A DNA stretch of 64,000 nt from Mobula hypostoma (taxonomy: Eukaryota), in NCBI RefSeq assembly GCF_963921235.1, contig NC_086097.1, forward strand, positions 96,970,001 to 97,034,000, read 5' to 3'. This document shows, in pieces, positions 1-64,000 of the stretch. Under the pieces are notes generated by a model. It was not told the origin of the DNA, ran no database searches, and worked only from the letters and a program-made list of their open reading frames with translations. A program made the translations under genes and the position numbers. Every line of letters begins with the position of its first letter. Positions within the stretch are counted from its first letter, which is position 1.

Positions 1-2470
1 TATCAATTACATACTTAGGAAAAGGATGTGCTCCTGAAGAGAAAATATGAAGAGTTCGTAAGGAAATTAAGCAGCAGGACCTCAAGGCTAGCAATCTCTA
101 GAAGGGTGCCTGTGCAACGCCCCAATAAGGGTAAGAATTAGGATTAGTATGAATAGGTTTAGAGGGGCAGAATTTGTTATGTGGGTCCAGAAAGGACTTG
201 TGATAGTTCGTAGACAGGCTGACTCAGGGAGAGGCCATATTGGATCTAGTGTTTGACAATGAACTAGTCAGGTGAAAGGTCTCATGGGAATAGAGACCAC
301 GGCTCCCTTACCTTTAGGATAACCATGGACACAGATAGCAACAGATAACATAGTAAAGTACTTAAGTACTTAAAGTACTAAATACGACGGTAGTAGCCAG
401 GTAACTGAGAACAGATGTTCTCAGAGAAACACAAAACAGTGGTTGTTTAGGAAGCACTTGTATAAGGTTCTAGATGGGCTTGTTCCACTGTGACAGGGAA
501 AGGATGGTAGAGTAAAGCAACCATGGTTGACAAAGGAGGTGGAATCTATAGTGAGGATGAAGAAGGAAGCATTGTTCAGATATAGGAAGTAAATATCAAA
601 CAGTACCCTTGAGAATTGTAAGGTGGCCAGGAAGGAACTTAAGAATGGACTTAGGAGAGCTAGAAGTGGACATGAAAAAGCCTTGCAAAGTAAGGGTAAG
701 TAAAATCCCAACGCATTCCACACATATGTAAAGAACAGGAGGTTGACTAGAGTGGTCAAGAATGTGTCTAGAGTTGGAGGAGGTAGGAGGAGGACCTTAA
801 TGAATATTTGTCTTCAGTGTTCACCAGGGAGAGGGATTTTAATGAAGGTGATGTCAGTGTAGAAAAGGCTAATGTGCTGAAGCATTTTGAGGTTAAGAAA
901 GAGGCTTCTGAAAAACATTAGGATAAAACTTCTGAAAAACATAAGTCCCTGGGGCCAGATAGGATATACCCCAGGTTACTGCAGGAAGTGAGAGAAGAGA
1001 TTATTGGGGCATAGATGATGATCTTTACATCCTTCATGAGCACAGGACTGGTAGCAGAGGACTGGAGGATGGCAAATGGTGTTCTGTTGTTCAAGAAAGG
1101 TGATAAGGGCAATCATGGGTGTTATAGACCAGTGAGTTTTATGTCAGTGGTGGGCAATCTATTGGAGAGGGTTCTTGAGGACACCACTTGGAGAGGCATA
1201 GTCTTATGAGAGACAGTCAGCAAGGCTTTGTGAGGTGCAGGTCATGCTTCATGAGCCTAAATGAGTTTTTCATGGAGATGAAGGTAGAATGGTGGGTGAG
1301 GTTACTTGGATTTTAGTAAGGCATTTGGCAAGGTTTTCAATGGTAGGCTCAGCCAGAAAGTCATGAGGCATAGGATCCATCTAAGTTTGGATGCATAGAC
1401 TCCAAATTGGCTTGCTCACAGAACGCAGAGGGCGGCAGTAGATGGAGCACTTTGCCCAAATGTCAGTGACTAGTGGTGTTCCACAGGAATCTATTCTGGC
1501 AGCCCTGCTCTTTGTGTCTTTTATAAATTACTTGCCTGAGAAAATGGAGGAGTAGATCAGTAAGTTTGCATGTGACAAGAAGGTTGAAGGTGTAGTGGAT
1601 AGTGTTTTTGTAGATTCCAACAGGGTATAGACAGAATGCAGAGCTCGAATGAGAAGTGGCAGATGAGGTTCAATTTGGAAATGTGTGAAGTCATTCATTT
1701 TGGAAGATCGAACTTGAAAGTGAAGTACAATATTATTGGCAGAATTCATAGCAGTGTGAAGGAATGGGGGATCTTAGTATCCAAGTTCATAGATCCCTTA
1801 AAGTTGCTGTGGAAGTTGATAGGATGGTTAAGAAGGTACACTTGGTATGCTGGCCTTCATTAGTTGGGGAACTGAGTTTAAGAGTAACAAAATAATGTTG
1901 CAGCTCTATAAAACTCTACTTACACCAAACTGATCAACAGTAATCTGTTCCTTTCTGGCTACCTCTTTATAGGAAGGATGTAAAAGCTTTAGAGAGGCTG
2001 CAGAGGAGATTTACCTGGATGCTGCCTGGATTTAAGCACATGTCTTATGAGGAAAGTTTGAGTGAGATGGGGTTTTTCTTTTGAAGTGACAGAAGATAAA
2101 AGGTTACTTGCTAGATGTGGATAAGATTATGAGAGGCATACTTAGAGTGGGCAGCTGCCATCTTTTTCCTGGGGTGGCAATGGCCAATACCAGAGGATAT
2201 CTGCTTAAGGCCAGTGGAGAAAAGTTTAGGGGAGATGTCAGAGGCAGATATTTTACACAGAGAGTAGTAGGTGCCTGGAATGCATTGCTGGGGGTAGTGG
2301 GGGAGGCTGATACAATAGGGACTTCTACAAGTCTCCCTGATAGGCACATGAATGTAAGAAAAACAGGGGGCTATGGGCTGCGCAGAAGGGAAGACTTAGA
2401 TTGATTATGGAGTAAGTTTACTTTGGCTGGCACAACATCATCGGCCTGAGGGCCCAAAATATGCTTTACT
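1..2470 (+). mobile_element. degenerate CR1-clade LINE (ORF2 endonuclease/RT remnants and 3' UTR)
   Basis: Broken ORFs with EDWRMANGVLLFKKG...YRPVS, WQMRFNLEMCEVIHFG and RYFTQRVVGAWNAL, collinear with the intact CR1 at 17-19.7 kb. Confidence 0.9.
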
Positions 2471-2474
2471 GATC

Positions 2475-3250
2475 TCTGCTCCATGGTCTATTGCAGGGAG
2501 AGGTGTACCTGTGATGAAGCTGATTGAGTCTATAACTCTCTGCAGCCTCTTGAAATCCTGTGCATTAGAGACTCCATCCCAGGCTGTGATGCAACCAGTA
2601 TCAGCTCTCCACTGCACATTGATAGAAAATTCCATACCAAATCTCCTCAAACTCCTAAGAACATGGAACTGCTGGAGTGTCTTCTTCATGATTGCTTCAA
2701 AGTGTCGGGCCCAGGACAGATTCTCGGAGATGTTGAGACCCACGAACTTGAAGTTGTTCATCCTTTCCGTGAATGGTCCCTCAATAAGGACAAGTGTGTG
2801 TTCTCCTGACTTCTCCTTCCTGAAGTCCACAATCAATTCCTTGGTCTTGCTAACAGTGGGCGCAAGATTGTTGCAGTGACACTACTCAACCAGCTAATCT
2901 ATCTCACTCCTGTTCACCTCATCGCCATCTGCGATTTTATTAACAATAACGGTATCGTCAGCAGCTTTATGGATGGCATTGGAGCTATGCTTAGCCATGC
3001 AGTAATATGTGTAGAGAGCAGAGCAGTGGGCTAAGCACACATCCTTGAGGTGCGCCTGTGTTGAATGTCAGTGAGGAGGAGATGTTATCATTGATCTATA
3101 CTGACTGTGGTCCCCTGATGAGGAAGTTGAGGATCTCAGTTGCACAGGGAGGTACAGAGGCCCATGTTTAGAAGCGTGGTGATTAATAACGAGCTAGATT
3201 GGTGGTGTTAAATGTAGGCTGCAATCAATAAACAGCAGACTGACGTGTGT
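2475..3250 (-). mobile_element. degenerate Rex1/Babar-type LINE RT fragment
   Basis: MIVDFRK...FKFVGLNISENLSW...KKTLQQFHVLRSLRRFG, typical of the Rex1 RT C-terminal region. Confidence 0.8.
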
Positions 3251-3404
3251 TTGCGATGAGCATAGATGGCAATCTAATCTTCAATTATGAAGCCATTAGG
3301 AATCTCCATCAGATGAATCTACACACTTTGGATCTTGACATGGGCTTTTGATTCTGGATGAAATGCTTCATTGTCACGCTGTCTTCCTGGTTAGGATCCC
3401 ACCA

Positions 3405-3720
3405 TAGTCACAGTACGTAGCAGTTGGTGTACCTCTAACTGCCAGCAACCTGAGCTCTATTCCGATGCTATCTGTAAGGAGTTTGTCTGTTCTCTCTGTG
3501 ACTGCATTGACTTCCTTCCGGTGCTCCACACTCCTCCCACGTTCCAAAGATGTGCGTTAGTTTAGTGAGCAGTGGGCTTGGTGTGTTGGTGCTGGAAGCT
3601 GGATGACACTTGCAGTCTGCCCAGCACAATCCTCACTGACTTGATCTGACACAGAATGACGCACTTCACTGTACATTTCAATATCTTTATGTACACGTGA
3701 CATAAAGCTAATATTTCTTT
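3405..3720 (+). mobile_element. tRNA-derived V-SINE (HE1-like), degenerate
   Basis: V-domain-like stretch ctgtaaggagtttg...ttctc...ccggtgctcc...ctcccacgttccaaagatgt. Confidence 0.65.
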
Positions 3721-4279
3721 GAAAACCTGGTGCCAGCAGTCACTGCCAAGTCAGCCAGTGAGTACTGACAAGACCTCTGTTTGGGAAAGGTTTGGGCCTC
3801 TCACTAGGAGAGCCCAAGCAATTTACACCCTCAATAGCAAAGTGACCTCTCTAAATCTTACTTGGTAAATAGAACAACAAGTTGCTGCCATTCACCACAG
3901 AAACCTCAATGGTCTGTAAGTCCAACCATCCTACACCAATCAGTAAAGAGAGATATTCAGCTGGGCATTCCTGATTATGGTGTCGGTCGCTATAGTCAGT
4001 ATCCTTTTAATGTAGCCTCATCTTTGAGGTACCTTTTGAGAAAATATCTTTCAATTCATTACTTGCAAATCCACTATTGCAAAGCAATTCATTTTTGGAC
4101 ACATTGAGCTCGTCCAGAACTCACCTTCCCCTATTTCGACTTGCATCATCTTCCACATTCACCACTGTGACCATCCTCACAAAGTTACAGTTCTCTTGTC
4201 TGGCAACCTGCGATGTTTAACTTCTGTCCAATTCCTTCACGTACTCTCATCTGCCTACTGTCTAAACCCCTTTTACAAT

Positions 4280-4770
4280 CCTCCAGGATCTGTGTGTTCC
4301 AGTCATTCCATTCCAATCACCAACTTGCAGTATTTCACCAGCCCAGTCCACCAAGTAGACCTGCCTCTCCTCCAGTAACTCTGTCTGTACTTCCCACTGC
4401 CTCAGAAAGGAAGCCAACATTATCAAGGACCACTCCAGCCTGGTCATTCTCTTCTCCTCTCTCCCTTCAGAAAGAAGATACAAAAAACACTTAGAGGATG
4501 AACCACCAGACTCAAGCAGTTTCTACTTCACTCTTATCAGAAACTTGAATAGACCTCTCATACATTAAAAGTTGAATTCTTGATCTCCCAATCTACTTGG
4601 TTGTGGCCCTTGCACTCCCTGCACTGCACTTCTCTGTAACTGCAGCACTAGATTCTGCGTTCTTTTTACTGTCTCGATGTAATTATGAATGGTGTAATGT
4701 CTGAATGGCATGCAAATAAAAGGTTTTCACTGTATCTCAATACAGTATAAGTTACAAAAATAAACAACAT
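4280..4770 (+). mobile_element. Rex1-type LINE 3' end fragment
   Basis: Motif aggaagccaacattatcaaggacc...caccagactcaag followed by a 3' UTR ending ttttcactgtatct; similar to 43330-43910. Confidence 0.6.
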
Positions 4771-4869
4771 CAATACTATTGAGACCTGTGGCTTTTACTG
4801 GCAGTGCACTATGCTCTGGAGTTTCATTCTAGTATCTCACTGCCCACTCTACCTTTCTGTCCTTTAAAT

Positions 4870-5170
4870 ATACACAATGTGCTACAGGAGCTCAGCAGGT
4901 CAGGCAGCATCTATAGATGAGAATAATCAGTCAACGTTACAGGCTGAGACCCTTCAGAAGGACTGAAAAGGAAAGGAGAAGAACTCATAATGGTGGCGGG
5001 GGGGGGAGGAAGAAATACAAGGTGGCAGGTGATGGGTGAAACTGGGAGAGGGGCAGGCGGTAAAGAAAAAAGGTAGGAAGTTGATTAGTGCCTGACCTGC
5101 TGAGCTCCTCCTATACATTGTGTGCATTGCCCTAGATTTCTAGTACCTGTAGTACCTCTTGTATCTCCTT
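4870..5170. mobile_element. Penelope-like pLTR remnant with inverted terminal segment
   Basis: ggagctcagcaggtcaggca (about 4888) is inverted against tgcctgacctgctgagctcc (about 5089); degenerate hammerhead segment at about 4928-4965. Confidence 0.65.
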
Positions 5171-5419
5171 TAAAAAACAACTTGTAATCTTTTTGACTCA
5201 ACATTATCATCTGTTTTCAAATCTCATAGGGTGGCCTAGAGTCAAATATTGTCAACAAAAGTTCTTCCTCTCCGTATTTCCAGATTTCATTACAACACAG
5301 AAGGCTGTCATCTTGGCCAAAAGTTGAACTGGTTGACAGAACTGTCCCACACCCTCAAATAATTTCCCCAAGGCTATTTTTTCTTACAGTCCATCAGCTC
5401 CTCCCAGATTCTACCGCTT

Positions 5420-5605
5420 ACATAAACACAAAGACAATTTACAGCCAACACACCAACCAGCGCACCTTTGAGACGTGGGAGAAAATAGGAGATACAGTGA
5501 ATGCAGGGAGAACATGCAGACTCCACAGTGGAGGTCAGGATTGAGCCCAGATCTCTGGAGCTGTGTAGCAGCATTTCTAACAGCAGTGCCACTGTGCTAA
5601 TTCCA
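5420..5605 (-). mobile_element. V-SINE fragment
   Basis: Reverse complement of the V-domain and tRNA head (gggagaacatgcagactccaca...caggattgagccc). Confidence 0.6.
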
Positions 5606-7662
5606 GTGACAGGCCTTAAGCATCATCATAAAGTCAAACTGAGCTTTGTAATACCTTTTCAAAATAAGTTATGGTTCACCTTTAATAAAGGGCACTCAAT
5701 CTGAAACATGAACTCTATTCTCTCTCTGCAGATGCTACCTGACCTGCAGAATGTTTCCAGCGTTTTCTTTTTTTATTTCAGTCACTCTTGCAAGCCAGGA
5801 AAAGCAGCAGCTAATTTGCACGCCATGTGATTGCATAAACAGTAACTCGATAAGCTCAGAGTTGCTCATTTAATTAAATTGGTTGAAGGTTAAGTATTAG
5901 GCAGATCAACAACACTCCCACAGCTTCTTTAAAATAGAGATGTGTTGAGATGTGTTCTGTCTACTTAAGACCCTCCTGTAGCACCACACTCCCAATTTTA
6001 AAAAGTTTTAGCTACAGACATTGATGTAGGTTTATTATTGTCAGATGTGCAAAGAAAAGATTTGTTTTGGGAGCTATTTGTACATAATAATTCTGTACTA
6101 AAGAAAGCAGAATGCAGAACATAGTGCTACAGTTAAGAGAAAATGGAATGCAGGTAGACAAAGTGCAAGGGTTATGATGAAGCAGGAGGAGAGATTACAA
6201 GTTCGAAAGTTTGTATGAGAAGTCTGTTCAACAGTCTGAGAACAGTGGGATAGAAGCTATCCTTGATGATGCATGCTCTCAACGTTTGTATTTTCAGCCT
6301 GATTGGGGGCGGGAACTGAGAATGACCGGGTGAGAGAGGTCACCAGCTGTTCTCCTCAGCAGTGCTCTGGAATGTCACCTTGAATTTTATGCCAGATCCT
6401 CTGCTGAGATACTGTACATACATCTCCAACAGAAAATTGAAAGTGTTGGCAAGTGAGCCATGGCTTAGATATCAGTCAGAACTCAGAGTTGGCAGGTGAA
6501 AATTTGTCAGTGCATACAGGAACGACATACAAAACAAATGTTTTACATTTGTTTTTAATTTATAGAAATTCATGAATTTCCATAAGTTCATGATCCTGGA
6601 TCAGTCCAGTCGGTAGCAATGTATCATTCTTTAACACTCACAATATATATTTAATGAATGAAAATCAATAAACTGCCAGCTCTGACCAAAATGTAAACTG
6701 TTTCCCTCCCCACAAATGTAGTCCAATCTGTTGAGTGTTTGCAGCTGTTTTTTCATATATTTTAAAATATTTTCTACTTTGTATGCACAATAGTGAATGC
6801 ATGGGTGAAATACTCCTTTGCATGAACTTCTACAGACAGGGTCACGTCACTCAACCGGTGAAATCAGAGGACTATGGATCTGTGACACAGAATTTTTAAA
6901 GTTCTGTACATGTTGCCGACAGGGAGCTTGTCCACTGGAATATTTCATTCTTACTTTGCACAATGAAGGCAGAGTGTACTTGTTAAAAGAAGGCCATCTT
7001 TGGTAGTTGGCATTGATGAGTGGAAATTACCACTGGCCACCTCTAACCCTGACGGCAGCGATCTGCCAGCCCAACGTCTCACACAGACTGGCTGCAGTAG
7101 AAAGATTTCCATCTAGGCTGAGAAGCGCCAGGTAGAGCTGGGGTGGGGGGGGGCAGAGGGAATGCGGCACTTTGCTGATTATTGCTCTCAGATCCTGGCT
7201 GCTGAGCAGGAATCTCTTCAGTGATCTCCCAGGGATGGTTTAGGCAAGCTTCAATAATTTATCACCCACTATGTGTTGCTTCAGCATTCCCCAGCCATCT
7301 GTTTGTGACTCTCTAACACCCTGCAGTAGGCCGTGCCAGTCATTTCTCTCACAATTACTCCCTTTGCTTCCATACACTTCTGTCAGCTGGCACACAATAC
7401 CAACATTATTTCACACTGATACATACAGCTCCTAAGCTCCCACAACTCTTTCATATCTTTTGTTCCTTTTCAACTCTTTTCCGGCCTCACTTTACTACTG
7501 CTGAAACCCCACTCTGTGTCTTTCAAAAGCTACATACTTCATTAGCTCATTCAAATCTCTGCTGAACCTCTACAAACTTGGGCCAAGTAAATGCCCCTGT
7601 CACTCTATACTCACTCACTAACATTAGCTCATGTATTGTATTTAATATTTCAGTAATATTGT

Positions 7663-7968
7663 GCTGTGGCCAAGTGGTTAAGGTGTTTGTCTAGTGATTT
7701 GAAGGTCGCTAGCTCGAGCCTTGGCTGAGGCAACGTGTTGTGACCTTGAGCAAGGCACTTAACCACATTTGCTCTGCGATGACACTGGTGCCAAGCTGTG
7801 TGGGTGCTAATGCCCTTCCCTTGGACAACATTGGTGTTGTGGAGAGGGGAGACCTGCAGCGTGGGCAACTGCTGGTCTTCCATACAACCTTGCCCAGGCC
7901 TGCGCCCTGGAAACCTTCCAAGCTGCAAATCCATGGTCTCATGAGACTAATGGATGCCTATATATAAA
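7663..7968 (+). mobile_element. tRNA-derived CORE-type SINE with RTE-like tail, 8-bp TSD AATATTGT
   Basis: A box tggccaagtgg, B-like box gctcgagcc, CORE-like tgtgaccttgagcaaggcacttaacc; AATATTGT at 7655-7662 and 7969-7976. Confidence 0.8.
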
Positions 7969-8139
7969 AATATTGTAAATATATTGTTTCATTAAGCATT
8001 CTTTGTTTGTTTACATAATTCATTACGTATATTATATATGTAAGTAGTACGTGAATGGTAGATGTCATTATGCCACCATATGTGAGTGCCTCACTAAAGT
8101 AAAAAAAAACTAAAGCGACACGTTTCGTGGCTCCTATGT

Positions 8140-8610
8140 CTCTCCTGTACCTGTTAAAAAGAAAGTTAAAGATAACAAGTGTAGGGAACCTTGGTCTTCA
8201 AGAGATATTGAGGCCCTGGTTAAGGAAAAAAGTGAGGTGCATTGCAGTTATAGGCAGGTAGCAACAAATGAGGTACTTACGGAGTATAAGATATGCAAGA
8301 GAGCCCTTAAGAAAGAAATCGGAGAGGGTTGTTAGGTGGGGAGATAAAAGAAGGCATGAGTTTGCCCTAGCAGACAAGGTAAAGGAGAATCTTAAGGGAT
8401 TCTACAGATATGTTGAGAGCAAAAGGATTGCAAAGGACAAAATTGGTCCTCTGTAAGATCAGAATGGTAATCTATGCATGGAGCCAAAAGAGATGGGAAA
8501 GGTCTTAAATGGATTTTTTTGCATCTGTATTTACTTGGGAGATGGACGCAGAGTTGGTAGAAGTGAGGCAAAGCAGCAGTGAGGTCATTGACCCTATACA
8601 GATGACAAGT
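8140..8610 (+). mobile_element. CR1 LINE internal fragment
   Basis: KRRHEFALADKVKENLKGFYRYV...IGPL and FFASVFT, homologous to the CR1 ORF2 linker. Confidence 0.75.
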
Positions 8611-9294
8611 CAAGTTGCAGTTTCAAAAAGTGCCCTAATCTGCAAGTTGTTGATGAAAAACCTGATAATGATGAGAGTGGTACAGCACTGAGATTTACAA
8701 TGTGAAAACTAACACGAGAACATCAATATGGCTCACACCAGAAGTGAACAGCAAATTAATTTTGACGGCCTGCTATCTGGAAGATCTCAGACTTTGATCA
8801 TTCCAGTATGCGTACCCTTTTATTCAGCTGCTTAAGTTTTTATCTCTGAGTTCCACCCTAAGCACCTCCTCCATGATCTAAAATAATAGCTCATTATGTG
8901 ACTCAGTGTTAATATCCTGCTGTGAAGGGATGTTTTAATATATTAAGCACATTTTTTACAGAAGAATATGTAAACAGTGGGGTTTCTCTATTTTGCCCTT
9001 TGTGCCTGCCCTGTCATTCATTTAGATTATGGTTGATTTTAATTACTGAGTCATACAACATAGAAACAGGTCTTTTGGCTTATTGTGTCCATGTAAACCA
9101 TCTATTCTAGACCCATTTAGTTCATAGCCTTCTATTCCTTTGGAGTTCAAGTGCTGATATGGACACTTCTGAAATAAATCTTTTGCCTCATTGTCACTTT
9201 CCTGGAACAATATTCAAAATCAATTTCTCTTTTGAATATACTCGGCAACAATGTCTCCTTAGTCCTCCAGGGTCAAATATTCCAAATATACTCA

Positions 9295-9685
9295 GAACTA
9301 AAGTAACTTTATTATCAGAGTACATATACTACCCTGTGATTTGTTTTCTCGCAGGCATTCCCAGTGAATCCAAGAACCATAATAGGACCAGATCTAACGG
9401 GGTGAACAAACAACCAAAGTGAAAAAGACAAACATCTGCGCAAATACAAAAAGAAATAATAATACTAAATAAATAAAACATTAGGTATCGAGAACATAAA
9501 GTGAATAGTCCTTGAAAGTGAGCCCATAGGTTGTGGGAGCATTTTAGTATTGGGGTGAGGTAAGTTTCCCCCTCTGATTCAAGAGCCTGATGGTAAAGTG
9601 ATAATAACTGTTCCTGGTGGTGTGAGTCCTGAGGCCCCTGAACCTTCTTCTTGTCGCAACAGGCAGAAGAGAGCATCGCCCAAAG
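9295..9685 (-). mobile_element. Rex1-type LINE 3' end
   Basis: RRFRGLRTHTTRNSYY...IRLLN C-terminus plus a 3' UTR shared with 55215-55600. Confidence 0.7.
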
Positions 9686-9772
9686 GTAAGAAAATTTCTT
9701 CTCAACTCTGATCTGAGTTGATGACCGCTCACTCTATCAGTCCGGGTAAATCTCATTCCAAGGTTTCACCTT

Positions 9773-10224
9773 TGTTGGATCTCTGTTTATTTTCTGATCC
9801 TGAGGGCTCTTCCAGGAGTCAGGAATAACAAGTAGTCTTAGTTTCAAGATTTCCATTTATTTTAGAGTGCAAACAAGCATACAGATACTAAGCACTCTAA
9901 GCAAAGAGCTGAGAAAGATGCTGAGGGGTGTAAGACAAAGGAATAAAGAAGCCAAGATGGCCCCTCTGAAAAATCAATCACTTTTCTAGATAAGGCAAGA
10001 GAATCTCCTCAGATAGAGACAAATTAGTTAATAGGGTACATAATTAAAACAATTACATCATGGCCAATGTACTAACACTTAGCCAATGAATAATGAGCAA
10101 GGTGATAAACTCTTAGTTTAGCTGCTATACTGCTTTCTACCAGTGAGTGTGAAAAGTACACGAGTTTGTTAAAAAGTACAAATCTTATAAAAAGTATTAT
10201 TTTAAAAAACAGTGCTTTTCACCA
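9773..10224 (-). mobile_element. solo LTR (ERV or Gypsy type), 452 bp
   Basis: TG...CA termini flanked by 4-bp direct repeats CCTT (9769-9772 and 10225-10228); internal AATAAA on the minus strand and two CCAAT boxes. Orientation is tentative. Confidence 0.6.
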
Positions 10225-10430
10225 CCTTCCAACCCTGGTGGGATATTTGCACATTTCAAAGAGACCTCCATTCATTCTCATAAACTCCACAGCCGCAGTT
10301 CAGCGATTCAATGGTTCAATTTAATATTAGAGAATATATATAGTATACAACCTGAAATTCTTACTCTTTACAGACATCCACATAACAGAAGAAAAACACA
10401 AAGACTGAGTGACAAAGAACATTAAAACCC

Positions 10431-10636
10431 CAAATCCATCCTCTCCCTCCCATGCACAAATCCATCCTCTCCCTCCCATGCACAAATCCATCCACTCCCT
10501 CCCATGCACAAATCAATTCTCCCCCTCCCATGCACAAATCCATCATCCCCCTCCCATGCACAAATCCATCCTCTCCCTCCCATGCACAAATCCATCCTCC
10601 CCTTCCCATGCACAAATCCATCCTCCCCTTCCCATG
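10431..10636. repeat. 26-bp minisatellite, about 8 copies (CCATGCACAAATCCATCCTCTCCCTC)
   Basis: Tandem units read directly; they explain the repetitive ORFs at 10327-10686. Confidence 0.95.
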
Positions 10637-10639
10637 CCT

Positions 10640-10777
10640 CTGATCTGGACCGGCATTTACGTGCTGGGCGGCACCTAATTAATTAGCTTGTTTATTTCAG
10701 CTTTTTTTCTTAAAAATGTTCTGGGTGCGTTCCGGCCACCGCTGTATTCTTTGCGGCCCAGAGGCTGGGGACCACTG
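10640..10777. mobile_element. half of a hAT-type MITE, same family as the one nested at 53561-53896
   Basis: Near-identical to 53750-53851; ends in the TIR-like ggctggggaccactg. Confidence 0.65.
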
Positions 10778-10789
10778 AATTATAAATCA

Positions 10790-11400
10790 CTTAGAGGTCA
10801 ATAGCATCATAACATTTTAAGTATTGTTTGGATATTAAACACACAGCGCATATTTTCCTCGTACGAACATATAAAATCATTGCAACACACCAATATCGCT
10901 GAATCAGTGGGAGCCCTGGGCTTGTTTTCCTGCAACAACATGGTCCTATCGAGGAGTGATGGGAGACAGCGATACTCAAAGGGGTTCCTTATGTCCAGTC
11001 TATTCCGCAATTTAGTTTTCGTTGCATTCATTGCAGAAAACTCCGCTTCACAGAAATATGTTGGAAATGGAAGCAACGTTTTCAGTGCTTTCGTAGCTAT
11101 CTCAGGATATTCAGCCTTGACTTTGATCCAGAATGCTGGCAGAGATGTTATGTCAAACATACATTTCAGCTCACCGTCATTTGCAAGCTCGAGGAGTTTT
11201 AGATTAGATTAGATTATGAGAATACTCAGTCCTCTTTTATTGTCATTTAGAAATGCATACATGTTGATGATCTTCTCACGCTGACATGGATGATTCACCG
11301 GGGACTTTCACAAATGGGTCACGGACCCACTCCTTTGCACATCTTGGGTCACTGATGACCTCGCGTGCGTTAAAATTGAACAGTACATGACAGGGAATGA
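10790..11400 (-). mobile_element. hAT (Buster/Charlie) transposase C-terminal fragment
   Basis: SLPAFWIKVKAEYPEIATKALKTLLPFPTYFCEAEFSAM...KTKLRNRL is the hAT dimerisation domain; it is interrupted by a short LINE tail (ttaga)n at about 11200. Confidence 0.85.
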
Positions 11401-13019
11401 GAAAAGGTGCAGTTGACTCATATCGTTTCATATTGCCAAATCATAATGGTTGGGGACCATCTTAGCACGAAGACCAATCAGGATGCTTGCTCTCCCTCTC
11501 CCTCTCCCTCTAAAAAAATCTATTTGCGGGATATTGTATATAATTTCCGGGCGTCAGGGAGCCACTATCGATATGCCGGAGACTCCCGAAACTTCCGGGA
11601 GAGGTGGGATATCTGCTCTTGTTCCCGCCCACATTCCACAGATGTACCAGTTAGTAGGTTAATTGGTCATTGTAAATCGTTCCATGATTAGGCTCGGGTT
11701 AAAAATCGGGGGCTGCTCGCAGTGCCGCTTGAAGGGCTAGAACGGCTTGTCCCACGCTGTATCTTCAAATAAAATAAAGACAATCGAATGACTGCCTACT
11801 CTTTCTGCCCTGCCCTTCAACCTTTATTTTGTTCACACATGGGGAACTATTGGGTCTAAGTACAACAGCTGAAAATTGTAGTCAGCTCTTCATGTTTTAA
11901 AATACAAGTTTGACCATCTTGGTATGAAAAGGAACCATAGCCATTTCAAGTGACCTCAATAGATATCTGGCAATCTTCCCCATACCACGTTTGACCATTC
12001 TGTTGAAAGGAGACTAGAATAAATACACAGTTTGTGCTAACGGTTTATATTACAATGAATATAATATGGGCTCTTGTCAAAAGTGTTTTTGACAAACAGC
12101 TGCGATCAGTCACCAAGTCTATTTACACCTCTTTATGTGAGCTGTCTCCCCTCTACTCTCTCAGTCCAGATTCAGGGTCCCAGCCCAAAGCATTGACTGC
12201 TCATTTCGAACCACAAATTTTGGCTGACTGACCTGCTGAGTTCCTCTAGGAGTTTGTTACTTGGCTGCAGTTTTACATCTGCATTACAATGATCCAGAAT
12301 TACATCTCTCAGCTTTAAGTGCAGAGAGGTAAAGGGACGGAATGCTGACGGCAATTTGGTGTTAGACTGAGAAAAGCAAGGGAGGATGGCTTGAACATAA
12401 AAACTTAAGAAAAAGAAGCATTGTGTCACCCCACTGTTCAATGTCACAGTTTATTGTTTACCTCAGTATTGCTCTGCAGGAGAAGAAAATTCATTCTCCT
12501 CTCTGCTGAATGGCTGATCCTTTACCTTGAATGTGTGACCCTAGTTCTAGACACCACAGGCTAGGTAACACTTCACTGCTAACCAGTTCCTCCTAGAAAA
12601 AGACTAGATGTTTGTCAACTTACTGTTACGAATTTTGTTTGACATTAAAGTGAGATTTATTAAGTTAATCTAAGAAGATACTTAATTATCAGTAATGCCA
12701 ACTGTGCTACCCTGAACCTCTATGGAACATTGTTTCCATCTACTCTTGCTGTTGTCTCTTGACCATAGCCTGCCTGTATGGAGATCCCAATCATCAACCC
12801 TCTGCAGTTACAGATATTGTGGAATTTGCATGGCTAATCACAAGTACTTTGCTCTGTATCTGCTCAATTATTCCTGCTTTTCCAAAGCTATATCCACACC
12901 CTATTGCCCAAGCCATTCTTCCTAACAGGATCCAAACTCACAAAGAATCCTCCATATCCTTTTGCCCAATTCTTATCATATGGTCTGTCTTGTTATTGTC
13001 CATCATCTTTCTTAAATAC

Positions 13020-13325
13020 AAATAAGCAGATTAGGAGAACATGCAAAGAAATGGCAAATTGAATACAGTCTCATAAAGTGTATGGTCATGCGTGTTTGTA
13101 GAAGAAATGAAAGAGTTGACTATTTTCTAAACGGACAGGAAATATAAAAATATGAGGTGCAACAGGATTTGGGAGTCCTTGTGCAGGATTCCCTGAAGGT
13201 TAACTTGCAGATTGAGTCTGTAGTGAGGAAGGCAAATGCAATGTTAGCATTTATTTCAAGAGGAATAGAATATAAAAGCAAGGATGTAACGTGAAACTTT
13301 ATAGCACACTGATGAGGCCTCACCA
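13020..13325 (+). mobile_element. CR1 LINE fragment
   Basis: Homologous to 18860-19150 (QRDLGV...KANAMLAFI region). Confidence 0.8.
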
Positions 13326-13879
13326 GTGATTGAAAGGGGAAGAAAATCAGAGAACAATGGAATGTTTCCCATTTCTCTTCTTATATTTGCCACACTTGGA
13401 AGTATTCTGCGATTTTTGCTTCATGTCAAAATAACACTGTAACATCTAATATGATGTTGAAGCAGTGCTATGTAAAGATATCCTGTTGTTTGCGTTCATT
13501 TATGATTTTTTTTGACCATGAAACTCAAAACTTGAAAGAGCCCATGACTGGATGCAAGGCCCAATTAACGGTCAAGTAATAGTTTCAGTATGCAGACATG
13601 AGGATATGTTGTCAGAATGTCCATTTGCTTCTCTTAGCACTCAATGGCATACATCACCTTGGGTTCGTCATTGATCAGGAACTTAATAGGGCAAGTTTCA
13701 TAAATACTGTGACTGTAAGAACACACCAACATACATGCAACATATGAATTAGGATACATCTTAAATTACTGGAGGCAGTGCAGTGTGGCATTCATGCTCA
13801 TCTGTGGGCTACTGAGAACTGCTTGGTCTTGCTGATAACACCCATGCACCATCAATTTACAGGACATGTTGCTCAGAGA

Positions 13880-13881
<2 letters not shown>

Positions 13882-13931
<50 letters not shown>

Positions 13932-13943
13932 TGTGTGTGTGTG
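13882..13943. repeat. (GT)n microsatellite
   Basis: About 30 GT units with one interruption. Confidence 0.95.
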
Positions 13944-13971
13944 ATTGATTGTATGTTTCACTGTTATCTTA

Positions 13972-14541
13972 CAAGACTGTGGAAAAGTCTTGGGCGTATA
14001 TATAGATAGATATATATATATAGAGAGAGAGCTTGGTTGCCTAAGAGCTTTGCACAGTACTGTAGTAATTTTACGTATTGCACTGTACTGCTGCCACAAA
14101 AAATAAGTCTCATGACATATGTGAGTGATGATAAACCTGATTCTGATATGGGTCTCTGCTGTGGACTGAGAGTGGGAAGGGGGTAGGAAGAGGGAATCAT
14201 GGTTGGAAAAAGGGGAAGGGAGATGGGAGGGAGCAGGAAGCACCAGAGAGACATTCTGCAATGATCAATAAACCAGATGTTTGGAATCATTTGACCTTGC
14301 CTGGTGTCTCAGGGCTGGGTGAGTCTGCACCCGCGCCACTCCCCACCCTGACACTCTTTCTGTGCCACCTGTCCCACACCCTTCCCATGGCACTCCCCCC
14401 TCGCCATTCCCAATATCCTTTGTTCCTGCCAGATTTATAAACTCGCTTTCCACTCTACGTTGAAAAGTATAGTACTGCGCACAAGTCTTAGATACCCAAG
14501 CTATATACAGTATATGTGCCTCAAATGTTTGCACAGTACTG
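13972..14541. mobile_element. non-autonomous Tc1/mariner-type element whose two ends are each hairpins
   Basis: Variants of CAGTACTGTGCAAAAGTCTTAGGCA occur four times, as inverted pairs at 13972-14062 and 14470-14541; no coding capacity. Confidence 0.6.
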
Positions 14542-14799
14542 TTTATGTGCTCTAAGTACCTTGCAGTGTGTATGACTGATGGTTTTGTGTTTTACACCAT
14601 GATCCCAGAGGAACACTATTTCATTTGGTATTCATGTACGGTTGAATGATAATTGAATTTGACCATCAACTTGAAGAGCAGGAGGAGACAGCCTGTTCTG
14701 CCATTCAATAAGATCGTGGCTGATCTGCCTGCAGACTCAACTGCATTCTTGAGGTATATCTGACTCCTTATCTACATCTTACAAATATTCATGAACTCT

Positions 14800-16950
14800 G
14801 CTTCTATTATCCTTTGAGGAACACAGCATCTTAAAAGAGGACAGTTTGGTCAATGGAATGGACGCAATACTCTGTTGCAAAGATTGAGAGTCCTGAAAGT
14901 TGTGTTCTCTTTGTTGCCCAGGTTCATGATATCTCATCTGGCCTGCAGAGGGATTTGGAATGCGAAGGAAAAGACCCAGCTATTGTTGTCCATGTGGATA
15001 CCAACGTTATAGGATGAAAAAAGGAGAAATGTTCCACTGAGGGAATTTCAGTAGCTAGGGACTAAATTAAAATACTGACCAAAGGAAGATAATAATCTCT
15101 AGATTGTTACCTGGACCATGTTCAAGTTGGCACAGGGTTAATGAGATCAGAGTTAATGCATGGCTCAAAGGCTGGTGTGGTGGATGCAGGACTGAAGGTG
15201 TTACAGCTGAATGTACACAGTTTACAAAATAAAGTAAGCGACTTTGTAGCGCAGTCAGAAATTGACAAGTAAGACATTGTGGGCGCCACACAGTCATGGT
15301 TGACAGAGGATCCCAGCTGGGAATTTAACATCTTTCGATACATAGTCATAGTCATAGTCATAGTCATACTTTATTGATCCCGAGGGAAATTGGTTTTCGT
15401 TACAGTTGCACCAACCAAGAATAGAGTATAAATATAGCAATATAAAACCATAAATAATTAAATAGTAATATGTAAATTATGCCAGGAAATAAGTCCAGGA
15501 CCAGCCTATTGGCTCAGGGTGTCTGACCCTCCAAGGGAGGAGTTGTAAAGTTTGATGGCCACAGGCAGGAATGACTTCCTATGATGCTCTGTATTGCATC
15601 TCGGTGGAATGAGTCTCTGGCTGAATGTACTCCTGTGTCCAACCAGTACATTATGTAGTAGATGGGAGACATTGTCCAAGATGGCATGCAACTTGGACAG
15701 CATCCTCTTTTCAGACACCACCGTCAGAGAGTCCAGTTCCATCCCTACAACATCACTGGCCTTACGAATGAGTTTGTTGATTCTGTTGGTACCTACTACC
15801 CTCTGGCTGCTGCCCCAGCACACAACAGCAAACATGATCGCACTGGCCACCACAGACTCGTAGAACATCCTCAGCATCGTCCGACAGATGTTAAAGGACC
15901 TCAGCCTCCTCAGGAAATAGAGACGGCTTTGATCCTTCTTGTAGACAGCCTCAGTGTTCTTAGACCAGTCCAGTTTATTGTCAATTCGTGTCCCCAGATA
16001 TTTGTAATCCTCCACCATGTCCACCCTGACCCCCTAGATGGAAACAGGGGTCACCGGCGCCTTAGCCCTCCTCAGGTCTACCACCAGCTCCTTAGTCTTT
16101 TTCACATTAAGCTGCAGATAATTCTGCTCACACCATGTGACAAAGTTTCCTACCGTAGCCCTGTACTCAGCCTCATCTCCCTTGCTGATGCATCCAACTA
16201 TGGCAGAGTCATCCGAAAACTTCTGATACACATCGTATCGAGAGGACAGGAAGGTGGACAAAGGGGGTGATGTGGTTTTGTTGGTAAAATATGAATTCAG
16301 ATCCACAGAAAGAAACGACAGAATCACAGGGTCTCGAATCCTTGGGGTTGAGCTTAGAAACTACAAGTGTAAAAATCCCTGATGGGAGTCAGGCCTCCAA
16401 ACAGTACCCAGGATGTGGGGCACAAATTACAATGGAAGGTAGAAAAGGCGCATCGAGAGAGTGATGCTACAATGGCCATGGGGGGGGGGGGTTACAATTC
16501 AATGTACAGGTAGAGCCAAACAGCCTGCTCCTGTGCGATACTTGTCTAGAAAGAGCCCTTAGGAGGCAGTGACCGTAATATGATAGAATTCACCCTGCAG
16601 TTTGTGAAGGAGAAGCTAAAATAGGACGTATCAGTTACTTTTGAGTAAAGTTAATACAGAGACATGAGAGGGGAGCTGGCCAAAGTTGATTTGAAAGTGA
16701 CACCAGCAGGGATGATGACAAATCAGCAATGGCTGGAGTCTAGGAACAAATCAAAAGACCACAGGCTCAGTTCATCGCAAAGAAGAAGCAGTATTGTAAA
16801 GGGAGAATAGAGCAACCATGGCTGTCAAGACAAGTCCAAGACAGCAGAAAGCAAAAGACAGGGCTTATGGTACAGCAGAAATTACTGCGAAGCAAGGGGA
16901 TTGGGAAGCTGTAAAAAAAAAATCAGAAGGGAACTAAAAAATCTATAAGG
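14800..16950 (+). mobile_element. old CR1 LINE (ORF1 SGNH-esterase and endonuclease remnants) interrupted by Rex1
   Basis: AIVVHVDTN (cf. HVGTND) at about 14980; ...QSWLT..., DRKVDKGGDVVL and GGSDRNMIEF endonuclease motifs. Confidence 0.7.
15343..16224 (-). mobile_element. young 5'-truncated Rex1/Babar LINE
   Basis: QKFSDDSAIVG...LNVKKTKELVVDLRR...YKYLG...RLYFLRRLRSF in one frame with a single stop at 16034; (ACTATG)n tail; GATACA TSD at 15337-15342 and 16225-16230. Confidence 0.92.
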
Positions 16951-17111
16951 AGAGAGTGGAGAGTCTGTGGAATTCATTGCCACAGATGGCTGTGGAGACT
17001 AAGTCATTGGATACATTTAAAGCAGAAGTTGATAGGTTCTTGATAAGATGTCAAAGGTTACAGGGAGAAGGCAGGAGAGTACATTGAGAGGGAAAAATAA
17101 ATCAGTCATAA

Positions 17112-19607
17112 TTGGTGGGAGTTGTGTACAGGCCACCTAACAGTAGTAGTGAGGTTGGGGATGGTATTAAACAGGAAATTAGAAATGTGTGCAATAAAGG
17201 AACAGCAGTTATGATGGGTGACTTCAATCTACATGTAGATTGGGTGAACCAAATTGGTAAAGGTGCTGAGGAAGAGGATTTCTTGGAATGTATGCGGGAT
17301 GGTTTTTTGAACCAACATGTCGAGGAACCAACCAGAGAGCAGGCCATTCTGGACTGCGTTTTGAGCAATGAGGAAGGGTTAATTAGCGATCTTGTCGTGA
17401 GAGGCCCCTTGGGTAAGAGTGACCATAATATGGTGGAATTCTTCATTAAGATGGAGAGTGACATAGTTAATTCAGAAACAAAGGTTCTGAACTTAAAGAG
17501 GGGTAACTTTGAAGGTATGAGACATGAATTAGCTAAGATAGACTGGCAAATGACACTTAAAGGATTGATGGTGGATATGCAATGGCAAGCATTTAAAGAT
17601 CGCATGGATGAACTACAGCAATTGTTCATCCCAGTTTGGCAAAAGAATAAATCAAGGAAGGTAGTGCACCCGTGGCTGACAAGAGAAATTAGGGATAGTA
17701 TCAATTCCAAAGAAGTAGCATACAAATTAGCCAGAGAAAGTGGCTCACCTGAGGACTGGGAGAAATTCAGAGTTCAGCAGAGGAGGACAAAGGGCTTAAT
17801 TAGGAAAGGGAAAAAAGATTATGAGAGAAAACTGGCAGGGAACATAAAAACGGACTGTAAAAACTTTTATAGATATGTAAAAAGGAAAAGACTGGTAAAG
17901 ACAAATGTAGGTCCCCTGCAGACAGAAACAGGTGAATTGATTATGGGGAGCAAGGACATGGCAGACCAATTGAATAATTACTTTGGTTCTGTCTTCACTA
18001 AGGAGGACATAAATAATCTTCCAGAAATAGTAGGGGACAGAGGGTCCAGTGAGATGGAGGAACTGAGCGAAATACATGTTAGTAGGGAAGTGGTGTTAGG
18101 TAAATTGAAGGGATTGAAGGCAGATAAATCCCCAGGGCCAGATGGTCTGCATCCCAGAGTGCTTAAGGAAGTAGCCCAAGAAATAGTGGATGCATTAGTG
18201 ATAATTTTTCAAAACTCGTTAGATTCTGGACTACTTCCTGAGGATTGGAGGGTGGCTAATGTAACCCCACTTTTTAAAAAAGGAGGGAGAGAGAAACCGG
18301 GGAATTATAGACCGGTTAGCCTAACGTCGGTGGTGGGGAAACTGCTGGAGTCAGTTATCAAAGATGTGATAACAGCACATTTGGAAAGCGGTGAAATCAT
18401 CGGACAAAGTCAGCATGGATTTGTGAAAGGAAAATCATGTCTGACGAATCTCATAGAATTTTTTGAGGATGTAACTAGTAGAGTGGATAGGGGAGAACCA
18501 GTGGATGTGGTATATTTGGATTTTCAAAAGGCTTTTGACAAGGTCCCACACAGGAGATTAGTGTGCAAACTTAATGCACACGGTATTGGGGGTAAGGTAT
18601 TGATGTGGATGGAGAATTGGTTAGCAGACAGGAAGCAAAGAGTGGGAATAAACGGGACCTTTTCAGAATGGCAGGCAGTGACTAGTGGGGTACCGCAAGG
18701 CTCAGTGCTGGGACCCCAGTTGTTTACAATATATATTAATGACTTGGATGAGGGAATTAAATGCAGCATCTCCAAGTTTGCGGATGACACGAAGCTGGGT
18801 GGCAGTGTTAGCTGTGAGGAGGATGCTAAGAGGATGCAGAGTGACTTGGATAGGTTGGGTGAGTGGGCAAATTCATGGCAGATGCAATTTAATGTGGATA
18901 AATGTGAAGTTATCCACTTTGGTGGCAAAAATAAGAAAACAGATTATTATCTGGATGGTGGCCGATTAAGAAAAGGGGAGGTGCAACGAGACCTGGGTGT
19001 CATTATACACCAGTCATTGAAAGTGGGCATGCAGGTACAGCAGGAGGTGAAAAAGGCGAATGGTATGCTGGCATTTATAGCGAGAGGATTCGAGTACAGG
19101 AGCAGGGAGGTACTACTGCAGTTGTACAAGGCCTTGGTGAGACCACACCTGGAGTATTATGTGCAGTTTTGGTCCCCTAATCTGAGGAAAGACATCCTTG
19201 CCATAGAGGGAGTACAAAGAAGGTTCACCAGATTGATTCCTGGGATGGCAGGACTTTCGTATGAAGAAAGACTGGATGAACTGGGCTTGTACTCGTTGGA
19301 ATTTAGAAGATTGAGGGGGGATCTGATTGAAACGTATAAGATCCTAAAGGGATTGGACAGGCTAGATGCAGGAAGATTGTTTCCAATGTTGGGGAAGTCC
19401 AGAACTAGGGGCCACAGTTTGAGGATAGAGGGGAAGCCTTTTAGGACCGAGATTAGGAAAAACTTCTTCACACAGAGAGTGGTGAATCTGTGGAATTCTC
19501 TGCCACAGGAAACAGTTGAGGCCAGTTCATTGGCTATGTTTAAGTGGGAGTTAGATATGGCCCTTGTGGCTACAGGGGTCAGGGGGTATGGAGGGGTGGG
19601 GTTCTGA
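17112..19607 (+). CDS. CR1 ORF2: partial APE endonuclease plus reverse transcriptase (831 aa, N-truncated)
   Basis: VYRPP, MGDFN, SDHN (APE); KSPGPDG, NYRPVSLTS, YLDFQKAFDKV, SGVPQGSVLGP, KFADDTK (RT). Confidence 0.93.
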   Translation: MVGVVYRPPNSSSEVGDGIKQEIRNVCNKGTAVMMGDFNLHVDWVNQIGKGAEEEDFLECMRDGFLNQHVEEPTREQAILDCVLSNEEGLISDLVVRGPLGKSDHNMVEFFIKMESDIVNSETKVLNLKRGNFEGMRHELAKIDWQMTLKGLMVDMQWQAFKDRMDELQQLFIPVWQKNKSRKVVHPWLTREIRDSINSKEVAYKLARESGSPEDWEKFRVQQRRTKGLIRKGKKDYERKLAGNIKTDCKNFYRYVKRKRLVKTNVGPLQTETGELIMGSKDMADQLNNYFGSVFTKEDINNLPEIVGDRGSSEMEELSEIHVSREVVLGKLKGLKADKSPGPDGLHPRVLKEVAQEIVDALVIIFQNSLDSGLLPEDWRVANVTPLFKKGGREKPGNYRPVSLTSVVGKLLESVIKDVITAHLESGEIIGQSQHGFVKGKSCLTNLIEFFEDVTSRVDRGEPVDVVYLDFQKAFDKVPHRRLVCKLNAHGIGGKVLMWMENWLADRKQRVGINGTFSEWQAVTSGVPQGSVLGPQLFTIYINDLDEGIKCSISKFADDTKLGGSVSCEEDAKRMQSDLDRLGEWANSWQMQFNVDKCEVIHFGGKNKKTDYYLDGGRLRKGEVQRDLGVIIHQSLKVGMQVQQEVKKANGMLAFIARGFEYRSREVLLQLYKALVRPHLEYYVQFWSPNLRKDILAIEGVQRRFTRLIPGMAGLSYEERLDELGLYSLEFRRLRGDLIETYKILKGLDRLDAGRLFPMLGKSRTRGHSLRIEGKPFRTEIRKNFFTQRVVNLWNSLPQETVEASSLAMFKWELDMALVATGVRGYGGVGF

Positions 19608-19703
19608 GTTGGATGATCAGCCATGATCATAATAAATGGCGGTGCAGGCTCGAAGGGCCGAATGGCCTACTCCTGCACCTATTTTCTATGTTTCTATGTT
19701 TCT
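17113..19703 (+). mobile_element. young 5'-truncated CR1 LINE inserted into the 3' UTR of an older CR1
   Basis: Intact ORF2; 3' stem-loop ggtgcagg...cctgcacc; (TTTCTATG)n octamer tail; ATAAT TSD (17108-17112 and 19704-19708). The host CR1 3' UTR continues on both sides (16955-17110 and 19705-19775). Confidence 0.95.
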
Positions 19704-19774
19704 ATAATCAAATTGCAGAGCAGTCTTGATGGATCAAATGGCCTAATTCTGCTCCTATATCATATAGTCTTATG

Positions 19775-20900
19775 GGTTGACCATTAACAACTCACAAGTT
19801 TTCATGCCATCTGCAGATTTACTAATCTCACCTCTTCCGTGCACATCCACACCATTTACATATGTTATAAACAGTAAGGTGCAAGCATTGAAACTTGTTC
19901 AACTAGACACGGGCACTCAATTGCAAAAACAACCCTCAGCCATCACCCTCTGTCTGTTATTGTGAAGCCAATTTTGAATCTCTTTTTTAAGTTCCTGAAG
20001 ATCCCATGTTTTGTCAAATCCAATGTGAGACCTTGACAAAGGCTTTAGCAAAGTCCATGTAAATCACATCTATGGCACCCTGTCATTATGCATACTTTTT
20101 AATCACCTCCTCAAATAATTCAGTCAAATTAGTAAGCCAGCATCTGCCCTTGACAAAGCCTATCTCCAATTCGTCCTCCCTCTAAGTGATGATTACTTTT
20201 CTCCATCAGACGTTTACTCACAAGTCCATAGTTATCAGGCATCTCTGTGCTGCCTTTTTTCAAAGAGCCATCATGTTTACAACCTCCAGTCATCTGATTT
20301 CTCACTTGTGGACAGTGAACAATTAGAGATCTCTGCCAGAGTCCTAGCACTCTTTTACCTTGCCTCCTGTAGCAATTTGGCATAACTCACATCCACTCCA
20401 AGGGATTTATCTCTCTTTAAGCCTACCTGTGCCATGAGTACCTCCTTTTTAAATGAGATCTGCACTGCACTTTCTCCTATCCCTTCACTAGTAACAACCC
20501 ACAAAGTCCACTTCCTTAATGAATACCATGAAAGGTATTGATATAGTCCTTATCTATACCTCCTGGCTGCACGCAAAGGTTGCCTCTTGTTGTCCCTAAT
20601 GGGGCCAACATTTCCCTGGTATTTCTTTTTTTGCCCGTAATGGAATTCTTTGGATTTACCTTAATCCTGTTTACAGTAATTTTTCATGACTCCACCCCCT
20701 TTACCTTCCTAATTTCCTTTTCAAACATCCCCTATTCCTCCCTTTTATATTCAAAACAAGACTCCCCCTGTATGCATAAGATGCTTACATTTTCACCTTC
20801 TCTGTGAAACCCTCAATACCCCTGACATATTGGGTTCCCTGTATGTATTACCGCTGTCTTTTACCCTGACAGACAGAATGTTGGCCTTCTCTTCTTGTTC
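19775..20900 (-). mobile_element. old CR1 fragments
   Basis: Reverse-complement remnants of DFAKAFVKV and KKGS..MPDNYGLVS. Confidence 0.6.
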
Positions 20901-21867
20901 TTTCTTGTTTGGTGTAGACTTAACTGTAAGTATACTTCTCAGTGGCAGCTAGCAATAATAAAATCATTTATATTGTTACACCATCCCAGACCTTTTCTAC
21001 AAACCTAATGAAATCTTTGAAGGGAATATGACCTGGTGATCAGTGAAGTCCTGTGCTGGACTGGGCAAAGTTGGTTTATTCAAAGCCAATTTAACTTCAG
21101 TTGAACAGAAAATAGGTAATTAATCATTATTTTATTTCTTTCATTCATTCCAGGCCTGTAAACATGATACACATGTTAGTATAACAATCAAAGTAAGATC
21201 AAATTTCACAGACAGGATTCACTGGATTCAATGTGGTTTAGTCCAAACTCTTCAATATTACAATGACACACCAATGGCAGAAATAGGCTGGTTTGGAACT
21301 GAAAGAAGTTGCATTAATGTAGCGTCTTTCTCCACATCCCAAAGTACATTAACCACTAAAGAACTTTCAAAACATAGCCCTATTGGAAATCCGGCTGCCA
21401 GCTTCCCATAGGTAGCTGCAAGCCACTGAATATACAATGTGGTTACCAATGGATAAACAGAGGCACACCCACTTCTGCAAAGCACTGAATTCACCTAAGA
21501 ATACAGCTTGGATCCCAACACTGTCTCCTGCGACAGTGCTGTGCTCCTTCAGTGTTGTACTGGGGACATCAGCCCAGATGTTGCGTGCCAAACTTCTGGT
21601 TTGGGGCTGATTTCGTGACTTGTTAACAGAAGTGAGAGTTACCAGAGCACTCACACTGACAAAACTGTATCTGGGTGAAGGGTAATAGGGGGTCACAGGA
21701 AATACAGCTGACAGGATTATAGTAAGAGGTCATAAATGTAACCTACAGAACATAATGTACTGTATGGTTCATCATTAAAACTTATTGTCTTTCCTAGAGC
21801 GATCACGTTTCTAAAGTAATTAATTAAACACATTCTCAGCTAGGTGTCTTGAACCTGAAAGGACTGA

Positions 21868-22175
21868 TCATGTGTACCGACACCAGCTCTTTATCCAGGT
21901 CATTTTGACTGAACAGACGGACAACACTGAATACTCGCCCAGAGACGGACAAGGGACTTGTCTTGGGGTTGGGAGAGGTTGGGGTGGTTTTCGGGCGAGC
22001 TGGCTATGCTTGTCAGTAGCAGGCATGTAGCTCAGCAAGGAAGTGGAAAGTTGCCTGGGAGTTGGTGCTTTTTTCTTGGGAGCCAGCTTCAAGTCTGCCT
22101 TGGTGCTCCGATCAGGTATGGACATCCAACCAGACCAGATATCAAGGTCTGGGTTGGATATTCCATAAATATCAC
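21868..22175 (-). other. candidate exon of unknown gene or isoform (phase-1 acceptor, open frame about 100 codons)
   Basis: ttttttccatacccaaccctttcag|GT GAT ATT..., reading GDIYGISNPDLDIWSGWMSIPDRSTKADLKLAPKKKAPTPRQL...; the other two frames close quickly; the sequence is not recognisably repetitive. Confidence 0.35.
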
Positions 22176-22630
22176 CTGAAAGGGTTGGGTATGGAAAAAA
22201 ATAATATAACAGCCTCAGATCTATCCAAGCAGAACTCCATTCCCAAGTTTGTCTTTCTCAGTTGTTAATGCTTGGTTTATCTGGGTTTAAAATCATTAGT
22301 TAGCTAGTTTTTTGACAGGTTTGTGGGATTGTTAATAGTTCGGTCCATTGGTTGACAATATCTTGTATGTAATATATTGCACTGCTGACATGCTGTATCA
22401 ATAAAGTTTCAATAGTACTCTAACTTTATACAAGCTTTTTGTTCTGAGAATAATTAGATTTGCAGTTTGTCGCTCTTAGCTTTTGTGGGTCAAGGAGTAT
22501 TTATGAAACATATGACAAAATCATCATTTTTTGTTCAAATACAATTTTAAATGATTAATAAGAACTGTTTTCACACACAAAAAAAGTTCCCAATAAATAA
22601 AGACCAATCACCGTACAGATTAACTGAATG

Positions 22631-22636
22631 TTTATT
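22631..22636 (-). terminator. candidate polyadenylation signal AATAAA of the EEF1AKMT3-like gene
   Basis: TTTATT on + (AATAAA on -), about 45 nt downstream of the stop codon. Confidence 0.45.
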
Positions 22637-22679
22637 AAGGTTATAACGGCTCAAAAATCTTCTGACTGGTTCCTTGAGC

Positions 22680-29775
<7,096 letters not shown>

Positions 29776-30424
29776 CTTCCCCAAAATTCCCCTGACACTT
29801 CCCTGATTTTTGGCTGTTCCATTCTGATCACCAGGGAGATCCTGGCCAGATGTCTTTTCCTCATCTGGAGCACTTGAAGTTCCACCTATCTGAGCCTGCC
29901 TGATTGAAAAAGAAAGATTTTAAGAACTCTCACCTGTAACAAAGTGCTTACACAGGAAAAAAGACATGGGTAGGAAAATAGTAACTGGTCTACAAAGCCT
30001 ACTTCATTTTCGTGCTCATTGTTAGTGCCCAGATCCATCCACACCCACGTGAACAGTCATGTGAACTCTTGGAGAGGTCCAAAAGTGGCAATACAAATAA
30101 ATGCCTAGCTACTTCTCTCTGGCTGCCAAAATCAGTCCAAGAGAACTATTGTTTTATCTACCTTGGTATGTGATCTCATGTCTGTCTCAGCTAAGAATGA
30201 GTTTGGATCTCGGTGGAAGGCATGCACAGTGCTAACAACCAAGCTTCTTCAGACATCTGTGAGTGAGAAAGCACCAGATGCCCCAATCTACCCGTATTCA
30301 AACCAAATTTTAAATTGTCTCCCTGGTGCTGTTCTACTCGTGAACGGCAAAGACATTTGCTTTTCAATAGTTACGCTAGTCTGTCCATTACAGCCTTCTA
30401 GTAGAACATGAATAGATCTTATCA

Positions 30425-30700
30425 TGGAGTGCCATTGTAGTGTAGCAGTTAGCAACATTATTACAGCTTGGGGCATTAACGAGCTTGCAGTTCAATTCTG
30501 GTGCCATTCTGTAAGGAGTCTGTACGCCCTCCCCATGGAATGCGTGGGTTTACCTGCGTGCTCTAATTTCCTCCCACAGCCTAATGACGTACCAGGTAGG
30601 TTAATTTGGTCATTGTAAATTGACTTGATTTGGTTAGGGATAATTGGCATTGTGGGGTTGTTGGGGTGGTGTGGCTCAAAAGGCTGGAAATGCCTACTTT
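30425..30700 (+). mobile_element. V-SINE, degenerate
   Basis: ctgtaaggagtctgtacg...ctccccatgg...ctcccacag...ggtaggttaatttggtcattgtaaattg. Confidence 0.65.
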
Positions 30701-32329
30701 TAGTAACTAACTAAATGAAAAATAAATAAATAACATTTTATTTATAATAAAGAAATAATATTTATCAATATAGCAATATTCTAATATTTTTTTTCATTGG
30801 AATTTGTGTAAGGATATTAAAACAAAACTGACAGAAATGTGACAAAGTCTCCTATATTGAAACAGCATGCTATTTTAAATACATTATACTCTGTTTCTTT
30901 AGAATTACTAGTCAGGCATTTTTAGTGATCTATGTACAATCAACAACAGAATTCATTATATTAAAAAGAAAGAGGAATTCAAGAGAAACAATAACCGAAC
31001 AGGCAACAGGAAAAAGAAAAGGAGAGTACAAAGAGCAAGGTCTAGAGACCGAAGATCAGAGGTTCCTTATCAAAACAAGCCATGGGAGAAAGTGGGGAAT
31101 CAACAAGTACAGAACTATAACCAGAATGTCCACCGGAAGTAAAGGCAGAACGTTTAGATGGATTCGGTTCCAGACTCTAGATCATCAAAGGTTAGGAGAA
31201 TGAGGATGAGAATGTCCAAAGAAGAGAGACCTAGTGACAAGTCAAATGTTCTGAAAGGATCAACCATCAGAGGAATGAGAAAGTCTGGGAGAAAAGAGGG
31301 ATTGGGGTACACCAGAGAGGAAGGATGAGGCGATGGTGGGAGAGAATGAAGTTCGGGTGCCAGGGAGTCAAAGGGTAGAATCTGAGGCTCCAAGAGCAAG
31401 ATGAAAACTGCTAAGAAGAGGATGGGAGCGTTCAAGATGGGCAGATGGGAACCAGATAGGATGGATGGAAGGTTCAGCAATGACATTTAGGCAGAACAAA
31501 TCTCTAAAGCATTCAGGAACACTTCTGCTCTGCCCAATAACCAAAACGTGATGAGGATTTCTTATGAATGTCCACAAATAGAGCAAGGCTCTGTGAGCGA
31601 TAAGTTTAAGAGGGAGAACCCCCAGCTTGTACCATGCACATCACTTTATGTAGGTCATTCAAACAGCACCTACACTTTCCAAGAGAGGTAGTAACAAGAG
31701 AATAACTAGCTTTATTGTCCATCTCACATTGCACTATTTCCTAATTGAACTATTAAAGTCATTAAATATATTGAGCTATTATTTCTTGGTGACAATAGTA
31801 GATTCTTCCTCTAATTGTGCTCTGGACCCTATGTCCCTGTTTCCAACTTCTGGTTCTCAAAGTGCCACCCTTTATTCCCAAATAGGGGTTCCTTACATGG
31901 GGAAGATGAACTACCATAGACCAATCATAAACACACAAGATTTTGCAGATGATGCAAATCCAAAGCAACACACACACAAAATGCTGGAGGAACTCAGCAG
32001 GTCAGCTCAGCATCTCTGGAATACTACACAGTCATTTGGTAAACCCAAGAGCAACTGTCTGTGTCAGATCCACTCTCCCATCTCATTACTTATTTCCCAT
32101 ATGAGCAAAACTGACATCTCAGTTATGGAGACACATATGACAGAGTAGCTGTCATCTTCTGGTCCAATGATTCACATATCTGTGAATGAAGAAGATTTCC
32201 GTTATTTCTTGATGACATAGGAACCAATTCAACCATTCTAACCTATGCTAGCTCCCAGAGCATTTCCAACCTTCTTTTCTTCCCAAATCACAATCAACCC
32301 CTCCCCCCCCCCCCCCCACTCCTCTACCT

Positions 32330-32560
32330 AATCAGGCATTAGGAGCAATTTGCAGAAGCAGATTAACCCACTAACCAGGTACATTAACCCACCAACCAGC
32401 CCTTCTTTGGAAAGCAGGGTGAAACTGGAACATCTGCAGGAAACCCACATAGACCCAGGGACAATATGCAAACTTTACCCAGAGAACACCAGAGTTCAGA
32501 ATCAAACCCAGTTCACTGGCTCTGTGAGGCACGGTCTCTACTTGCTTTGACACTGTGCCT
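32330..32560 (-). mobile_element. V-SINE fragment
   Basis: Reverse V-domain gaaactggaacatctgcaggaaacccac...atatgcaaact. Confidence 0.6.
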
Positions 32561-33779
32561 CCCAGTTCTCAATGCTGGAATCTCCAACCAGAATATCCAC
32601 TCCATCATTACCTACCCCTTTAAGCACTGCCAGAATCTTCTAGTTAACTTCCAGTGAGTGTAAATACAGTCTATTCATTTAACATAGCATAGCATTATAT
32701 CCCCCAACCCAGCCATCAGGGTAGCAAATTAGGCAAATCAGTGACTCTCTACTTCTCCATCTGGTAAGCCAACTCATAGCTGTGTTCCATGTATGACTTC
32801 AACAAAGCTCCGTACAATCAAAGTAAAATATATTTGTACTCTAGTCTCTTTGCCATCATACGATTTTTTTTTCTCTATCACTACGTTACAGCTTTCAATC
32901 TCCAGCGGTCAAAGTCGCACATGTTCCCCACCATTTACTAATTTTTCTACAGTAATATAAACTTCATTCCTTTAATAAAAGGAAGTTACTTCACATTTCT
33001 GCCCTTTATGTCCACATCTGCCAATGACTTGCTGACTCATATTATCAGTCCATATCCTTTCCCATTTAGTAGGCATTAGCAGCAAATGTGAGTGCCTTAT
33101 ACTTGGTCTCTTCATCTAACTCATTAATATGAATCATAAATAACTGAGACCTTCTGATCCAGTAGTAGACTGCCAACTTGAAAATTATCATTTCACCCCT
33201 CCTCGGTTTTCTTTCATTAAGCAATCATCTATTCATTTCCAAATAATGTATTTCTTCTGACTTTATGAGACCTTATACTGTGCAACAATTTTTCAAGTGG
33301 TGCCTTATCTGATGATTTTAAACAATCTAATTACACATCAACCACTGACTTTGTCATGTACCGTGGTTATTACCTCTTGTATCTCATTAAAAGACAAGAG
33401 TCTGACGGGTTTTGACAGGATGGAATATTTCATTTTCTGAGTTATATTAACTCTGTCCAACCATAGCATAATTTCTGAAAAGTGCTCTGTAACCACTTCC
33501 GAAATACTGGATTCTTGTGAACTAATGCTAGCTTGACTGTCTGTAATGTTCCACTTACCTTCTTCCTTTTAAGATACCATTAGGTAAACTTTCCACAACA
33601 TAATTTATAAAGTATCTATCTGGTATATCCTGCTGGGACTGACTTCCTCTGCATGAAACATTCATCAGGTCTCTCCTGCTCAGTAGTTACAATCAATTGA
33701 GATTTCCAAAGTGTACATACTCAAAGATAGTCATAACAATTTGACCGGGCTTGCAAACTGAATGAACCTCTCCAAATTT

Positions 33780-34870
33780 AGCTCATTGTCACACACTGAG
33801 GTCGGAGGACTTCCCTTCCTCGCCATCAACGCTGCCATCAATCGCATCTCTTCCATTTCATGCATGTCTGCTCTTACCCCATCCTCCCACGACCCTACCA
33901 GAGATAGGGTTCCTCTTGTCCTCACCTACCACCCCACCAGCCTCCGTGTCCAGCACATAATTCTCCAAAACATCTGCCACCTCCAACTGGATCCCACCAC
34001 CAAACGCATCTTTCTCTCCCCCCCCCCCACCCCACTTTCTGCTTTCCGCAGGGCTCGTTCCCTACACGACTCCCTTGTCCATTCCTCCCTCCCCACTGAT
34101 CTCCCTTCTGGCACTTATCCTTGCAAACGGAACAAGTGCCACACCTGCCCCTACACTTCCCTCACTACCATTCAGGACTACAAACAGTCCTTCCAGGTGA
34201 GGTGACACTTCGCCTGTGAGTCTGTTGGGGTCACATACTGTGTCTGGTGCTCCTGGTGTGGCCTTCTGTATATCGGTGAGACCCAACGTAGATTGGGAAA
34301 CTGCTTTGCCGAGCATCTGCGTTCCATCTGCCAGGACAAGTGGGATAACTCAGTGGTCACCCAATTTAATTCCACTTCCCATTCCCATTCCGATATGTCC
34401 ATCCATGCCCTCCTTGCTGTTGTGATAAGGCCACACTTAGGTTGGAGGAACAACCCCTTTTATTTCGTTTGGGTAGCCTCCAACCTGATGGCATGAACAT
34501 CAATTTCCCAAACTTCTAGTAATGCCTCCCCCCATCCCCCTTCACCATTTCCTATTCCCTTCTCCCTCTCTCGTGTTACTGCCTTGCCCACCCATGCCTC
34601 TCTCTGGTGCTCCTCTCCCCCGTTTTTTAACTTCTATAGCCTTTTGTCTCTTTCACCAATCAACTTCCCAGCTCTTTGCTTCATTCCTCCCCCTCCAGGT
34701 TTCACCTACCGCCTTGTGTTTCTCTCTCCCCTCCCCTTGCCTTTCAAATCTACTCCTCAGCTTTTTTTCCCCAGTCCTGCTGAAGGGTTTCAGCCTGAAA
34801 CGTCGACTGTACTCTTTTGCATAGATGCTGCCTGGCCTGCTGAGTTCCTCCAGCATTTTGTGTGTGTTGG
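33780..34870 (+). mobile_element. Penelope-like element 3' part (GIY-YIG endonuclease plus pLTR)
   Basis: RVPLVLTYHP; CKRNKCHTC; GVTYCVWCSWCGLLYIGETQRRLG..FAEH (GIY-YIG); pLTR with hammerhead-like motif at 34772-34809. Confidence 0.9.
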
Positions 34871-35187
34871 TCAGTGGACCAGGTACTTTTAAAATTTCAC
34901 ATTTTTTTTTCAGTGCCTGAGATTAATTACCTGTTTAAGAGCACTGCTCTGACCTTTTGGCAATTACTTGAAATTTCCCTGAACTTGATTATCAGTGGTA
35001 TTTTGCTTCCTTACTTCATCCCAAATTCTTTACTAGCAACTGGATGACTGGAATGTGGAATTTTGCTTTGAGGCAGTTTTAACTGTCTTGCTTGCAAGCT
35101 ACATTAGCTCAACTGCTGGGAAAATGATTCAACACTCTTGACTATACAAAGGCAACATATCTGAAAGTGATCACCTTTAGTATCCCA

Positions 35188-35320
35188 AACAACAGGAATT
35201 CTGCAAGATGCTGGAAATTCAAGCAACATACATCAAAGTTGCTGGTGAACGCAGCAGGCCAAGCAGCATCTATAGGAAGAGGTGCAGTCGACGTTTCAGG
35301 CCGAGACCCTTCGTCAGGAC
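35188..35320 (-). mobile_element. 133-bp Penelope pLTR-derived mini-element with 13-bp TSD
   Basis: CTTTAGTATCCCA at 35175-35187 and 35321-35333; near-identical to 43937-44059. Confidence 0.85.
35285..35320 (-). ncRNA. minimal type I hammerhead ribozyme (Penelope-associated)
   Basis: Minus strand GTC-CTGACGA-AGGGTCTCGGCCT-GAAA-CGTC-GAC: intact CUGANGA/GAAA core, stem II, GUC cleavage triplet, stem I GUC/GAC, and palindromic ACGT in place of stem III. Confidence 0.7.
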
Positions 35321-35867
35321 CTTTAGTATCCCATTCTCTTTGTTTATACTCTGAGCAGAGTTTGGGTTGGACTTCAATTAGTAGCAAATTTTACTCTTCA
35401 AATCTCAAAATATCAAGGCCTATGGCAATTATTCTTCATATATGGAAACAGCAAATAGTCCAATACACATTGTTAGTATGCACCATTAGTAGTCTTGGAT
35501 ATATATCAGTATGCTCAAGGTAATAGTTACTTTTCCCCATGTAAAAATGTAATCTCTTTCAAATGCTAATTGTATTGATGCTGGCAAGAAGCAACAACTT
35601 GCATTTGCCTTTAAAGCAATATATACTCACAGATGTATAATTAAAAAAACGAAAGTTGTGAAGTAAGGAAATAGTGAAATGGTTAGGACCAGCTAAGTCA
35701 AAGTCACAACTCTAAAAATGGCTTTAAAATATTACAGGTAGATGAGAGGAAATAAATCTAATATCAATAAATAACTCAAATACTTAACAGCTTTCATAGC
35801 CTCAAGATGTCCCAAACCACTAGGTCTCAAAACATCACAAATGAAAAAAAACTGGAGATACTGGACA

Positions 35868-38800
35868 GCAACACACACAAAATGCTGGAGGAACTCAGCA
35901 GCCCAGGCAGCATCTATGGAAAAGAGTACAGTCGATATTTCGGGCTGAAACCCTTTGGCAGGACTGGAGAGAGAGAAAGGTTAGGAATAGGTTCCAAAGG
36001 CGAGGGGAGGGGAGAGAGAAACACCAGGTGACAGGTGAAACCTGAAAGGGGGGGGAGGGTTGAAGTAAAGAGCTGGGAAGTTGATAGGTGAAAGAGACAG
36101 AATGGGAGAGGAGCACCAGAGGAAGTTGATGAGGAGATGAGGTGAGAAAGAAAAGAGGGGATGGGAAAGGAGGGAGTGGGGGGGCATTACCGGAAGTTTG
36201 AGCAATCAATATTCATGGCATCAGGTTGGAGGTTACCCAAGCGGAATATAAGGTGTGGTTCCTCCAATCTAAGTGTGGCCTCATCTTGACACTGAAGGCG
36301 GCCATGGATAGATATACCTGAATAGGAATGGGAAGTGGAATTCAAATGGGTGGCCAGTGGGAAATCCAGCTTTTCCTGGTGGACAAAGTGTAGGTGCTCG
36401 GCGAAGCGATCTCTCAATCTACGTCCGGTCTCCCCGACACTCAAGAGGCCATACTGGGTGCACGAACGCAGTATATGACCCCCAACAGACTCACAGGTGA
36501 AGTGTTGCCTCACCTGGAAGGACTGTTTATGGTAGGGAGGGAGGAGGTGTAGGGGCCGGTGCAGCACTTGTTCCACTTGCAAGGATAAGTGCCAGGGGGG
36601 AGATCAGTGTGGAGGGACGAATGGGACAAGGGAGTCACATAGGAAGCAGCACCAATGCAGTCGTCAATGTAGCATAGGAAAAGTGCGGGATGGTCACCAG
36701 TGTAGGCTTGGAACATAGGCTGTTCCTTGTAGCCGACAAACAGGCAGGCATAGCTGGGGCCCTTTTTGTTTGAAGGAAATGGGAGGAGCCAAAGGTGAAA
36801 TTACTGAGAGTGACGACAAGTTCCAATAGATGAAGGAGAGAGGAAGTGGAGGGGAACTGGTTAGGTCTGGTGTCCAGAAAGAAAGTGAGAGCTTTGAGGC
36901 CTTCCTGTTGGAGGATGAGGGTGTATAGGGACTGGACATCCAAAGTAAAAATAAGATGATGGGGGCCAGGGAACCTGAAATCCTTGAAAAGAACAAGAGT
37001 GTGTGAGGTGTCACGGATGTAGGTAGGAAGGGACTGAAACAGGGGGAATAAAACAGAGTCGAGGTATGCAGATATGAGTTCAGTGGGGCAGGAACAAGCT
37101 GAAACTATGGGTCTACCTGGACAAGTGGGTTAGTGGATCTTGGGCAGGAGGTAGAAACAGGAGGTGCAGGGTGCAGGAACTATGAGATTGGTGGCAGTGG
37201 ATGGGAGATCCCCAGAGTCAATAAAGTTAGTGATGGTGTGGGAGACAGTGGCCTGATGTTCCTTAGTGGAATCTTGTTCGAGGGGTAGGTAAGAGGAGGT
37301 GCCTGAGAGTTGGTGCTGGGCCTCGGCAAGGTAGAGGTTGGTACACCAGACTACTACAGCACCTACCTTATCTGCGGGTTTGATGGTGAGGTTAGGATTA
37401 GTGCGGAGGGAATGGAGAGCTGAGCATTCAGAAGGAGTAAGGTTGGAGTAGGAGAGAGGAGTGTTGACGTCTTTACGGTTAATGTCCCGTTGGCAGTTGG
37501 CAATGAAAAGATCCAGAGCAGGCAGAAGACCAGGGCTGGGTGTCCAGGAAGAGGAGGTGGGTTGAAGACGGGAGAAGGGGTTATCAGTATGGGGTGGGGA
37601 GTCCTTGCCAAGGAAGTAAACTCTGAGACGGAGGCAGCAGAAGAAAAGCTCAGCGTCGTGGTGGGCGCGGAACTCACTGAGGCGTGGGTTCAGGGGGACA
37701 AAAGTGAGGCCTTTGCTGAGGACAGAATGTTCTGTCTCAGAGAGGGGAAGGTCAGTGGGAATGCTGAAGACCTGGCATGGATGACAGCTGGAATTGGAGG
37801 GGAAAGGGGATTGGTTGTGTCTGAGGGGAAGGGAGGTTTGGGGTGTTCAGGGATGGTAGGGTGAGAGGAAGGTGGAGTCTTCGAGGAGCCAGGAGCTGGA
37901 GTTAGGACCTGAGAGAGACGGGATTGCAGCGTGGCGGTGGGAGAAGGGGAGTCGGGGGTTCCAGAGGCAGTGTGTGAAGACCTGGCCTGGAGGTCAAGGC
38001 CAGAGCCGGAGGTGGAGTTGAAGGTGTCCGAGGTCATTGATGGCGGTGGAGTCAGGCTATGATTCTGCTCTGGATTGTTTGAGCCATTAAGGTCAGCAGC
38101 AGGGATCGCGGTCTGGAGATATTGAGGCCTGCCGGCATTGAAGACAGCAGGTTCGGTGGTCTGTAGACGGGCGATCTTCCGATCCTTTCAGAACATGAGA
38201 AAGTCAAAGAACCGGCGACTGAAAGCGTGGATCCCGCGGAGGATAAAGTCCATTACAGGCACCAGAGAGAGAATCCCAGAGTTGTGGAAGTGACTGTGAT
38301 AGGGACACCAGGTACCTCTTCAAGGTGCAAAACAAGGCCCAAACGCGGTGGGAGAAGCAGTCAATTGAATGTGAGTACCTGGGGTCCTCAGAGGATCCAA
38401 ATTGAGAAGCTCAAAAACGAATTTGGAAACCATGTTGTACAACCTGGTGGTGAAGACATGTTCCCAGAAAGAATACATGGCTGCGGTAGCAGGTCTGAGT
38501 AAAACAGTCAAAGTCTGTCCCGAGCCTTTGTTGCCCATCAGGCCGGTGCTTATGCCGGTTTCTGTGACGTGAAGCGATTGAGAGTACGAGACTCCCCCCC
38601 CCCCGCCCCCCCGGATAGGACACCAGTCTATCGTGAGGTTAATCCCTGGTATTTTTGCCGGTACCTATTTTCAGCTGGGTGGACTGGAGCATTGTGTGGT
38701 TAAGTGCCTTGCTCAAAGACGCAGCACGCTGTCTTAGCCAAGACTTGAACCCACGACCTTCAGATCATGAGCCCGATGCCCTAACCACTTGGCCACGCGC

Positions 38801-38998
38801 CACACAGGTCTGCGTAAGCATGTGGTCAAAGAGTCGGAGAGCACCAGGGGTCACAGAGGGCGAGCAGTGTGACAGGATTTCACTGAACTCCGGTTGACAG
38901 GAAGATTTAAACTTCTTCAGGGTAGGCACCCCTGGAAGAAACTTCGCAGTGCAGTGATCCAATTACAAACAAGAGAAATCTGCAGATGCTGGAAATCT
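35868..38998 (-). mobile_element. near-full-length degenerate Penelope-like element (RT plus GIY-YIG, pLTR at both ends)
   Basis: MDVQSLYT, YIDDCIG, LLSVGETGRRLRDRFAEH; full pLTR at about 35868-36190 and pLTR remnant at 38966-38998; SINE insertion at 38498-38804. Confidence 0.88.
38498..38804 (-). mobile_element. tRNA-derived CORE-type SINE inserted in the Penelope element
   Basis: A box tggccaagtgg, B box gggttcaagtc, CORE-like ttgagcaaggcacttaacc; CAGGTCTG TSD at 38490-38497 and 38805-38812. Confidence 0.8.
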
Positions 38999-39118
38999 TA
39001 AAATATTCTCTAGGAGAAGTTACTGTTGTGATGTAGGAAAGGCAGTTGTTAATTAGCTCAAAACAGCAGCCTCATCTGAAATACAGGACCTCAGACAGCG
39101 TTAAGGCCACTGGTCTTA

Positions 39119-39847
39119 AGGCTGACTTATACCTGTGCTTCAAATGTACGCCGTAGCCTCGTACCCTATGCTGTACTCTATGCAGAACCCTACGCTGTAG
39201 CCCAATGCGCACCTCTCCCAAAATGTTACTGCGCGTCGTGGTGACGCAGACCAAAACAACCGTGATTGGTCTGCTTGGTAGCATTGCATTTCCTCCTACG
39301 CTGCAATAGCTTCCCATTGGGTGACTGAAGGGCAGAGAAGGAACTCTGGCTGCAATGCTTTCCATAAAGCTTTACAGACCTCTGAAATTATGGAGGACCC
39401 TGTGCTTGACGCCAGTTTGTAGCTAGCAGCTACAGCCTGTTGACTTCCACCTGAAGCTAAAACTCGAATGGTGATTGCCAGTCTCTGAGTATACTCTGTG
39501 TACACTGATGCGAAATAAATGGTTGGAGACGATGAACCAAATCGTCAAATCTACCTGCTGACATCCGAAAATATTTGAAATGCATTTCCTTGTCCATGTC
39601 TGTCAATGGCCGGACAAGCACAGAAAATTCACCCTCCTTCAGTTTCAGTCGTCATTGTTTGAAGTTTGAGTTTCTTCGTGTTGAGTTTCAACGCAGTGGC
39701 ATAGAAACCCCACCACCAACTCACGTTTTGGCGGTGAATTGCAGAGCAACACAGACACACCAACACACAAGTATAAAAGCTCACAACGGCGTAGCCCACT
39801 TGCGTAGGCTATGGTGTAAGCTTGTACACACAAGTATAAATCAGCCT
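39119..39847 (-). mobile_element. PIF/Harbinger internally deleted DNA transposon
   Basis: TIRs aggctgacttatacctgtg / cacaagtataaatcagcct with TTA/TAA-type flank; transposase HTH fragment [42 protein letters not shown]. Confidence 0.85.
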
Positions 39848-41749
39848 CAAGACGTGATGGTCTTTTTGGTTCCCAAGGAGAGTTCTATCCACTGAGGCAT
39901 ACTTGTGCAAAGCCATGCTGAAACATGGGACCTATTTGATTTAAGGTGATGTATATTGTTTGTGGTGTAAATAGGAAGGGAAGCACTAAGGAGCTGATTG
40001 AGAGAAACAGAGACTTAGGAGGAGTAAGTTGTAAAACTCACAGCAAAGGACCATTCACCACAGCTATGGCACAGTGCTCACAGGCAGTTTAGAATTTAGA
40101 AATCAGTTATGTTGGACACTAGTTTGGCCTGGGCTAGAATGCTGTCTGTATTCAGTTTTGTTGCTGACCAGTATACTTTGTTGGCTTACCTACTATGAAA
40201 CAGAGGGAGGCTACTCAAACCATCAGTTTCCATGCCATCTCTCAGCAGAACAATCCCGTTTGCCCGCTTATTTCTCCATGATCTTGCAATTTTCTCACAA
40301 CTTCAACCTCGATTCTTCTCCTGCTGCTTGACTTTGCTGTGAGGTCATGTGGGGGAGCCAGTGTGGTTGTTGGACATGAGGGCAATTGGTGCACCTAGGG
40401 GCACACAGTACGAGGGGGAACATTCAAATGGCACACTGATAGCTCCAAGGTCTTCTTCAAACCTGGGTCACTGAAGCTGAGAGGCTAGTGTTCTGCTTTG
40501 CTAAAATAAACTTAGAGACATTTATCCAAAATGTTGCAGCAGGAAGCATTTATGAAAACGCTAGTGAGCAAATATGTGATTGTGCCATTCTGCCAAGGGG
40601 GGGTCACAAATAATGTCCTAAGTGACAAGCTAATGGCAACTGACCAAATACCCAAATCAAGGCCGAACAGGTGCTGGACATATTCATAGACATGAACCAT
40701 TTCTATTTTTGCCAGTGTTTGGGTGACCTCTTAACCATGGAAATATGTTGATTTATTTTCCTTTAGAAACATTTTGTTTTGATTCTGTGACTGGAACTAA
40801 AGCACAGTTTTTTTGATATGGTTATGAGCTGAAGTATTAGATTGTACCAAGATGTGACACTCCCATTCAATAATCTGCGGCACACTTTCTGGAGCTGGGG
40901 ATTTATGTTTAAGCTGAAATGCGAAGGCATCTGAAAGTCATTCAAGCAGGAGTACTGTTGCTTTTTCTTCACTGAAAACGTCAGTAGAATCACATAAATA
41001 GGTATCCCAGGCCATTAATGATTTTACCAATAATGTTGCTAATGAATGACAAGTACTGTAATACCAAATACAATACCTCAGCTCAGATGGTAAGACATGT
41101 ACAATGGAAAAGGATCGAGCATTCATACAAACCCATGCTGCATGCAGAATACTGTTCCTAGATCTGATTCACTTTTTGTTTGGACTGCTTTGTCCTTGTT
41201 AGGATGAGCCTAATGGTCTAATTCTGCTCCTATGTCTTATGGTTGTCCCAGACTAGAAAGCATAATACCCAGCAGAGCTTCAGAAAGTTTTCTATTGATA
41301 TTCAGTGCACAAAGTTTGATGCTTTGAGACTGATTTGCAAGTCAGAGCAGAACACTGTTCCCAAGGCCATTGTTATCATGAGACGGTCTGCAGTCTATGT
41401 GTTAATGGACCTCTGTACTGCCAAATTGTACACAACAATTGCTGAAACACAATGTAAAAAAAAAATTCCAATAGGAACACAAGTTTACCGCAAACCTTAC
41501 CTGGAGGTTCAAGGGCTGCTTCATTGTTAAAGGCCGGCCCTTACCTGCTGCTACTGGAGAGACCAAAATGTCCATGTTCTGTCAGGTCCTTTGTTAACTT
41601 CGCCATGTCCTGAATATCACAGCACAGTCATGCCCCCCACCACCATCATTTACCCTATACCATACAGTCCCCCTTCCCACTCACTGACATCAGCCCCAAT
41701 CCACCCACGAACACCCTCCCCTCGCCACCTCCCAACATTTACCTTTCCC

Positions 41750-42630
41750 ATACCCATTACTACCTCTCCAGCATTATTTTCCAGTGTTCCAGTATCCAGT
41801 CTCACCTCTCTTTTACTCTATATCTCTGAAAAAAAAAACTTTTGGTATCCTTTTTGATTTTATTGGCTGGTTTTCCTTCATATTTAATCTTTCTCTCCTT
41901 ATGGCATTTTTTTTTGTTGTCTTCTATTGGTTTTCAAAAGCTTCTCAAATCTGGTTCATTTCACAACACCCAGTCCAGGACTACAAGATCATCTATCTTA
42001 TTCCGTATATTGCGTGCATTCAAATATAATACCATCGGTCCTGTATTCATCATTCTTTTTAATTTTGCCCCAATGTTACACTGTATCTCATCCCACAGAC
42101 TGCAATTTTGCCCTATCATCTGCCTGCCCTTCCTCACAGTCTCACAACACACTGCATCTACTTGTATACCAACTACCCCATCCTCAGCCCCATCACTGGG
42201 GTTCCCATCCCCCTGACAATTTAGTCTAAACCCTCCCCAACAGCTCTAGAAAACCTGCCCATAAATACATTGGTCCCCCTCTGGTTCTGGTGTAACCTGT
42301 CCTTTTATACAGGTCATACCTTTTCCAGAACAGGTCCTAATGATCTGGATATCTGAAATCACCCTGTTCTTACCCTCACTAGTATGTGGCACAGACAACA
42401 ATCCAGAGATTACTACCCTGGAGGACCTGACTTACAGCTTTCTACCTAACTCCCTATATTCTCTCTTCAGGACCTCCACCCTTTTCCTACTTATGTTGTT
42501 GGTACCAATATTTTTCGACGACTTCTGGCTGCTCACACTCCCCCTTAGAATACTGTGGACCTGGTCCAAGACATCCCTGACCTTGGCATCTAAGAGGCAA
42601 AATATTATCCAGGTATCTTTTTCATTGTAA
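41750..42630 (-). mobile_element. old CR1 5' fragments (ORF1 and start of endonuclease)
   Basis: VLYLNARNIRNKIDDL endonuclease start; ORF1 esterase remnants. Confidence 0.7.
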
Positions 42631-43329
42631 AAGGTACTATAGACATATAATCAGAAAAAGTTCAAAAAGATAATGTGGGTTTCATATACACTGAGAGAGG
42701 AGACATTACTTTGAGGATTAAATAAATGGCCAAGAAAGAAATTGTGTTTTTGTTTCTACCTTTAGAGGAGAAAACACAAAAAAAGCCTCCTTGGAGACAG
42801 TGGAGGACAATATTTTTGGAGTCATAATTAAATGGTAGGGCAGAGGCAAGGTCCAAATGGCCTATCCCTACTTTTTTCCTCATCTTCTTATGTTCTTATA
42901 CTCCATGCAAAGGGCAATATGAACAGAAGAATTGTCTTCTGTGATGAGCACTGGTCTGAAACAGTAAGTTCTCCCAGCTGACTCATGTATTGTTAAACTC
43001 AGTCAGGAACAATCAGAGAAACATTACAAACCATAACACCTACTCAAAAGCACAGGGGAGAACATTTTCTCCAATTGCTGTCATACACATAGGTTTCCTG
43101 ATAGGTTTGTTCCAATTCTATTGCAGACTATCAATATGATGAATAGAACAGAATATATACTGCACAATCCAATAAAGATTATAGTTGTTCCTGAAGGCTA
43201 GGAAAATGGTTCAGTGCCAGGTTAATTTTTAACCCTAGTGCACATACAAAGATGCAAGGGGAGATATTCACAATCCACACTTTACATAGACATTTGCCTA
43301 CAAGCAATCTGCTCTTTGGTAGCTCATCA

Positions 43330-43912
43330 CACAAATCATTGTGTGCCATATACAGTTTGCTTATGCTGCATTAATGCAAAGAAACATTCTCTGTGTAGGT
43401 ACAACAGAAAGCATTCTCTCTGGATGCATAATAAGGCAACTGCTCTGCATGTGACCACAAAAAACTGCAGTGTTGTGGACATCATGGAAGACATCTTCTC
43501 CTCTACGGACTCTGACTTTACTTCTTTCTGCCTCAGAAAAGCAGTCAACATAATTAAAGACCCTACCCACCCGACCATCTCTTTCCGCCTTTTCCATTGG
43601 GCAGAAGATACAAAATCCTAAAGGCAATTACCACCAGGCTCAAGAAAAATTTCTGCCACAGAGTTATATGACTACTAAATGGTAGTGCAATAATTTGGAT
43701 TCTTGACCTCACAATCTGCAGTACCTTCTCATGAATTTGAACTTTATTGTTTACCTACATTACACTTTCTCGTCGCTGTTTCACTTTATTCTGCATTCTG
43801 ATATTGTTTTATCTTGTCCTCCCTCAGCACCTTGTGTAGTAATCTGATCTGTATGAACCAAATGTAAGACAAGTTTTCCACTGTATCCCCACAAATGACA
43901 ATAATAAACCAA
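43330..43912 (+). mobile_element. Rex1-type LINE 3' fragment
   Basis: CLRKAVNIIKDPTHP motif plus 3' UTR ending acaataataaac. Confidence 0.7.
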
Positions 43913-43936
43913 TAACTAACCTATAACCGATACCTG

Positions 43937-44059
43937 AGTCCTGACGAAGGGTCTCGGCCCGAAACATCGACTGTCCCTCTTCCTAGAGATGCTACCTGGC
44001 CTGCTGCGTTCACCAGCAACTTTGATGTGTGTTGCTTGAAATTCCAGCATCTTGTGTTT
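43937..44059 (+). mobile_element. second copy of the hammerhead-headed Penelope mini-element
   Basis: AGTC-CTGACGA-AGGGTCTCGGCCC-GAAA-CATC-GACT followed by the same body as 35188-35320. Confidence 0.8.
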
Positions 44060-44355
44060 ACCTAATCTAATGCCTACCCTGCTATAGACTGACAGGACGG
44101 TTCCCTAACCTAACCCCTCTCTACTGCCAGAATTGGACAGGCCCATGCTCCATCTTTGCTCTTCCTCTGATTGCCTGAAATGGCAATAATTAATTATTCG
44201 GCTTTGGGAGAAAATGCCAAGGCAGGTTTCCAACACACGCCTTGTGTTAGGCCGAATCCCATCAAGAGTGTAGAATGAATGAGGAGGAATATTCACCTGG
44301 CTGAGGGGAGGAGGAATGGGAGGGTGATGGTAGAACATAGAACATAGGGATAGGG

Positions 44356-45377
44356 CAGGGGTGGCCAACCTTTTACATTCCATGCTTCAACTTTTTCACG
44401 TCGGAGTTCAAATGCGCCCTACAACTCTTGTAATCCCATTCAATTCTTGTAAAAATGTTAATATAGATATATTTAGCATTTTCACGATTTACTGATTTAA
44501 TATAAAAACAAGATAAACACTACTGACCTTAACAAATAGGTTTAACAAATATATTTTGTCTTCTTTTGATTTCTTCCTTTTTCTTAATCACATATTCTTT
44601 CTGTAACTCAGACCCAAGCACTAGCTTCAGTTCTCCTTCTATTTCAGTCTGATGTTGTGTTTTATAGTGTCTATTAAGATCCTGTCTTCTATTATGTGAG
44701 AAAGTGTTTTCACAAACAATGCACAACGGTTTTCCTGACGGACCGGCTATAAATAGAACTCGTTTCCCACTGTTCATTGAATTCACGCTTACTATCATTT
44801 TCTGCTTTTCCTTTGCACTGTGATGGGTAACTGAATGTAAAAACAAAGCTTAATTTTCGAAAAAGTACAAAACTGCAAATGTTCACAAAGGACGAACAAA
44901 GCACAACTCCGTAGTGCACGAGTGTCAGTTGTAACTGACTGGCAAAAACCTGTGACGCACCACTGGTGCAGATGCCTGGGGCCTCAGGATCAAACAAGTA
45001 TCAAACGTGTATTGAACAGTTGTGTAACGACCGCAGAACAAAAGTCCTTCTTTCCTAGTTTGACTCATTGAACATTTTTTAAAAATTGAAAACAGATTAA
45101 TGTGAAAGAAGATAACATTCGCCAAAAGATGTGCACGAAATAATAAAATCACTAAAAATAATTGCCAAGTTTTAGATTTATTCTCAGTAAAACCCATTTC
45201 TAGCTCTAAGCTACTTGAATTCCTGTTATAGATTTTTTTTCTACAAATCAGTTTTTGGTTAATACTTTTTGCATGAATGGGTTTACTTTTTTATTATTAT
45301 CACTGGGGTGCAACGTGCCACATCTAATCATCCAATGCGCCACTTTTACCGCATGCGCTGTAGGTTGGCCATCCCTG
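44356..45377 (-). mobile_element. hAT (Charlie/SPIN/GTF2IRD2-like) internally deleted transposon
   Basis: TIRs caggggtggccaacct / aggttggccatccctg; frameshifted N-terminal zinc finger KREFNEQWE...KPLCIVCENTFSHNRRQDLNRHYKTQH; no clear 8-bp TSD. Confidence 0.85.
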
Positions 45378-45614
45378 ACACTGAGGGACAGGTGATTGGG
45401 GTACAAGGAGCTGTGGAGAAGAGGGACAAGTTGGAGGGTAGAGGATGGTGAGATAGGCTTTGGCAAGTTAGGGCAATGGTATCAGCAGGCGAGATGATGT
45501 GGGGGTTATGGCAGAATGAGGTCAAAGGTTCAGATGGCGGGATGGCTTGTGGGTGGTGATGGGATGGGGTAAAGGATGGTGGAACGGGGTAATTGGGAGG
45601 GGGGAATTAGATGG

Positions 45615-47600
45615 CTTACCAGTACTTATCACCGTAGAGCCGATATCCTTTTACCCTCTTTGAGTCACTAAGCAGATATAAAGGAGCGACACCGGTGACG
45701 ATGAACACGTTCGGAACAGATCTTCCGGGGGTCAGTTGGAACGTGCTTGTCTAATAAAGCGGATTGTACCTGCTCCAGTGGAAAAAACACTTGCAGCAAA
45801 GCCGGGTAACTTGTCTTTCAAGTATATAACTAGCCCTCAATTTGAGCTCCCCGTACCCTCTAACCAGAAAGTTCGCCTCTTATCACCCCACTCCATTCAT
45901 CTCTATTCAGTTTTAGTCGCTATACAATAACTCGTGAAAGAATGTCACATATGCCGAGCGTTGGATTGCAAAAGTCTACAGAGCCGAAGTTTAAACCCAG
46001 AGCGGCTATTAATGACAACGCAATGACACGCTGCTGAATAGCAGGAAAAGCCCGGCGCGTCTATCTGCTTCATTTACCTCATAGTGCAAATGGCGCGTTT
46101 AAATCAGGTGAAGTATACTTAATCTCATCCGGAGTCAATTGTCAATTGATCCTGATTTTAGTTAATCCAGCGAAGTACCGCTTTCTAAAGATTTCACAGG
46201 TACATGATACAGTGCTGTGCTGTGTCGATTCAGTAGCCCACCGATCTTCCGCCTGACACCGCTTCTCGCAACTTGCCCCTGCTAAAGGACTTTAAGTCCT
46301 CCTCCGCTATTTTTAGTGCACCTGTTAATACGTCCGAGCTAAATTCCAGCCCGTACTATTTTCGTATGGTTATTAATCTGTTTAGTTCAAACTGGTTAAT
46401 TACACGCTAACGGCTTTGGCAGCAAGTTAGCACCATTGCATTGCCATTTCGTTGTAAATAACCCGGGGTTAAGTCAGTTAAAGTTGCAACCCTTCGCGTG
46501 GGTAGTCATTGTTCTTAATTAATTAGCAAGACCCGCGTCGTACAGGGGAATTTGCCAGCGCATTCAGACGGCTATCCATTTGCAACATAGCGTTAAAGTT
46601 AAGGACAATTTCTGCAGCATGGATTTGCTGGAGGCTCCCGGAAGATAAGGTTTCTTGAAGATTTCAGACTTCTGATGTCCCCAGACACACATTCCGCTTA
46701 AGAAGCAGAAGTGATCCTTTCGAGAAAGAGATTAATCTCGTGGTGGGGAATTCAGCGCGGGCAGGGAATGTGGGAGACCGCCAGTTCTGGAAGACAGCGA
46801 AGGATTGGGAACGGATTTATTGGGAAACACCCTATTTGTTAGTCATGGGGAATAAGGATATACGGAGAATACTTTTGCATTGCAGCAGATGAAATGTAGA
46901 TAAAGCTTTTATTGCGTTCCATACAATTTTCTAACCTGCGCTTTTATTGAGCACTCAAATAATTAAATTTTGTTGGCATAGGTCCGTGAAAGAATTGAAA
47001 GTTGTGCAGACCCGAAAAGCTGTCTGTCATCTTCCTACACACTGGAGAAATAATCTGGCGCTGAAGCATGAGTTTATCTGTACTGTCCATCCAGCAGTTA
47101 AACAGGGAATTCGAGCTAACCGCTCACATAGACCGCCAACCGCAGCAGCGAATATAAACAATTTTTAGCTTTGCTCTCTTTGATGTTTAAAACATGTGCA
47201 CCGCGGCAGCTGCTGTTTTGTGTGGCAGTGGGTTAGTGAGCGACTGGGATCGAACACGCTGTAATAAATCCTCGTTATAAACTACAAGGGGCATTGCTGT
47301 TTGCGGTCCGGCTTTCCAGTTTAACAGCTTTTCCTTTTGTGCTTGCTTTGGAAAGACTGTATAGACTGAAAAGTTGAGGCTTTGATTGGTTCCATTCTTT
47401 CCCATTTCGTTGCTCAGGAGAAACAAAACATAGCCTGCACTTCAATCTAGTCAAACAAGTGTCCCTCCCTCCCATTTTATCGGTCCTCGTCTGAGTCAGA
47501 ATATTACAGTGAGGTCTGCAGTTAATTTATTCTGAGTGAATATCGAAATAACACGCTGTATATGGAGATGCTTTAATCTTAAATTTAGGGGACTGAGAAC
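45615..47600. promoter_or_regulatory. CpG-rich, repeat-free block: probable promoter/first exon of the minus-strand gene and/or enhancer
   Basis: CpG density is visibly higher than in the flanks, no TE signatures were seen, there is a minus-strand donor G|GTAAGC at 45620, and homeodomain-type motifs are clustered. Confidence 0.55.
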
Positions 47601-48009
47601 ATTGTCGGTTAAAAAAGGGGCAACTTTCCTATTTTCTCTAGGAAATTCCAAATAAGCAGGAAGCTATGCTGGGAACTTCACAACAGTGGGCTGGTTCTAG
47701 AAATGTTACTGGGGCATTGCTTTATAATACTTCCTCCTTAGCCACAGAATCCATCCAGTTCATGAAATATTTATCAGAGGTAGAAAGGATAAATGTCTAG
47801 TTAGTTCAGATGAGCCCCAGAGCGGAAAGAGAGTGAAATTTAAGGTCTGTGTATTGAGCACTTCGGTACATCTTTCAGAATGGAGACTTGTCAGGCAGGC
47901 ATAAAGACAGAGGGTGGATTATTTACCTACAGTCTATCAATGTGTTAAAATTAGTGTACAGACAAAACAGTATTTTAAATCAGCAATGGAACATTAGCAC
48001 AGACACAGC

Positions 48010-48420
48010 CAACTGAAGGTGCTGGAATCTGGAACAAAATATAAAATGCTGGAGGAACTCAGCCAAAAAGCAGCACCTGTTCAGGCAAAGGATGGTTGGC
48101 TTTTCCAGTTGAAATCCTGTATCAGGAATGAGGCTTTGGAAGGAGATAGTCAACATAAAGAAGCAAGGGAAAGGAGTAGGTCAAGGGCTGGTAGATGAGG
48201 AGTGAAACTAGGTGAAGTGGTAGTTGAGGGAGACAAGCTAGTGGGCGATAGCTGGGAATTACTAAAGGCAGTTTGTTTCCTTAAGAGTAGATGGAGCCAG
48301 ATTTTGGGAGGGCAGGGTGAAAGTAGAGACAGGGACTCCAACGTGATGTGAGGGGTAGTGGGCAGAAGGAAATAGGTGGAGGAGAGGATAAGGGGCTAGG
48401 TACATAGGGTGTGGATAATA
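48010..48420 (-). mobile_element. old Penelope pLTR fragment
   Basis: gtgctggaatctgg...aaaatgctggaggaactcagc followed by a purine-rich tract. Confidence 0.6.
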
Positions 48421-49699
48421 GTTAAATGGAAATGGAATGGTCTTTATCTTAAGGCTTCTAGTCTTCAAATCGTGGAGCATATGCTGCAGTTGTACAGCAC
48501 CCTCGTTAGATAGATTTGGAGAACTCTTTTCGCTTCTGGATGCTGCATTTCTGTGGGAAAGTGGAAAGGGGGTAGATGTTAGGGAAGAAAAGTAAATTTG
48601 TCCTGGAGTAAGAAGTGCATGGACTTAGGAAGGTCAGGATCTAAACTATAACCATGAGATTATAAACAAAAGCTGCATGCTGAAGGAGAGGAAGTTGAAA
48701 GCTGATTTCATTGAGTAGGGGTCAGTGACTTTCTTGGCTGGGTGGTGTGTTCAGCTGCCAAAGATGTTGTTCTTGAACACTGCTTTATGCTCAGCTCAAA
48801 TATCAGCTTGCTACTGGAACTGGAACCGGAGTATCTGCTATCAAACGTGTTAAGTACAATCCTCTCTAGCTTTCATTGAAGGAATTTGCATTACTGTGGC
48901 TCATACCAAATATCCCTCTCAGTATCTGTTTGGAAATATGAATAGGAATGGATATAAAGCATGCAGTCATTCATACCTGCTCACCATTCAAAGAAAATAG
49001 AGTTGAACTTGTATCACCACTTTCTCTCATTGTTTCTACATCCCTTTATTTCCTTATTATTCAAAAAGTTGTCTACCTATCAAATGAATATGACCAAAGA
49101 CTGAAATTACAAAACCTTGTGGAAAAGAGAATCTATGTATGAAGGAAGTTCACCTCAGTCCAGCCTTAAATAGTTGCTCCTTATATGACTCTGATTCCCA
49201 GTTCCAGCATTTTCAGCCAGGGTAAAAATCCGCCTAGCACCTATTCTGTCAAGCTCCTTATGAATTTTACATGTTTTAATGAAATATCCTCTCATTCCCT
49301 AAATTCTGGGAATCTAGGTGCAGTACTGTTTGAAGGTGATCCAAACAGTCTCAGGAACACACCTTTGAAGCAAGTCAAACGGTTTTTAGGTAGGAAGATC
49401 TAAATTGTGTATTGTTCTGTAGATACAGTCTTACTTACATTAATGATGCAGTAAAAATTTCTTCACTCATACTACAATCCCTTTATAATAAAAACAGATT
49501 ATAAACAAATTCAAGCACACATTTTAAAATCAGAAGTAAACCAATCAGCCTCTCATGCTTGCTCTCCCATTCAATATCTAATTGTAAATTGGACATTATA
49601 TTTCCCTTCTTCCTGAAGAGTCTTTCATTGGTCTTAAATGGTTGACCCTTTATTTTTTTAAACAGTGACCCCCTATTTTATACTAGAGCAACAGTCAAA

Positions 49700-50000
49700 T
49701 GGCTCTGGGTGGCTGGGTCTCGTCAGCCAAGGTTGGCAATTCATCTAGGAGAAGGAAAACTCTAATCTCAAAATTCTGTTGCTTTGTGGCTATACCCATT
49801 TATGGGGAAGACTTTGGGAGTTAACCCAAGGAAAGATCTGGAGCTGGAGTCCCCAAGGCAGTGCTACATTGAGTTCAACACTGACTGGCAACTCCTACCA
49901 TGCTGCAGGAGCCAAACTATATTGGTCTCTGCTGCTCCTTTGGATTCATCGGCTGCGTGGAGAGGGGGAGCCTGCTGCACGGGCAAAAACTTATTTTCCA
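49700..50000 (+). mobile_element. RTE-related SINE or LINE 5' fragment
   Basis: atctaggagaaggaaaactct motif; the 3' part resembles the body of the SINE at 7790-7870. Confidence 0.45.
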
Positions 50001-50006
50001 TGTTGT

Positions 50007-50165
50007 AAACAAGAGAAAATCTGCAGGTGCTGAAAATTCAAGCCACACACCCAAAATGCAGCATTTCCTGATGAAGGGTCTCAGCCCAAACTGTCCACCA
50101 TTTACTCTTTTCCATAGATGCACCCTGGCCTGCTGAGTTCCTCCAGCATTTTGTGTGTGTTGCTC
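50007..50165. mobile_element. Penelope pLTR with inverted head and decayed hammerhead
   Basis: Inverted aaacaagagaaaatctgcag...acac head, then CTGATGA-AGGGTCTCAGCCC-AAAC (G of GAAA lost). Confidence 0.7.
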
Positions 50166-50419
50166 TTTACATCCTACTGTCCTGGCTTACATATAGCTAG
50201 GATGCCATATGGTTGACCCTGACCATTGGAGGGACAGTCAAATGGCCCAGCACATTCATGCTGACCTTTTTGTCCATCGACAACAATACCAATTGCCCAT
50301 ATTCATATCCTTCCATGCCTTGCCTATTTAAATATCTATTTAATAATGATTTGCATGATGACTGCATCTGAGTCCAGCTTCATTTGTGGCAGTGTGTTCT
50401 ATATATCAAGCACTCTCTG

Positions 50420-50980
50420 TGCACATAGAACATAGAAAAGTACATGACAGGAACAGGTCCTTTGGTCCATGATGTTACGTCAAGTTAATTAAAAGCCTAC
50501 TAAGCTAGTTACTTCTGCTGACTTAAGTCCATATCCCTCCATTCTCTGCACATTAATCTGCCTATCTACGAGCCTCTTTACAACTATATCATATTCACCA
50601 CCCTAGGCAGTGCATTCCAGGCACCCACCACTCTCTGTGTAACACTGTCTAGTGTTAGATGTTTTGACCTTATGAAAAAGATAATGGCTGACTATGTTGA
50701 CTATGTCTATGCCCCTGATTGTAAAAGCTTATAAACTTCAGTCATACTTCCCCTCAGTATCCACTACTCTAGACAAAACAACCCAAGTTTATCCAATCTC
50801 TCCTCACAGAACATGCCCTCTAATCCAGGAGGCATCCTGAAAAATCCTTTCTGCATTCTCTCCAAAACCTCCACATGCTTCCTATAATGGTATGACCGGA
50901 ACAAAGTGTAAAACTACACGTGTGGTGGAACCCAATTTTATAAAGCTGCAACATTCCTTCCCGATTCACAAACTCAACTG
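50420..50980 (-). mobile_element. CR1 3' fragment
   Basis: catagaacatagaa reverse tail; gcattccaggcacccaccactctctgtgt (TQRVVGAWNA). Confidence 0.75.
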
Positions 50981-51410
50981 TGTAAAATACCTTTCCCTCT
51001 GCTCCCTATTATAACTATTTCCTCTCACCTTCAACTAATGCCCTATTGTTTTTGACATCTTGATCATGGCAAAAAAAAAAATCTTTTAGTTTTTACCTTT
51101 CAGACAACACTACAGGTCAGAATTGAATCCTTGTCACCGAGGCTGTGAGGTAGCAGCAGTAGGCTATTCCATCTTCCAAAGTGCAAAGATAATTGTCATT
51201 GATATGTGAAAACAATATTTAGGACAAGTAATGAAGTGTTAAATTTTACATCCATCAAGCAAATGTACAAGGAGATGAATATTATGTTGCAGAATGCAAA
51301 ACCTCAATTAAAGAACACCTTGAGTATTTTGGGCAGTAATGGGTAACACTTAAAGATGTATTGCCTTGGACATACTGGAATGCTATTCAGTCTTGAAGAT
51401 TACATAGTGA

Positions 51411-52852
51411 TAAAAGATTTGAGCTATGGATAAAGAAAGGTCTTACAACCTACCTCTCATTTATAGATAAAAGAGTATTACAAAGTTTCCAAATCCTGCA
51501 GGACAAACATGGCCTAGAACATAATGACTTTTTTAGGTACCTTCAAGTACGAAACTATGTTAACCAGAGTTGTAGATATACAGACCTATCAACAGTAGAA
51601 TTAGATATTTTTCAAGATTCTGAATTTGGCTTGCAGTTCAATACCTAGTAAATCAGTTTCTCGATTATATAATGCACTCTCCCATGCTAAAAATGTAAAT
51701 ACACTGTATATTAAAGAGAAGTGGGAGAAAGAAGTGGGGTTGGTACTTTCAGAGGAGGATTTGGGGAAAATCTGCAGCTTTCAATGGTCCTCGACTAATT
51801 CTTTGACTTGGAAAGAACATTGTTGGAAAAACATTATAAGATACTTCAAGACCCCATATCAGGAAAAATATAAAGATACAAACGTGACGTGTTGGAGAAG
51901 GTGCGGCTCCAAGGAGGCAAATCATTTTCATATTTTCTGGGATTGCCCTAAATTAAGTCTATATTGGGAAGGTATTCATAGAACATTAGTTAAGGTACTT
52001 AGGTCCCAGATACCTCTGAACTTTGAGACGCTCTATTTGGGGCATGTATTGTTTCTTGAACAGAAGGAAGATATAAAGTTGCTGCAGGCCCTCTTAGCGG
52101 CAAGTAAGAAATCAATCACTAGAAAATGGCTAAATCCAATACCACCTATATTAGAAGATTGGCACGAAATTATCTTGGAAATATTTAAAATGGAAAAGTT
52201 GACTTACTCCCTGAGAATTCAAAAAGAAAAATTTTATCAAATAAATGGATTGAATATATAACCCCAATGCGAGCAGACTTTAGATGACTCTCCTAATGAT
52301 TTATACTGCTCTTCTCATCAACACAGTAATATTGCTAACGTAAGCACCCCTAGTCTAAATGTCTTTTTTTTTGTTTTCTTTTGGAAAATAGAAAATTAAC
52401 ACAAGTAAAGGGAAAGATTTGGGAAAGGGATAAAAAAAATGAAAAAATTAAGTAAATAAGTACATAGGGATTGGATAATTATGTCTGCGGGCAGGAGCAA
52501 GCATGAACAAATTAGGATATAAACACCTACAATGGTTGTTACATAGGCTTATATACAACATTTTGGACCAGTGGAAATGGTCCAGAAGAGTTATATGGAA
52601 ACTATTATTACCATTTTTCTTAACAACTAATACCATTAATTAGCCTGATAGATTAGAATTACCACAGTACATAATTATCTATTTAAGTGTCTAATTTCCT
52701 TTTATATCATCTCAATGTGTACTTAAGAATGTATAAATAATTATAGTTTTATACATATAAAAAAATGGAAAAGGTTATATGTGTGAAAAAAGTACATGAT
52801 ATTTGTGAATTCCTTATCCAAATAAAAATAAAATTTTAAAAAAATTTTAAAA
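51411..52852 (+). mobile_element. 5'-truncated L1-clade LINE with 15-bp TSD
   Basis: ORF2 C-terminal Cys motif CWRRCG...NHFHIFWDCPKL..YW; A-rich tail; AAGATTACATAGTGA at 51396-51410 and 52853-52867. Confidence 0.92.
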
Positions 52853-53056
52853 AAGATTACATAGTGAAGTTGTACAACCTTTTTTTATTACTTTTCTTTT
52901 ATTTAGAAGATTAAGAGGTGATTGACTGAAGTGTGGATTGAGTTAAAGGGAATTGTGAGCATTGATGGAGAGAAATTACTTCCTGTTGGGAATTTTAGTA
53001 CTAGGGCGCATTGTGTAAAGTTTATGCCACATGCGGAGAGTGATGTGTATTGTATA

Positions 53057-54710
53057 CAGGTTTACCCCGCCATCCGAAGGTACAGTGTTCCTATGAAATG
53101 GTTTGTAAGCCAGAATGCTGTAAAGCGAAGGAGCAATTACCATTTACTTACATGGGAAAAATTTGTGAGCGCTTGCAGACCCAAAAATAACCTACCAAAT
53201 CATGCCAAATAACACATAAAACCTAAAATAACAGTAACATATAGTAAAAGCAGGAATGATATGATAAATACACAGCCTATATAAAGTAGAAATACTTCTC
53301 CACAATCATTGCCGGCACTGTTCTCAGTAGCGAAAATCTCACGCAAGCGCTGATGGCAAAAACACTGCGCAAGCACTCTCCAGTAACCTTTAAGCTATGA
53401 AACTGCCAAATCATACCAAATAACACGTAAAAATACACAGCCTATATAAAGTAGAAATAATGTATGTACAGTGTAGTATCACTTACGAGAATCTGGAAGA
53501 CCGCTTGCCGAGCACACTGATAATGGTGTGTTAGACTGAGTCGTTCGAGTCTGGGTGGTGCAGTGGCCCCCACCCTCCGGGCCGCCGACCGATACCAATC
53601 CGGGAAGCATACAGGGGTACAGCGGTAGCTGGGAGGCACACAGCACATCTTTAAGAAAAAAGCTGAAATAAACATGCTAATTAATTAGGTGCCACCTGGC
53701 ACATAATTGTCAGCCCAGATCAGATGCGACGCAATCGGCAATCACCTCTAATCTGGGCCGACATTTACGTGCTGGGCGGCACCTAATTAATTAGCATGTT
53801 TATTTCAGCTTTTTTCTTAAAGATGTGCTGGGTGCCTCCCGGCTACCGCTGCATTCTCTGCGAATCAGTATCTGTCCACGGCCTGGGGTTTGGGGTGGTG
53901 GGACACTGAGGTGTCATCTCATCGTCGTCTGTTTCCATTAGGGCAGGCAGGTCATCTTCTTCTATGTCTGCCTGCCTCAATATCGAAGGTCGAGGTTCGT
54001 CGTCTGCTGTGGCTGATGTGGAAGGCTTGCTTGACTGCTGAGCCTCGCGCATTTTTCTATCATACAGTTCTTTGTAAGCACTCAAACCATCCTGCAAATA
54101 TGCCCTAAACCAACATACCCTTTCAAAATTAAAGTCGTACTTTATCATTGCAGCGAAAATCTCACATAGTTGCTTCATGTTCAGTTCCTGGACAACTTCA
54201 TTTTCTCTACTGAATTCGGTTTCGATTGTTATCCTTCCCTCTTCCAATTGCATCAGCTCTTCATCTATCAGCTCTTGGTTATGGGATGCCAAAACCTCTT
54301 CAACATCATCTTCGTCAACTTCCACAAGCCAAAATCACTTTGTCCTTACTTAGTTCACCACGATCGAAATGCTTAATTATGTCTAGTTTTATGCTAAGTG
54401 TAACATCCTTACGAGCTCTTTCAGGCTCTTCCGATACCTTAGAACTCATCTTGCAAACGGCTGCTCACAGGCACGTGTTTAAGCAATGCCGGCTAGAATG
54501 GAGTTCCGAATCCGGGGGAGAGTGGCTGCTCAGGACACGCGCTGATTTTTTTTCACACGCTGTTTTTTATCGCGCACTGCTTTTCCCCACGCGCTGCCTT
54601 TCTTCGTAACAGTGAAAACACCTTATGTTAGCGAAAACAGGGAACTAATGTAGGTCTTTCGTAACAGTGAGGTTTCGTAAAGTGAACATTCGAAAAGCGG
54701 GGGACACCTA
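53057..54710 (-). mobile_element. Tigger/pogo internally deleted transposon carrying a nested hAT MITE
   Basis: TA-flanked TIRs caggtttaccccgc..tccgaa / ttcgaaaagcgggggacacct; C-terminal transposase EVDEDDVEEVLASHNQELIDEELMQL (53843-54325). Confidence 0.85.
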
Positions 54711-54714
54711 TATA

Positions 54715-55050
54715 TGAAAATTATTGGTAGCTGATTAGTAAGTTTGTAGATGATATGGAAAATGGCAGAGTGGAGAGTGAGGAAGGTAGTCAGAGGATTC
54801 AGATAAATATTGATCGGTTGGAATTACAGGCAGGGAAATGCCAGATGCAATTTTATCTAGACAATTGTGAGATGTTATACCTTAGGAGGTCAAATAGAGG
54901 AGGAAATTATACAGTTAATGGCAGAGCACTAAAAGTATTCATTTTCAGGGGGATCTTGGGGTGCAAGCTTATAGCTCCCCGAATGTGGCAACACAAGAAG
55001 GTGCAGTAGGGTAGTAAAGAAGGTGTATGACATACTTGCCTCTATCATTT
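54715..55050 (+). mobile_element. CR1 RT fragment
   Basis: KFVDD..., QMQFYLDNCEMLY homologous to CR1 ORF2. Confidence 0.7.
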
Positions 55051-55214
55051 GGGGCTCGTTCATTTGTTCATTATGAGCCATGTTGTATGATGTGGCTGAT
55101 CATGGTCTTTCCATGACCTTGAAACTTCTTGGTAATTTTTTCTACAGCAGAAAAAATTACCAAGAAGTTCGTTGCCTTCTTTTATTTCCATAGTTATCCA
55201 AGACTTGCTCAAAA

Positions 55215-57420
55215 GTTCAAAATTCAAAGTAAATTTATATCAAAGTACACCTATGTCAGCATATACAACTCTCAGATTCATTTTCTTACGGGCATACCCA
55301 ATAAATCCAAGAAATATAATAGAATCAATGAAAGAGCACAACCAATAGGACAAACAATCAATGTGCAAAAGCAAACAGACTATGTGAATACAAAAGAAAA
55401 AAATAAATAAGCAATAAATACTGAGAACATGAGATGAATAGTCCTTGAAAGTGGGTCCATAGGTTGTGGGACATTTTAATAATGGATCAAGTGAAGTTAC
55501 CCCCTCTGGTTTAAGAGCCTGATGGTTGAGGGGTAATAACTGTTCCTGAACCAGGTGATGGGAGTCCTGAGACTCCTGTACCTTCTTCTTGATGGCAGCA
55601 GTGAGAAGAGAGCATGGCCTAGATAGTGGGGGTCCTGGATACTACTTTCCCACGATAGCACTCCGTATAGATGTGCTCAATACTGGGGAGGGCTTTACTG
55701 GTGATGGACTGGGCCATATCAATTACTTTTATATGGATTTTCAGTTCAAGAGTGTTAGTGTTTCCACACCAGACTGTGATACAACCGGTCAATATGCTCT
55801 TCACCACACATCTATAGAAGTTTGTCAAAGTTTTAGATGTCATACTGAATCTTTACAAAATTCTAGGGAAGCAGAGGTGTTGCTATGCTCTCTTCATAAT
55901 TACACTTGCATGCTGGGCCCAGGACAGATCCTCTGCAATGATAACCACGGCCCTCTCCACCTCTAATCCCCCCAGGTGAACTGGTTCATGGGCTCTGGGT
56001 CCCTCCTCCTTGGTTTTGCTGACAAGAGGTTGTTGTTGTGGCACCGCTCGGCCAGACTTTCAGTCTTCATTCCTATATGCTGATTCATCACCAACTTTAT
56101 TTCAGCCAATAGCAGTGGTGTCATCGGAAAATTTAAATATGTCATTGAAGCTGTGCTTCGCCTCACAGTCATAAATATAAAGCGGGTAGAGCAGGGGGCT
56201 AAGCACCCATCCTGTGGTGCACCTGTGCTGATGGAGATTGTGGAGGAGATGTTGTTACCAATCAAAACTGTCTGGGGTCTGCAGGTGAGGAAATCCAGGA
56301 TCCAATTGTACAAGAAGGTATTGAGGCCAAGGTCTTGAAGCCTGTTGATTTGTTTTCAGGGGATATAGTATTGAATGCCAAGATGTAATCAATAATGAGC
56401 ATGCCACTTTTTTGTCCAGATGTTCCAGCTTTGAGTGAAGAGCCAATGAAATGACACCACCAGCCTCCCAAAGCATTTCATTACAGTGGATGTAAGTGCT
56501 ATTGGACAATAGTCATTGAGGTAGGTTATTATGTTCTTCTTAGACACTGGTACAGTGAAACCCCATTATAACATGATCGTTTGGGTCCATAAGGTGTCAT
56601 CGCGAAAAAAGCAGGGTCGCGCTAAATCAGGGTTGTTGTTACTGCAGAAGTTAAAACACAAATTAATTTTTAGTAAAGCTTTTTAATACACAAAACAACA
56701 AATAAAAACATTCAAGAATATTAGCTATCATCATTTACAGTTTATTTCTTAAAAAAGTGATCGAGTGTTCCTTGCTTGAATGTAGCATGTCGCTGGCTGT
56801 GAGTGAAACCCCGTGACGGCGTTTAAACCGGTCTAGCCATCCATTGCCAGCTTTGAAATGTGAGGTTTCTCCGTTGATCTGCTTGTCAAACTTCTCGGCT
56901 TGAGCTTTGAGAATAGGACGGGAAATTGGAAGGCCTTCTGAGCGAGCTTGAACGAACCACTCGTACAGGGAGTCATCGAGGCTGGCATGGAGTCCAATGA
57001 CTCATTGCGTTATATCCAAATTTGCGTTAAATCGGGGCACGTAAGATCGGGGTTTCACTGTATAATTTAGCCTGCTTGAAGCAGGTGGTACATCAGATTG
57101 TAAAAGTAAGAGGTTAAAGACCTCAGTGAACACTCCAGCCAGTTGATCAGCACAAGTCTTTAGTACTTGGCTGGGTACCCCTTCTAGGGTGGGTTCACCC
57201 CCCTAAAAGATGCTCTCACATTGGCCTCAGAGTCTGAAATTGTAGGATCATTGGGAGCTGTGGCCAATAATGAAGGTTCCTTCAAAGTTTGACAGTCAAA
57301 TCAACCACAAAAGGCATGGAGCTCATCTGGAAATAAAGTGACCTCTGTCACTTGGTTCCCCTTTGTAAGAGGAAGTTGCATTCAAACCATGCCATGCTGT
57401 CTAGCACCTTTCAGTAATTC
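55215..57420 (-). mobile_element. degenerate Rex1/Babar LINE interrupted by a Tigger MITE
   Basis: [23 protein letters not shown] and TLTNFYRCVVKSILTGCITVW. Confidence 0.85.
56553..57060 (-). mobile_element. Tigger/jerky-type internally deleted element with CENP-B HTH
   Basis: TA + cagtgaaacccc...ggggtttcactg + TA; minus strand LDDSLYEWFVQARSEGLPISRPILKAQAEKF...FKAGNGWLDRFKRRHG. Confidence 0.9.
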
Positions 57421-57504
57421 ATGTTTAATCTGGAATTGCCACTTTATCCCTGCAACTATGTTTCTGTAATGGCCACTAAATCTACTTATGTATGTATGTA
57501 TGCC

Positions 57505-57810
57505 TTGATTTATTGTGATACAGTGCAGAATAGGCCCTTCTGGCCTTTCGAGCCACTCTGCCCAGTGATCCCCCAATTTACTCCTAGCCTAATTACAGGA
57601 TGATTTTAAATGACCAATTATCCTACCAACCAGCACAACTTTGGACTGTAGGAGGAACCTGGACTGTAGGAGGGAACCGGAGCACCTAGAGGAAACCCAC
57701 GCGGTCACAGGGAGAACCTACAAACTCCTTGCAGACAGTGACAGGAATTACATCCAGGTCACCTGCACTGTAAAGCATTGTGCTAAACTCTGCATTACCA
57801 TGCTGCTCAA
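57505..57810 (-). mobile_element. V-SINE with CR1-like tail
   Basis: accggagcacctagaggaaacccacgcggtcacagggagaacctacaaactcctt (reverse V-domain). Confidence 0.75.
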
Positions 57811-57999
57811 ATCATACTCCGCTGCTCTTCTTCCTGTTCCAGCTGACCAGAAGTGCACTCAGAGCGGTAAGCATAAAGGAATTGGGTGCTTACTGATCTG
57901 GTTAATAACGGATGGTGCAATCCGGGGCATATTACAATCGAGGAATGTGTTTGCAGACTGGATATTGAACTCTTTACTGTTGGACGTCAGCCACATTCC

Positions 58000-58266
58000 A
58001 CCGTGATACAACACTTAGCGGCACGGGAGCTCGTTCCTGCCTGTGGCCATCGAACGTGCAGTTCCTCCCGTGGAGGGTCAGACACCCTGAGCCAATAGAC
58101 TGGTCCTGGACTTATTTTCCATCTGGCATAGTTTACATTTTGTTGTTTGATTGTTGGGGGGTTTTGTATTGCTATATTTACGCTCTATTCTTGGTTGATG
58201 CGGCTGTAATGAAACCAAATTTCCCTTGGGATTAATAAAGTATATCTATCTATCTATCTATCTATT
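58000..58266 (+). mobile_element. Rex1 3' end with (CTAT)n tail, same family as 15343-16224
   Basis: ...GGSDTLSQ* C-terminus identical to ORF 15506; tail tatctatctatct. Confidence 0.85.
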
Positions 58267-59254
58267 CTATGGGCACTCAGATAAAGTTCCCTTTCACTCA
58301 TTGATCTTCTGGAATCTAGTAACCTTTGTGTCCTTTGCATTTGACCTTTCCGTATTTCACTCTGACTTTTCTTTTATCTAACTTTTCTTCTGGTCTTTGT
58401 ATTGCTTCTCTCTGTCTTTCTGCCTAGATTTCCATATCCCTGCCGTATGCCCTCATAGCAGCACCAGCAAACAATCACCAAAAGGGGGGTTAGTTAGAGT
58501 GGCTGTAAAATATCATAGAGAATTAGTGTCATAATAATCACTTCAAGTAAAAACAGATTCATCTACCAGTGATCAGGATGATGAAAACAAAATACAAGAG
58601 ACATTAGGAAGACCTTTCACTAATCCTGTTGCTGGAAACTGAGATCTTCTCAACAGGGATCACTAAGCATCATCATTGGTGCATGGGAAATATTCATCTT
58701 AAATTGGCAATCTCTACCAAGATAAGTATCTGAGAATGGTGTAAGTCTGTGAATTTCTGGCCAGGAACCATGCTAATTATTCTGTTGAAATAAATGAAGC
58801 AATTGCCTAATTCTTGGGCATCAATGACACCATAAAATGCTTCTCAACTTTGTTGCTCAGAACTAAAGAATATATGCTGCCTGTGGCAACTACTGCTCAT
58901 GCCAACGTATTTGCAAGAAAATTTCTTGTGCAGGTAGCCTGTGCTGTGAAACAGTGAGTAACACTCTCAACTGATCTCAAAGTTGACTGTAGGGTTTGTA
59001 GAGTTGGGATTAATGAAGGAGTATGTGATGATTTCAGCAGCAGGTGAGCTGAACTGAGCCAATGACATGGTGTAGAAAACCAAGTATACAGTCTTGGTGA
59101 TAGTGTGAATGCTATCTCTTGGAGATAGAAAAGAAGTTGTTAGCTAAGAGCCCAGAAGCGGGGAAAGAAATATTAGCACTGAACAGCAATTGCATGGAGA
59201 TTTTAATGCTGATATTTAAAGAAACAAGTTGTTCAAGTTCAAAGACGCCATACT

Positions 59255-60400
59255 TGGAGTCTTCATGAATCTATGGCTACCCCACAGGTTTGGAGAAAGT
59301 GGGAGGAGCCGAAGGAAAATATTATTGAGGATGAGGGCCGGTCCTGCCAGACAGAGGAGGTGGTGGTGGAGGGGGATTGGTTGGTTCTGTCAAGAAAGAG
59401 GCGGAGGGCTTTGAGGCCTGGTGGAGGATAGAGTGTATAGGGACTGAGCGTCCATGGTGAGGACGAGGCAGTCAGGGCAAGGGAATGAAATGTTACTGAA
59501 GAGACAGAGGGCATGAGAAGTGTCACAGATGTAGGTGGGAATGGGCTGAACCATGGGGTATGGAATAGAGTCAAGATACGAGGACACGAGCTCAGTAGGG
59601 CAGGAAAAGACAAAGACAATAGGCCGACCCGAATAGTCGGTTTGTGTATCTTGGGTAGGAGGTGGAAGCGAGCAGTACAGGTTAAGGGTACTGTGAGTTT
59701 GGTGGCAGTAGTTGGGAGTTCTTCAGAGTGGATGAAGTCAGTGATGATGTCGGAGACAGTCTTCTGATGGTGGGGTGTGGAATCGTCCTCGAGGGGTAGG
59801 TATGAGAAGATGTCTAAGAGTTGCCACTTGGCCTCAGCAAGGTAGAGGTCACAACAGCACCCCTTCATCTGCAGGTATAATGGTAAGGTTGAGATTGCTG
59901 TGGAGAGCAGTGTGTTCAGAAGGGGTAAGGTTGGAGGAGGAAAGAGGAGTGTTGAAATCAAGACAGTTGATGTCTCATCAGCAGTTAGAGATGAAAAGAT
60001 TCAGAGCAGGGTGTCCAAGTAGAGGAGGAGGGTTGGAAAAGGGAGAAGGGTTCATTAGCTTGGGATATGGAATTCTTGTCAGAAGGGGGGAAAGAGCTGA
60101 TGGTGTCAGAGGAGAGAGGAGATTTGGGGTGTTCAGGGAAGGTGGGGAGGGAGGAACATGGAGGCTCTGAGGACTCAAGAGCTGATGGTCAGGCCTGAGA
60201 GACATGGGATTTCAGAGTGGTGGTGGAGGAAGGGGAGACTGGGGGTCCAATGGCACTGTGTAAAGTCTAGGCTTGGAGGTGCTGGCAGAGAAGGCCCAGG
60301 CTGGAGCTAGAGCTAGAGGTCACTCAATTAGCAGATTTAAGGTGCTGAAGGTCATAGGAACCACCATTGATGGTGATGGGATCCAGATTCTCCTTACAAA
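59255..60400 (-). mobile_element. Penelope-like RT N-terminal fragment
   Basis: TARFHLLPKIHKP and TMDAQSLYT; collinear with 36800-38050. Confidence 0.85.
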
Positions 60401-60949
60401 CTCCTTACATATATAGTTCAAACTCACACAATTGTGCCTACTAATCCACCCAACTGACATAAACCTGTGAATATTTTGAAGAATACTGTATATAGACTTT
60501 GATATTTCCCAACTTTTGTTTTTGATTTTATACATACTGTAGATGCTACAAGATTTTCTGCCTCTGAATTTACAGATGTAATGAATGTAAATGTGTGATT
60601 TAGCATCAAAGGAGGTGATTGTTTGTCTAGGTTTTTTAACCGTTTAATTGTTATTTTCCCTGCAGTTTTACAATTAATTGGCTGCTTGTATTATATATAT
60701 GCAACTCCCTAGTGCCACAGTATATATAAGTAGTTGTTTGGGAGACCAAGGAGATGCCCGAGCAGTCTGGAACACTTGCAGCTAAGCCTAAGGAATCCAG
60801 AGGCCAGGTATACGCAGATCCTTAGAAATTCCTATCTCTAATTGCTGTGAGGTCCCGACCAGACGGGTTGGAACACGCACGGTGTCATTGGCCGGGACAG
60901 GATTGTCTGTCCTTCAAGGCAGGACTAGGTCTCCAGAAGGCCTCAGGTT

Positions 60950-62316
60950 GCCTTGCACCGAAGTCTGCCCCTTGTTGGTCGCTGATCTAGGGGGAGTCGT
61001 GGGGTAGCAACACCACGCCGCAAACATGCCCTCTTTCAATGACTGGACGAAGCTATGATTCTCCTCTCCCTCCAATCACGAATGATTTATGTTGGGACAG
61101 CAGGGGTTCGCGAGGATCAGGATATGACTGGTGAGTCAATGATGTGGAAAATAATGTCCTCCACATGATGCCCTATCCAATAGCGCAGTCTATTGCTGCA
61201 CCTGGCCGGAACCTAGCAGGCCGCGGTCCAAGACACTTGCCGGCAGGGACTGGCTAAACCCTCGCAGCTGCCTCTCGAGCCGACAGGCGGTCCCGAATCC
61301 AAAACGTTACCCGCAGCCCACAAAAGCCTTCAACTGCCGCCGTTTCTTACCCCAGGTCATCTCCGCTTCAGCACGAAACCAGAATCCCTGGAATCGGGAG
61401 TAGTGGCTACTATGGTCACAATTCTCCCGACACTGGACTGTCTTTGCTGTTCTCCCAACGGCTGCACCCTCGGGTCTTCGGCCCGCAGGAGACCCATCTC
61501 CCCACATCAATAGGAGTTCTGGCGCCGGGATTTCAATGGCGGAGAGTCCAGTGCAGCCAATCTGTCTGGGTTCGACTAAGTCCTGAACAGCGGACGGGCA
61601 GGTCATGGTCCGCGATCGGGTTGTGGGGGGAGTTGAAGCTGGCCTCGGTTAGCCGCCTTCGACCTCGAATTAGTCCCACACGATCATCGAGACGAGGTCG
61701 ATTAGAACTTCGTAGTCACCTGCTGGCTCTCCCATTGCGAGGGATTCCTTCAGTTCGTCTCGGAGTCCGTGGCGGTGTAGAGTAGCCAATGCCTCCGCGT
61801 TCCAGACATTCTCTCGGGCTAAGATCCGAAACTCGATGCCGTAATCGGCCGCGGACCGACCACCCTTTCGAATCTTCATCAGACGATTGAAACACCTTCC
61901 TCATGGCGTCAATGAATTCCCAATGCGCGGAAGGAAGCCCAGGCCAAGGCTTTTCCGGTCGGAAGAGAGATAATGAAGACACCTTTCCGTGCTCTGAAGG
62001 GAACTGGGACGGCTGGATTTCCAACAGTAATGAGCACTGCATGAGGAAGCCGAGGCAAGAGCCCGGGTCTCTCCGGCTTGGAAGATGTACTGGTTCCGCA
62101 GAGCGAACGACTGGCTCTCCCAGGCGACTCTGATTTCCCCCTTGCGAAATTTGACAAACAGCTACCCGGAGGTCGTGTATCTCCCGGCTCTGTCTGGAAA
62201 TCTTCTCGCTGGGACTGGTCACAGCGACGAGAGACACTAGTTAGCCCGCTGAGTTTATGCTGGCTCAAACGTAGTGTGATGAAAGTTCTTGACGACAATG
62301 GTTTGGACCCAAATGC
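60950..62316 (-). mobile_element. Ty3/Gypsy (Sushi-like) LTR retrotransposon remnant: LTR end, gag, protease
   Basis: GSCLGFLMQCSLLLEIQPSQFPSEHGKV, ISLPTGKALAWA and SAADYGIEFRILA...GLRDELKESL (gag); LKAFVGCG (cf. ALxDSG) and IIFHIIDSP (protease); LTR-end-like tttgggtcc...tcatcaca. Frameshifted, and no RT was found. Confidence 0.8.
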
Positions 62317-62319
62317 TGG

Positions 62320-62465
62320 AGTATTGATTAGTCAGGGCACGAAGGGTTACGGGGAGAAAGCAGGAGACTGAGGTTGAGAGAGAAATAGATCAGCCATGAT
62401 GAAATGGTGAAGTAGACTCAATGGGCCAAATGGCCTAATTCTGCTCCCATATCTCATGGCCTTAC
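62320..62465 (+). mobile_element. CR1 3' UTR fragment
   Basis: gatcagccatgat...gggccaaatggcctaattctgctcc. Confidence 0.75.
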
Positions 62466-62474
62466 AGACGTTAA

Positions 62475-62790
62475 TGTGCCAAGCAGCATCCGTGGGAGTA
62501 AAGGAATTGTTGATATTTCGGGTTGGGAACCTGCATCAGCACTGACAGGGGAGGAAGGTTGCTGGTATAAAGAGCGGAGGGTGAGGGTAAAGAATACTGG
62601 GCAAATGGAGCCAGGTCTGCGAGGGGGAGAGTGAAGATGGGGGCAGCCACGAGTATGAAAAGTGGGAACACAAAGCATCTATGAGTGGTGCAATATGATA
62701 AGTAAGGAAATGAACTATTAAGGAAGAGATGTAGGACGGATGAAACCAGATGAGGCAGGGGATCTGTCAAAATGTGTGGATAGTAGGAAT
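62475..62790 (-). mobile_element. old Penelope pLTR fragment
   Basis: gcagcatc...tgttgatatttcggg...catcagcactg (decayed hammerhead) followed by a purine-rich tract. Confidence 0.55.
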
Positions 62791-63159
62791 ATGCAACTCT
62801 TCACAAGTATATCAATGCTTCATGTGCACAAAGCTTATATTACTCCCGAATCGTTTTAATTTTGTCTGACTGGATGTAACTAGATAGTGTTAACCACCTA
62901 TTCAAAGACTCACCACATGTCCTTTTACAAGGTTATGTTAATACTAGGTGCAATAAGACTGTCTTACAGATTACAAAGCTTGGAAGGCTTATTCTCAGTC
63001 ATTGCTGTGGATATAACTGATGATTTGTTATCATCTTAGACTACACATGTATTACTGTGGACCACACAACCTGTGTTACGACTGATGCAGCGGAACAGAT
63101 GTGAATGTGACTCCTGACATCTCTTCTCATTTCTGGCATTGTATTGACCAAGCAGGAGG

Positions 63160-63640
63160 TCATAGAGACATAGAGTACTACAGCAAAGAACAAGGCACTT
63201 CAGCACATCTAGTCCAAGCCGAGTCCCACCAACCTGCACCAGGACAACCGTGCTCCACACCCCTCCCATCCATGTACTCATCCAAACTTCTCTTAAATAC
63301 TGAAACTGAACCCACATCCACCACTTCCCCGGCAGCTCGTTCCACATTCTTACCAACCTCTGAGTGTAGAAGTTCCCCCTCATGCTCCCTTTAAACATTT
63401 CACCTTTCACCCTCAACCCCTGATGTCTAGTTCTAGTTCCACCCAACCTCAGGAGAAAATACAATACATACTCATAAAACCTCAGGAGAAAATACAATAC
63501 ATACTCATAAATTTGCATACCTCTATCAACTCTCCCCTCGTTCTCCCACACTCCAGGGGAGTTCTAAACTATTCAGCTTTTTTCCTATAACTCAGGTCCT
63601 CAAGTCCTAGCAACATTGCTGTACTCTTTTAATCTTATTT
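63160..63640 (-). mobile_element. CR1 3' fragment with an internal 33-bp tandem duplication (63445-63510)
   Basis: RTRHQGLRVKG...NFYTQRLVRMWNELP. Confidence 0.75.
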
Positions 63641-63644
63641 TTAA

Positions 63645-64000
63645 TCTGTTGTGGATAGTGTGGAGGGCTGTTAGAGGTTACAGTGGTCATTGATAGGGTG
63701 CAAAACTAGGCTGAGAAGTGGCAGGTGGAGTTCAACCCAGAGAAGTGTGAAGTGGTTCATTTTGCTAGGTCAAATATGATGACAGAATATAGTATTAATG
63801 GTAAGACTCTTGGCAGTGTGGAGGATCAGAGGGATCTTGGGGTCCAAGTTCATAGGACACTCAAGGCTGCTGCGCAGGTTGACTCTGTGGTTAAGAAAGC
63901 ATATGGTGTATTGGCCTTCATCAACCATGGGATTGAGTTTAGGAGCTGAGAGGTAATGTTGCAGCTATATAGGACCCTGGTTAGACCCCACTTGGAGTAC
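63645..64000 (+). mobile_element. CR1 RT C-terminal fragment running off the window
   Basis: EFNPEKCEVVHF...RDLGVQVH...KKAYGVLAFI. Confidence 0.85.

What the first reader, a model, noticed from the sequence alone, without database searches (positions are those of the whole stretch)
35175..35333. A 133-bp TSD-flanked mini-retroelement that begins exactly at an intact hammerhead ribozyme
Seen: on the minus strand the insert reads GTC CTGACGA AGGGTCTCGGCCT GAAA CGTC GAC... and is bounded by a perfect 13-bp duplication (CTTTAGTATCCCA). A near-identical copy at 43937-44059 starts at essentially the same ribozyme position and ends at the same TGTTT. Known: Penelope-like pLTRs carry minimal type I hammerheads that lack helix III and are thought to act as dimers through a palindrome (ACGT here). 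Inference: shared boundaries in two copies plus a clean TSD suggest a discrete, recently mobile, non-coding ribozyme-bearing element (retrozyme- or SINE-like) mobilised by Penelope RT, rather than random truncation.
Basis: partly seen in the sequence, partly recalled or inferred. Interest (0 to 1): 0.7.

Follow-up and report, generated by a model that had tools for sequence, protein, structure and literature searches.

The report
Truncated Penelope end carrying hammerhead ribozyme
This 133-base insertion in a ray genome is real and young, and it matches the tail end of a very abundant Penelope-like jumping gene, so it is most likely a cut-short copy rather than a separate ribozyme-driven mini-element; its start at the ribozyme's edge may mark a preferred stopping point of reverse transcription.

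Summary
Contigs of a second organism appear to carry the empty site. It is the 3' terminus (minimal type I hammerhead plus optional tail) of an RT + GIY-YIG Penelope-like element; longer ORF-bearing relatives lie 0.3 and 0.55 kb away (76-78% identical). It does not start at the cut site, which lies 31 nt inside, but within stem I, keeping at most 3 of 5 pairs. Of 15 ray proteins with this sequence exonized to that edge, 13 continue past it, including all 6 with this copy's variant. The shared 3' end is the family's ordinary RT-start signature; there is no tandem partner. So a discrete retrozyme or SINE is not supported. Three of 6 hammerhead-bearing copies in the window start within 4 nt of the same edge, a suggestive but unproven hotspot; a run-off ('strong-stop') cDNA is my favoured cause. 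Side finding: the antisense terminus is annotated as an in-frame 46-codon cassette exon in unrelated devil-ray genes. Interest 0.3.

The parts
35173..35187 (.).
35319..35333 (.). Target-site duplication, right copy; 35319-35320 also match the element's first two bases (2-nt microhomology)
35188..35320 (-). Copy A: 131-133 bp 5'-truncated terminus of a Penelope-like element
35318..35320 (-). Remnant of hammerhead stem I 5' strand (3 of 5 nt)
35311..35317 (-). Hammerhead core CUGAnGA
35298..35309 (-). Stem II (4 bp, closing pair G-U) with 4-nt loop, preceded by one unpaired A at 35310
35290..35297 (-). GAAA core plus CGUC; ACGT palindrome 35294-35291; predicted cleavage between 35290 and 35289
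   Evidence: topology as in PMC4209133
35285..35289 (-). Stem I 3' strand
35188..35223 (-). Optional ~36-nt tail beyond the inner 3' end at which copies C, D and E stop; carries one extra base at 35205 that about 84% of laid depth lacks
   Evidence: (tables 2, 4, 7)
43937..44059 (+). Copy B: same subfamily, 92% identical, starts at stem I, palindrome broken, tail 12 nt shorter
50066..50164 (+). Copy E: other subfamily, also starts in stem I, core broken; preceded by an inverted tail-bearing arm at about 50007-50061 (-)
33807..34869 (+). Copy C: longer 5'-truncated Penelope-like copy (linker + GIY-YIG remnants, 3' UTR, hammerhead, inner 3' end)
35867..38998 (-). Copy D: about 3.1-kb broken Penelope-like copy that starts in the tail, carries RT and GIY-YIG remnants and ends with hammerhead and inner 3' end

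Best explanation
The 131-133 bp insert matches the hammerhead-plus-tail terminus of an endonuclease-bearing Penelope-like retrotransposon and is most likely a dead-end, 5'-truncated product of that element's own target-primed reverse transcription. Inferred steps: the GIY-YIG nuclease made staggered nicks 13-15 nt apart; RT started internally at the outer of two fixed start sites (the tail end); it copied an uncleaved RNA straight through the ribozyme cut site; it stopped in the 5' strand of stem I; and the cDNA was joined through a 2-nt GT microhomology. The stop position is probably a preferred one. My favoured cause (about 0.4 by itself) is run-off at a boundary of the template RNA at the ribozyme's 5' edge, most simply the transcript's 5' end. 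The unit probably cannot re-mobilise itself: in the one element tested in vitro the RNA needed for insertion extends about 55-60 nt beyond the RT start sites, and this copy ends at its start site.
For: Shown: duplication and boundaries. Hammerhead-to-inner-end region 76-78% identical to the 3' ends of copies C and D. C and D align to RT and GIY-YIG regions of full-length proteins. In D the tail runs on into element body, as in PMC11167929 and PMC3846280. Two fixed 3' ends about 36 nt apart: C, D and E end at the inner one, A and arm G at the outer one. Thousands of contigs have loose ends at 34865-34869 (1,616-4,513 per listed position in X1) whose consensus is the tail. The antisense translation of A is identical over 38 of 38 residues to a cassette in a Mobula protein. 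13 of the 15 proteins reaching A's 5' boundary continue with the same 5 residues, including 6 of 6 with A's IGRGA variant. Very abundant family: 261,758 and 202,356 contigs laid in two organisms (stretch included C and A). Empty site inferred in organism B: one 894-nt contig aligns 34848-35172, its depth 7.45 reappears at 35336-35400, and the length fits loss of 146 nt. 5' truncation, inverted arms and optional tails are standard for these elements (PMC8557442). Hammerhead mutants do not affect insertion in vitro (PMC11167929).
Against: No long ORF-bearing copy of A's own subfamily is in the window; the proteins show only about 15 nt of shared upstream sequence, and that set is biased because an exon probably needs a donor upstream. 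Two of 15 proteins diverge one residue past the edge. The 5' ends of A, B and E coincide within 4 nt, which pure random truncation does not predict (P 0.003 for a pre-set window, 0.19 for any window, 0.22 for E alone). A joint from the inner tail end to the hammerhead edge is seen in 22 (X1) and 14 (X4) contigs and could include tandem mini-units; the letters between were not shown. The joint row proving the empty site was not among the 15 displayed of 1,316. The run-off cause has no direct support: the Inr-like and acceptor-like words at the edge are expected from stem I pairing and a UTR that is about 80% pyrimidine.
Confidence: 0.82

Rival explanations
1. One reading: a discrete non-autonomous ribozyme-bearing element (SINE- or retrozyme-like monomer) with its own source copies, mobilised in trans by Penelope RT.
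For: A and B are the same subfamily and start within 1-3 nt of each other. Clean duplication. Penelope pLTR-derived retrozymes with solo monomers are described in vertebrates, including one chondrichthyan (bioRxiv 10.64898/2026.07.22.740005). Tail-to-edge joints in 22 and 14 contigs.
Against: A's exact variant continues upstream in 6 of 6 proteins. E, from another subfamily (72% identical to A), starts at the same edge, which points to a shared process and not shared descent. No tandem. Ends are not at the cut site. No tRNA gene in the window. A and B differ by 8%.
Confidence: 0.1
2. Plain random 5' truncation with no preferred stop; the coincidence of A, B and E is chance plus the reader's selection.
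For: Other 5' ends in the window are scattered (F, C, M upstream; K, L, F-arm, G, D-start downstream). Scan P about 0.19, and 0.22 once A and B are left out. This is a sub-case of the best explanation, differing only on the hotspot.
Against: 3 of 6 recognisable hammerhead-bearing copies start there. 5 of 12 displayed between-letter joints sit at 35317-35321, 4 of them with 1-4 letters between (table 5c; biased because the reference ends there). Two earlier unchecked AI notes report the same hotspot genome-wide.
Confidence: 0.25
3. The preferred stop reflects a 3' splice site or RNA structure and not a transcript 5' end: RT stalls at splicing factors bound to the pyrimidine tract and AG, or falls off on leaving stem I.
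For: In D. virilis Penelope the intron ends at the 5' end of helix I (PMC4209133). Long copies C, D, F, H and J all have a pyrimidine run plus CAG at this point. The depth ratio of the RNA-guess run to the DNA run is 0.006-0.013 in 6 of 7 bins over the 3' UTR, against 0.027-0.052 before it and 0.015-0.027 after it.
Against: A spliced template should add exon-1 bases 5' of the edge, yet the duplication abuts A directly. Similar pyrimidine+CAG words occur 3-4 times in each UTR. No GT..AG skip over the UTR was among the displayed joints. Contig depth is a poor measure of expression, the run is only guessed to be RNA, and one bin (0.057) breaks the pattern.
Confidence: 0.3
4. Ribozyme cleavage defined the template ends (true retrozyme-type processing).
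For: Core intact. 2 of 12 displayed joints begin at 35289, the first base after the cut (table 5c), so a minor cleavage-defined class may exist in the family.
Against: For this copy the cut site is 31 nt inside the insert and both sides are present in native order. The nearest same-strand hammerhead (D, 644 nt away) has a broken core. The predicted monomer fold pairs core bases GACG with CGUC, an inactive shape.
Confidence: 0.03

Closest known systems
5'-truncated EN+ Penelope-like element insertions with optional 30-40 bp tail (PMC8557442; PMC3846280; mechanism in PMC11167929, Poseidon of Anolis carolinensis)
   Same: Hammerhead in the terminal repeat, two 3' ends about 36 nt apart, tail continuing into element body, inverted 5' arms, short target duplication, microhomology at the 5' joint.
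   Different: Duplication 13-15 bp against 8-10 bp in the rotifer cases I read. The tail here is GT-rich on the ribozyme strand, whereas the Anolis start sites are described as an AC-rich stem-loop. Linker motif looks Neptune-like and not Poseidon-like (no tree made). A preferred 5' stop at stem I was not found in the papers searched.
Minimal type I hammerheads of Penelope-like elements (Cervera and De la Pena 2014, PMC4209133)
   Same: CUGAnGA/GAAA core, no helix III, palindromic ACGU, unpaired base before stem II, stem I of 4-5 bp, most motifs found as single copies attributed to truncated elements.
   Different: Stem II is 4 bp with a G-U closing pair in this copy; stem I is cut short by the insertion boundary; activity untested.
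Metazoan non-LTR retrozymes (PMC7229834; bioRxiv 10.64898/2026.07.22.740005)
   Same: Non-coding, type I hammerhead, related to Penelope terminal repeats, solo monomers exist.
   Different: Defined by tandem units each carrying a hammerhead, processed to linear and circular monomers. This copy is solo, carries the minimal motif, and is collinear with the parent element's end.

Membership tests
EN+ Penelope-like element, 5'-truncated copy | Sequence is the terminus of an element encoding RT and C-terminal GIY-YIG | tested here: met
   76-78% identity to the ends of C and D, which align to RT/GIY-YIG proteins
EN+ Penelope-like element, 5'-truncated copy | Same subfamily physically linked to an ORF | tested here: inconclusive
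   Only about 15 nt of shared upstream sequence shown, through 13 of 15 proteins; no genome held
EN+ Penelope-like element, 5'-truncated copy | Optional 30-40 bp tail at the 3' end | tested here: met
   About 36-nt extension beyond the end used by C, D and E
EN+ Penelope-like element, 5'-truncated copy | Target-site duplication with a single copy at the empty site | tested here: met
Neptune clade | [quoted passage not shown] | tested here: inconclusive
   Cys-rich linker word seen in C's frame 33762-34205; criterion from PMC8557442 passage; no tree built
Minimal type I hammerhead | Conserved core nucleotides and NUH triplet | tested here: met
   only A of 8 copies examined passes all three motif checks
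Minimal type I hammerhead | No helix III, palindrome at 15.1-16.1; unpaired base between 9 and 10.1 | tested here: met
Minimal type I hammerhead | Conserved G10.1-C11.1 pair | tested here: not met
   G-U in A (3 of 6 aligned copies G-C, 3 G-U)
Minimal type I hammerhead | Self-cleavage as a dimer | not testable with these tools
   needs in vitro assay
Rfam hammerhead families | Score at the curated threshold | tested here: not met
   0 matches in the window at gathering score; none of 4 weak hits at E<=10 is a hammerhead
Non-LTR retrozyme | Tandem units, each with a hammerhead | tested here: not met
   No such array in 33000-45000; all 6 motif copies in the window are dispersed
Non-LTR retrozyme | Cleavage-defined linear or circular monomer RNA | not testable with these tools
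   No raw RNA reads were offered; the ends of A are not at the cut site
SINE | Own head (tRNA-, 7SL- or 5S-derived, with internal promoter) not found in the partner element | tested here: not met
   The whole insert is collinear with the Penelope terminus; no tRNA or Rfam match
SINE | Fixed 5' end that is the true end of the family | tested here: not met
   Same variant continues upstream in 6 of 6 proteins

The most novel reading that the evidence does not exclude
Short hammerhead-plus-tail insertions are 'strong-stop' run-off cDNAs: RT starts internally at the tail of the first repeat and runs off the 5' end of the transcript, which lies at the 5' edge of ribozyme stem I. Each such insertion would be a genomic record of the element's RNA start, and full-length or partial-tandem copies would need a template jump from this intermediate, a route to the unexplained regeneration of pseudo-LTRs.
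Probability: 0.2. Interest if true: 0.62.

Novelty: new member of a known kind. Interest (0 to 1): 0.3.

Why it matters
As a single locus it is one of a very large number of truncated Penelope-like ends and is ordinary. It matters in two ways. First, if the preferred stop at stem I holds genome-wide, this high-copy family offers a way to test how Penelope RT terminates and how pseudo-LTRs and partial tandems form, for which PMC2377424 says there is no obvious mechanism other than a propensity to form tandems. Second, the same terminus, read antisense, is annotated as an in-frame cassette exon in many unrelated devil-ray genes, which would be an Alu-like source of new exons if RNA evidence confirms it.

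Tried and rejected
No whole genome is held, so the genome-wide endpoint table could not be made. Pattern scans for more copies: metagenome contigs 0 and 0, prokaryote genomes 0, viral contigs 0 and 1; that one matches only 26 nt and was dropped as probable chance. Rfam gave no hammerhead. The whole insert folds no better than shuffles (z -0.53). Pair counts on 6 copies show no change on both sides of any pair, so structure rests on motif match, not covariation. Pfam did not recognise the 5 broken Penelope frames given. Read laying (4 of 24 listed runs): the raw-read run X21 gave only 4 reads; the loose-end table showed 20 of 2,506 rows and none at 35320; some counts were skipped for volume, so it does not measure 5' endpoints. 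No RNA holder was on record; X10 is only guessed to be RNA. A search for short unspliced ORFs carrying the antisense peptide found no candidate. Look-alike earlier findings by place and by sequence: none. Lunse et al. on dimer cleavage was not held; I saw only a review's account. Rejected: leading GTC as cleavage site (topology); dimer with D's hammerhead (core broken); Inr or acceptor motif as evidence by itself (expected from composition and stem I).

Full report
Observation. The longest exact duplication is 15 bp, 35173-35187 and 35319-35333. Its two extra bases are also the first two bases of the element in the long copies, so the insert is 131-133 bp with a 2-nt microhomology at its 5' joint. 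A match of 13 bp or more that close to both ends has a chance of about 5e-6. The hammerhead is type I: stem I 5' strand, CUGACGA (35317-35311), one unpaired A, a 4-bp stem II, GAAA, CGUC, then the stem I 3' strand. The predicted cut lies between 35290 and 35289, 31 nt inside the insert; the leading GTC is a stem strand. Long copies C, D and F form five stem I pairs; A keeps three of its own and gains a G-U from the flank. Its stem II closes with G-U where PMC4209133 reports a highly conserved G-C. Rfam finds no hammerhead. Copy B (43937-44059) is 92.3% identical over 117 nt, has ACAT for ACGT, lacks 12 nt of tail and shows at most a 7-bp duplication with one mismatch.

What it belongs to. A profile search found 14 stretches at E below 0.005 among 19 reported in the window; 6 carry a recognisable hammerhead within 3 mismatches, against 0 in 100 shuffles. 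Two neighbours are long. C (33807-34869, +) and D (35867-38998, -) align by tblastn to the RT, linker and GIY-YIG regions of full-length proteins. D's frame finds 120 homologues, the best from Chiloscyllium (63%), Mobula (75% over 54% of the query) and Hypanus, many with RT and GIY-YIG domains. The host is therefore a cartilaginous fish, and later hits point to devil rays. A's first 99 nt are 76-78% identical to the 3' ends of C and D. D begins with the tail and the tail runs on into element body. This is the layout described for Penelope-like elements, where the optional 30-40 bp tail is the start of the next unit (PMC3846280; PMC8557442) and lies between two internal RT start sites (PMC11167929). 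C, D and E stop at the inner end; A and the inverted arm G stop about 36 nt further out.

Reads and contigs. I laid 4 of 24 listed runs on 34300-35400 at 80% likeness. 261,758 contigs of organism A and 202,356 of organism B were laid, so the family is very abundant; these are not copy numbers. Loose ends pile up at C's inner end (34865-34869) with a low-agreement consensus resembling the tail. In organism A a contig with no differences runs from the flank into the insert. In organism B one 894-nt contig aligns from 34848 to 35172 (5 substitutions, 1 gap), has 568 further letters, and its depth of 7.45 reappears over 35336-35400. If the 146 nt of insert plus one duplicate are absent, the contig would end 20 nt inside D's tail, as its other end lies 22 nt inside C's. 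I infer an empty site; the joint itself was not among the rows shown. The insertion is therefore younger than a flank divergence of under 2%, or was polymorphic in the ancestor. The tables could not give 5' endpoints: no row for 35320 was displayed.

Does the family stop where A stops? The antisense translation of A matches 16 RefSeq proteins of Mobula hypostoma and M. birostris at 88-100% identity. Fifteen reach A's 5' boundary; 13 of them (12 genes) continue with the same five residues, 2 diverge after one residue, and all 6 proteins with A's IGRGA variant continue. So copies of A's own subfamily extend at least about 15 nt upstream, and A's start is a break within a longer sequence. The set is biased, since an exon probably needs a donor in that upstream part, so it proves existence and not frequency, and it does not show linkage to an ORF. 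There is no tandem array around A or B and no tRNA-like head. In the Anolis element the minimal RNA for insertion needs the first 172 nt of the ORF while RT starts at 111-118; by analogy a copy ending at its RT start site lacks the binding region and is dead on arrival. That is inference from another clade.

Is the 5' stop special? A (0 to +2), B (-1 to 0) and E (+1, another subfamily) start in the 5' strand of stem I: 3 of 6 hammerhead-bearing copies. Five of 12 displayed between-letter joints sit at 35317-35321 and 2 of 12 at the base after the cut, but the reference ends at 35320, which biases this. Two earlier AI notes on this genome (e1-9958889, e1-9848786) report a genome-wide excess at this edge; they are unchecked leads, not support. 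I put a real hotspot at about 0.7. For its cause I favour run-off at an RNA boundary, most simply a transcript 5' end: it explains starts at -1 to +2 with no extra bases. A splice or structure cause is the rival. In D. virilis the intron ends at helix I, 121 nt after the start site (46-nt exon plus 75-nt intron), but a spliced template should add exon-1 bases, which A lacks. The edge reads as both an initiator (YYANWYY, consensus recalled) and an acceptor, yet neither is informative in an 80% pyrimidine UTR with stem I constraint. The RNA-guess to DNA depth ratio dips over the UTR, a weak hint that fits either.

Comparison and novelty. It works like, and I file it as, a 5'-truncated endonuclease-bearing Penelope-like insertion with a minimal hammerhead. 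PMC4209133 already attributes most single minimal motifs to truncated elements, and the 2026 preprint notes that most insertions carry a single terminal repeat. It fails the tandem test for non-LTR retrozymes and the head and fixed-end tests for SINEs. I found no paper describing a preferred 5' stop at stem I, a Mobula Penelope family, or exonization of this terminus in searches, which cover only the open-access library and were judged from listings.

Papers seen. PMC11167929: parts 1-2 of 4, plus a term search of 3 supplement files with no hits (its Fig. S2 on read ends was not seen). PMC4209133: parts 1-2 of 4. bioRxiv 10.64898/2026.07.22.740005: parts 1-3 of 5; its supplements, not seen, may list a chondrichthyan retrozyme related to this family. 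PMC8557442: passages and section 10. PMC2377424, PMC7229834, PMC3846280, PMC6765202: passages only. Lunse et al.: nothing seen directly.

Side finding. The antisense terminus appears as a 46-residue in-frame insert (32 residues with an inner acceptor) in unrelated genes such as SGT1, FRRS1, CRPPA, AADAC-like, GLYR1, SNTG2 and Tim8A. Of 7 clusters opened, cassette-free isoforms of the same species are listed for FRRS1, CRPPA and GLYR1; in GLYR1 the two flanks join with 0 residues between; the Hemitrygon and Hypanus SNTG2 proteins lack it. These are predicted isoforms and I saw no RNA evidence. Copy A itself would not form this exon: it stops before the shared end and carries an extra base.

Verdict. 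Real, young, ordinary in kind; new member of a known kind; interest 0.3. The strong-stop reading has probability about 0.2 and would deserve about 0.6.

Noticed in passing
Proteins P0121-P0136, matching window 35206-35319 (+): The antisense Penelope terminus is annotated as an in-frame cassette (46 or 32 residues) in 13 of 16 matching Mobula RefSeq proteins from 12 unrelated genes; a GLYR1 isoform skips it cleanly and stingray SNTG2 orthologues lack it. Looks like Alu-style mass exonization; predicted isoforms only.
   Followed up: partly
window 50007-50164: Head-to-head pair: an inverted tail-bearing arm joined through about 5 nt to a copy that starts in stem I. A second inverted pair is at 4867-5150.
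   Followed up: partly
window 35289 (table 5c): Two of 12 displayed joints in organism A contigs begin at the first base after the predicted cut, hinting at a minor class of cleavage-defined copies elsewhere in the genome.
   Followed up: no
window 34869 to 35320 (table 5): Joint from inner tail end to hammerhead edge in 22 (X1), 14 (X4) and 1 (X10) contigs; could be tandem mini-units or partial tandems; letters between not shown.
   Followed up: no
window 38695-38796 (-), similar at 7666-7767 (+): A roughly 100-nt repeat with a tRNA-like look (my reading; ARAGORN calls no tRNA) lies inside Penelope copy D, probably a SINE head.
   Followed up: no
window 17112-19607 (+): Open 831-aa frame with endonuclease and RT domains, a well-preserved LINE ORF2.
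   Followed up: no
window 22680-23114 (-): Frame with a lysine methyltransferase domain (PF10294), probably a host gene exon.
   Followed up: no
window 59272-60280 (-) and 62478-62560 (-): A third broken Penelope-like RT region, with a decayed hammerhead-bearing repeat about 2.2 kb upstream on the same strand that may be its 5' repeat.
   Followed up: no
window 34522-34780: Depth ratio of the RNA-guess run to the DNA run drops two- to threefold over the element's 3' UTR, starting near a GT-containing word at the ORF end; could be an intron or a gap between transcripts, or an assembly effect.
   Followed up: partly
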